This document shows positions 1 through 64,000 of a stretch of 64,000 nucleotides of DNA, piece after piece. Each line of letters begins with the position of its first letter. Position 1 is the first letter of the stretch. Source of the stretch: Halocafeteria seosinensis (Eukaryota). The notes beneath the pieces were generated by a model. That model was not told the DNA's origin and did no database searches. It was given only the letters and a program-made list of their open reading frames with translations. The stretch spans positions 1 to 64,000 of the forward strand of contig LVLI01000177.1 of NCBI GenBank assembly GCA_001687465.1. The letters are read 5' to 3'. A program made the translations under genes and the position numbers.

Positions 1-207
1 TTTGTGATGTCAGTCGTGCCTTGTTGAAATTTGGGAGTGCGTATTCTATTGGATAAAGAAAGTACCATTATCACAACTTTCATGGATTGGTTCTACAGTA
101 TATACTGTTTCTTTCCATTGAGTATATGTTCCGATGACAATCTATGCATATTCGTGTGAGGCCTCTATTTCCACAGGTTGAAGTAGTGCAAGGCGCAGGG
201 TGAATTT

Positions 208-558
208 TTGAAGATTTCACTGAGTGAATTTTGTCCCACCCTAACAGGAGTATTAGGCATCGGCTTCATCGTCGCGCTTTTGACAAGTTGCTGCTCTGCG
301 GAGCAGAAACTGTCACTGTTGACAAAATGCAACTGGCTATTGGTGTGCTTCAGCTTTCTTTCCGCCGCCTTGCTGTGCTCTGTCGGAATATTCAGCTTGA
401 TTTGGTGGGGTATCGGTATTGCAACAGTTTCCAAATGCTACGATAGCTTGGGAGACACCCTCAAAGTCTTTTCATTGCTCGAATTAGTAGTTACCGGCGT
501 TGTCCTTGTAGTCTCTTGCGTTTTTCGAGCATGGAAAAAGAAAGAAGGAAGTGACTAG
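208..558 (+). CDS. Hypothetical multi-pass membrane protein (probably a 3' portion; true start unclear)
   Basis: The ORF has about 3 hydrophobic segments and a basic C-terminus (AWKKKEGSD). It starts at TTG, so an upstream exon is likely. No family recognised. Confidence 0.35.
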   Translation: MKISLSEFCPTLTGVLGIGFIVALLTSCCSAEQKLSLLTKCNWLLVCFSFLSAALLCSVGIFSLIWWGIGIATVSKCYDSLGDTLKVFSLLELVVTGVVLVVSCVFRAWKKKEGSD

Positions 559-683
559 TTCCAGAGGTTCCGCCCAAGTTGGCGCCCAACCAAGGTAGCC
601 ACAGCTTCAACTTGCATTACGAATATGTACCTCAAATTTAAGTAGCTGCGCCTTTTCCCGTTGAAACGTTTTCATCCCAAAAT

Positions 684-685
<2 letters not shown>

Positions 686-738
<53 letters not shown>
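686..738. repeat. (CA)n microsatellite
   Basis: Perfect AC dinucleotide run of about 53 bp seen directly. Confidence 0.98.
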
Positions 739-740
<2 letters not shown>

Positions 741-1328
741 GGGATTCATGACATGTAACGGATAGCCCACTGACAATTGGAAGTGGTCACGTTTGGAACA
801 ACATGTGTTGGTATTGAGTACTGTAATTAACTACCCTGTTCGTGAAATGTGTCCAAATACATCCCTCTTTTCTAATTTCCAAAGCAATAGAACAGTGTGA
901 AAGAATTTGGCCGACGTACGTGCGTCCATTATACGTAGCTCGATTAAACGGTTCAATTTGAACCAAGGTATACTGTACATACCCACGTACACACGTACCA
1001 CGGTATGTAAATGCCAGTGTAGGCGCCATGTGTTAGTCGACTGGACCAAATGAAGTCAGGTTGACCTTTCTCTTCCTCCTTATCAAACGAGTGCCAAACG
1101 GGAGCTGCATTGTCTCTGGATGAGTACTCACTCATACAGTACTTGTAAGAGCATGATTTGGTTTACACGGAGGAGTTGTAAGTTCCTCCGTGCGACGAGG
1201 TGCTGAGTCAGCCTGTGATGCTCGGTGCTGTGTGTTACATAAGAACAGAACAAAACGTATGGTTCGATGAAGATTGCACTCAGTTGGTATATTTTGGTAC
1301 AATAATACAGCAGTGAATAGACAGAAAC

Positions 1329-2292
1329 ATGCCCAAACGCAAACGCCCTCGTGAAGTTGAGGCAGCTCCTGCCGCTTCGGAGGCTGATAGCGAGACACAT
1401 ACAGCTTCCATAGCCAATACCGAGTCTCAGGAAGGCAGTTCGAATGAGCAAGAATCTTCCGCCTTCCATGGGGCTGTACAAAAAGTGCTGTCGAGGGAGC
1501 TACATGCACCTGTATGTCTTTCTTGAAGTGACGCGGCATGGATTTTCTGGTGTATATGGCGTCTATTGGGCCTCGTTGTCCTATTTTCTGCAGAATCCCG
1601 TGCTCGCCAAGCGCCATACAGCCAGCCTAAAGGCGTCTTCGGCGGATCAGAAGGAAAAGAGGGAGGCACAGAAGGACATACAAACGCGCAAACAACGGCG
1701 TCGACAGAACCTGGTGAAGCCATCGGTGCTACAACAGGGCCATGAGCGTAAATTGAGGCGTGTAGCCACCCGAGGTGGTAAGTGCTGGCCCTGGTATTCG
1801 CTGATACGACTGATTCACTCGTTACGTGTATTCGTGGATGGCAGTGGTGGCCTTATTCAATGCAATCCGGAAACATCAGAAGACGGCTTCCTTGACAGAG
1901 GAGGAAGAAGACAAACTCGCCTGTAAGTACTAAACAGCTTTCTTCGGGAAGAAGTGTGAGATAGTGCTAATGTTGGAAATGCTTACTCCATTGCAGTTCA
2001 CAAAAACAAAATGGAAGAGCAGAAATCTGGCTTCTTGGATCTACTCAAATCTACTGAACGGACACTAGAGGAGGGGAACAAACAATCGTCAGCAAAAAAG
2101 AGTAAGAAGAGTGCAAAAAAAGGAAAGCAAGATGAGGGAGAAAACAAGCAATGGAGTGTCTTCAAGGATGACTTTATGATGGGCGCTCGGGCCAAGGACT
2201 GGAATAAGCCAGAGTCCGACTCAGACGAAGAGGACGGTTGGAACTTCTCTTCCGGAGCACTGGACGGAGATAACGATGACGAAAACCTATAA
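1329..2292 (+). CDS. RRP15: RRP15-like ribosome biogenesis protein (4 exons)
   Basis: The spliced product has ERKLRRVATRG-VVALFNAIRKHQK and WSVFKDDFMMGARAKDW, typical RRP15 motifs. GT-AG introns at 1512-1593, 1778-1844 and 1923-1996 keep frame. Confidence 0.88.
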
Positions 2293-2404
2293 ATACACAC
2301 CAGAGTCAGTATAACCAGAAATATTTCGTATGCTCGTATTCATTATTAAAATGGATAACGGTACTCACCGATGGTTTGTTGTAGGTTGGCTGGTATCCTA
2401 GACT

Positions 2405-4828
2405 CTAGAGGGTAGGCACGGCTTCTGTTTCGGTAGTCTCTGTCAGCTGGTTCCCTTTAGTCATTCTACGCGTTTGGATTCCCCATCCTGCGGGTTTCCC
2501 TTGATGCCTTCGAGGAGCATTTTCTTCGTCAATCTCTTCGCCTTTATGCTTCCTAGCTTTTTCTTCAGTATGTAGGGGAGGGGTTTCCGGAATAGTCAAG
2601 GAGTTCTTTCGTTCTTCATTTTGGTGGGAAGTTTGTTGCTGATTGATCCGAGCTGGTCTCGCTTTGAACACCAACTTTTCCCTTCTCAATCGTCGGATTT
2701 CTTCTTCTTCTTCGCGACGCTTCTCTTCTTGTTCTTTCTGCTTCTGAAGCTCCAGTTCGCGCAGTCGCGCCTTATTCCGCTCCTCAAAGGCTCTTCTAGC
2801 CTCTGTGCGCTTGTCGGTGTGGAGACAAACTGAGGCTACCCTGGTCGGAGGCTTGTTACTCTTCACCGGCTTAAATGCTTTAGTCTGTTCCTTTACGGCC
2901 TTCGGTACTGGACGGGCTTTAAAGTGATGAGTCTTCGCTTCTGTAGTTGGTTGCTCGTTCTGAGCAGGTGGCTTGACCTCGGTCTCGTTCCTGTTCCCAC
3001 TGTGTCCAGGTCTTGGTCTGGGGTTCTTCGTTCGGGTAACAGGATGGTTCGCCGAATGGAACTGGGTAGTTTCAGGAATTGTGGGTGGCCGAGAAACTTT
3101 CTTATGTGTATGCTCAGCCGGTGCTTTGGATGCGGTTTCACCGGGGGGTGCCGGCGGTCGAGCAACTGCACGGTGCTTCGTCGAGAGCATGGGTGATTCC
3201 GGGGTGGTCAGGGGATGAGAACTGTCGCGACTACGAGTGCGCTGGTCAGTAGTGGTTGGATATTTTGGCATTGGCCTCGCCTTAAACGTTTTGTGCTGTG
3301 TTTCTTCAACGTTTTCGTCGGTACGACCGTGGTGGACATGCGAATGATGCTGGTGGTGAGTGCAGTTGGGGCTCTGCGGAACAGTCGGGGGTCGACGGGC
3401 TGCTCGCTCCGGTAGCTTAACACTGCTGAAAGCCTGCTTGTTCCAGGGACGTGCCTTGAACGGTTTTGCATGCTCTGAATCTGCCTCGGCCTTCTGATGG
3501 GTATGGCTATGCGATTGCTCACGCGTCTTCGCCCTTTCTTCATAGTGCAAATGCGGGCTAACAGGAATTGTCAGTTTTCGCTTTTCTGCCTTGGTCATAT
3601 TCTGCTTAGAGTTCCGAGCGTTAGAGTGATACCGAGAGGGTATTTCCGAGAAGAACTTGTGAACGCCAGATGCCATTGTTTCGAACCCCTCCTGCTTCGG
3701 AGCTGAGCTACTTGCAGTGGGAGCAGCGAAATGCTTTGAGGCATGAGGCTTGTGGTTCGCCGGTTGAGACTTGTTCAAGTCTTGACACTCTTGATGGGCA
3801 TCGGTGCTCTCTTGTCTCGGTTTATGACTTTTTGTGGTAGCATTCATTGTTTCTCTCTGAGAAGGCCCTTGAGAATTGATTCCACTGCATTCGACGGTCA
3901 TGGTTGTTACAACACACTGGTATGAAGGAACCATAAGGTCTTTCGAAAAAACTTACCTGTATTTTTGCCTCGCGCGTCCGGAAGTAGCCATTGTAGCCCG
4001 CATGTAAGAAGGACCTCTGCCGTGCAAATCTGATGCACTTTGGGATCCGATATCTTCTTTCTCTTTCTTACTTGATTTTTCGCTAGTTGCATTGTCTTGG
4101 ACTTGTAGGTCATTGCTGTGGAGCTCCTTGGCTGCAATTTTTTTCTTCCAATCATCCGTGTCTCCGAGTGCAGGGCCTCCAGGGGCAGTTCGGAAGCTAT
4201 CGTTTTCAGAAGAGTCAAGGTTTGCTTGGTTTTCTTCATCTTCATGGACGTCTGTCTTTCGTGACGTTGCAGACATAGTCATGGTCTCCATGTCGTCCGT
4301 AAACATCAACTCTTCTTCGTCATCCGATCCGACCTCAGCAGCCGCGGTCTCAGCTTGTTGCTCATCCTGATTCTCCGGCCGTGCATTGTCACCATTTGCA
4401 AATTCGCCTTCTTCTGTTTCGTCGTCCTCTTCATCGTGATCATCAAACATCAGCAAATCACGCTTATGCTGACTGGAAGCCAAGTAGGACGCGCTCAAGT
4501 TCTCCAGCTCCCGGTTGCTCAAACCTGCGGACAGCAGAACACAAATATCGAATCATCCATTCAGTACAAGACAAGATATACACTACTCATCTATCCGCCG
4601 ACAAACGGCTTTACTGAACGTTCACTCCTATACAACAGGAGGAAAATACGTACTTAAGACACCTCCTCCGGTGCGGTCATTCTGGAAGTCAGAGTAGATT
4701 TCCTCTTCATCACGGTCCAAATCCACAAAATTTGGTCCATTCCACTCCCACGACTCTTCCTGCTCTTCCTCCACCTCGTAATCCTCCGCAGCATCGTTAT
4801 TTTCTGCATTATCGCCCTTCGAAGACAT
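2405..4828 (-). CDS. TPX2: TPX2-family microtubule-associated protein (3 exons; start may extend to 4933)
   Basis: Repeated FKARP motifs, T-x-P-x-S/T-P motifs and the C-terminal TPX2 domain (LHTDKRTEARRAFEE...EEEEIRRLRREKLVFKARP). Introns 4525-4653 and 3885-3956 join three ORFs in frame. Confidence 0.8.
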
Positions 4829-5565
4829 TTCCGCGGCCGTTAAGTGGCACGCTTGGGTCTCCGGTTGCTCATTCTCTTTCATCTCGGACCCTCGAGATCT
4901 CAAATTTCGCGAATGACTGACGCTACTCATCATTTATGTTGTCAGTAATCCCAAACGTGAATGTTAATCCAATTGAATCAATATCCTTACAAGGGGTGAT
5001 TCTGGCGCGCGCGCGCGCTGCCGGGAGATCTTCGGTCCTCGCTTTCTCTCGCTCTACACACGCTAGAGCAATGCACAAACGGTCAAATTCTGTGTGATGA
5101 AACCGCGGATACAATACCGGAAGGTGCTTAATGTATCAAAACGGCGTTGCACTGACAACTGAGAAAAAGGTAGAGGGATACATGAAGTCAACGAAAAGAT
5201 TGACAGGTATGCCACTGTGTTGATCGGAAGTTTAGTTTGCTCAGCAGCAACGTTCGTCGTGGTCATCATCAATCGCCCTCAGAGCATGAAAGGAGCATTC
5301 AAGTTGAAACGACGGGGAAGAAGTTTTATCTGGATGGTGGACAAATTCGACTACCATTGCCGATGGATGTATATACAACTGCAACTGGAGACACAACTCG
5401 TCAAGAAGTCTTTGGTGGTCTAACGTCCCCCACACTAACGACCTGTGGGCCACAGGCTGTGGCTTGACGAAACCAAAGGAAAGCATGCACCACCACAAGG
5501 ACAAGGATCGACAATTTTTTGACTCCGTATATTGCTTCCTATTGTTGAGACAAACAAACGGAATC

Positions 5566-8296
5566 TTAGTCTTCCAAGACTTTTGCATCCTCCTCTTCGT
5601 ACTGATACGATTCCTGCTGACTTCTTCGACTCTTTTTCCTTTCTTCTTGTTCAGCCTCTTTCTTCTTGTCCTCCTCCTTCGCTTGTTCAATCCTATTCCA
5701 ATCAATTTCTTTGTCAGCATATTGTCGAAACGATGGCAACATCTCCTGGCGCTTCGTTTGTTCCAAATGTCGTCGTCTGTATGCTATAACGGTATCTATA
5801 TGTGTTTTATATTTCTGGGAAAGTTCAAGGGCTCTGCAGATACAAAGTAATTTTGAAAAGCCACGAGTTCAACCAAAGTATGCACAACAATGGAGGGGCT
5901 TGGAACCTACCTTTCCCAGCGGAACAACTTAATGTTCATCTTAATCGCCCGATACAAGAGCGGGGGTTGAGCTTGTAACAAAATCTTCTCCCCTTCATCG
6001 ACTTCCCCTTTTAAGACAGATAATTCGGCAAGTCGGCCCTCACTAGACGGGATACTTTTTATTTTGGATATGTACTGAGCTTTGGCAACTTCTCGGAGAG
6101 ATGCAAGAGAAAGCTCTGCAGTCGCGAGCTGCTTTGAATTAAGTGCCATCCCTGCTAGACTTCCCCACAGGGGATCTTGCTTGAGAAACCGGCAAAGCCG
6201 TATTGCTGCTTCCCATTTGCCGGCAGATACGTAATTGTGCAATAAGAGTGGGCCAGTGGCCATCAAAGAGTGTACCAACGCTCCATCAGCCCGTCGAACG
6301 ACCAATCTAGTGCTTTGAAACTCATGGATATGTGGCCTCTTACCAAACTCCGGGGAAGGAGAGTATACTTTCACTGGTTCTAATAAGTCCGTATCCACAA
6401 AAGCGGCATGTGGATAATACCATGACACGGTCTGTCCGTCCATGAGAGCAGTCAAGATATCTGCTCTCTGATTCCATGCGACACTATCAACCATGCTCCC
6501 GAGCTTCACGGCATTTGGCTTCACTGCGCGTGTGACATAGAGATCGTCGTTGCTATCAACGATGGCAAGCAATCGTTCAGGTAAAGAGCTTCCACTTTGG
6601 GAAAGATAAAGTTGGGATACTTCGGAGCCGTGGTTGTATCCGTTCCCGATAGCCCTACCTGTTCGCACATCGAAAAGCCGAACCGCTGCATGATCACAGT
6701 TTAAATGCAATGACGTATGAAACGTGCATTATATACACGGCAAAAAGCTTTTTGACATACTCTTCGAGTCGCTGGTATCTAGCACAGCCACGCAATCCGA
6801 TGCCAGGGAGAGAATACTCTGATCAAGTCGCTCCACTTGCAAACCAGGGAATTTTATGGCATTTAAGGGACGTCCATCGTATGTATAAATTTGTACCCCC
6901 GTGGTTGTGTCCACCGTTAGGAAATGCTTTGCCGATTGGAGAATAGTAGAAACAGAGCCTTTGCAATCAAATATATGCGGCGTGTTCCAGTTATTTGTCT
7001 TGTACACGTAAATCTGCGATAGGGTTGCAACCACGAAATAGCCGAACGCCAAACTCATGTTGCATATACGATCACGAAAATCGAGGATTTCCGTGGAGTC
7101 CATGGAAAGATCGCGAACCCGAATGGTCGCTGGCCCAGTGATAGTACACTCCACATGTTCCCAGCTAGCGACCTGTCCAATGAGATACGCTAATACGAGG
7201 GAGTCATCAGCTCCTGCAGCAGCAATCTGCGTGCCATCCGGAGACCATTTGATGGAGTTGACGCTACCTGTTCGAGGACATTCGCGATGGTATGACCACT
7301 GCATAAACAAGAGACCCGAAATTAAAGAGAACACTCTACAAACAATTCAAAAAAGTAACGACGTACCCCAGTCTTGTCACAAAGCCGTAGCAGATTGTAC
7401 GATCCCACAGCAAAGACGGTCCCCGAAGGACTCCAGGCTACCGATGTAATAACGTGTTCCAAGGGATTACTACAAAAGAGCTGCCTTCCGAACGAATCCC
7501 AAACTCTGTATTTCCTATCTTCTCCTCCACTAACGATCAAATTGGTCACTTTATTCCAGCTCAGTGTCAATACAGCCCCCGCATGAGCTTCCCAGTTCAT
7601 CCCTTTCCTATCCGTTGTGGTGGAGCAAATCCGCAGCTCGTGGCCGCACGTGTATAAAACTTGATCATCATTCGGACTCCAACACGCCGCGTACACTGGC
7701 TTGGGGGCAGAGGCCAATAGAGACCTTAACATGCCATTTCGACTCCACACTTTGACGCTTCCATCCTCTCCTCCCGTGACGATGGCTGAGCCATCCGACG
7801 TGCAATCGACGTCAATGACCGCCACGCCATTGTTTGTCACTTGGACAGCTTTCTCCTCTCGCCCTTGTCGATTGAGAAAACGCAAATATCCATCCGTGCA
7901 GGCCACCACCACCAAGTCCCCGCCAGCAGCAGCCCCTGTCGGGGGTGCTTTCTCCCCTTTGGCCCTCTTTTTGGAGGTCGATGACGACGAAGAAGACGCC
8001 CCCGTGGCAACATTTCCTGTAGGACTGGCATTAGGGTTCTTTAAGATGGTCATACTAGTGACAGAGTACTTGAAGCGCTTGCTTAACGCTTCCATAAAGT
8101 CCCCTTCACTGCTCCATTTGAACAATCTACCATCGTCTCCCACAGAAATCAGCTCCTGATTGCGCGTCCATGCACATGCCGTCACAGCATCTTCATCTGC
8201 GTATACATACAGATGGTAGGGGGTGGAGCTGTATTTGGGTGTAGGGCTGGCAGACTTACGGGACGCTCCTCGTAATTCGGAGACATCAAAGCGCAT
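5566..8296 (-). CDS. IFT80: Intraflagellar transport protein 80 (WD40, multi-exon)
   Basis: Motifs TGGEDGSVKVWSRNGMLRS, SGGEDRKYRVWDSFGRQLF, LRLCDKTG/WSY, WNTPHIFD and WYYPHAAFVD, plus a last exon ALELSQKYKTHIDTVIAYR...EIDW. All match IFT80. Confidence 0.95.
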
Positions 8297-8690
8297 TTCA
8301 CCCGATTTTATCTTGACCACGAGATACGCACATATACATAAGAGTGTCTATAGTATAGTATATTACCATAAAACGAATTCTACAACTTCTCTTCGTTGTA
8401 GAATTTGAAGGAAACAATCGATTGACTGCACCACCACCCACTTAACGGCCACGCAGGAGATAGGTAATGCATTGAATTCACATCTGAGTGAAGACGAACT
8501 GCGATGAACTTTGAGAGGATTGTTTACATGTTGACAACGGGAAAACAAAAAAGAGAATTCTACGCACCTCATGGCACGATTCCTCCTTTTACATTCGTTG
8601 GAGGAAGGAATTGCAAAGTGTCTCTGGAAGAAGTTACAATAGTACAAGTACCATAACGTAGGTTCAAACACTGGGACGGCGGCGGATGCG

Positions 8691-9290
8691 ATGGACAAGG
8701 AGAATCAACACGGTACGGAAGCGACGGCAAGTGTTACAAGCAGTAAATTGGTTTGGGGGACGATGCTGGCACCGCAACGCACTTTATGGAGCACACCCGG
8801 GGTAGTAATCGAGCATGCTCTGTCGGTAGAATTGCTGAACGTCACTTCAATGGATCGCTTGGCGGATTTCGGGTGTGGAGATGGACGTGTGCTTGCCTAC
8901 GCCGCCGAGAAATGGGGATGCCAATGTAAGGGATATGAAATTAACCCAACGCGAGCTGAACACGCACGCACACTACTGGCAGAACGAGGGATTTCTCAAG
9001 AGCAGGTGGAGATTTGTACAGCTGATATTCTTGAAGCAGATTTCGAATGGCCCACAGCAATATTCCTCTATCTGATACCAAGAGGACTGAAGCGTGTTCT
9101 CAAACGCATTCAAGAAACTGCAGGTGCTAGTGACAATGTAAGAAGTCGTCCATTGAGAGTTGTCACACTTCTTTATCCTTTCCCGAGAGACATAATGAAA
9201 CCAGACATGATACAATGGGTGACTACCCCTATAAGTGATCACACGGATGAAAAATTCAAATGGCCTTTATATCTGTATACGTTTGCTTAG
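8691..9290 (+). CDS. Class I SAM-dependent methyltransferase, FAM173 (ATPSCKMT/ANTKMT)-like
   Basis: Motif I LADFGCGDGRV, post-I GYEIN, and IFLYLIP after motif II. Single exon. Confidence 0.8.
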   Translation: MDKENQHGTEATASVTSSKLVWGTMLAPQRTLWSTPGVVIEHALSVELLNVTSMDRLADFGCGDGRVLAYAAEKWGCQCKGYEINPTRAEHARTLLAERGISQEQVEICTADILEADFEWPTAIFLYLIPRGLKRVLKRIQETAGASDNVRSRPLRVVTLLYPFPRDIMKPDMIQWVTTPISDHTDEKFKWPLYLYTFA

Positions 9291-10200
9291 TGATCGCAGC
9301 AGTTTGGCCGGTTAGAATTGCTGCAAGCAGCTTTAGCACAAGTAATTGCTTACGGTAGGGCAACATTGCATTACTGAAGGATGCGCTCTACTGATCACGA
9401 GGCCTTAAGATCGTGCTCTAAGGTAACGCACCTCTTCCAATGGGGTGCTTTCGTACTTGTACCTGGGCGAGAGTAACGTTAATTGAGCAGTGCTTACGCT
9501 ATGTTCTGAGAAAAGTCTGCTAGGTAGAAGCGAATCCCTGTTGATACGCAATCTAATGATATGAGGGAGCAACATCTTTGTTGAAAGGCGTACCTTCTGT
9601 ATTGTTAACAAGTTCGTCTAGTTGCGGGATGTTTCAAGCAGTCTTGTCGACGAATCACCAGAGCATCTGCCGTCCAGAAAAATGGGATATTCTCGAAGAT
9701 GACCGTTGATCGTTCCACTGGACTTACAAAGGTTAGGTCTACAGATATACCCCTGTTTAGTGATAAGAGTGTGTAATATCGCACTGTAATTGCGCTTCTT
9801 CGGACTTTGGGCCAACAGAAAGATTGACGCGGGATGTAGTGCCTGTCTCAGGCTCCTTGCACAATTGCGACAATGCAGTGTTACAAATGTGGTTTGATTT
9901 TGATAAGGTATCTTGCATCTGATTGAGAACCAGCCGTTTAAGCTTGGTTCTTAATACTTGTTCCCAGTGGTATTTTTTTCGATGGATGTGGTTTCTGTCC
10001 CTTGGTGACAGCTCAGCTTCCTGAAAGAGAGATCAAAGAATGGTGGTGTGGACGGTACGTTTAACTTAACGGTGAATATGAATGTAGAATATATGCTATT
10101 ATAGTTTCAAATCATATATAACGGTGGGGGCATTCACGCTTGCAAGGAGTGTAGAACCTGATAAGTTCCTGTGATGCTACAACTAACGGCTCTTTCTCAC

Positions 10201-10220
10201 TCTCTCTCTCTCTCTCTCTC
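10201..10220. repeat. (TC)n microsatellite
   Basis: (TC)10 seen directly. Confidence 0.9.
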
Positions 10221-10265
10221 AATCCTGGTTGAACGCAGAAAGCGCTTTCAAAGGCCTCCGGCAAC

Positions 10266-11830
10266 GTGGCGGCGGCCTTAAATCCTTTTCCTCACGCTTT
10301 GAGGGGTGATTCGAATAGAGCCGGCAAAATTGTGGCTGCTCGGGTTCTGTTGATATTGGTCGCAGTGAGTCTCGGCATTGCCGTGATCGCCGAAATTTCG
10401 CAAACGGACGGTTGTGCTTACCAATATCCGTATCCCCTCATAAAGAAGACTTCGACTACTGGGATTACGGCTGGAAGCTTTTTCTCTGATCTAGATCGCA
10501 CTTGGAAATGGTCTTCTATGACCAGAATGGTCTGTTGGAGGGGGCACGTTTTCAGCTCCTCCTCGTGCCCACTGCGCGGATATCATGTCGAAGCGAATCA
10601 AGAGACTGGAAATGAGTCCACAAGCAATGTACCAATGATTTTCTGGAACGCAAGGAATATAGATGATGGTTCTCTTGATGTCTTTGAGCATCACAATAAT
10701 AGCGGAGTGAGCGCTGAAGTTTGCGACCCACCATTGTATGGGGAAAGTTCTATGACAAAGATTGACCACGCCGTTGAGGACGGCTGCGGCCTTGAAGGAT
10801 GGCGTTTTGATACGGAGACAAAATTCTTGTGGGCTTACTGCATGTACAGTATTCTGTATGTCATAGTTCTCGCTTTCCTTGAGATCGGTGTCTTGGCAGG
10901 ATTGGATGAGGATGAAGAACCGGGTGTATTGTTGAGCGGAGTAAAACAGGATAAACCGGCGAGTGTGCCACATTTAGTCAAAGTAATGAGGTTTTTATGC
11001 TACACGTCTTGGTTAGCATTTCCGAATACTTTCGAAAGAATCCAAGTTGGAGATTGTCCCACGTTTTTTGAAAACTTCTATCAAGTCCAGTGGTATGTAC
11101 TCTACTGCATTGACTGCAGTTCAAATCGTATGATTTGTGCCTGCAAAAATTATGCCCATAAGGGTATGATTATTTTGAGAAATGGTATCACAGGCTATTT
11201 GACCTACCATATGTTACAATGATTATAGTAGGTATCATCGGAATTGTGATTGGCGGAGGCATTTGCCAGGAAGCATGCAAGGACGATAGAAAAGCACAAA
11301 GCTCGAACGAAGAAGGTCAACAAGAAGGATCCGAGCACAATAAAGAATTACCAAAATCCGAGTCAAATGAAGACAACTTGAAGAAGTGGCAAGCAGGATT
11401 ACTGCTGCTGATTCCTCTGATTCTTCTTGTGAGCATTGTGCTTACAGGGTATACTTACCTTGGTTTACTCGTTCGACGTTATGAAGCGACTGTCATCCCC
11501 TTTCTCTGGGTCCCTTTCTCTCATTGGTATTCAGACTGGAGTGTTCTATTTTGCAGTCGCTTGAGCGCCTTGGTAGTGGGGTTAGCCGACTTAATCCTGC
11601 TCGTAATAGGTGGTATAACATATGTTGCTGACTGCTGTACTGGCACTGCACACTGCTGCCCTCCTAAAGAAGGTGAAAGGTCTTCAACAGGCTCTGATAG
11701 CGAATCAAAACCAGAAGTGGAGATTGACGGAGAGGATGACGAGGAGGGGAAAAGCGATAATGGTCCATCGACACCAGATCTCTCAGAACGACGAGCTGCA
11801 ACGGTCACTGATGGTGATATGGTGGCATAG
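10266..11830 (+). CDS. Hypothetical polytopic membrane protein with a Cys-containing extracellular loop (start uncertain)
   Basis: Two ORFs are joined in frame by a GT-AG intron at 11093-11193. The product has about 6 hydrophobic segments and an acidic C-tail. No family recognised. Confidence 0.6.
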
Positions 11831-12421
11831 TCTGAATGACGCCTCTCTTCCTCTTTTGCGTTATAGTTTCGAGCGGTGGAGGATTTTATTCAGAAGAGCT
11901 GGACGCACAAGCTGTTAAAGCACCGTAACGTTTGGTCAAGAGTAACGGAACTCATCCAATACACTGCGTCGCACTCGACAATACTGCAGCAAACATTCCC
12001 ACTTCTCTTCTGTAGCAAGTCTCTTACGGAGTCAGGACTGTACCCATGGCTCCGAGGTCGGACAGTTAGATGGAGTCTCTATGTCACGGTACCGGCCACT
12101 GGGTGGCCCCAGTGGGCCACTGAGTGGATCGCTCTTAAATCCGAGTCAACTTCGATTTTTATTATTCATTTTACTCCATACCACTGATGTCAATCTTTAA
12201 CTTTCCCTGACCTCTTAAAGGTTCTCTTCTCCTCTGACTGCAACATGACTCCACTTCATTGTCATGGCCATTGCTTCACAGAGACTCATTATTACTGTAT
12301 TGTACGGAACACAGTTGTATACAGTATGTAGTGTATAATTTTCTACAACACTGTTTGGTGATGGTGGTAGTGGTCTCATGGCCACAGTAGAGCATACTAT
12401 GGGTTAGTAATGTGACGTAAG

Positions 12422-14346
12422 ATGACGACAATGGTCGAGTTAATACCTGCTCTACTAGAGCAGATGTACGCTATTAAAGACCACTATTTCCCTCCGAGCC
12501 CCACCTCCTCGTCGAAGGCGGTGAATAAGCAGAATGTACTACGAGAGCTCTATAACAGAGTCCAGGAGAAGGAGAATGATGCCCATGACAAAGTGCATGG
12601 TCCCGAGGCGCTTTCCTTGGTGATGGATTCGATGGACGATATGGAACGAGCTGAACGCGAGCTGTCGAGTTTGCTACTCAAAAGTCCAATGGATAAAACG
12701 CGTCTGTGGGAACGACTGGGAGATGTCTACGTGGAACTGGGAATGCTGACGGAAGCCAAAGCATGCTTTGAATGGATAGCATTGCAGCAAGCCACTGAGG
12801 AGGATGACGCCCAACAACAAGACGAGAGTACGAAGCAGCTGCGAGTTCAAAGTATGTGCAGACTCAGTCAGGTATTGCGGTACATGGCAAAGACAACTGA
12901 GTTGCAAAGCCATAAAGTTCCACTGAGTTCACTTCAACTGGATGATGATACCGACGAGGAGCACGGGTCCACTCCAGGTGATACGAAGAAAGCGAATGAA
13001 TCTTCTACGACTTCGCCAACGAGGACGAAGCGAATTGCAGCCACGGCGGACCGAGACATTATTGATGACTCCGAATACAGGTCTGAAGTGTCCTCTGCCG
13101 CGACGGAAGCAATGGTCGCCCCTAGCTTCAAGGTTTTGTTCGATGCCCTCGGCTGGGCTAGAAAAGCAGTGGAAAGCAATATCTCTTCGGCACTTGGGTG
13201 GTGTAAGTGAAAGGAATCATTGAATTTCTAACGCCTTCCCCCAGAAGTATACACACATTCGTTGATACACCGCAGACATGCTAGGGAATTCCTACCAATC
13301 CTTGTACACAAGTTCTATATATCAAGAACTCTCACCTTATGTCAAAGTCTATCCCGGAAAAATATTGAGCAAGGCTGAACGAACATATGCCAGGGCAGCA
13401 ACTCTGTCTTCGAAAGCACAGGTGCCGTCCTGTCTGACGGAGTGCACCCTATTGAATGAAGAGTCTCGAGAGTACCTATCGGGAAGAAATCCTGATTTAT
13501 ACGTCAACTATGCAGACAACCTATTGACTCAACATAAATTTGTGCCGGCTATTAACAATCTCCGCACAGCCAGGGATATTGACCCCACGTTTGACGACCA
13601 CGTGAAGAAACAGATTACACTTATTAGAGCTCATCTGCAAGCAATATGGAGGTGTATTCCCCGAAAGCAGTATCGTAAATCGGGGCGGAAACTAGTGAGC
13701 AAAATGGGAGGTCGAGAGGACACTAGAGTTTTAAGCGCTATAGAATCTCTTTTTCACAACTACGGTTCTGGAGCTTCCCTGCGCCACATTTTTTGTTCCC
13801 TGTTTGGTCAGCATGACGCTGATGGCAGCATGGAGTCTGATATCTCGGAGAAAGTGTATGTTCCGCGCAGTATCGTTTCATACCGCGATCACCAACAAGC
13901 AGACACAATTCCTTGCACGACCGTCTGTCTCCTTTCCGCAACGCCTGTAGAGAGCCCGTTGCACCCACCTGTGTAAGATTTGGACTTGTCAGCCCATATT
14001 TTGCAATGATACTCTTCATCTTTTTCGTTTTGGTCTTTACAGCGTCTTAATAGGAACGGACCCGACTAAAGAAGAAGCCTATGTTGGCATAGCTTTGCTT
14101 CACCTCCCACCGTCCGTCACTGGTAGCCAAGTTAGAAAATATCTCAACAGCATCTCCAGGCAGTCCAGAGCAGGTGGTCAAGGATGGCTCTTGCTTCTTC
14201 GAGATGTCGAAGTTATGAACGTGCCCAAAGATGTTGGAAGCGATGGAGACTGCACTAGCACTGACACGTTCCCAATCTTGTTGATTAGGGATCCATCGCA
14301 AATTTGGATAAATGGAGTGCCTTGGCCACGAACATTACCGATATGA
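12422..14346 (+). CDS. TTC5: Tetratricopeptide repeat protein 5 (TTC5/STRAP)-like (3 exons)
   Basis: Motifs LLEQMYAIKDHYF, SMCRLSQVLR, WYMLGNSY (formed by splicing 13203-13275), NPDLYVNYA...DIDP and a C-terminal IRDPSQIWING OB-like end. Second intron 13973-14042. Confidence 0.75.
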
Positions 14347-14391
14347 AGGGAGCAGTATCCCATATGTATGAAATCTAAACAGGGAAAGATT

Positions 14392-15643
14392 CTAGTCTGG
14401 TCGGTGGGGATTAATGTGGGTGAGTATCTCTGTGTCCATCGTCTTCAATGCTTTCGACACGGCTCGGCAAAGGTGTGACTGCATTTTTTCGTCTAGTACA
14501 TCTGATTTCTCCATATCTTTTTTCCATATATCCTCAAACATTGATTTGTCAAACGAGCTAATATTGACTCTCGACCTGCCGTCCCGCTGAAGGGTTTTCT
14601 TTGAAATTTTCACCACTTCCTCAGACAAAATAGACGATCCACTGTGTGTTCCTAGTTGAGTCGGGTCAAAATAGCTCTTACGGAGATTGTTTCGACACTT
14701 CTCTTGAGTGTCGTTCAGGACGGAACACGTATGTTGTTCCAGCCAGTCTGACTTGTCTACTTTAGCCGGTAGCATATCTATTAACAGCTGAGAAAACTTA
14801 TCCGAGTGCCCCAGTATCATCTTATACTGCCACCACCGTGAACCCCCATACAGCGAAGTCACAATTGCGTCCGATATATCAAATAGCGGTGATGCCGAAG
14901 CAGGAAAACCTTTCCCTGGTTCTCCTTGCATGTGACTGAAGGGGTAACACTGCGGATACACTTCTCTGCAAAACTCGAATGCGGCATACTTAATTTTCCT
15001 GTTAGACGGCACATCAACGGGTTCATCGGCATGTGCCAAGTTCCACACGATGGATTTCGCTCGATCTGACAAATTGAAAAATGCTCGTATTGCATTGGGC
15101 ATCACGGCGATGGGTTCTATGTGGGTCGTTTCGGCCAAATGAGCCGCGATCATGCCTTGAAGTTTCGCCAATTTGAATAACCCTTGTGTATGGAAGCTTC
15201 GATTCCCGTAGCTCTTCATGAAATCTTCGATGAAAATGGCATCGACCCCATACTCCCGGTGAATCTCCTCTACGGCGAGACTTATCAGCTTAGCCGTCTC
15301 CAGCAAAGTGGCGGAGGACGATGTGAAGGTAACGGCATTGGCCATCAAAAGTTTATGGCCTGTGTAAGGGGAATCACAAATTCCACGAAGCCCAAAAAAG
15401 AAGTGACACACATGATTGGGAACACGTACTTGCAGTGTCTGTCAATGCGATACCGGTTGTCTTGGAACTGATATCCAGCCCGAGAACGTTGAAGGAGGAT
15501 TGACTTCGTACGGTATCCTCCATCATGTCCGCTACGACCGAGGAAGCCATGCAGCAGCGGTGCTTTACGATGTCAGGCGGCGAAGTACACACCCTCTTCA
15601 AGGAGAGTGTGGGCATTCGCAGATGGCAGAGAAAGCTTCTCAT
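14392..15643 (-). CDS. RuvC-fold Holliday-junction resolvase-like nuclease with possible mitochondrial presequence (2 exons)
   Basis: VLGLDISSKTTGIAL (catalytic D), AIFIED (E), VMPNAIRAFF and FDISDA (DxxD) appear in RuvC order. Intron 15360-15429 joins in frame. The N-terminus is Arg/Ser/Leu-rich. Confidence 0.72.
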
Positions 15644-16035
15644 GCTTGTAATTGAAGGGTAAATAGATGGGCTTGCCAGAAAGTAACAATTCAAATCAAC
15701 TCAAGTTAACTTTAAGTCCGAGTGACTCAAAGTGACCACTTTACTTGTTACGAGTGGGTACTAGCCTAGTACTACTATGTTCCATACAATTCCGGGTGAA
15801 ATAGTGTGAGTTTCATGGAACGGATTGCACCAGTCTTTCTACTGGGCTGTGTACGTCACGTGGGATACAGTAGTTTGGCTCAAGTAGGGAACCGGATTTC
15901 CCAAACACCTATACCCATGCTTTACATTACAATAATCAGATAATCGACGACGTCTATGATACTCAGAAATTGGAAGGGAGATTTGACTAGAGTGGTACGA
16001 CAAGCTCTTCCAGAGCTGCGGATGACGACTGTAGG

Positions 16036-16929
16036 CTATACATTCAAACAATTACCGATATCAGTTCCAGTAGTGTTCTCATAGTACAAGCAATACCATC
16101 CAAGCATTCCTCTGCTAAAGTAGCTCGGTTCCCGACCGCAATCCTTCACGTCTCGGTCTAACGCTGCCGAGATGTTATACCCTTGGTATCGAACATAGTA
16201 GGCTCCCGATACTGCAAATATTTCAAGAGCCAAGCCAGCACACTTTGAAATGTACATACCACAACAAAGAAAATACCACTAGAGTGACATACCTTCTCCT
16301 GTTCTATCGCAGCCAGCATCACAATGCCAGAAGATTACTTTGGGTACATCGTGCACCGTATGAACCCAATCGTGAACGACTCGTATACGACTCGGAAGCT
16401 TGTCAATACTAAAGAGCAAAGACGGATCATCGACAATCGACTTTCGTGTCTGGTTATCAACATACTGAGGTGGAAGCACAGCTCCAACAATGGGCCACAA
16501 CGTCAAATTCCCAGCTCCCGGGTGCTTCTTGAAGTACTCCACTTCCATCCAGTACCAAGGTATATTGAAAACATTATCGAACGAGATCACCTCCAATTCA
16601 AAGTTGGACGGCAGACTGTGACCACCCTCATCCAATGCTCGTTTGTGTAGATACTGCAAGAGCACATCATATCCGTAGACGTAACTCCCATTCGGTCCAT
16701 GAGTTGACGGGAAGTTGCCCCGGAAAAGCCAATTTCTATTGTCTTGGGATTTATCCACCTGCACAAGCCATGGGCCAAAACCATATATTGTTGCGCAAAT
16801 GCAATGGCTCGTTTGCTTCTTGAAGCGTACCACATGAACACGTTTATAGTCCAAGGACGCGTTCGTCCGCAGTGCGATGCTCAGGATCCCCAGAGCCAGC
16901 AGCACCACTGCCGTCCGTATCTCTGGCAT
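16036..16929 (-). CDS. Secreted cysteine-dependent (CX5R, PTP/DSP-fold) phosphatase, paralog 1 (3 exons)
   Basis: Hydrophobic signal peptide and P-loop HCDAGCDRTGE. Introns 16759-16830 and 16212-16292. Clearly homologous to 36564-37378. Confidence 0.8.
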
Positions 16930-17109
16930 CTTCGCGTTGAGGGATGCATGCATGTCTATCTGTGTTTGTACTTCTTTTTTTTCCTAGCTTTTGTGTTTTT
17001 CGAAGCAACACTGACTAAATACATCCCACCTAGTTACTGCACTAGGATGCGGTACTTCAATCGCAACGGATTTCTCGACCCGAGAGCTCTCGATACGTTG
17101 GCTAGACAT

Positions 17110-17380
17110 GGTAAATAATCGTCGCTCAAATTTTTGCGTCATTTTCCCCCTATTCCGAAGCACTCTTTGTCGGCTAATGGCTACCACACGTTATCCACTA
17201 TGTTCCTTAATCGCAATGGAATTTTGGGATCTGGTTCCCACACTGGATTCCCATGGTAGCTCTCGAATCGAGTCTCGAGATACACGGTAAATAATCGTCA
17301 CTCAGTTTTTTTTTTGCATATTTTCCCCCTGTTCCAGAGCACTCTTTGTTGGCTAATGGCTACCACATGTTATCGACTAT
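17110..17380. repeat. Imperfect direct repeat, two copies of about 92-95 bp (17110-17201, 17286-17380)
   Basis: Both copies read GGTAAATAATCGTC(G/A)CTCA...GCACTCTTTGT(C/T)GGCTAATGGCTACCACA(C/T)GTTATC(C/G)ACTAT. Confidence 0.9.
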
Positions 17381-17548
17381 TTCATTCTGCAATGCATCTG
17401 CATCAAAGTCCTGTTTGAATTCCTGCCTCGAGTCAGGAAGTCGCATGACCGTTAACTGCAAGACAATGATATGCATTCGAAGTGTTGTTGCCTTGCATTC
17501 GTTCGAACAACATCAGATATAGTATATCTCTGTAGCAAGCAAACAAGT

Positions 17549-20500
17549 ATGCCTGCAAAAGAGCAGCAACAGGAGGGGGAGAGGAAGCCTCCTGCTTCCA
17601 AAAGTCCAAGCGCAGCACAGGCTCAAAGTGTTGTTTCTTCCTCTACCACACGCGCTAGACAAGATGCACTAGGGGGACAAGTGTCATCCTCTTCGCTCTG
17701 GCCCTCTGCAGGCTCCCTGTGGGTGCCGGCATGGCAGGAGCCCCATGTGAATTTATTCAGCACGCTTCAAATTCATCGCCTGGCTCAAATCGTGGAGCGC
17801 CAGGAACGCTTACAAGGAGGAACTGGGGCTTCTACAGCCGATGACTCTTCCGATAAGCAGACGGCAGCTTCAGGAACCAAGAGCAGCAAAGAGGACCACG
17901 ATGCCGAAACGACGACGGATAAACATACAACAAGCGGGAGTTCATCGAAAATGAGCCAATCCATGAGTTCCCCTGAATGGGCTGCGAAACACGTTATGCG
18001 CCGTAAGGGCAATGTAAACCGCATTATGGTAAGGAACCTGGCATGTCTCCTTGCACAGAGGCAATGACCGGCTGTCTGTATCTCTGCTCCAGGACCATGC
18101 CATTGGGAAACTCATCTTCAAAGTGGTGGGACGAGTATCCACTTCCAACTATATCGAAATTCCTCGAGCTGTGTACGTACAACTATGTAACTTTTACCCT
18201 TCTCCTCCCGTCCTTTTCACAACTGCCCCATTTTCCGATGGTTTTGGCACAGGAAGGGAAAGAAAGCTGCCTCGCGAAAGACTCCCGTTACAGATATTAC
18301 GAATCTGGGACTGAAAGGGACGTTCGTCTACATTCAAGCTAGAGGAATGGCACGAAAAGCAAAGCCTCAAAGTAGTCAGAAGACTAAGAAAGGGTTTATG
18401 AATTTTTTGGACGGGGAAGAACGTAAAGCGTCGACAATGCTTCCTGCGAGTTTCTACATCGACGTTGTAACAACTTCGAACTACCTGTACCGGTTGTCAT
18501 TTAGCTCCTTTCACACGGAGTTCGGAATGCGCCTTGAAAAGATTATAGAAATACCGATAGAGTACGACATCAACGCATTTTGCCGTGCTCTCAGGTGCTG
18601 TCTTCATTAATTGTCTTGGAACGTGCTCATTTACATTTGCAGGTTGTCCACTACCTGGTGTACAATGGCTATCAGCATCCCATCTCTTCTTGCTGCAGCC
18701 ACTGGAGGAAAGGAGTCCATGAAAACGTTCAGATGCGTCAAATCTTTTAAGTTTAGCTGTAATATGAGTATTCGTAACGTTTGGACTTCTAATGAACTAT
18801 ATGATGGGCGGGTAAGTTGTGGTCTATGTTGACCTGGACAGCTATTCTCTTTTGTGAAACGCGTCTACTTCTTGTTCCACAGGATATTCCTAAGGACATG
18901 GCATTGCCTCTTCCTGATAACACCGATTACTTTGATATGTTCGAATGGTATTTTGCACCTGTGTGTCCTACACGGAAAGACGACAAAGCCAAAAAGAAAA
19001 GCAGCCGCCGGAAAGGACCGAAGCAGCTCCCCGGCTTAAAACTGTCTCCTGAGCAGCACCAATACGCCGTGGAAGAACTAGAGGAGGTCCTTGGTGCCCG
19101 GAAAGATTTGGGTGTACGGTTTGCAAAAAAATCGAAGAAACAGAAGGAAGACAAAAAAGCGAAGGAAAAGGAAACTGACGAGGAAGAAGAGGAAGAAGAC
19201 TCCTCCGAAGATGAATCTCTTACTAGTGAATCCATGCAGGAAATTGAATCCGATCGAGAGTCGGACCTCGGCAACTTAGAGGAAGAGATCGAAGAGTTGC
19301 AGAAGCAGGAGCATGTGGATTCCTCTGCAGACCACACTCAAGCGGAGCGAAAGGAGCAAGCGCAAACAACAACAAAAAAGAGTGGAGAAGAACTGAAGCA
19401 AGAGCTCACTGGCATATCTGACAGGCTTACCAAAGCTAAAGTATCGAGTTTGGCAAACATTGATAATTCGCTTTGCACGTATCCGGTCACAGAAGGTACA
19501 AAACTGCTTGACGATATGAGTATGCTCGGCTGCACCGGTTCCCTCCAAAATAGTATTCGGTGGACCGAAAGCGGAAAGGAATTACTATATGCAGGTGGTC
19601 CTACTCTAGTTTCCTTATCCGTCTCGAGTTATTTTGAATCTGCAGAGGACGGTGAAAGTGGGTCCAAAGGGAGGTACATGTTTGCGTCTTCCAACTCCAC
19701 GTCAATTGAGGGCCGTGGAGAGATAGATGGTTGCCGTCTTCAGAACGGCGATGAAAGCACAAATGGGAAGTATAAGAGCTTACCTCAAAAACATTTTACT
19801 GGGCATGCCGGACCGGTTGTAGGATTTCGTCTATCTCCAAGAGAGGAATTCCTGGTCACGGTCTGCCCCTTCTCCCACTATCAAGGATATTGTACCCGAG
19901 TACCAGAGTTACGAATATGGGACTACAAGAGCTGCCGGTTGATGGCGGTCCTCCGGGGGTTCCTCAATAGAGAAGACAGACTAGAGGCAAAGTTATTTCC
20001 TTGGAGGTCTGCTGGGGAATGGCAGCCGCTAGAACCAGAGCGCGACCAAGGCGAAACGCGGCCTGCTAAAGTGGGGGAGCAATGCCTAGACGTGACCCGC
20101 GATGGAAACTGTGTTGTTGTCAATGGGACTGACTGGAGAGGAAGGACTGTCATAACATTGCTGGACGTATCAGAGTTTTGTAAGAAGTATTTCAAAGATA
20201 GAACCACCAATATTAACCGAAGCGCAATCAGAATATCTGCAAGGCAAATGTCGGATTTTCCAATTTCTACGATGAAGTGCATGCCGGGAATGGGTGGGGA
20301 AATTGTCTCCGCTGGCAAGGAAAACGTGAAGATTTGGAGAAGAAAAGAGGAACATTTTTCGGGTGCACCTGTAGTACTCTCCCAATATGCTCGAGGATGC
20401 GAGTTTACCAGTATCGCATTCGAACCACCGGCACTTCGCTCCGTTTCAGATGACTCTTTTTACTCCAAACGTCAAGTTAGCGGGATTGATTCTGCGTCAG

Positions 20501-23500
20501 GTTCAAAACGAATATTTGTCGCATCCTCTCAAGGGTGTATTCTTCAAATCAATTACAATACTCGTGCGTTGGAGGCAGTGTTTCAACTGCACACCGGCCC
20601 TATCCACGGAATTGATGTGAACGAAGGATTTTTTGTTTCCTGTGGTGCGGATGGGTTTCTTCGCATGTGGCCTCATGATTTTGGTACGTTCTTTTTGGAG
20701 GCTCATCATGATTGTCCGGTGACATCTGCCTCCATTTCTCCTGACGGCTTGAAGATTGCCAGTGTTACCCTCTTGGGGAGTGTTGGGATCTTGGATATAT
20801 CGAGTCAAAGTTACTCGACTTTGCTACGCCCTCATGCAAATACAGTGCACAGTATTGCCACTAGGGATGCCGCTAGTGGAGTTGCGGACTTAGTAACAGC
20901 TTCGTATGACGGGAGTATTCGTGCATGGAATACTGAATCTTGGAGCCCGTTAACCGAATTCACCCTAAGGGACAACGACAATCAGTGCACCGCGCTAGCG
21001 TTTTTTCCCTCTTCTATAAAATTTTCAGAAATGTCTGACGCAGTCGTTGCTGGCTTCGAATCGGGGAAAATAAGGGTCCTGGATGTAACTACAGCCTCTG
21101 TTATGTACGAATTTCATCAGCACCAAGTGGCTGTAAGCAAGATACATTTCATCAATGGGGATTCAGGGCAAGAGGGAAAAGAGGATAAGGATGCGTTACA
21201 GGACGCTCAGCGTCTTCTTATTGTATCAATTGCCAAAGATTTCAGTCTATGCGTTTACGATATAGGCAGAAAATTTACCCCAATCCGAATGTTGGACTTA
21301 TCTGGACTATTCGCAATGCCAGCCGTAGGAGGATTGGGGGGATATAAGGCTAGTGTGTCATTCAGTAATCGGTTAGGGAAATGCGTCGTTTCTTGCTACG
21401 TGAACGAAGAAGAAGGAACTGTTGAAAATTGCGAGGGAGTGGACTTCTCCCCGGTGTTGTTGGACTCGGTGGAATTTTCGATATCGGGGAAACTGGAACT
21501 GCAAAATACTAGTGTTGGCCCGGCGAGTCGTCGAACCACACAGCAATGTTCCCATCAAACGGCGGCAATGTCCGCGTTATCGCACGGAGACAGGAGCAAC
21601 GGCTCTTCGCCTTCAAAGGTAAAGGATGGTGTGCATCGATACCCCACTATGGCTACCCGCGTTGCGTTTGGTCCCAAAACAGATGTAGTATATGGGGGAA
21701 TGAATGATGGACGTATCTTCAAATGGGATGTTCACACAGGGAAACTACTGCAGAGTATTCAAAATTTGGGACTAGCTCCGTCCCGACGACTGCATGACAT
21801 GGCGCTGCCACCTTTTGCTATCACAACGTTAGAGCCTAGCTCTGATGGGAAACTTCTACTGACCGCTGCTAAAGACGGCGCAATTAGTGTATGGAACGCT
21901 GCATTGATGGGGCCGACTCCTAAAGACGCGCTGTGTCAACGTTTTGAGCCTTGCGTTGGACGATTTGGTCCCGCATCCTGGTGTGCCGGAGGGAATTATG
22001 TCGTTGCTGCCCCAGACGTACTACAGTGTGGTATGGAATCGAAGGCCTTGCGGCTCTTTGATGTTGCTGCAGAACAAGGGGTGCTTTCCGCAGCTGCAAA
22101 GGGGTGGAGACGTAACAGAAATGTGGGAGGACTGTTTGCTTCGGGTGCTGTTTTACGTTGGCGTGTAAATAATGGTCAGGAGCTTTGGTCTGAGAAAGAG
22201 GAGCGGCCTGCCGAGTGCTCCCAACCTGCACCGGCAGACACTCCAGTAACAAGCAGTTTTGTCACATCGCAGCGGACGTTCACTGAATATAGAGAGGCGC
22301 GAACTACACCATTGAAAGAAGCTCAAAATCAGTCTTTTGACAGCCTTGGCACTGATATAGCACCAATAGCGGAACGGGAAGTGGATACTGAAGGGTCGGA
22401 GTTATACGAGCCCGTTGAGGAGGAGTGGCACCATGACAACGGCTACCAGCCTGGAGATACCTCTGAACCTCCGGAAAATGTGGGCAAGTGTGATGTGGAC
22501 TCAGTTGGAAGGCCATCGGAGAGTAGACCTATACCACCTCCATCCCCTATTCGACAAGAGGCAGCCCACGAACGCTCCAGCTCGTCGTTTCAAGAACCAG
22601 ACCGATTCAGACAGAAGGCCGATGCACTGCAGGTTGCATCTTCTCTATTAGAATACCGGAATATGGGGTTTGATACCAGTGGCAAAGTCCCTGCTGTGTT
22701 TCTTGCCCATGCTAACGAAGTTGCTTTGCCTAAACGGAGTCAAGTTTTGGTCCAACCGTTGGATAGCCTCCAGCAGACCGTTATTCAGCTGAGTGAAGCG
22801 CATGAAAACGCCGTCGAAATAACAGCGTTGGCTTCCGATGACATTGGTTTCTGGTTGGCAGTCGGTCTGCGCCACCACTCCAAGAGAGGTAGCACAGGCG
22901 AAATCCAGCTGTGGTGTGCGGAGGACATGGACGACACTGGATCCGTGCACCAGTGGAAATGCTGCTACGCATTGGTTTGTCGCCATACAGTGCCGGTGGT
23001 TTGTACCGTAGATTCGCAATTTTCCTCGGTGGCTGCCCTGGTCGAAGCGGGTTCGGATGACGTATCTGGTGGCAAGTCGTTTAGCGTATCTGTTTGGAAC
23101 ATAGAAGGGATGAAGACTGGTGGTCAATCTGATTCATGTAGTCTCATAGACAAGCCAGACACTTCTTCGCTGATCGCTGAAAACTGCAGCTCTCCTGCTA
23201 AGAAACCTCCGGAATTTATATTCAAGTGGGACGCTAGAATCGGAGCAGTTGGGCTGGCTCTTATCAACATGGAGCCGTACGTAATCTTACCCAGGGGCAG
23301 GAACCGGTTTGGTTGCAAGAAGTTAGCAAGTCTATCAACAGAAGAGGATACTCACAGGTTTCAAAGGGTAAGTCATGCGGATCTGCGCATTACGCAAAAC
23401 GGTGGCGAGGAAGGTGTGCTGCTTGCTTTGGCTAAATCAAACCAGTCCTGCTTCCTTGGTTGGCTATCGTGGTCCCCCAATGACTTCAACACTCTTACAT

Positions 23501-25218
23501 GGAAGGTAGTGGCTGAACTTCTCGTAGCGAAAGCTCCTAAGAAAATCAACCGTGTGGCGTCTCTAAATCTGTTGGAAAACAGTATAGTTTGCGTGTTTCG
23601 AGGCGGAAACGTGAATGTTTGGGACTATAGTCTCTCTCCAGAAAACGTGGCCGCTGCTACCAAGGGAAAGGGTGCATCGCGCAAGGCAAGAGCTCCGCAA
23701 AGCCAGCCAAAGCAGCAGGGGAAAAGCGTCCCACGGAAGCACCTGAACCTAGACAGCAACGTCCCACTGCAGAAAGGAGTTGTCCAAAAACATTCAACTC
23801 AGCCATTTGGCGATCTGTCCGGAGCCACACTACCAATGGTAAACGTGCAAAATTCGGTTTCCCTCGTTCCATCGCAACGGCAAGTTCGAGTGAAGGGGCA
23901 TCCGAACTCCGTCCTTATGAGATGCTGCGATGGTTACGATACTCAGTTGCTCTTCGTCAGCGAGCTTGGCTCATTATGGAGGCTACAATGCACATTCGTG
24001 GATCCGACAAGGTTCGGGGCCACAGAGGAAACGTGCTACTGGGAAGAAGCTGTTCTTCCTCAACCGCTGGAGGTGCTGGGTGTTCAATTTTCGGACGCCT
24101 CGTCAAGTCTAGTCTCTCTTTCTTTCCTACGGCGCGATACCCTCTTGTTAATGACCCATAGCTGCGTCAAGGATGAGGCGTTTTCAAGATTTCCCGATTT
24201 ACAAGCAATTACTGGTTCAACTATCCTCGAATGTGCAGATGTTAGATGTAACTCCCGAGTATATATGGACTTATCCGGAGGGGTGGATGATGGACAGGAA
24301 GTCCTGTGTGTGTCCGTACAATCAAAATTGATGATTTTTACGGTGTCTACCCTAACTCTCATCGATGAATTCGTATTCGCCGAAGACTGCGGACTGATTA
24401 GCTCCTTGTGCGTATATCCGCTGAAAACTGCGCATGTCGCGCTGGTGGGGATGGACCGTGGGGATGTCTACGCCGTTGTTTACGATAACACGGGCGTGAA
24501 GTCCTGGTGGGAGTTTTCGGCCCTGATTGATCCTCAATGTCACGCTTTTTCAAGGCATGGTTCCAATACGATTCTTCAAATCCGATCCTACTCCTCTGGT
24601 AACTCTACTTGTGTTGCCATAGCATCCGGAAATGGCTTCTTGTCGATCTGGGACGTGTCACCAACTCGGAAGGCGAGTAACACCTCACAACAGCCAATGA
24701 AAATGAGGCTGCTGGACACAATGGCCCTTTCTGCTGACCTCCGTGATAGCGCTGAAAATACTCCGCTCCAGGAGAGGGTGGACATAGCATTCAATTCCGC
24801 CGATACAATGTCAATGATTTGTACCCGCCGAACGTCCGACGAAGAACCAGCCTATTTCTTAGTTAGTTACTCTCTTGAGGACAAGAGAATAACAAATGTT
24901 TCGGATCCACTGCCCTTTACCCCCGTGAGGCTAGTAGCTGCCACGTCGGACGAGAGACGACAATGGACGGGAATCTCCTTCCACCGATCAGATGATGAGG
25001 GATCGCAAGTGGCCTGGCTCCGGAGCGGATCGTCAAGTAATTTTGGTCTCGTGAAATTCGTCACTCCGGCCTTTTCCGTAGGTACTCAGTTAAGGGCCGA
25101 GTGTCCTCTAGGGGTTTTTCCATCCATTGCTGCGGCTTCCAGCGAAGGCTTGACCATATTTAGTCATTCTCCGTCTGATGGAAATGATTCGCTCAATTAT
25201 AGTAACTGTGAGACTTGA
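17549..25218 (+). CDS. WDR90: WD repeat protein 90 / POC16 (N-terminal CFAP20/DUF667-like domain plus WD40 propellers; several short 5' introns, large last exon)
   Basis: The N-terminal exons give WQEPHVNLF, GRVSTSNYIEIPR, LGLKGTFVY, RLSFSSF, KSFKFSCNMSIRNVWTS and IPKDMALPLP. Later motifs include LHTGPIHGIDVNEGFFVSCGADGFLRMWPHDF and YSTLLRPH. Introns include 18029-18092 and 18173-18252. Confidence 0.88.
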
Positions 25219-26160
25219 TAAATGAATTCAGTTGCCCTTGTAGTGCGTTTATGCCTCCCATTCAAAACTCCTTAGTATTTCTGTCTGGAATTCATAAGCA
25301 TCTCAATTAGAGTTTCGTAAGTCGCAGGAACAATGAAAAATAACAAACAGATGTGATATACACGCACGGAGGTAGGTAGGTGTCCACGAAAGGCGATTCG
25401 TTTGAGATGTAGTGCAGTTGTATCGTAATTGGAAAAAGGGAACTAAAAAGCGTGCAACTTTCGGACACCTTACGATTCGCCCGGATCCCGCACAGTGGAA
25501 TTCGGAGAGAATGAAGAGATGGTGGTAGGCGGTTGTTCGTAGGTCACACAATGGGGTCTTATCTGTACCGCAATACAAGTACAGTACTTGTGCTATTGGC
25601 ACTCTAGCGTAGTAGGGAGACAGACGAGCTTGACGAAGGGGCCACGGGAATTCAGCACAGGAGCGCATTGGAACTGTACCTGTGTAAAGTGACGAAAAAA
25701 ATCCTGCAATTCCATGAATCTCAAGCAATAGGATATTCCGATTCTAAGCATTCAATATCACACGTACCACTGAACGTGGAATATACAATCGCCAAAAGCC
25801 AAAGTCTCAGATCAGATGGTACACTGTAGTACACTGTGTATATGTTGTCCGGCGCCTCCGGTATAATACATCGAACATCATGGAACGGTCTCTTTCTAAA
25901 CAGCTACATGAACGTCATGTCTCCCTGTGCCCGTCATCCCTCGCTATGTGATAAAAAAAAAAAATTATTTTTACCGTAGATTGTGGCGATGTTCTCCTGG
26001 ATTCCTCCCTGAGGCTCCTCTTCCTGATGTCATTGAAGTCATCTGATCTCACTGGGTTCCTTGCTGCTTTGACACGGCGATACCTTACTCATCACATCAG
26101 GGAGGATTGTTTTGTCTCGTGGTGTGCATCCATCCGACGACATTCTTCTAGTCCGGGACA

Positions 26161-29121
26161 ATGCCTGTGGCGTATTCGGCGCACGCCGCCAGTGTGGCGT
26201 CAGCTTCGCAGCGCTTTCTGACTCAAGGAAGCCAGGAGGAAGGTGTATACTGTCACAGAGACAAATTGCGCGAGCATGTCGCTTCGCAGTATGCCGGAGA
26301 CTCCCAAGCGCGTCTGTTGGAGCACCAGGAGAGCGTGCAGGACCGACAGAAGCAACTGGAACGCGAAAAACAAGTCTACGACGCGGCGATTGAGATGTCG
26401 AAATCGAGCGCCGTCAAAGAACTCGTACAAGAATTGCATCAGAACACATTGCGCTGTTTCATCCTCACGGACCCCACGTTGGAAGGACTGCCCATCGTGT
26501 ATGCGTCCCCTGGGTTCCTGGAAATGACGGCGTACAGCCAAGAGGAAGTGCTGGGCAGGAATTGTCGGTTCCTCCAAGGCGCTGCCACGGATTTCTTGAC
26601 GGCACGGCGCATAGGGGACGCCATTGGGAACAAAAAGGAGTACACGGTGCAGATTCTCAATTACAAGAAAGATGGAACCCCCTTCTGGAATCTCCTCCAT
26701 TTGGCTCCCGTCACCCGACCTGACAACGAGGAGAACGAAAACGTAGAGGAGCGCTACTTCTATGTGGGAATTCAAACCAATGTCACTGTACCCAAGAAGT
26801 TGCAACCCAAGAAATCTGATCGAGAGGAAGACATGCAGAAAACTGGATCTTCTTATGTTGCCAAACACGGATTTACGGCTTTTCTGCCAGCGAGCTTACA
26901 TTCCACCATTTCAGATGATACTTCCAAAGTTGGATCCTCTTTGTCAAAGTTTTCAACGTTTCGCCAAGGATTAAAAAATGGAGTCACGTTTGAGGCAACC
27001 AATCTGTCCTACAGTATTCCCGGACCGAAGAAAGAAGACAAAGTTGCGAAAATCCTAGACGATATTTCCGTGTACGCAAAGCCAGGGGAAATGCTGGCAA
27101 TCATGGGTCCCAGCGGTTCTGGGAAGACAACTTTGCTCAACGCATTAGCAGGAAGGGCTAGCAATAGTTTGACCCTGGAGGATCCAAGCTTTGATCATAG
27201 TAAAGCAACATCGAAGCCTGTTCTTAGTGGGTCCATAACGCTGAATGGGAAGCCAAGGAAGAAGGATGACAAGCGGCGACTTGCATATGTTATGCAAGAC
27301 GATGTACTGTTTGACAACCTTACAGTTGAAGAAACGTTGTACTACAGCGCAAAGCTGAAAATGCCTGAGTCAACTCCTGAAGAGACCATCCAACAAAGAG
27401 TGGAAGAGGTCATATCTCTGTTAAAGCTCGACAAATGTAGACAAACTATCATCGGCTCCCCTATGCAACGAGGCGTCTCTGGAGGGGAGCGCAAACGGGT
27501 GAATATCGGGTAAGTTCCTGTGGTATCATGCAGACACCCCCCTTATTGATACGTGACGTTGTTGCTCTTTACTATGTCAAAAATCAGAAATGAGATTGTA
27601 ACAGACCCCTCTGTCCTGTTACTGGATGAACCGACCAGTGGTTTGGATTCCTCTAATGCTCTGCGACTGTTATCGAGCCTCGCGATGTTGGCTGCTGCGG
27701 GAAGGACAGTGATGACGACCATTCATCAACCATCGACTCAGATATTCAACTGTTTTGACAAACTATTGCTTTTGGGGGAAGGTAACGTTCTTTACTTTGG
27801 AACCGCTTCCGATGCGCTACACTATTTCGCGTCTCCCCCGCTGAAGCAAGTTTGCCCACCTCATTGGAACCCAGCGGATTTCCTACTTGGTAAGCCCTGA
27901 TTGGCGCTATCTAGGTATCTGTACCGTCTGTGTACTTAATTCGACCGTCTTACGTTCGCAGAGGTCTCCTCATATGGCAAAATCGTTGCTGATGCGGCTG
28001 AGCAATGGACAAAGCAGCAGCAACAGCTGGACTATGTTGCTAAGCATTGTGGTCATGACGTCTTCGATCTTCCTGGTGATGAAGAAATGAACGGAAGCAC
28101 AGATGACAATGCAGGAGAAACAGGTGAAGTCGTATTGAAGATCCAAAACCATGGAGGGGATAAAGGCAAAGAAAATGCAGAGGCATCGAATGAGAAATGG
28201 CCTACTTCATTTTTAACACAACTAAGTGTGCTAATGCGAAGGTCATTCAAACAAGGACGGGGTAGCACAATGACTAGCTACTACCTCGGGCAGACAATCG
28301 CGATCACCCTTGTAACATCTCTACTCTGGTGGCAAATAGATGATAATGCTTCTACGATTAGTGATCGTGAGGGTTTCGTTTTCTTCGCTAGTGTCTATTG
28401 GGGCTTCAACCCTTTATTCAATGCTCTCACTACATTCCCAGCCGAACGATCCGTGCTCACTCGCGAACGCGCCGGAGGAATGTATCGTCTTTCGGCGTAT
28501 TTCCTTGCCAAGAGTTGTGCGGATATACCTCTGGTCTTTACCTATCCGACTATATTTGCAGTTGTTGCATACTGGGCGGTAGGTCTTCGTGCGGAAGCCG
28601 GGAGCTTTTTCACTTTTCTTTTTGGTTTGTACGTGAATGGTTTGGCCGCACAAGCACTTGGTTTGGCTGTTTCCAGCTGGGTCTTGGATTTTCGTAAGAG
28701 TTTAGTTGTGGTACGTATTCGTCCGCATTTACACAGCATGACTTCGACTCTTTAAAGTATATGTTTTTTCCTTATTTGTGGCGTTCAGGCTGTCGTTCTC
28801 ATGCTATCCTTCATGTTAGCGGGCGGATTCTACATCCAGGACATACCTGTATTTATCAATTGGTATGCCGCTTTGGGTTTTGTATCCTATACATACCCGC
28901 TGATGATTCAAAACGAATTCTCGGACAGAGAATTTGATTGCGTTCAAGGCGAAAATGTTGCTTTTACCGGGTGCCCCGTTACGGGCGAAGACGTTGTTGA
29001 CAGATTAAACCCGTTCCTCAGAGAAATTGGTCCGAATTTCGGTATTTTGTTCATCATGGCTTTCGTGTTCCGCTTCATTGCATACTGGGGTTTACGGTAT
29101 CGGACAAAGTCCACTGCATGA
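26161..29121 (+). CDS. LOV-domain / ABCG half-transporter fusion (coiled coil-LOV-NBD-TMD, about 910 aa, 4 exons)
   Basis: LOV: FILTDP...[30 protein letters not shown]...[18 protein letters not shown]...YVGIQ. ABCG: Walker [11 protein letters not shown]-loop YVMQDD, signature VSGGERKRV, Walker [23 protein letters not shown], and a TMD with [16 protein letters not shown]. Introns 27510-27587, 27890-27961 and 28711-28788 all keep frame. Confidence 0.93.
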
Positions 29122-29188
29122 GTAGCGGTTTGCTACGAAAACGTAAACATTTATGTGATATACAAAATAAACAAAGTATGCTTTTATC

Positions 29189-32100
29189 TCAAAGCAGTTG
29201 CTCCACCACGTTTCGACACCGGGAGCACAAATGATCGCCATCCGAGCTGACGCTAAGCTGTATCTGCCAGCAGCGTCGACATTTTTGTCCTTGGGCATGC
29301 CCAAGAATAACATTTATATTGTCTTCAGTCGATTCCTCGCTTGTAATGATACTGGAAGAGTTAAACGTTGCGGTCCCATTATACACAGCTTGCGACGTAC
29401 CCATGACTTCAGCCAATTCCAGGCTTTCTGCAATTGACGTGAGGGGCTGCGTTGAATCTCCATGTCCCTCTAACGTGTCGATGTACACGCATGCATCCAA
29501 AGGTGAGCCAATTAGTTTCCGAGTACGAGCTTCCTCGAGCAAACGATGGACCAGGTTTCTAGCTCTCAAAACCCTGTCCCATTGAGTAGCTATGGATTCG
29601 CTGTGCCATGTGCTTGGGATTGCTCTTCGTGTCAAGTGGAAAACACTCATGCTAGTACAGGGATTCAAAGTCCAGTCTTTCCCTTCGTTTTCATCTCCCT
29701 CTTTTGTTATCATAGCAACCGAATGCTGGAAAATATCTTCGGCAGTGTAGCATGCTATGGGCGCTATTCCGTTTACAAGAGTCACTAGTGATTCCCATAA
29801 TATTGCCTGTGTTTGTTCTCGAAGAGGATCAGATGGATGTTGGCAGTACAGCCGGTCTTTGACAAATTCCAAGTAACGCGACGACAGGTCGTTTGTAACG
29901 AAATTTGTCACGGCGGCAATAACTCTTGCAAAATTGAAATTAGAATATGCAGCGGTAATTTCGGTCTCCAGTGCAGCGAGTCTGTTGAGAGCAAACTGTT
30001 GGACAGGAGTGCAGCGGTTTATGTCAAGCACTGGTGAATCTCGAGCATGCTGAGTCCATGCACTCTGTATTCGGGCTTTACTTTCAATGACGCGTTCCAT
30101 GTTCAATGCATCAAAAAACTTGGGCATATACCCGTTTAAATTGGAAAGTAAGAATTTAGCCGTGTTTCGGACTCTTCGGAGGCTTTCCGCAGATTTCGCC
30201 ACCGCATCCGGAGATAAAACAATATCCCTAGAGTAGTCAGTTGATGCTACCCACCACCTACCCACATCTACGCCATAGGGAACATTGAAAAGGGCTTTCT
30301 TATTCTTGCCCTTGATCCCTTTTTTCTGCTTTGGTGCTCCGTCGATAATATCGCTGGGGGCAACGACATTGCCGATGCTCTTACTCATTTTTAAGGCTTG
30401 GGGATCTAGTACAAACCCATGCGTTACAATATTAGAAAACGGTACGCCAAACTTTGCGGCAATGGCTATTAAAAGACTTGACTGGAACCATCCTCGGTGT
30501 TGATCGCTTCCCTCCACAACGACATCTGACCGTTTGCCTTTCGCGAGCAGCGACTCACCGCTTCCCGACCGGTCCCACACAGATGCCCATGAACTCCCAC
30601 TATCAAACCAAACGTCGAATGTGTCCATTCCTCGACGGTACAGTTTAGCATTTTCCTCGGTGCGCATAGAACGAGGCAATAACTCACTCATAGGAGCCTG
30701 CCACCAGTAGTCAGTGCCATTCTTCGAAATGAGACTTTTAATGTTTTCGATACTTTCTTCCGTTAGCAGCGGTTCATCGGTGTCTCGATGGTACAAAACA
30801 GGAATAGGTACTCCCCATGGACGTTGCCGCGAAATGCACCACTCCGTTCGACTTTGCAGCATAGCCTGTAATCGGTTAATTCCGCTCTCCGGTACGAGTC
30901 GAATATTGCCCACTGCGAGTAAGCTCTGTGCAATTGCATCTTTCACATTTATAAACCACTGTGAAGTGGCACGGATGATTACGGGCTGCTTGCTTCTCCA
31001 ATCGTAGGGGTACCTGTGCGCATACTCAGCGGAGTGCAAAAGATAACCTTCTTTCTTCAAAAGTTCCATTACTGCATTATTTCCTTCATTCAACACCTCT
31101 TTACCCTCAAGTTCACGTACGTCGGACGAAAATTGTCCTCTATCGTTAACCGGACAAATAACTGGCATTTCTGGAGTCACAGAATGCTCGCTGTTCAATT
31201 TCTCGATGGCGTACCAGTCATCAACACCATGCCCTGGTGCTGTGTGAACAAGTCCCGTTCCATTGTCCATTGTTACGTAATCAGCGGGGACTATTACACT
31301 AGTCCTTTCGCATCCTACATTGCAACCAGATAATGGATGAAGGCATTGTAAACCTGCAAGGCGCCTACCCTCGAGAGTGCATATGTCCTCAGCAAAACAT
31401 TCCATGCTAATCCCCGCAGATACTTGGTGCACGAAATGATCCTTCAATTCACAAGCCACTAAGAAAAAACTAGGGAATGCGAAACCTTGTTCACTTCGTA
31501 CAGCTATCACACTGTACTCTTGATCGGGCGCGATCGCTATAGCCACGTTCGCAGGAATAGTCCATGGAGTCGTGGTCCAGATTGCTGCGGCAACCGGAAA
31601 GTCGGAGCAGTCGACGTCGATTTCAATGTTTTTACAGTATTCCTCCACCGAGTTAGCAATTTTAGATAACGTATCCGTAGGGTCCCAAGGTGTCTGGCTG
31701 TATGTTAACTCCTCCTTGGCTGCTAGAGGAAAAGAGGCATATATTTGTTGAGAAATATGGTTATCCTGTATAGTAAAACATTACAGCATAATCCGTAGAA
31801 ACAACTATACATCTCTGTACAGAGCGCTACGCCGTACTTTATACTCCAATTCTGCCTCAGCTAAAGCAGTTTGGGTCGAAGGGGACCAGTATACGGGTTT
31901 GACACCTCGAAACACGACTCCATTTTTCCAAAGTTGCTGGAATACCTCTGCATAACAATATAAAGAAGCAAAATCCAGACATGCAGAGCCCAACCACGCA
32001 AAACTTTGCTAACCTAGCTCATTAGACTCGTAAGAAGCATCCATGGTTCGATATGTGTGCTCGGTCGAGGACCAATCCGCTAGAACACCCCAGCGCTTGA

Positions 32101-32748
32101 ATCCTTCCGTTTGGTCTTCAATCGTCCTTTTCGCGTGTTCTGCTGCAGCTTTCCGAATCGTGTTGGCCTGTTTGAGTTTGGCTTCGTGATCCACGGGTTC
32201 CTCATGCAGGGAGGAATTCAAATTTTCCACCGCTTTCAGTTCAATCGGCAACCCATGACAATCCCACCCTGTAGAGCACCGTACACAGATAGTGCGTGTA
32301 TGTATCGGCGCAAAATCAAGTCTTTCTGAATCACCGTACCTGGGACATAATTGACCCAATATCCATCCAACAGTTTATCCCGGTTAATGATATCCTTGAG
32401 CACTTTGTTCACAAAATGCCCCATATGGAGCGCACCGTTCGCGTACGGGGGACCATCGTGGAGAGTGAACTCGGGTCTCTCCGTCCTGAAAGTCCTCTGC
32501 GTCCTGTACAGGTCCGTCGTAATTCTTTCCTGGAACTGAGGCTCACGGACCGACGCGTTGGCGCGCATCGGGAAGCTCGTCCACGGTAATTGCAGGGTCC
32601 TTTTCAAACTCTCATCACTTATGGTATACGTAGTGGATGAGGAAGAAGCAGCTGCCCTAGCTGCCAAAGGAGTCTTGGAATTCCTCCAGGACCAAGGTAG
32701 CCTGCATTTGCTTCCCCTCTGTCCCAAACACCGGCTGCGTATTTGCAT
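29189..32748 (-). CDS. IARS2: Isoleucyl-tRNA synthetase, bacterial/mitochondrial type (multi-exon)
   Basis: Motifs [74 protein letters not shown] and C-terminal CxxC...CxxC. The N-terminus is presequence-like. Confidence 0.93.
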
Positions 32749-32875
32749 CGTGCTTATATGCTACTCAATAGATAGATAGATAGATAAATAAAAGGATAAG
32801 AATGTTTCCTATGTTGTAATGTACATTGGTTGCCATTGATGTTGCTGATGCCAGTGCTATCTATCAATCCCTTTT

Positions 32876-34294
32876 CTAAGTCTGACTACTGGTACCAGTA
32901 GTAGTACTATTTTTTTCTTGCCCAGGCATGATAATTTTAGGGGCCTTTCCTTCCAAATCATATAGTTTGATTAGCTCGCGAAACATGGGTAGATCAATAC
33001 TAAAGACGAACTGATTCGTGGGAGCATCTCCGTCGTCGTCATTGTTTCCATCCGGCCTGTTGGAAGCGTCTTTGGACTTCTTGTCTGGATTGACACCGAC
33101 GCACAGTTCATTGTCTTCACTCAAAAAGATCGAAGCCATGTTCTTTTTAACTGAAAAACTAAGGTAAAATAGATTCTCCGTAGTCAGCGAGAATGATCGA
33201 GGGTCAAACACGGTTGGCACCAAGGGTACGCCATACCGCCGTTGTCCGTTGATCGTGGTAATGACATTATCCTTCTGTATTTTCCGAAGTTTGTTTATAA
33301 TCGTTATATAAAGCTTATAATTGTGGTCTTTGGTACGCTCGGACTCGTCCACCCGTTCACCCTGAATTGTCTTATCAACCTCACCAATTGTAGTATTCAG
33401 TTTGCGTTTCTGCACGGGTGCCTTTTGCTGTTTGGGAGCTACGTCTCTGTCAATAAAGTCATGCGGCCTGCGGGTATTAAGAACACCTCCACATAAAATA
33501 TGTAATATCACAAGCAGGAAGGAAAAGAATCCATCACATACAACATGGTGCAGCGCGGGACACGCCTCCATAGTCCACTCGTACGTTGTCCAAGGGCTAG
33601 CCAATCAAATGTCTTGGTGTCATCATCAGAGGTCTTGCCAAAAGTCTCGGAAAGGTGCTTCAAGAACTTGGTAAGGTCAATCTGTCATCCTCAAAGAAAG
33701 CTCAATACCATTGACTACTTTCGAGACTGGGACCAAACATTCAACAACTTACAGCGGAACCCTGTATCATTCTTGCTTGATACGATGCAGCTTCCGTGGT
33801 TCTATGAAATTGTCGCGTATCTGCTTCATCCTCTGTGGTTCCCGTAACTGTAATTTCGTTTTCAAAACCAAGCAAGTCATCCACAGCACGGCAAAGAAAT
33901 GACATTACACCACTCCATGGACCAGTTCGCATCCTCTGGAGGGCATTAATGGAAACCACGTACAGTCTCTTCCTTCTTTATTCACTTCGTCTAATCTGGT
34001 CCTGTATTCATCCAAAGCATTGGAAGCCGGGTTCCGGAGCTCTGAGGTTCGACCTGTGAATTTTCAAAGCATCATTGTAAGATGTTGCCCCACTTGAAAA
34101 GCTCAACAGAAGGAGGATGTAAATGTTGGAAATTTTTTCAGGTACATACTTCCGTATTCTTCCTCCAGAATACCGAGTTTACGGCGTTTATTGAGCCGAT
34201 TTTGTCGTAGCTTTTCAGCATTTCCTTCAATGTTGGCTCCATTACTGTCCCTTAATGTCTGCGACGAAGCCGCAGAACGCTTTCCTACTTTCAT
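32876..34294 (-). CDS. NSE4: SMC5/6 kleisin NSE4-like (multi-exon; 5' structure approximate)
   Basis: The C-terminal Nse4 motifs DPRSFSLTTENLFYLSFSVK and QFVFSIDLPMFRELIKLYDL are present. Confidence 0.75.
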
Positions 34295-35334
34295 ATTACG
34301 TTTCGCCGTTCGTTTTTCTACTATAGAAAGCACTTTCTTCCTCGATATGACCACGATAAAGACGCCATACAAGGCTAGAACTTTCTCTGTTGTGTTGAAG
34401 GACACACCCGCAACTTGTGTTTGAAATACCAACTACAACTTTTGTTTGTCGGGTTGGGAATTCAAATACATATGTATGGAACCAAAAGTTTCACACACAG
34501 ACTAATATGTATTAGGCATCACACCTGCATCCCGACGTTCATGAATGGAAAGGCCATTTCAGGAAGCAAGGCTGCAGCGAGGGAAATCCGCACAACCACA
34601 ATCTTGTTGGTTATGAGGTCATTTTGCACGGAAAACACTGTCCGGTTTACAGCTGAAAGAAAGCCTGAGTTCGAGTTTAACATTTGTACAGTTGCTTTCT
34701 TATCTGAGTATTGTATTGTGGCTGATCTATATCACTTATTCACAATTATCAAACCCGACAAAGAATTTCACAGCCCCCTGACCAAAGCTTGATCACATCA
34801 GTTGCTCACAGTGTGTATGAGCCATATTATGCTGTCAACGCATGGAATACTTACATATACAGACGCATTACATGTAGGAGGCTAATTGTTGAAGAGGGAA
34901 GGGAAACGCAGCATACACCCTACCTTACTGCATACAAAGGATAATGTAATAACGCAGCAAACGCGGACCAGGTAGAATACAGGAATGCGCGTCTTCGCAG
35001 CCCTAGCAGTCCGATAAAGGGGATTTTCATGGCGCGCAAAGGATGCCACCGGAGGAAGTCAACAAAACAAATCGGTGCAAGAATTGTACAGTACTGTACT
35101 GTACAATTGCGATATGAAATCCCGCAGCAACTCGCCACGTCTTGGCCAAACTGTGTACTCGACACACCCGATCGACCTTCACAAAGGTTGCGCGCCAAAA
35201 CAAGGATTCACCTAGTTGCAGTAGGTAGATCGTTCATGTACACCAAATTTGTTCGTGTTGGGAATGAGTTTGTACTATACTAACTGATCACTTGTGCGTT
35301 GGTTGTAAGGGTTGTGCAAGTAAGATATAGAGAG

Positions 35335-36033
35335 ATGAGTGCCAGCCGGCGAAAACACGCGCAAGTCGACACGTATTTCAGGAAGCGGTCCCGCCAACAG
35401 CAACAGGAAGAGGACGATGCCAAGGCAAAAGAGGATGTCGAACAGAATGAAAAGCGACGGACTAAAGAGCACCGGGAGAATTTGACGCAAGCGTCTGATG
35501 TGGAGGTTGTCGACGAACAGGAACGGGAGCATGAGCGTGGACCTGCAACTTTAGGAAAAAATAAGCAACGACATAGAACCACACCAGCTGAAGCAGAGCA
35601 ACCCGCTTTATTTGCGGAAGTTGGGTATAAGGTGAAAGGAGAGGCGGATGATCTGACAGAAGCGGAAGCTAAAGTTGTTGAACACGTCGAAGTAGGTGCC
35701 AGTGCGATGTTATCGACTGTCATATCTTGCGGGTGCAACTTAGCGTATGGCTTGCAGAGAACTCACGAAATACCTAAGGATTTCAATTTGAATAAAGAAG
35801 ACTATGGGTGTATTTCAGGCACGAGCTACGAGCGAAGACTTATACGCGCTTTCGAATTACAGCTGATACAACTGAAACGCAATCACTCATACGAAAAAAT
35901 GTGTAGAATTTGTGCCGCGAAAGGACACTTTTCAGATGATTGCCCCAAGGTTTTTGACGATAAATACTTTTCACAGAAGGCAGCGATAGCGTTTCCCCGG
36001 GACAGTCGGAAAGTAACCAGGGCCAACGAATAA
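35335..36033 (+). CDS. Small protein with a POLD4-like motif and C-terminal CCHC zinc knuckle (probable in-frame intron 35692-35757)
   Basis: CRICAAKGHFSDDCP fits CX2CX4HX4C. DFNLNKEDYGCISGTSYERRLIRA resembles the Pol delta p12 core. The N-terminal QVDTYFRKR is PIP-like. Confidence 0.6.
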   Translation: MSASRRKHAQVDTYFRKRSRQQQQEEDDAKAKEDVEQNEKRRTKEHRENLTQASDVEVVDEQEREHERGPATLGKNKQRHRTTPAEAEQPALFAEVGYKVKGEADDLTEAEAKVVEHVEVGASAMLSTVISCGCNLAYGLQRTHEIPKDFNLNKEDYGCISGTSYERRLIRAFELQLIQLKRNHSYEKMCRICAAKGHFSDDCPKVFDDKYFSQKAAIAFPRDSRKVTRANE

Positions 36034-36563
36034 TATTCGTCACTAAGTGCTGGCGCAAAGAAATGGGCACCAGTCTAAGAGCCGCGCTAGCTATAATTCA
36101 TGATGAACTAAATTGTAGCTTATTCAGAAGTATTTCGAGTCATATCTGGCAAACATTGTAATCAATCCACGCACTGGCCACAACAAACCGTGGCAATGCT
36201 ACACACTGATAGCTACACCAGTGTGATATCAGCCTGGTGGAGTGCTAGTTTGCACGTGGAAAAATAAGGCACTATAAGAAAAATAGCATTTATTGTACAG
36301 CTTCCTCGCATATCATTAACTTGTTTGGCTGAACACTCGCACTTTGCGAGAGTCAAACACTTGAAGCTTCGCCGCACATGTTGAAGTTCAGGAACGCGCC
36401 TTCGGATCAGCCTGCTCCGATCAGGCCAACCGGGAGCTGCATCACTTCCTACAGGTAATCCGGGATTGGTTCCAGTGCGCATATTTGTATGCGTAGTTTT
36501 ACCACAATTGATTCGTCGGATAAAGGCTCTCTTGGGATCTTGCATTGTATTGGAACGAGCAAG

Positions 36564-37378
36564 ATGCGGTCTCACGGCTCCGCTTCCATCGCGCTTTTAT
36601 TGCTGCATATAGCTCTATTATGCGCTCCTATGGTCGTCGACGCATGGAGTGAGGATCTCAAGTACTCCCGTATGCACGTGGTGGATAAGTCCGACGACAA
36701 TCGAAATTGGCTCTTCCGAGGCAACTTCCCAGGGAAAAATGGCTCGTACGCGTATACGGAATTGATTCAAGACCTTCATAAACGTGCTTTGAATGAAGGA
36801 AATGCACCCTTACCGGATTCCTTTGAACTCCATATCATCAATTTCAATAACCCCCTGGAGTATGATTTTTTCATCGAGAAAACATTTTTCTATGAGAATC
36901 CCTCTAAAGGCGACCTCACGATTTGGCCTCTTGTCGGAGCTGTAATTCCCGTATGTCAGACCTCTTGTTTGAACTTCATGTATATTATGTATACTTGTGT
37001 GACGAGGTTTTTCATATCCTGCAGCCGAGCTTTGTGGACAACAAGACGAGGGAGGGTCTTATCAACGATCCTGATGTGCTCTTCATTATTGACGAACTCC
37101 CGTTTCGGTTGCAGAAAGTGTATAATTGGGTTCATACCAAGCAGGAAACTCCCCAAGTATTATACTGGCATTGTGAAGCTGGATGTGATCGAACTGGAGA
37201 AGCTTCTGGCGCATACTATATGAGATACCTAAATTATAACGTGACAGCAGCGTTCGACCGAGACACCCGGGAATGTGGTCGCCCCCCTAACTATTTCAGC
37301 AAAGGCATGATCTCTTGGTATTGTCTATATTTGGAAAACCAAAGCGGTAGGGAGCTAGGCGATTGCTTGAATTTCTAG
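36564..37378 (+). CDS. Secreted cysteine-dependent (CX5R) phosphatase, paralog 2 (2 exons)
   Basis: Signal peptide, NRNWLFRGNFP and HCEAGCDRTGE. Intron 36951-37024. Confidence 0.8.
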
Positions 37379-37993
37379 TTTGGCTCGAAGGACACCTCGC
37401 TCCGTTCGAGTGTTTCGCTTTGAGTTTTGTTCGCACTTTCCAGTTGTTGTGGGATTGCTCATTTTGGGCACTGCGGATATCTCTTGTCAAGTTCCCGGAA
37501 TTCTTTAACTCTCCTTCTGGCTTTGTCTGGAGACCACGTTTGACTACTGATCGGCCTTAAGAATAATAATCAGATGCTAATGTGCAAGCAAATGATGCTG
37601 GATCTGTGTGTGCCTGCTCTTTCGAAATAAATTTCTCTGTCCGAGTGCTCTAAGTTCTCAACTCTATCATTCCCAATACGGTAGCGTGTCGGAGTCGACT
37701 TCCTCTTTGCCCCGTGCCAGCCGGAATTGTAGCAATTTGTAGGCTCCTTCCTCCCCAAGTTAACTTGACAGGCTGTCTAAAAACAAAAAATAAAATAAAA
37801 TAAAAAAATTAGTATTGTCACATTAGCAATGGTACAACGGTAGTACTGTCCCACCACGCATCCAATCGCAGAATGCTGGTCAGCCAAACCTGTGCTGGGA
37901 ATGACTGAATGAATGGATGCATGACGTCAGAAGTGCTCCAGACAAGCATGCTGAATACATCCACAACACAGAGGCGTCAAAGAAGCAGAGAGG

Positions 37994-39166
37994 ATGGGAT
38001 TGCGCTGTATTCTGAGAGGACAGACACGAAATTCATGGTGCATTGGACGAGCGAGGAACATACAACACGGACATGGCACGACACGGAACTGGTCTACGTG
38101 GAATCCGGACGACTTTGAGACCCAATTTCTCAGGAATCGCTTTGGGGAGTTTGCCAAAGAGTTGCACAAAGTACGGGGACTAATTCACCCGTGCTTGATG
38201 TGGCAAAGCAGAGGGGATATTGAGCATGGAAAGAACCATCAGCACCTAGAGAGCGAGGCACCTCTTCAGTCTATTCTCATTGGGCCCGATAGTCCCAAAC
38301 AAGAGGAAGATCTCTTTATGCTGTACTTAACGCGTGCTTTGACTGATTCGGTTTTGACGTCGAGCAAGAATATACGCTCTGAGCCAGGATTGACTGTTAG
38401 CCTGGCTGCTGATGCCGCCAAGTGGAATCGTAGCCTTAGAGAATGGAGGAAGACCAGGTGCCGAAGTCTTCATTCAGACCCTGTAGCCGTTGTTATCACA
38501 AGTGGTAGGAGACAAATTGATTTTACCCAACCGTTTTTCCAGGAATGGTTTGAAAACCCAGAGACAAGCGAGTTTCGTCCGCTTGTAAGTCGCTGGTTTT
38601 GATGTTTGAAGATTGAATTGTCCGCCGTAATTTGGTTCTATCGTGATGTACTGCAGCTTCTAGCTCCCGATTCCATGACTGGAAGTATATCTGCAGAGTA
38701 TCATCTTCAAAGTGGAAATAAGGCACTCGTCACATCTGATGCAGACCACCTGGCTTCCGAGGAAGAGAGGACTCGGAAGCGGTGTTTACGTGAGAGGAGG
38801 TTAGAAATTGTTGGCTCGAAATTGCTGAACTCACCTGACGCTGGCCCAGTCCATGGCTTCAATGCCGCATGTGCATACTTAAAGAAGCAGGGATACCAGA
38901 CAACCAGTATTGAAGCTGGTCTTTCGACTTGTGGGCACTTGTACCGCCCTGGCGGGCGCATGGTCGACTATCTCTTCTTATCGCGATATGGAGGGCCGAG
39001 TCCTTCGCCTTCAGTGGTGGGGAAGACATTCGTTTCTCCAGGTTACCTTTCCAGATGTGGATTTCGAAGCTGTGGTGGCTACAATGCGTTGTCGGTGGAT
39101 GGATCGCTGTGGGCGTTCGATATCCTGCGTCTCGACGAAAAGGCCATGGAAACTTATCAAGTTTGA
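37994..39166 (+). CDS. RibD C-terminal (DHFR-fold reductase)-like protein (2 exons)
   Basis: DLFMLYLTRALTDSVLTSSKNIRSEP, VVITSG, SIEAG and VDYLFLS parallel the RibD_C motifs. Phase-0 intron 38585-38656. Confidence 0.65.
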
Positions 39167-39295
39167 AGAAATGCCGAGTATTGCAGTTTTGTTGACACTC
39201 GGAAAGAACTGCAAATTTGGCCGGCTGTAGTCAGAGCAATTGGCGAGGAGTGGTACAGGCGTTCTTAGAACGCGCATATATACGGATACTAGTTT

Positions 39296-39932
39296 GTGGT
39301 AGTTTCGGATTTCCAGGTTCACAACAAAGCTATAGAGCAACACAGGAGAAATTTAGAGCTTGAGAACACATCAACTGATCAGATTGTGCAATTCTGCTCA
39401 GATGGGCCGGATGAAAATGCAAACAGTTTGAGCGAAAACTGGAAGAAGCTTGACGAGGATACTCAGCAAGCCAGGGAAAAGTCGCAGGTTGGAAGAAAAC
39501 CGATGCTGGAACATGATATGGCATATGATATATTGCGTCTACCGCACTGTTGCTTTTTGCTACGGTTTGCTATTGATCTCAGCAATGTGTTGGGATCAGA
39601 TAAAGAAGGCTGGGATCTGTACCAGTGCAATAGCTTTTGGGCTGTTGAACAGCCCCAAAGCATACATGCTCGCAACGAGAGTGGCCGAAACGATCGGCGG
39701 GATGGCCCTCGGATGGAGTCGTGGAGGGTTCAGGGAAAAGCGGATTCGAAAGAGGAAAGCCAGGATTGTCGAGGCCATTGTACTCACTCTTTCCTTGATT
39801 CCTTTCTTGACTGATTCTGTTGTCAGTTTAGTGACTTACGTCTGGGCGGCCTGGCTGTGGATCGGTGTACTTGTGGCGATCTACTTGCTCATTCTGGGAT
39901 ATTCAAAAGTAACAGGTTTGGAATCGAAATAA
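39296..39932 (+). CDS. Hypothetical small membrane protein (gene structure unresolved)
   Basis: The 39450-39932 frame ends in two strong hydrophobic segments. The overlapping upstream frame looks coding, but I found no clean splice joining them. Confidence 0.3.
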
Positions 39933-40653
39933 CCCTGAGAATGGTGACCTGCTGTGCGCTATATGTGATCACTTATGGTCCTCTACTTTCGCTCATTCTT
40001 GTGTTCCCGGGTCAATAGCGACCCAATGGTACGACAATGTACACTCGTACATTGATGCTATCAGTCATCCGCGCAGCACTCACGGATTTTTGCTGCCCAC
40101 AGAGAGCACAATGGAAGACACCTTTCTCTCTCTCTCGAGTGTTTGTTTTATCTTCAGGTTGAGTACTTGTATGACTGGTACCTGCGAGTCGCGACACTTA
40201 AGATCAGTAATAGAGTCTAGACTGTTACCTGTACACACCATACGGTTCAACTGTTTTTTTTGGTACGGTATTGTCAGCTAAAGCCATTTTGGACCAAATT
40301 TTTGGTTTCCAATTTTTGAGCAAGACGCCAAACATTTCGTTCAGTTGACGAACCACTTTTACATTTTCCAGTTTGTGCAAGCCATGTAGTACGATGGAAT
40401 GTGCCATGGAGACGACGAGATAGAGTCGTTGTTTATATACAAGGCATTACACTCCCGCTACTCGTCTAACTCTGTTATATCTGCACTTGACGTAACAGGG
40501 GAAGGGATCTTTGTCCCTGTGGCTTTTTGTTATTCTTTTTGCCCCTACTGTGTCCCCTGTAGGGTTCCCCTCCGTGGCAAGGGTGCTCAGGCAAGATAAT
40601 CATTTGCTTTTGTCCTCATATACAGAGTTGCACGGCACCTAAGAGACGATACG

Positions 40654-43600
40654 ATGAGCTATAATAATAACCAGAATCCGTATAACTACGGAGGACATGG
40701 AGATGGGGGCGCAAATAGTGCAGCAGGAGCAGGAAACAACCCATACTGGCAGCAGCAGCAGCCTCCTCCCATGCCTCCCAACATGAATATGATGGGACAA
40801 CAGCAACCTCCTGTACCACCACCTCCTCCAGGAATGCAATTTCCTCCAGGACATCCCATGGCAGCGCAACAAGGGTTCCAGGGACAACAAATGCCGCCAC
40901 CGCCTCCGGGACACCCAGGAGGAATGCAGCAGATGCCTCCACAATTCCAACAACAAGCGCCCCCAGGGTATTATCAAGGGGCTCCTGGCGGAGGAGGAGC
41001 AGCTGCTCCTTCGCCTCCGGGGCAGCCTCAAATGCCGCCTGGATATCCTATGCCTCCACAGCAGCAGCAGTATTTCCAGCAACAGCAACCTAAACGCCAG
41101 CCGACAAAGGAAGAAATGTTGGAAGACAAAGCCAAGAAATGGAGGAAACAAAACTCGCAAAGATTTCGCGATAAAAAGTCTTTTGGTTTTGTAGACGTCC
41201 AGAAGGAAGAAATGCCACCGGAACATGTTAGGAAGATAATCCGCGATCACGGAGATATGACCAATAAAAAGTTTCGCCACGACAAACGCGTCTACCTTGG
41301 GGCACTCAAATATGTACCGCATGCTGTGTTGAAGCTATTGGAAAATATGCCAATGCCGTGGGAGCAAACCCGGGATGTTTCCATTTTGTATCATGTGACT
41401 GGTGCAATTACATTTGTGGACGAAATTCCTTGGGTTATTGAGCCTGTGTATTATGCCCAGTGGGGCACCATGTGGATTATGATGCGTCGTGAGAAGCGAG
41501 ACAGGCGGCACTTCAAGAGAATGAGATTTCCTCCTTTTGACGACGAGGAGCCTCCTCTGGACTACCAGGACAATATTCTAGACGTTGAGCCACTGGAGAG
41601 TATAATGATGGATTTAGATGAAGAAGATGACAGCCCCATAATTGATTGGTTCTACGAGAATAAGCCGCTAAAATACAGCAAATATGTAAATGGACCAAGT
41701 TATCGGAAATGGCACTTGCCAGTGGATATTATGGCTAATCTGCATAGACTGGCTAATGTGCTTTTGTCTGATCTGGTCGACAAAAACTACTTCTACTTGT
41801 TCGATATCAAAAGCTTCTACACGGCCAAAGCGCTCAACGTGGCTATTCCAGGGGGACCAAAGTTCGAACCCTTGTTCCGGGACGAGGATGAGCAAGACGA
41901 AGACTGGAATGAATTCAACGACATCAACAAGATCATTATCCGGGCTCCGATTCGGACGGAATACAAAATTGCGTTTCCGTACATGTATAACTCTCGTCCC
42001 CGTGCGGTCCATATCCCATTTTACCACCACGTGAACTCAGCTTACATCAAGAGTGAAGATCCTGATTTGCCAGCCTATTACTTCGACCCCATCGTGAACC
42101 CGATCTCCGCTTTTCGAACAGACACTGCTGCTGCAAATGCAGTGGACTCAATCAATGGGTCAGTAGTAAGCCGGGCTTCGAAAGGTCTTTACTATGATGG
42201 CACCTTAGCCGAGGATGAGGATGAATTCGTTTGCGGTGGTGATGATGATGACTTTACTTTACCAGCGTCGGCTTCTCCAATGCTCAAGAATGCGCCACTT
42301 TACACTGATCATACAGCAGATGGTATTTCATTGTATTTTGCTCCGCGTCCATTTAATATGCGCTCTGGTCATACCAGGAGGGCACAAGATGTACCTCTTG
42401 TCAAGGGCTGGTACCAGGAGCACTGTCCTCCAGGCATGCCTGTGAAGGTACGCGTATCGTACCAGAAGCTTTTGAAGTGCTGGGTGGCTAATGAGCTGCA
42501 TCGCAAACCGCCCAAAGGGGAGAACAAGAAATACCTCTTGAGGGCACTGAAGCAAACTAAATTCTTCCAGAAGACGACACTAGATTGGGTCGAAGCCGGG
42601 CTTCAGGTGTGTCGGCAAGGCTACAACATGCTTAACTTGTTAATCCATCGCAAGAATCTGAATTATCTTCATTTGGATTACAACTTTAACCTGAAGCCGA
42701 CGAAAACACTGACAACGAAGGAGCGTAAAAAGAGTCGGTTCGGAAACGCATTCCACCTGACTAGAGAGATTTTGCGCATGACTAAGTTGATTGTGGATTC
42801 GCATGTCCAATATCGCCTGAACAACGTTGATGCGTATCAATTGGCTGATGGCTTGCAGTATATTTTCGCACATGTTGGGCAATTGACTGGGATGTACAGG
42901 TACAAATACAAGCTGATGAGACAAATTCGAATGTGCAAAGACCTGAAGCATTTGATTTATTATCGGTTCAACACTGGCCCTGTGGGCAAAGGACCAGGCG
43001 TAGGATTCTGGGCTCCTGGTTGGAGAGTATGGCTGTTCTTTCTTCGGGGGACTGTGCCGCTTTTGGAGCGATGGCTAGGCAACCTCCTCGCACGTCAGTT
43101 TGAAGGCAGGCACAATTCAAGTGCTGCGAAGAGCATCACGAAACAGCGAGTAGAGTCCCATTATGATCTTGAGCTGCGAGCGGCTGTAATGCACGACATT
43201 CTGGACATGATGCCAGAAGGGGTGAGAGCGAACAAGAGTCGAACAATCATGCAGCATCTGTCCGAGGCTTGGAGATGCTGGAAAGCTAACATTCCGTGGA
43301 AAGTACCCGGTATGCCTGCACCGATCGAAAACATGATTCTTCGGTACGTAAAAGCGAAAGCCGACTGGTGGACGAATGTTGCACACTACAACCGCGAGCG
43401 GATCCGCCGAGGTGCTACGGTTGACAAGACGGTATGCAAGAAGAACTTAGGCCGCTTGACGAGATTGTGGCTGAAAGCAGAACAAGAGCGCCAGCACAAC
43501 TACTTGAAGGACGGACCGTACGTCACAGCGGAAGAAGCTGTGGCCATTTACACTACCGTTGTACATTGGCTTGAGAGTCGGAAGTTTTCTCCTATTCCGT

Positions 43601-46600
43601 TTCCTCCACTGTCCTATAAGCATGATACGAAATTGCTTATCCTGTGTCTGGAGCGACTTAAGGAGGGATACGTGTCGAAGACTATGCTGAATAGCGGTGA
43701 AAGGGAGGAACTTGGTTTAATTGAGCAGGCGTACGATAACCCACATGAGACTCTCTCCCGGATTAAACGTCACCTGCTCACTCAGCGCACTTTTAAAGAA
43801 GTCGGGATTGAGTTCATGGACATGTATAGCTACTTGCTGCCGGTATACACTATTAACCCGCTGGAGAAAATCACTGATGCCTACCTTGACCAGTACCTGT
43901 GGTACGAAGCGGACAAGCGACATCTCTTTCCGAACTGGGTGCAACCATCGGACAACGACCCACCTCCCGTTTTGGTATACAAATGGTGCCAGGGAGTAAA
44001 CAACTTGACAGATATATGGGATACCTCGGAAGGTCAATGCGATGTCCTTATGGAGTCTAAGCTGGAAAAAGTTTACGAGAAAATTGATCTCACCTTGTTG
44101 AATCGGCTTTTGCGTTTGATTGTGGACCACAATATCGCAGACTACATGTCTGGGAAGAACAACGTTGTACTATCCTACAAAGACATGATGCATACGAACT
44201 CGTATGGCCTTATCCGTGGTCTCCAGTTCGCATCATTTGTGTTCCAGTATTATGGGCTAGTCTTAGATCTCCTCATCCTTGGACTCACCCGGGCGTCGGA
44301 GATTGCTGGCCCCCCAGAAGTACCCAACCCGTTCTTGACATATCCAGATCCGGAAACGGAGTGTAAGCATCCGATTCGTCTGTACATGCGGTATGTCGAC
44401 AAGATCTATCTTCTTCTACGGTTTGATGCGGATGAATCGAGAGATCTGATTCAGCGATATTTGACTGAACACCCCGATCCCAACAATGAAAATATCGTTG
44501 GCTATAACAACAAAAAGTGCTGGCCTCGAGATGCGCGCATGCGCTTGATGAAGCATGATGTCAATCTGGGTAGAGCTGTCTTTTGGGACATCAAGAATCG
44601 TCTACCCCGCAGTCTAACGACGCTTGAGTGGGATCACAGCTTTGTGAGCGTTTACTCAAAGGATAATCCGAATCTTCTGTTTGACATTTGCGGATTCGAA
44701 GTGCGAATCTTGCCGAAATGCCGGCTGCAACCCGGTGAAGAATTCACCCAGCGTGACGGAGTTTGGAGTCTGCAAAATGAAGTAACGAAAGAACGCACCG
44801 CTCAAGCGTTCTTGCGTGTAGCTGATGAAAGTATCAAGAATTTCGAGAACCGCATCCGCCAAGTTCTTATGAGTTCTGGTGCGACTACGTTCACCAAAAT
44901 CTCGAACAAATGGAATACGGCAATCATTAGTCTTATGGTATATTTCCGGGAAGCAGTCATCAATACGCAAGAAATGCTTGACCTCTTGGTAAAGTGCGAA
45001 AACAAAATTCAGACCCGGATTAAGATCGGTTTAAATTCAAAGATGCCTTCACGGTTTCCCCCGGTTGTCTTCTACACTCCAAAGGAGCTTGGTGGTCTTG
45101 GTATGATGTCGATGGGTCACGTCCTCATTCCTCAGTCCGATCTGAGATACAGCAAGCAGACGGACTCTGGAATAACGCATTTCCGAAGCGGGATGACGCA
45201 TGAAGAGGATCAACTCATCCCCAATCTGTACCGGTATATACAACCTTGGGAGAGTGAGATTATAGATTCAGAACGTGTATGGGCTGAGTATGCAGTCAAG
45301 AGACAGGAAGCAAATGCCCAAAATCGACGTCTCACTTTGGAGGATCTTGAAGACTCTTGGGACCGTGGGATCCCGAGAATCAATACGCTTTTCCAAAAAG
45401 ACCGACATACATTGGCGTATGACAAAGGGTGGCGTGTTAGGACTGATTTTAAGAAGTACCAAGTAACTAGGTACAACCCGTTCTGGTGGACGCACCAGCG
45501 ACATGACGGCAAACTATGGAACCTAAATAACTACCGCACTGATGTAATCCAAGCACTTGGGGGAGTAGAAGGTATCCTTGAGCATACTCTATTTAAGGGT
45601 ACTTACTTCCCCACATGGGAAGGTTTGTTTTGGGAGAAAGCGTCTGGCTTCGAAGAAGCTATGCAGTTTAAGAAGATCACCAATGCGCAGCGACTGGGTT
45701 TGAATCAAATCCCCAATCGCCGATTTACACTCTGGTGGAGTCCCACTATCAATCGTGCGAACGTCTACGTCGGCTTCCAAGTTCAGCTTGACCTCACTGG
45801 CATCTTCATGCATGGGAAGATTCCCACACTGAAGATATCCCTGATCCAAATATTCCGTGCGCATCTGTGGCAGAAAATCCACGAGAATGTGGTTATGGAC
45901 TTGTGCCAAGTGTTTGACCAGGAGCTGGACTCGTTGGAAATCGAAAACGTGCAGAAGGAGACGATCCATCCGAGAAAGAGTTATAAGATGAACTCTTCCT
46001 GTGCCGACATTCTCCTATTTGCTGCCTATAAGTGGGAGGTATCGCAGCCATCTCTCCTACATGATACTAATGATCAATTTGATGGCACTAATACAACCAA
46101 GTACTGGGTAGATGTGCAGCTCAGATGGGGAGACTTTGACTCACATGATATTGAGCGTTATTGCCGAGCGAAATTCTTGGATTATACTACAGATAATATG
46201 TCCATATATCCTTCACCAACAGGCGTGCTCATGGGTATCGATCTTGCGTACAATTTGTATTCAGGTTTTGGAAATTGGTTCCCGGGCTCCAAGCCTTTGA
46301 TGCAACAAGCCATGGCTAAAATTATGAAAGCGAATCCAGCTCTTTATGTGCTACGTGAGCGTATCCGTAAGGGCTTGCAGCTATACAGCTCTGAGCCCAC
46401 CGAACCGTATTTATCCAGCCAAAACTATGGAGAGTTATTCAGTGACCAGATCATCTGGTTTGTAGACGACACAAATGTTTATCGAGTCACCATCCACAAG
46501 ACTTTTGAGGGGAACTTGACAACGAAGCCTATTAACGGGGCTGTCTTTATCTTTAATCCAAGATCTGGAGATCTGTTCTTGAAGATTATTCATACTTCCG

Positions 46601-48135
46601 TGTGGGCTGGGCAGAAGCGTTTGTCCTCGTTGGCAAAGTGGAAGACCGCGGAGGAAGTGACTCAGCTGATCCGCTCTCTTCCCCTTCAGGAGCAGCCAAA
46701 ACAGCTTATCGTAACAAGGAAAGGAATGTTAGATCCGCTTGAAGTGCACCTGTTGGACTTCCCGAATATTGTCATCAAGGGCTCGGAGTTGAACTTGCCT
46801 TTCCAGGCTTGCATGAAGATTGAAAAGATTGGTGACTTAATTGTTAAGGCAACCGAACCACAGATGGTCTTATTCAAGCTTTACGATGATTGGCTGAAGA
46901 GTATTTCTTCCTACACTGCGTTCTCTCGTTTGATTCTCATCCTTCGTGCACTGCATGTTGATGTCGACCGTGCGAAGATGATACTTAAGCCGGACAAGAA
47001 CACAATTACTCAACCGCATCACATTTGGCCCTCCCTAACTGACGTGGAATGGGAGAAGGTTGAAGTAGAATTGAAAGATCTCATTCTTGCTGACTATGGA
47101 AAGAAGAATAACGTGAATGTAGCGTCTCTTACTCAATCCGAAATCCGAGATATCATTTTAGGAGCGGATATTGCTCCACCAAGCCAACAAAGACAGCAAA
47201 TAGCAGAAATTGAGAAACAAGCGAGAGAGCAAACGCAGATGACGGAAGTCACTTCTAAGAGCACAAACGTCCACGGTGACGAGATGATTGTTACCACGTC
47301 CTCGAATTACGAGCAGCAAGCATTTAGCAGTAAGACCGATTGGAGGGTCAGGGCGATTAGCGCCACGAATCTGCATCTCCGGACTCAGCATTTGTATGTC
47401 AACAGCGATGATCTCCGGGAAGAAGGATACACTTATGTACTACCAAAGAATTTGCTGAAAAAATTCATCACTTGTAGTGATCTTCGAACTCAGGTTGCCG
47501 GGTTTCTGTATGGTGTCTCGCCACCAGATAACGAGCAGGTGAAGGAAATTAGATGCATTGTCTTGCCTCCTCAGACCAGTAACCACCAAAGTGTGACGTT
47601 GCCAAACAAGACTCCTACACATGAACAACTGCAACACCTGGAACCATTGGGATGGATCCACACTCAGCCTAATGAGCTTCCTCATTTGGCACCTGTCGAT
47701 GTGAAGAGCCACACCAAGTTGATGGATGAGAATGCTTCCTGGGATGCCGAGAAGAGTGTCGTCTTGACATGCAGTTTCACACCTGGATCTTGTAGCTTGG
47801 CTGCGTACCGTGTTACGACGGAAGGCTATGAATGGGCAAAAAACAACAAGGATACGTCTGCAAATCCTAGTGGCTTTAAGCCGTCTCACTATGAAAAAGT
47901 TCAAATGTTGCTCAGCGATCGGTTCCTTGGGTTCTTTATGGTACCGAGCCAAGGAAGTTGGAACTACAATTTCATGGGAGTCAAACATAAACCCAATATG
48001 GACTACAACGTACGCCTGGGTGTACCACTTCCGTTCTACCACGAGCTTCATCGCCCTGCTCATTTCTTGAATTTTGCTGGCATGGAGGGTGAACCGTCTG
48101 GCGTGGAAGAGGAGGTTGAGAATCCGTTTAACTAG
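40654..48135 (+). CDS. PRP8: Pre-mRNA splicing factor PRP8 (single exon, 2493 aa)
   Basis: Highly conserved PRP8 sequence throughout, e.g. [26 protein letters not shown] region, RNaseH-like [17 protein letters not shown] and Jab1/MPN GWIHTQ. Confidence 0.99.
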
Positions 48136-48313
48136 TTTGCACCTTCTGCATTTCTAGTACAACGTTGTACGAGTGTTGTAAATATGAAGGGAAAAGAGAA
48201 CCGCAAAACCAAATATACTGTTTACGATACACCGTTAATGATTACCGTAGCTGTTGCGTTCGCACATTTATTTTGTACGTGCTATGACATTAACTTAGAG
48301 AGAACATTAATTA

Positions 48314-49555
48314 CTACTCTGCTGTGATTTCAGCACTTTCGTTATGCGTTCTCCGGCGTGTTTCCTGTTGTTGATTGTCCTCTTCGGTATCTTGCTCAAG
48401 CTTTTCTTGGGCAGGTTCGGTAAACTTTTCTTCTTCGAGAACCTTGTCGATAAATCGCTGAATAGCCTCGAAGTAAGGCTCACCGCCTTTCATGTAGCAA
48501 TCGTTGTGACCGCCGTTGGGAACCGTGTATAGGTCTTTATCTGCAGCATTCGCATGCATTTATCCATGAAAGCAGGATGGCAAAACATAGAGAGAAGGAC
48601 TATTTACTTACACCTTGAGTTGACTGCATTCACAAAGAGCTTTTGAGTGTGCTGTGGGGGAATTAGTTCATCGGCCTCACCCGAAATGAAAAGCACAGGA
48701 CATGTCACATTCCTTATGCGATCAATGTTCGGGAAGAAGAGCCTTTGTAAGAAGTATTTGAACCGATTCAAGAAGGGAAATATCTGCCAAGGACACCGTG
48801 TACACACATTGCATCTGCTTTCTCAAAGAGAGTTTTCCATGGTCGCTTACCTTATCTACCATATCGCTGATACTCGTAAAGGTATTCTCCACAATAATGC
48901 CTCGAATGAAAGGCTGATACTTGGGTGTGGATGCTAATTCTATCGCGACACATCCTCCCAAGGAGCGTCCGAAGATGAACACTTTACTGGTATCAATGTC
49001 TTTGCGTTTCAAAATCGTCTCCAACGCGGCTTGTCCATCCAGTGTCAATCCTTGCTCAGACGGCTCTCCCGTGCTCTCTCCGTATCCGCGATAGTCCACG
49101 AGGACTACATTGACACCCACACTAAAGCACAATTTGAGAGCATTCGGGAGCCGGAACCCAATGTGTCCAGCGTTCCCATGGAAGAAGATGACTGTCGGAG
49201 CGCTCTCTCGTTTGCGTGAGGACGAGGAGGACGACGAGGATGATGCCGGTATGAGCCAAGCGTGGAGAATCTGCCCATCTTGTGTCTCCATCTTGACGGT
49301 CTCGTATTGGACATGACGGTCTCCGGGAGACCTGAATCCCTGTGGTGCTTCCTCCAAGCGTCGTCCCAGCCCTTGCGCAGCGGGGTGGAAGAGCATCGCC
49401 TCCTGCCGGAAATAGATGGTCATGGCAAACACGCCCAGCATACAGGCGCCGAAAAAGATGCCCCGTTTGGCAAAGTCCCACAGCATACTGCCCCCCATCA
49501 TGGCCAAGGACACCAAGCTGCTGGAGCTGGAGCTGGCGGTGTCGCTGGAATGCAT
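48314..49555 (-). CDS. ABHD13: ABHD13/Bem46-type alpha/beta hydrolase (3 exons)
   Basis: Motifs FFHGNAGHIGFR, DYRGYGES, nucleophile elbow GRSLGG, ENTFTSI, FISGEADELIP (Asp) and GGHND (His). N-terminal TM segment. Confidence 0.9.
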
Positions 49556-50130
49556 CAACCTCTCGAGTGACCTTATCTTACAAGATGCGCTACCTCCTAA
49601 CACATACTGTACTGTACCAATGAAATGAAACGGATATACAACTCCTACCATGATTCATGCCAGGGAATGCTTTGCGGCGCTGGCTGTGGCAAGCTAAAGG
49701 GTGCACATTTAATGTTAAGACGAAAACTAGATCTAAAGCATATAGGTGGCTTTTGTTTCTTGCGGCGCAAGGTTTGTTTGCTGTGTCTTGTGTGCCCGAA
49801 GGAAGCGTAAAGAGAAACATACATGTACTCTTCTCTGGTTTAGTGTTTAGTGTTTCGTTTTCATATAATTTTTTATCGATGCCAAACTTTTAACAATAGT
49901 TTCATCGAAAAGGAAAGCAAAGCCTTGTCCAATCAATGCGTTTCTTCTTGACTGCACCTGGTACGATGGGAACAAAGAAAAAGAAGCTGACTGGGAAAAT
50001 TCATGACGATGGATACGACCTCCTCCCCCCTTCCCAATTGCCTTCGGGAGTATGGAAACATGTGGGAGTATTTACTCAATATAGCCACCAACAGCGAAAC
50101 AGTGGTGATGTATTCACACGAAGAAAGGAT

Positions 50131-51543
50131 ATGATGTTTCTTGGCTCCTTCGCCCTCTTTGCTTGTTTGCTTTCTGCGGCTGGAAATGAAGCAGCTGACT
50201 CCGACATTGGCGACAGTGTGCGTAATGGACCTACAAACAACTCTTGTTTGCATTATAATGGAAACACTTGTACATTTTCCATGTTATGCTCATTCAATTG
50301 GACGGACTACTACAATGAGAACGACTATATCTTACTGGAGAAGGGCGAACTCTTCGATGGAAAGGGCTATCAAGTTTCTCTGAATGGCATAATAAACTGG
50401 AAAGGCATGTTTAAAATCGACGCATCAGTGTTGTCGTTGACTGATGGTGCCCCAAGGGTTATGCGCTTACATATGCGTAATGGAAAGACAAGTGTCGACG
50501 GAGGATTTGTTATGTATCCTTATCAAAGACACTTTATTGTAGACTCATGCAGCTCATCTGGAATGATTTATGGAGACTGTTCTGATGACTGTGTTGGCGG
50601 GGGTGGTATCTGTGGTCAGGAATGCTCTGGTGAGATATTGATCATGAATAGTTACTCTACTGGGGTGATCGGAAGGGACGCTGGGGGTATAACAGGACGA
50701 AGCGTAGGAATTAATAGAGGGAGTGTTAATGTAACTAACTGTCATTCTACAGGTGAAATGTCCGGCTGGAGTAGTGGCGGAATATGCGGCACTTATGCTG
50801 GTGCAGACAAGGGCCATGTCAAAATTACTCAATCGTATTCCACAGGCACCATTGCGGGGGGTGGAAGTGGGGGAATGTGTGGTTTTGGTGCTGGTTTTGA
50901 CAGTGGCCATATAGAGGTCTCTCAATGTTATAGCGTAGGCGAAATAAGCGGCCAGTATAGTGGAGGTATAACAGGGAGCTTTTCAGGGCGTAATGGGGGA
51001 TATGTTTCTATTATTAATTCATACTCACACGGTAATATAACGGGAAGCAGTAACGCAGGAGGGATTTGTGGATTTAATTCTGGAACTGGTGGTGGCACTG
51101 TAATTATAAACAATGTATATGCTAGTGGAAATATAGTGCATGACAGTGCAGGTGGTATTATTGGACATACCACTTCAAATACAAACAGGGCAGCGATAAA
51201 TAATTCTGTTTATAATGGACAGGAGGGAGGTTCTATCATAGGCAGTGATGCCTTTGGCGACGTAACTGACGAAGGCAATTCAGACGATTTGACAGATATC
51301 ACAGGGAAAGTATACTGTAATGACAAGAAGGAATGCTGGGATAATAAGACTGCTTGGAAAGCTGTTCCTGATAGTCTCCCTGTTTTACGATTTCAGTTGT
51401 TGTCATTTGCATCCCCATCTCAAGCAAGAGGCAGACCCGGCTCGAAACAACTTCCAGTGCAGTGCCCTCCAAGAACGATCATTTTTCCGGAAGAGAAAAA
51501 AGCAAAACAAAGCATTAATGGAAGGATAAATGGATACTTATGA
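50131..51543 (+). CDS. Secreted Gly-rich GLUG-like beta-solenoid repeat protein (ORF open from 49936)
   Basis: Signal-like MMFLGSFALFACLLSA, then about 7 repeats of (C/S)YS-x-G-x-I-x(3-4)-GGI-x-G. No TM anchor. Intronless. Confidence 0.7.
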   Translation: MMFLGSFALFACLLSAAGNEAADSDIGDSVRNGPTNNSCLHYNGNTCTFSMLCSFNWTDYYNENDYILLEKGELFDGKGYQVSLNGIINWKGMFKIDASVLSLTDGAPRVMRLHMRNGKTSVDGGFVMYPYQRHFIVDSCSSSGMIYGDCSDDCVGGGGICGQECSGEILIMNSYSTGVIGRDAGGITGRSVGINRGSVNVTNCHSTGEMSGWSSGGICGTYAGADKGHVKITQSYSTGTIAGGGSGGMCGFGAGFDSGHIEVSQCYSVGEISGQYSGGITGSFSGRNGGYVSIINSYSHGNITGSSNAGGICGFNSGTGGGTVIINNVYASGNIVHDSAGGIIGHTTSNTNRAAINNSVYNGQEGGSIIGSDAFGDVTDEGNSDDLTDITGKVYCNDKKECWDNKTAWKAVPDSLPVLRFQLLSFASPSQARGRPGSKQLPVQCPPRTIIFPEEKKAKQSINGRINGYL

Positions 51544-52434
51544 CTGCAATTAAATACATTAACACACTAACTGACCCTTGCCTCTTGTTCCCTGCAAGAG
51601 GGAAAACGGGTTCATGGACAAACGCGAAGAATTCTTATGGAGAGCAATGTTGAAAACGATCGGTCCAGCACAATACAGTGTAGTAAAGTCATTGAGTGGC
51701 GTTCTAAACGTTTCGTCAATTCTAAAATCTCGTGCAATCTCAATCATTTCTTCTTCATGGAATATATGACCCAATCAACGAAGTCACAGTACAAGACGTT
51801 ACTTGATGAATCAGTTCGATTCGAAGAAGCGCATCACTCGAAAATGCGATGGACTTAGAAAACGGGTGTACTGAGATGTCTGCGACCAATGTGAACCCCA
51901 TGCTCCGCATCTGAGAGGCAGTGCGGCCTGCTGAAGAGCGAGTTTAGCGGCCGGGTGGCGCTCGGTGCTTTCTAGTCCCAGTTATGTACAGAGGACTATC
52001 GTGATGGCTTCGTTGAAGGCTTGCATTGCAATAGGCCTATTTTTGTTGGGTACTGTTCGTTACAGGTAGTTGGTCGCTGGGATGACAGTCAGTCTCCGGA
52101 GCAAGTACCTTTATTGCAGGGGTATCGTCTCTTCTGTCAACCCACACCACACGAAGACCTCGAATGGAACTTTACGGTGGAACGCATCGCCGTCCTTGGT
52201 GCTTCCATAGGGAAGCCATCGTATGAGGATGACATCTGTCTGAATAAGATCAAAGAGTTGCAGAACCAAATCACCGGATGGTGTGGGGGGTAGTTTACTC
52301 CGAGTCGGGGCGGACGAAGGCGTAGGACCGGCGGCGGTACGAATGCCCTATATCAAACATTAAATCACTGTTTCCAACCGTCTTCACGAGACCTTCGGTT
52401 AAATCTCCATTCCTATAGGGAATAGGCGTTACTC

Positions 52435-55400
52435 TTAGCCGATACTATCCACCAAGCCAGCAGACCGACTCCCAGCGGCTGCCTGCAGTGCTATTTTAGA
52501 CTCGACCTCGTACAACAACAAATCGAGTAGTTTGTCTTCAATCGCCTTTTCGATGGTTTGCGGAATATCATGTCTATAAGCCTTCAACGAAGAGTCCCAC
52601 CAATTTTGGCTTCTAGGCAACAATTTTGTGCTGTCTTCTTTTTTTTCATTCCGTAGTTCGTAATCTCCTTCAGCATTTTGCGTTTCATCGCATTCCGGAG
52701 AACTAGTAGGTTTAATTTTCTGTCGCTTTTCTCTGATCTGTTGCATTAGGGGCTGTATGTACGTTTCAAATGCTTCTTGTAATGCTTCTTTTGTTACCTT
52801 AGACATGGTATGTAACGCTTTATCAATGCTTAGCTGCAAGAAGTCAGACTTGTCTGTGACGGTATCTTCAAAATCTGGGTCATCATCCTCTGCGGAACCC
52901 CATTGATTTTGGAATGCCTCCGTTGCTGCTGCCAGACGCGTCGACACCGAGTCTATGCCAGCTTTCAATCCTACCCATTGGCCAACAGAACTACTTTGAG
53001 CCTCCTCATTCCAAGACGACAGTTTTCCCTTAATAGTATTGGTGAAATTTTGCGCTGCTGCCTTGCTCTCATCAACATATTCATTCGCAGTCGCTTGAGC
53101 TCGCTCGGCGTTGTCGATGTAGTGGCTGTTGGACATGTGCTCTAAAGGCGTCGTAGCAACCTTCAATGCCTGATGTCCACGCAATGTGTTGACCAGGTTG
53201 GCGCAACCAGTATAGTCGGATTGAGTTGGAGATTCAAGTTGATAGCGCTGACGCAAAGTATCGGCCACCTTCTGTACTTCAGTCATTAGGGTACCTCTAA
53301 CGCTCAACCTGATAGACCTGTGTATATAGCGCAACCAATCGCGCTCTTCCGAAGTCAAAACTACAGGAGCAGAGTTGGCAGAATTGCTATTGCTCTCCGG
53401 GTTCCGAAATGCTTTTGATGCCGCCCGTAGAGAATGGACTAAGCGTTTCTTCAAAGTCTGCAGCACGGGAAACGATTGCTCCTTGGATTTTACCACCGTT
53501 TTAGCGTCCGCTGCGGTTTGTGTGGTAGGCGTTGTTGCCTCAGCTGTTTGCTCGTCCGACTGTGCTTTCACGGCTATGCTATGCTCTCCAGTTAAACTAG
53601 TTCTTTTGACAGCAGATTCAAAATGTGCTTCACCAGATGTTATCGTTGGTAAAGTTGTCTGAGAAAGAGTACCCGGTTGGGCATTTGATTGAGCTTCACT
53701 GCGCCTAATAGCTGATCCAGCTGCTTTGTATATATATATGGTAGTTTTTTCCGCAGCAGACTCAGATTGTGCTTCACCAGCTATTATCGTCGGTAGATTT
53801 GACTTGGATAAAATAGCCGTTTGGGCATCTGAGTTCGTTGTGCTGCTCATTGCAGCTGATTCAGTTGCTTCGCATGCAGCAGTTCCTTGGACAGCAGACT
53901 CAGACTGTGCTTCATCAGATTGTATTGTCGGTGTGGTTGCCACACACACACATATGTGAGCCTCGGATAAAGTAGCCGTTTGGTCATCTAGTTGCATTTC
54001 GCCGCTCCTGATAGCCAATTCAGCTGCTTCGTTTGCAGTAGTTCTGTCGACAGTAGACTCAGACTGCGCTTCACTAGAAGCAGTTTGGGTATCTGTTAGA
54101 GTCGATTCAGTTGCTTTGTAGGCACTCCTTTTCTGTGCAACAGGGGCAACTGATACGTCTTTAGGTTGTCCTGTTGTTGAGGTCGCTGTCGTCCGCGGCG
54201 GAAGCTCACTTGCGCTATTTTTATTTATCGGTGGGAGAACTGGTGTCATAGCACTTTGCACTTCTGCAGATGCTGTTGATGCTTTAGACACGACTCGCTG
54301 TTTCATATGTGCATTTACCGATGCTTCCGTAATGCCTTGCTGTGCTGCTTTCTCCTCGGTTGCGTCAAAAATTACTCTCTTATATTTGTCCTCCCTTGCT
54401 TCGTCTTTTTGTTTTTGTAAACTCTCCCTTGCTTCTTCCTTCATCTCTTCCACTCCCGTGGCGTGCTCTTCGTACAGTGACAGAGCCTCTTCCTTTACTT
54501 CGTTGTTGGTGTCATCCACGTAGTCTTTTAGGTCACTTTGCTGATACATGTCCCTCGCAATGTCTTTGAACATTTCCTTCCACGAGGAATCGTTTTCGTC
54601 CTGTTGCCCACTATCGTCTTCTAGTAGAGACGGTCTTGTTTGTCTGACCATTTCTTCGGCGGTAACATCCCCCCTTATCACTGGTAGCATGAGTGACTCG
54701 ATTTTATCACCAATAGAGGACTGCAAGGTTAAAGGGATATGATACTCCCCTTGTAAGGAGACCAATGGAACTGTAAACGATACTTCCTGCCACTGACGTG
54801 CGTCGGTTATGGGAGCACAAGTAAATTCTCCCTCTCTTAGAATTCCATCTATAACAGGCAACACTTTCTGGCTAATATCGGTCTCCAAGGTATCTTCCAG
54901 CGTGACAATAACCCGTTCCTCCATGTACAGTAGCCAATCTGATAGACTATATTGTGCCTCATCAGATTTCTGCTCCCAGTGAGCTTTGCACTGTTTAACT
55001 ACAGGTAGCTTGAACACACACCCCTTTAGTGAATCAATGATTGAACTCTTTTCAGAGTCCCCATCAGCTTGTGCTTCTTTGCCCGTTCTTCGTGAAGAAG
55101 CGGAAGCACTTCTCTCCTCTGATCTTCCATTTTCGCCTTCATCATGGTGTACGGTCACATATGCTTCGTCATCACTCAGCTCTTCTTCACGTTCGGCTTC
55201 TTGCAGTGGTTGCTCTCCAGGTTCGTTTAACGTCGAAATGACCCCCGCGGTTGATGAGACGGTAGTGGAGGCAATGGTCGTTCCTAAAGTTGTCGACTTT
55301 GTCTCTCCGTTTGTGGAGTCTGTCGTAGTTCTAGATACGCTTGTAGAGGAGTCCAAAGCAGTAGAGGGGGGTTGTTTCTTTTCATCAACGGCGCTGACAA

Positions 55401-58400
55401 ACTTTTTCTCCATCTTCGACTTCAGACGATCCCGTACCTCTGTCTCCCGGCGCCTCCCTTCGGAAGTTTCGCGTATCTTCTTCAGGTGCTGGCGGGAAGG
55501 GAGTGGGAAGGACGCCTTCAAAAATATATCATCAAATGGTGTCAACTTCTTCGCATGTCTTCCTCCACACTTCAAACGACGAAGCAAAGCTTCACCCCGA
55601 GTTTCTTTCTTTGGGGCAGTCTTCGCTGCTGTAAATTCGGAATCAGGGTTTGTTGGAATACCAACCAAGTCTTCTACATTCATTGCACCGGTAATAACAG
55701 GGCGAATTTTTCTCGCGATGGCTTCTTCTACAACGTGTCGTATACATGCTTCAATTGCCTTCTCTGCATTTGTGAGAATTGTTGGTATGTACTCACCAAT
55801 TTGCTGTGCTTCGAAATGTCGCTTCAAAATCCTCCTGACTGAAGATGGTTGAGACTTTGTACCCGAAGTAGCGGTGTCCTTATTGTCCTTGTTGGATTCT
55901 TTCTCGCTGGATTCCCTACTTCGAAAGAATGGCTCTTTAAGAGTCTGTTTGTTCGACTCTCCTCTCTGATCAAACGACGGAACCACGCGGTAGATCATGT
56001 ACGAATGCATAACTTCTTTCACAGTAGCATCCACAGAAATCCTCAAACGCTCGATCCACATAGCAATCTCTCTGGACCGGTAAGAACCGTATTTATCTTC
56101 GTCAGTTTTGTCTTCCGCAGTACTGTGACCAACTATCCAATCTGGTAAGCATTTTGTAATCACACGGAATACGTTTTCCTTGATGGAACGTTTACAGCGG
56201 GTATAGAATGGCTGAGAGGAAAGTGCCGTTTGTGCCGATGACATTTTGTTTCTACTCTCACTTCCTTTACCCTTACTAGTGTCTGTAGTCCCTTCCTGAG
56301 TTTTACTGGAAACTGCCGTCGAGGTGCCCTGATTCGTACTGCACTCTTTGCTCCGACTTTCATCAAAAGACGGTGTCGTCTTGTTCGGCAGAGCATCCAG
56401 TTGTCCCATTAGGGTTATTGAATTGTCTGAGGCCGCAAGGGAGGCTTCTTGCATTAGTGCATGTTTCGTCTCAGGGACATCAACTAATTTATCACTCCCA
56501 TCCCACACACCCTTAATACATTCTTCTCCCTCTCGAAGTGTTGCTAAGTTTGCTTTACCCGTAATCTGTGCCTGAGCGTGCGTCCGAAACGAATGCAGAG
56601 CGGTGTTTGTGAAAGCATCATCCTTCTGCTCAAAGTGCTGGATCAGCGCCTCGCTACTAATTTCTCCGCGCAGTGCAGGTACCAACGTGTTGTATAATTC
56701 GTAGGTAACTGCTTCTCGAGAAGCGACCATCGTGCTGGACGATGCTTCTTCCACCATTAGAGGCATAATGTCATTGACGCTATCAGTATTGACGTATCGC
56801 TTTATTTGTCGCTGCATGTCCCGGCATCGTTTCTCCGGGTTCTCAAGTTGGGCCCGCATATTCATATCAACACTAGAAAAGCGGCTGCGCATGTTCGCAA
56901 TCCTGGAAGATACGAAACCTAAAGTCACCACGACAGACACTGCGACTAGAGCTGTAAGCAACATTATTGCTTCGGGTCCGCGCAATCCACCAAAATCAAG
57001 GGCACTGCTGGTAACCGAGTTCTCCACGTTTTGTTTTTCGCTGTCAGGAACAGAGTAGTCAGAAATCGTAGGAGAGCCGCTGGACAAGGTAGTCGCCGAT
57101 ACTGAAGGGGTTGTTGTTCTTGAAGAGGTACTAGTTGCCGTAGCAGTGGAAAGTGTTGCAGTTGCACTCGACGAGAAAGTTGCGGACACCGAAGATGTCG
57201 CGGTTTCGGAAGGTGTGCTAGTTGTCGTACCACTGGAAGGCGTTGAAGATCCACTGGGAGATATCATTGTCGATGCCGATGGTGTTCCCGTTCTTGAAGC
57301 GGTGCTAGTTGTCACAGCGCTAGAGGACGTTGAAGGAGAGCTGCTGGACGAGGTAGTCGCCGATACTGAAGGGGTTGTTGTTCTTGAAGAGGTGCTAGTT
57401 GCCATAGCAGCGGAAGGTGTTGCAGTTGCACTCGACGAGATAGTTGCGGACACCGAAGATATCGCGGTTTCGGAAGGTGTGCTAGTTGTCGTACCACTGG
57501 AAGGCGTTGAAGATTCACTGGGAGATATTACTATCGATGCCGATGGTGTTCCCGTTCTTGAAGCGGTGCTAGTTGCCACAGCGCTGGAGGACGTTGAAGG
57601 AGAGCTGCTGGACGAGGTAGTCGCCGATACTGAAGGCGTTGTTGTTCTTGAAGCGGTGCTAGTTGTCACAGCGCTAGAGGACGTTGAAGGAGAGCTGCTG
57701 GACGAGGTAGTCGCCGATACTGAAGGGGTTGTTGTTCTTGAAGCGGTGCTAGTTGTCACAGCGCTAGAGGACGTTGAAGGAGAGCTGCTGGACGAGGTAG
57801 TCGCCGATACTGAAGGGGTTGTTGTTCTTGAAGAGGTACTAGTTGCCATAGCAGCGGAGGGTGTTGCAGTTGCACTCGACGAGATAGTTGCGGACACCGA
57901 AGATGTCGCGGTTTCGGAAGGTGTCGGGGTAGTAAGTGGCGAAGACGTAATCGTTGTAGAGGGCGAAACTGTGGATGACGGGCTAGGACTTGTAGAAGCC
58001 GTGTGGCTAGGCGTAACGCTTGGCAAAGGAGGAGGTGGACCAGCTCCCTCTACGCAGTCAATTTGTGACGTGTCGACCCTTGCCAGAATAGGCAAACAGT
58101 TTGGGACTTGCCACCATATTGTATCAAGCCATTCAGAATTATACAGTGTCCCAGAAATAGACAAGAGGTCATTAGAGTTATCATTGTTGACTGTAATGCG
58201 CCCCGCGTTGTCCCCAGCAATACCTGCCCCACCGGTGGAATAAACTGAGAAGTGAGCCTCTATATTGTTGGAAAGAAAGTGGATCGAGCCAAACAAACCT
58301 CCACCATCCGCGTTAACAATATTACCAGACGCATACGTGTTCTGCAGCACAACGTTGCCCTGGTTGAGTCCTGCATCTTCACCCGTGATTCCCCCGGCAT

Positions 58401-59400
58401 TGAAGCCACTAATTACTCCCCTTGAAAAGCAGTCCTTTATTAGAACCATGCCTCCTTGCAACGCGACACTCGCTCCAACGATACCTCCAGCTCCGTCTCC
58501 GCTGATGTCACCTAATGAGAAACATTCCACGTATTCATGAACCAGGGGGTCAGTGTGTCCGCTCATTCTCCCGCCTATGCCACCAGCTTCTGCACCACTA
58601 ATATTTCCGGTAGTGAAACAGTGGCGAACAATTACGCTCCCTTGGTCGTTAGCGTTACCCGCAGCAGCGATACCACCAGCATTCTTACCGATTTCACCAG
58701 AAGAGTAACAATTTTCCATTAGAACGTCTCCACCATTATGACCTGCTTCAATTCCAATAATCCCCCCGGCTGCCAGTTGTATTTCACCCGTCGACCACGA
58801 GTTACTTATCACCATCTTTCCTCCGTCGCCTCCACACCAACTTCCTGCAATACCTCCAGCACCTAAACTAATAATTCCAGTAGAACTGCAGGAGTCGATT
58901 ACAGCAAACCTTTGCTGTTTCTGCAAAATGTAGCCGGGATAGGACCCCGCTCCTCCGGTAGCCTCTTGCAGAACTCCGTTTTCTAAATGCACGTGTCGAA
59001 TGGTCGGCGATTCGGTAAAGGACGACGCGGTAGAGGTGAACATGCCCTGGAAAGCGCTTAAACCAGTCAAATCAATGGTCAAGTTGGCATTTCCTTCAAA
59101 AACTTCGTTAGCACCCAAGGAAATAAAGTCTGCATTTGTATTGGCACCGAATGTGTCCGTCCAAAGGAAACTGCAAGTTAACGTAAACGTCTTCAGGGGT
59201 TCGTCAAACTCTAAGCAATTGATGTTTCCATCAATCACTTCTTGACGTCGATCCACAGCGTTTGCTCGATAACCCACAAAAACTACTAAGCAACTGAAAA
59301 GGACGCTCGCTCTGCCCATCCGTACAATATGATGCTTGGAATCTCCCACACCGCGACCACCCTGTGTTAGGAAAAGAGTTACAGTAGTTAGAGAAATCAT
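52435..59400 (-). CDS. Giant type-I membrane protein: signal peptide, GLUG-like repeat domain, Ser/Thr mucin-like stalk, TM helix and about 1500-aa cytoplasmic region
   Basis: Single 2321-aa ORF. The N-domain is homologous to 50131-51543. The TM segment AIMLLTALVAVSVVVTLGFV lies at about 56905-56970. Confidence 0.8.
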   Translation of the reverse strand: MISLTTVTLFLTQGGRGVGDSKHHIVRMGRASVLFSCLVVFVGYRANAVDRRQEVIDGNINCLEFDEPLKTFTLTCSFLWTDTFGANTNADFISLGANEVFEGNANLTIDLTGLSAFQGMFTSTASSFTESPTIRHVHLENGVLQEATGGAGSYPGYILQKQQRFAVIDSCSSTGIISLGAGGIAGSWCGGDGGKMVISNSWSTGEIQLAAGGIIGIEAGHNGGDVLMENCYSSGEIGKNAGGIAAAGNANDQGSVIVRHCFTTGNISGAEAGGIGGRMSGHTDPLVHEYVECFSLGDISGDGAGGIVGASVALQGGMVLIKDCFSRGVISGFNAGGITGEDAGLNQGNVVLQNTYASGNIVNADGGGLFGSIHFLSNNIEAHFSVYSTGGAGIAGDNAGRITVNNDNSNDLLSISGTLYNSEWLDTIWWQVPNCLPILARVDTSQIDCVEGAGPPPPLPSVTPSHTASTSPSPSSTVSPSTTITSSPLTTPTPSETATSSVSATISSSATATPSAAMATSTSSRTTTPSVSATTSSSSSPSTSSSAVTTSTASRTTTPSVSATTSSSSSPSTSSSAVTTSTASRTTTPSVSATTSSSSSPSTSSSAVATSTASRTGTPSASIVISPSESSTPSSGTTTSTPSETAISSVSATISSSATATPSAAMATSTSSRTTTPSVSATTSSSSSPSTSSSAVTTSTASRTGTPSASTMISPSGSSTPSSGTTTSTPSETATSSVSATFSSSATATLSTATATSTSSRTTTPSVSATTLSSGSPTISDYSVPDSEKQNVENSVTSSALDFGGLRGPEAIMLLTALVAVSVVVTLGFVSSRIANMRSRFSSVDMNMRAQLENPEKRCRDMQRQIKRYVNTDSVNDIMPLMVEEASSSTMVASREAVTYELYNTLVPALRGEISSEALIQHFEQKDDAFTNTALHSFRTHAQAQITGKANLATLREGEECIKGVWDGSDKLVDVPETKHALMQEASLAASDNSITLMGQLDALPNKTTPSFDESRSKECSTNQGTSTAVSSKTQEGTTDTSKGKGSESRNKMSSAQTALSSQPFYTRCKRSIKENVFRVITKCLPDWIVGHSTAEDKTDEDKYGSYRSREIAMWIERLRISVDATVKEVMHSYMIYRVVPSFDQRGESNKQTLKEPFFRSRESSEKESNKDNKDTATSGTKSQPSSVRRILKRHFEAQQIGEYIPTILTNAEKAIEACIRHVVEEAIARKIRPVITGAMNVEDLVGIPTNPDSEFTAAKTAPKKETRGEALLRRLKCGGRHAKKLTPFDDIFLKASFPLPSRQHLKKIRETSEGRRRETEVRDRLKSKMEKKFVSAVDEKKQPPSTALDSSTSVSRTTTDSTNGETKSTTLGTTIASTTVSSTAGVISTLNEPGEQPLQEAEREEELSDDEAYVTVHHDEGENGRSEERSASASSRRTGKEAQADGDSEKSSIIDSLKGCVFKLPVVKQCKAHWEQKSDEAQYSLSDWLLYMEERVIVTLEDTLETDISQKVLPVIDGILREGEFTCAPITDARQWQEVSFTVPLVSLQGEYHIPLTLQSSIGDKIESLMLPVIRGDVTAEEMVRQTRPSLLEDDSGQQDENDSSWKEMFKDIARDMYQQSDLKDYVDDTNNEVKEEALSLYEEHATGVEEMKEEARESLQKQKDEAREDKYKRVIFDATEEKAAQQGITEASVNAHMKQRVVSKASTASAEVQSAMTPVLPPINKNSASELPPRTTATSTTGQPKDVSVAPVAQKRSAYKATESTLTDTQTASSEAQSESTVDRTTANEAAELAIRSGEMQLDDQTATLSEAHICVCVATTPTIQSDEAQSESAVQGTAACEATESAAMSSTTNSDAQTAILSKSNLPTIIAGEAQSESAAEKTTIYIYKAAGSAIRRSEAQSNAQPGTLSQTTLPTITSGEAHFESAVKRTSLTGEHSIAVKAQSDEQTAEATTPTTQTAADAKTVVKSKEQSFPVLQTLKKRLVHSLRAASKAFRNPESNSNSANSAPVVLTSEERDWLRYIHRSIRLSVRGTLMTEVQKVADTLRQRYQLESPTQSDYTGCANLVNTLRGHQALKVATTPLEHMSNSHYIDNAERAQATANEYVDESKAAAQNFTNTIKGKLSSWNEEAQSSSVGQWVGLKAGIDSVSTRLAAATEAFQNQWGSAEDDDPDFEDTVTDKSDFLQLSIDKALHTMSKVTKEALQEAFETYIQPLMQQIREKRQKIKPTSSPECDETQNAEGDYELRNEKKEDSTKLLPRSQNWWDSSLKAYRHDIPQTIEKAIEDKLLDLLLYEVESKIALQAAAGSRSAGLVDSIG
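57075..57925 (-). repeat. Coding tandem repeat (units of about 87-90 bp with a 264-bp higher-order period) encoding the Ser/Thr stalk
   Basis: Near-identical units such as TTSTASRTTTPSVSATTSSSSSPSTSSSAV are visible at both DNA and protein level. Confidence 0.93.
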
Positions 59401-59528
59401 ATCGGATCAGCTAATGGGGCTTGTAGTATCGGAATAAGTAAACACAATCACTGTGGCGCAACTCTACCAGGTCTTAGACAGACTGAGAGTCTCCCCTCGA
59501 CGACCTCGTGTACTCCGGGGCGGGGACC

Positions 59529-59555
59529 GTGAGCCGCTCACGGTGAGCGGCTCAC
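59529..59555. other. Nested perfect palindrome GTGAGCCGCTCAC-G-GTGAGCGGCTCAC
   Basis: A 13-bp perfect inverted repeat around 1 nt. Each arm is itself a 6-bp inverted repeat. Confidence 0.85.
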
Positions 59556-59794
59556 TGTGAACCCCACCGTGGGCCCGTAAACGGCGTACCTCCTCGTCGT
59601 CCAGCAGGGTGGGGTGCCGAAGGCACTTCGAACCACTAAGGGGTTTGTACTGAGTTCGCGATCTCTTTGTACTCTGTTTCTGGTTGCAGCTGAAGACGAC
59701 CCTTCCGAGAGCGGCATGTGGATGCTTGCTATATCGAGAATTCGCGAGAATTTCGGCTATCGGTATCAGCAGAGCGTTTTGCGGATTCTACTCA

Positions 59795-60006
59795 ACAGTC
59801 CAAACAGCTCCGCTGGGCTATCCACAGTATCGAAGACTTAAAGAGGCCTGCAAAAGCCAGGAGTATGCAGCGAGTGCTGTATGTTAGGCTCTGTGCGAAT
59901 TCCAGGGACTCCGCTGAAGTGGGACAGTCCAAACAGCTCCGCTGGGCTCTCCACAGTATCGAAGACTTAAAAGAGGCCTGCAAAAGCCAGGAGTATGCAG
60001 CGAGTG
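59795..60006. repeat. Near-perfect direct repeat of 82/83 bp (59795-59876, 59924-60006) with a 47-bp spacer
   Basis: ACAGTCCAAACAGCTCCGCTGGGCT...GAGTATGCAGCGAGTG occurs twice, differing by 1 substitution and 1 indel. Confidence 0.95.
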
Positions 60007-60557
60007 TACAGACACTGTACTGACAGCAGACTTGGTGGGAGGTGGGCTTTAAGACTCAGCCGTTTGACACCTTTGTCTGCTGTTCATAAATCCTTCCCAT
60101 AGTTTGTGGGGACATGTAGCGTAATCTGGCCGTGCAGATGGCATGTAGAGAGAATTGTGAACGCGCTGACACCCCGAGCACACCTCCAGCTCAACTCCTG
60201 CTGACGCAGAGCCCATCTTGAGAACTCTATGGTCATGTACCGTGTTGTGAGTGGAAGAGGGAACAATCCACCATTGCTGTAGAGTCTCCTACGAATGTAA
60301 TGAACGACAAATTTAGGTTTTTGTATGACTGTGTCTAAACTTCAATTTAATATGGACTCTTGCCGTTTCCGTCACATCTTGTTGGAAAGTTTGGACCGAC
60401 AGATTTGACGGACCCCTGGGCAGGGAATCTGGCCGTCGGACGGACGTTTTGCCGTCCTCCGTTGGCGAGGCGTGCGCCCATTCACACCAAATTTCACAGT
60501 TACTTCACCGCGACGCCGCCATGGTTGTGGTTTTGTTCGATTGAGTGATTCGGATTG

Positions 60558-62921
60558 ATGCTAAGGATCCCAAAGATGGGTAGCAAGCGGTACTACATAA
60601 TGCCCCTATCACGCTTCCTGCGCATTCCACGGTCGTGCTTGTGCCGTGGAATCATACAACCACGACACCACATTTTCCATGGGAATGCTTGTGCAGGAGG
60701 AGGAGCACAAGCGCGATGGATCAGTTCCCTGCACGGCATTGATGTCACGTGCAACAGTCCTGATGCCGTCACACTGTATGATACCGCCGTCAGCCAATAT
60801 TTGGCTCTTTCGGGGGACCCTGCCGGGAATTTAGAGGCCGCCATGAAGCATGATCCAGGCTTTGTGTTGGCCCATAGCATGCTAGCAGTGCTCTATTTGC
60901 TCTCCGGGAACGCGTCCGGACAGCACCCGGTGGTGATGAAATTACGACGACGAGCGCAGATTCTGGTGTCCAAAGGACACTGTACGCACCGGGAGAGAAT
61001 CCATGTGGCAGCTATGACCGCACTCGCGGAAGGACGGTGGCGCGAAGCGACGGCCATTTGGGAAGCCTGGCTGCTGGAGCAGCCCGTGGATGCCCTGACG
61101 GTGCGACATTTACATGATGCGTACTTCTTTCTCGGGGATAAGCGCAACCTCAAAGACAGCGTCGGGAGAGTCCTAGGGGCCTGGGATAGTGAGCACCCTG
61201 AATATCTCAAAGTTTGTGGAATGTTTGCGTTTGGCGCGGAGGAATGCAACAATTACCAGCTTGCAGAAGATCAGGGTATGAGGGCTCTATCTCAAGACAC
61301 GCGAGATCCCTGGGCTTGTACGTGATCACAGTGCTTGGCGCTCTCTTTCTCAAGCCTTCCCTTATACGTGTATTGTTTCCTTTTTTTTGTTTATCCAGTG
61401 CATGCTGTCGTTCATGTGTATGAAATGCTTGGTAGACGATATGAGGGGCAACGACTACTTCGAGATACAAGGTGGTTCTGGTCAGAGGCGAACCTACTAC
61501 ACTGCCATCTACATTGGCATTGGGGACTATTTCAAATTGAAGAGGGGCAGTTTGAGAGGTCCTTCATTCGATACGACTGGTGGATTCGTGAAAATCACAG
61601 CCCCGAAGCGATGGATCTTGTCGACGCTGCCTCGTTTCTCTGGAGACTGGAGCTGACCGGAAATAATGTATTTGATAGATGGGAAGAGCTGGTGTGTAGC
61701 TACCGCAATACGCTGTCTGGAGTTGGTTGCAATGAGCGATGTTTAATATTTCCTTAATGTGCAGGTTCCCTACGTTGAGCCGTTGATGCATACACATGCC
61801 ATGGTCTTTGTCGATGCTCACATAGCTATGGTCTTGGCAGCAGCAGGGAGAGATGAGTTACTACAGGTACAGAGACATGAGTGCTTTCTGCTGAATCGTT
61901 GCAATGTTATTCATATGTCATGTGTTCACAGGAATTCCTTGACTCTATGAGACAATTTGCGTACGGCTCGTCCTTGTACTCGGAAGCGTACTCGTCTTCC
62001 ATCATCTCCTCGATAGATCCAGTCGAGGATGTAGACTGGATGTGGAGCGGGGTCGAAAATGAGTGGACAGAAGAACAATTCGAGGCTGCAGCTAGGAATC
62101 GCCACTCCGGTACTGATCGAGGAACCTCGAACGCGCCTGCACTCTCTGCGAGGACGTTTGAGCCTGGGTTCTCGAACCAACAGCCTATTGAAGGTGAAAT
62201 TTCCTACTTTCCAACGAACGTGGAAGATCCTGAAGAGTATGATACTTCGTATATGCCCATTCCTGACTTTGAACTGGGTGATCATCTAGAAAGTCGAGAG
62301 ACACGAGTGTCTAGTGACCCGTTCAAGCAGCAAGAGCTGACAGCGCACGGAGCCGGTGGATATACAATGAGACCAGTACTGACATGTCCTATGTCCTCGC
62401 TACCTGTTTTGCCTTTGCGCCCTCACTCCACCCAAGAGGATGGTGTTGATGACGTTGTGTCGCTTGGAGGAGTAGGTGGATTCGGGTTAGGGTCTCATTC
62501 AATCCATGATCAACGGTATTTAGCTGCATCTATTGGAGTTCCATTGGTCGAGGGGCTGATAGCATATCGTCACGGGCATTACGAGCTTTGTGTTGATAAA
62601 CTGATGCCACTGCGTTCCCTTTGGATGTACATTGGTGGCTCCCATGCTCAGCTGGATGTGTTTAACCAGACACTGGAAGCCGCGGCTACTCAGAGCAAGC
62701 AGTATTTACTTTCTCGAGCACTCCTGCGTGAACGCGTGACCAAAAATCCAAATAGCGGTCTCGCCATGTACCATCTCTCTTCTATTTTGTTCGGAACTGG
62801 AGAGTACCGAAAGGCTGCTCATGCGCGTGACCGTGCACTGCGTTTAGGCTTAGGGGAGGAACGAGTTGGAACTCCGCAAGTGAGAGCCATGACGAAAACG
62901 GAGGATTCCTGGTATCAGTGA
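60558..62921 (+). CDS. TTC38: Tetratricopeptide repeat protein 38-like (multi-exon; exact start uncertain)
   Basis: Motifs GMFAFGAEE, DPWA/VHAVVHVYEM, HCHLHWHWGL, DLVDAASFLWRLEL and IGGSHAQLDVF. Presequence-like N-terminus. Confidence 0.88.
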
Positions 62922-63288
62922 GGCCGGTGGTAGTTTTTCCGTTTTTGTCTCGAAACAACAAACAGAGTTGCAGTCACAGTGTTACGATAAAGAAAAGCAA
63001 CCCTACTTCCAAAGGGGAGACGGAACCTCAGCTCGTGGTACTTCAATAGCAAGCAAGTTTTCTATATATCTCTCCGAGTACCAAGGATGACTAAAGGAAA
63101 GTACTTGAACAGTGTTGTGCCACTGGAGTGAGAACGCAATTGTGAATTGTTCGAAAAAATGCCTTAGTAGATGCCTTTCATCATGGACTATTGTTATGCA
63201 CGAGAAAGACGGGTAAATCTCTTCGCTGTTCGAAATACCACCAATCCAATCCAATCCAAAACCCATGATGATGATGTTCGAAGCCAGT

Positions 63289-63651
63289 TTATTCGGATCC
63301 TTCCACCGTGACCTCTACGTCTACGTCCGGTTCCAAGGTGACCTGAGTGATCTGCTTGACAACCTCAGCTGGGGAGTGAAGATCCAAAAGTCTCTTGTGG
63401 ATGCGCATTTCGAATCGATCCCAGGTGTTAGTACCTTCACCACAAGGTGACTTCCTGGTGGTAATGGCCAAGGTTTTGGTGGGCAGACGAACTGGCCCAG
63501 CCACTTTGAGTCCCTTGTCCACGGCACCGCGCTTCAGTTCAGTGCACACTTTTTCCACGGATTCCACATTACGACTGGTTAAGGTAATGCGAATGCGGTG
63601 AATGGGGGATTCCTCGGCTCCTGCCGCTTGTTTTCCTTTCAGCATCGACAT
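63289..63651 (-). CDS. RPS20: 40S ribosomal protein S20 (uS10)
   Basis: Motifs [13 protein letters not shown] and [40 protein letters not shown]. Confidence 0.98.
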
Positions 63652-64000
63652 TTTTCGTGTTTTGACCCGACGGCTGCATTTATTCAAGATACGTAAATTA
63701 ACACGTGGAAACTCTCTTGGTATATCGTCTATGTGCACAGTATAGCGCAGTGAATGAAATGAATATGGACACCACCGAGAAAACTACAAAAACCCCACGG
63801 GCCAGCCTAAAGGGCCTCCCAAAGGGGGAGTCGAACAAAGAGGGGGCTTTCACTAAGCCTCTCGTATGTGTGAAGGTGGGACACAGCAACTTACCTCGTT
63901 CTTTAAACAATGACAGACACGAGACAATTACGTGAGGTCAAAATTTTGCGTTTCACTGTTCGTCTCTTTATATGAGAGAGAAACAATAGTCCATGATGGT

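Follow-up and report, generated by a model that had tools for sequence, protein, structure and literature searches.

The window analyzed here, 64,000 nucleotides of contig LVLI01000177.1 (positions 1 to 64,000), comes from Halocafeteria seosinensis, a heterotrophic halophilic stramenopile. It carries on its plus strand a gene in which a LOV photosensor domain is fused to a half-size ABCG transporter. The gene model and the features referred to throughout are the following.

26161-29121 (+), LOV-ABCG half-transporter gene: 4 exons and 3 introns, encoding a 910-aa protein with zero internal stops
26161..27509 (+), exon 1: start codon, N-terminal helices, LOV domain, linker, and first half of the nucleotide-binding domain (NBD)
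26299..26442 (+), long helix (residues 47-80), a possible coiled coil, followed by an A'alpha-like helix (residues 83-94), as predicted by AlphaFold2
26455..26787 (+), LOV domain: PAS_9 at residues 101-209, E 2e-16 (Pfam), above the cut-off and within exon 1
26848..26970 (+), Ser/Thr-rich linker segment, residues 230-270, conserved in the ortholog (35/41 identical in P0242)
27106..27129 (+), Walker A GPSGSGKT, residues 316-323 (motif read)
27295 (+), Q-loop Gln379 (motif read)
27475..27489 (+), ABC signature VSGGE, residues 439-443 (motif read)
27510..27587 (+), intron 1: 78 nt, GT-AG
27588..27889 (+), exon 2: Walker B, H-loop, and NPADF dimer motif
27628 (+), Walker B catalytic Glu464, in exon 2
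27724 (+), H-loop His496, in exon 2
27868-27882 (+), NPADF dimer motif (NPXDF type), in exon 2
27890..27961 (+), intron 2: 72 nt, GT-AG
27962..28710 (+), exon 3: variable cytosolic linker and first part of the ABCG membrane domain
28711..28788 (+), intron 3: 78 nt, GT-AG
28789..29121 (+), exon 4: last membrane helices, GGFY gate (Phe814, Tyr815), two-Cys extracellular loop, and stop codon

The frame from 26152 to 27513 is free of stops and runs through the LOV domain into the ABC ATPase domain, of which it covers the first half, bearing out an earlier note on this DNA that had placed the LOV domain, Walker A (27106), and the signature motif in a single exon. An in-frame stop lies just upstream of the start codon at 26161, and 18 of the 23 N-terminal residues are common to a metagenomic ortholog, P0242.

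The fusion is transcribed as one unit

The gene model agrees at 908 of 910 residues with the transcriptome-derived EukProt protein P0001 (GECG01000057.1). The three introns were skipped exactly by contigs in all four sequencing runs examined (at most two samples, one study); in three of the runs a single contig extended from the 5′ UTR across the LOV and ATPase domains to the end of exon 3, and in the fourth the spliced contig reached 28205. The evidence for transcription consists of these spliced contigs, the runs themselves lacking an RNA label on record. Since the LOV and ATPase domains are joined in one piece in the spliced contigs of all four runs, misassembly is unlikely, and the single transcript on which the earlier note had advised a check is supported.

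An assembly or annotation artifact would have to explain not only the single open frame in the DNA and the spliced contigs across the junction but also the independent metagenomic ortholog, whose junction and intron position are identical, and the presence of the LOV-ABCG design in other genomes. Even though the runs, the transcriptome protein, and the window possibly derive from the same culture, and were counted as one study, we give this explanation almost no credence. The LOV-ABCG fusion is real, transcribed, and conserved.

Eleven coding variants were detected in the runs, none of them within the LOV domain, and the motif GRNCRFLQG occurs only once when all six frames of the window are translated. 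Upstream of the start codon (25835-26086), the run contigs differ from the window by many substitutions and small indels, compared to few in the coding part, a divergence that probably represents a second allele. Short contigs retaining intron 3 (28689-28812) were present in all four runs and in two allelic forms; read-through of this intron ends the protein at 28755, ahead of the last membrane helices.

GC content was 0.44 to 0.51 throughout the window, the published value for Halocafeteria being 46.8% (bioRxiv 10.64898/2026.06.25.734631), and this uniform composition across the window ruled out a foreign island. A functional linkage with the neighboring genes was likewise discarded, as these are housekeeping in nature (IFT80, a WDR90-like WD40 protein, isoleucyl-tRNA synthetase, Nse4, and PRP8). 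IFT80, at about 5900-8350, and the WD40 gene (WDR90/POC16-like, 2137 codons, 18805-25218, plus strand) together indicate a flagellated host. Immediately downstream, the isoleucyl-tRNA synthetase-like gene on the minus strand is convergent with the LOV-ABCG gene, with fewer than 70 bases between the two stop codons (29121-29189), a gap that is crossed by run contigs. Farther along, at 52435-59406 on the minus strand, a 2323-codon open frame gave no Pfam match at E 1e-5.

A canonical LOV domain precedes the transporter

Examination of the LOV domain (PAS_9, E 2e-16) confirmed the coordinates and residues given in the earlier note, i.e., Cys135 (codon 26563), the Asn pair, and Gln205. The GRNCRFLQG motif spans residues 132-140 and includes the adduct residue, Cys135, while the flavin-ring and signaling residues are Gln139, Asn167 (26659), Asn177 (26689), and Gln205 (26773). 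The equivalents of oat LOV2 N449, C450, R451, Q454, N482, N492, and Q513 are all kept (numbered by way of the 2v0u alignment), the phosphate-binding R451 corresponding to Arg136. The position of phosphate-binding R467 is occupied by Gly152, with Arg149 and Arg150 nearby. Among 248 motifs of the fetched proteins this position is Arg in 234 and Gly in 6, one phototropin-type LOV1 included, and the replacement of the usual Arg could, judging from the sequence, weaken FMN binding. Another Cys, Cys99, occupies the N414 position both here and in the P0242 ortholog. The V416 position is Ile, a residue that, judging from LOV2 mutants, may slow dark recovery.

The closest solved LOV relative is oat phototropin LOV2 (2v0u, E 4e-31), and the AlphaFold2 model shows a PAS fold at residues 100-208, with the PAS strand-helix pattern. 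The helices ahead of the domain were predicted with pLDDT values of about 74-93 from residue 51; their heptad pattern is modest at most, and residues 63-98 share 50-57% identity with the ortholog. The first 23 residues (26161-26229) are 78% identical to the ortholog with no predicted fold and are followed by a segment of 23% identity; on sequence grounds they are possibly a targeting or regulatory peptide.

The transporter part is an intact half-size ABCG

Behind the sensor, the protein has the half-size ABCG order of one NBD followed by one ABC2-type membrane domain. The ABC_tran match covers residues 299-449 in exon 1 (Pfam, E 1.5e-21) and that to ABC2_membrane has an E value of 4e-32 (Pfam). 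The ATPase motifs are all intact, namely, Walker A, Q-loop, signature, Walker B Glu, and H-loop, plus NPXDF; Walker B, the H-loop, and the ABCG-type membrane domain are supplied by the later exons, as anticipated in the earlier note. Alignment to AtABCG25 places the cavity residues Gln661, Phe692, Phe699 (28405), and Phe703 in exon 3. The AlphaFold2 monomer model, built on a 99-row alignment (mean pLDDT 83, pTM 0.72), has the ABCG fold, with AtABCG25 as the best match in the fold comparison (E 7e-41). An insertion of about 18 residues past Walker A (336-354; 27166-27222) is also found in P0242, is longer in the related protein P0245, and is absent from the other fusions.

The sensor is conserved together with the catalytic core

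The two records of the metagenomic ortholog, P0242 and P0387, lie on one 3533-base ENA contig; the ORF breaks at the residue that matches the position of intron 1. Conservation was measured as protein identity to this one ortholog (not as dN/dS). Identity reached 75/88 (85%) in the LOV core and 16/19 in its last strand, 35/41 (85%) in linker segment 230-270, 35/38, 80/96, and 93/101 (83-92%) in the ATPase domain, and 149/171 in the membrane domain, versus 9/39, 2/11, and 2/13 (15-23%), and also 24/77, in flanking segments, the 2/13 stretch being directly before linker segment 230-270. By this measure, conservation of the sensor and of part of the linker is on a par with that of the catalytic core. 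The strong conservation of the LOV core and linker segment improves the odds of light gating, i.e., that LOV-ABCG is a homodimeric exporter whose ATP-driven cycle would come under direct blue-light control by way of the LOV domain and linker, a reading to which we assign somewhat better than an even chance.

The same figures bear on the notion that the LOV domain is an ancestral passenger heading for loss, with a structural role at most and a constitutive transporter behind it. Such a passenger would be in keeping with the series of canonical, degenerate, and absent sensors across the subfamily and with the lack of a LOV in the nearest tree relative, P0245, though an upstream exon may be missing there. 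However, identity to the ortholog is 85% for the LOV core compared to 15-23% for the adjacent loops, and none of the 11 coding variants falls within the LOV domain, making a mere passenger very unlikely.

The linker comprises about 65 residues, with 18 Ser/Thr and 11 Lys/Arg per 68 residues, and is mostly disordered in the monomer model (pLDDT below 50 at 208-257). No conservation was recognizable in the linkers of the distant fusions; segment 230-270 is a candidate coupling element. A long, disordered linker of this composition could also serve a different output, in which the LOV domain is a working photoreceptor yet light controls the location, turnover, phosphorylation, or partner protein of the transporter rather than its pump cycle, by exposing either the conserved N terminus or the linker, rich in Ser/Thr and Lys. 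BcLOV4, where a polybasic helix behind the LOV domain is exposed for membrane binding (PMC6099885), provides a precedent, and the 78% conservation of the first 23 residues without a predicted fold points in the same direction. Against this, the best amphipathic 11-mer of the linker was matched by 394 of 1000 shuffles, which gives no support to an amphipathic membrane-binding helix in the linker, and neither a partner nor a targeting signal was identified. On balance, we find an indirect control of this kind unlikely.

LOV/PAS-ABCG fusions are present in several eukaryotic groups

Homolog, representative, and cluster searches returned at least eight distinct LOV/PAS-ABCG genes from several eukaryotic groups, a census that is a lower bound as the homolog lists comprise the top 120-150 matches. 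Four of the eight have a canonical LOV: the Halocafeteria gene, P0242, Cyanophora paradoxa P0043, and Mesostigma viride P0230 (P0230/P0240), with the Cyanophora and Mesostigma domains at the same position in the protein. P0389 is partly degenerate, the Cys being kept and the Gln replaced by Thr. The adduct Cys is absent from the remaining three, Chlorokybus P0270, Ancoracysta P0249, and Balamuthia P0137, and light sensing is therefore dispensable in part of the family.

These three relatives keep a PAS domain above the Pfam cut-off, which suggests a light-independent use. Conceivably, then, the flavin-binding domain mainly senses redox, oxygen, temperature, or another small ligand, with light being secondary; the presence of Cys99 at the N414 position in both the Halocafeteria protein and its ortholog, and a host that is probably a nonphotosynthetic flagellate, are compatible with such a role. 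All adduct-forming residues are nevertheless kept in four of the eight fusions, two algae among them, and aureochrome-type LOV proteins are also encoded by Halocafeteria (PMC13737086). We judge a primarily light-independent sensor decidedly unlikely.

Further searches brought no additional case. With a profile of the eight domains, no further PAS was found among 249 N-termini of more than 60 residues (from 335 ABC proteins fetched), and a profile of the eight fusions retrieved no new one among the best 120 of 7994 candidates, a list crowded by full-size fungal ABCGs. JGI metagenome contigs yielded nine loci, none with LOV and ABC together, and matches in the ESM Atlas were confined to generic ABCG clusters (0.85 or below), with no usable one for residues 45-340. 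Other LOV architectures came to light in these data: P0247 (4197 aa) and P0259 (3055 aa) have ten tandem LOV-like repeats each, and EukProt P0005 combines a bHLH domain with two LOV domains downstream of it.

Glantz et al. (PNAS, 2016) are said to have cataloged LOV effector architectures, and the LOV-ABCG design may be included there. In line with the earlier note, which knew of no characterized LOV-ABCG fusion, we found in the literature searched no study of any LOV/PAS-ABCG fusion and no ABC transporter characterized as having its own photosensor. The architecture is not unique, however: at least eight such genes exist, and the text of a preprint that covers 13 algal architectures mentions a "LOV-ABC transporter" a single time, without study and specifying neither the protein nor the ABC class (bioRxiv 10.1101/2025.06.20.660589). 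No ABC entry was found in the available part of a 2026 LOV survey (PMC13737086), nor a mention of a LOV domain or ABC in the Halocafeteria papers searched.

The fusions belong to a single ABCG subfamily

Separate phylogenies, as advocated in the earlier note, were built for the ABC part and the LOV domain. The ABC part was analyzed by FastTree with 112 rows (126 minus 23 near-duplicates plus 9 halves of full-size proteins) and by IQ-TREE with 45 chosen rows, P0242 being excluded as partial. Within this sampling, in which rows were picked by likeness to the query, the outgroup was small, and one ABCG subfamily was covered, all seven treed fusions fell inside one ABCG subfamily (38 of the 45 rows, 100/100), which also has red algal, cnidarian, amoebozoan, and land-plant members. 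The Mesostigma and Chlorokybus fusions were part of a green-lineage branch with Marchantia, Magnolia ABCG21, and Vitis ABCG22 (100/100), and the Balamuthia fusion grouped with Pellita. The fusions form no clade excluding PAS-less members (AU p 3e-6), and the fusion state changes six times on the tree, at least four of these changes being forced by supported branches. P0245, the nearest relative in the tree, has no visible LOV; it is a metagenomic gene call from which an upstream exon is possibly missing. A quick-search tree of 62 LOV domains (117 columns; aureochrome, fungal, and named bacterial LOV not included) grouped P0001, P0242, and P0389 (97), gave no resolution beyond, and did not discriminate between a single fusion and several.

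As far as the sequences go, the ABC tree fits either a single old fusion followed by many losses or repeated fusion to members of one subfamily. The progression from canonical to degenerate to absent favors the former. As the sensor is present in the early-branching streptophyte algae Mesostigma (intact) and Chlorokybus (degenerate), the data also suggest a light-sensing ancestor or early relative for the plant ABCG clade exporting abscisic acid (ABA), cytokinin, and steryl glucosides. More tentatively, LOV-ABCG may have arisen early in eukaryotes, with the photosensor kept in Halocafeteria, the glaucophyte, and Mesostigma and lost toward the land-plant hormone/lipid exporters ABCG9/14/21/22/25/26. 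The fusions would then represent a class of ABC exporters, ancient and pan-eukaryotic, that are gated by light directly, expelling, in a phagotroph, photosensitizing prey pigments when light makes them dangerous. We regard this broader scenario as possible and, on balance, doubtful.

A model for light gating

Half-size ABCGs function as dimers (PMC10581904). If the exporter is gated directly by blue light, two halves would pair through their membrane domains and NPADF motifs, as known for the family, placing two LOV domains on the cytosolic face. From what is known of LOV domains, blue light would drive formation of the Cys135-flavin adduct and a flip of Gln205; the change would then travel from the LOV sheet to the flanking helices and linker segment 230-270. 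In the dark, these helices and the linker would restrain the ATPase domains, and light would release the restraint, the light-on direction being borrowed from phototropin. Light control of dimerization, suggested in the earlier note, appears to be the least likely option, as ABCG2 halves remain joined via the NPXDF interface (PMC7756502) and the motif is present here. Counting against light gating are the absence of the Cys from three of the eight fusions and the loss of the Gln from one, the predominance of members without a PAS domain in the subfamily, Gly152 in place of the usual phosphate-binding Arg, and a linker that is disordered in the model and unconserved beyond the close ortholog.

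The transported molecule is probably small and hydrophobic or aromatic, accommodated between two Phe699 rings. By analogy with ABCG2, which exports pheophorbide a and protects mice from light-induced porphyria (PMC7756502), one may guess at photosensitizing or photo-oxidized compounds, e.g., phototoxic tetrapyrroles.

Should light indeed gate the pump, LOV-ABCG would be a single-chain, ATP-driven, light-switched exporter, hence a new LOV output and a natural template for optogenetic efflux. The Halocafeteria copy, being complete and transcribed and having a canonical LOV, is a good candidate for testing. The family also links a likely nonphotosynthetic flagellate with blue-light physiology.

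Comparison with known systems

By both sequence (E 1e-101) and fold, the closest solved transporter relative is AtABCG25 (PDB 8i38 and others), with the same NBD-membrane domain order. The AtABCG9/14/21/22/25/26 clade belongs to the same ABCG subfamily as the Halocafeteria protein, but the land-plant members examined have no sensor domain. An ABCG25-type ABA export was rejected on two counts: the positions of the ABA-binding residues I445, V449, T552, and V559 of ABCG25 (PMC10581904) are Val695, Phe699, Val802, and Met809, and the query falls outside the green-lineage branch, the ABA exporters forming an angiosperm ABCG25 clade (PMC10811370). Substrate switching is frequent between close plant ABCG paralogues, according to the same source (PMC10811370).

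Human ABCG2 has a similar ABCG fold (E 1e-77) at about 29% identity and differs in having no sensor domain. Mapped via the ABCG25 alignment, Phe699 corresponds to ABCG2 F439, a residue conserved across ABCGs (PMC11957596), and Met809 corresponds to M549; they are found in 82 and 66, respectively, of 99 subfamily rows. The ABCG2 selector pair T435/N436 (PMC11957596) is Val/Tyr in the Halocafeteria protein. Since Phe699 and Met809 are general in the subfamily and the T435/N436 pair is lacking, no cargo was assigned from these positions.

The sensor resembles the LOV domains of phototropin and aureochrome in canonical sequence and fold and in having an A'alpha-like helix, the matches to phototropin LOV2 (111 bits) ranking above those to aureochrome (89 bits). 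It differs from both in having a membrane ATPase pump as effector, no predicted J-alpha helix right behind the core, and Gly at the Arg467 position. Identity as a phototropin, which has two LOV domains and a Ser/Thr kinase, was dismissed, as there is a single LOV and no kinase here; so was that as an aureochrome, with an N-terminal bZIP and a C-terminal LOV, as no bZIP match was found and the LOV lies ahead of an ABC transporter.

The nearest counterparts are the uncharacterized LOV/PAS-ABCG proteins, alike in domain order and ABCG subfamily and, except for the close ortholog, 33-44% identical to the Halocafeteria protein. The Halocafeteria LOV-ABCG is a member of this small uncharacterized group spread across eukaryotes, a new pairing of two known families rather than a one-off.
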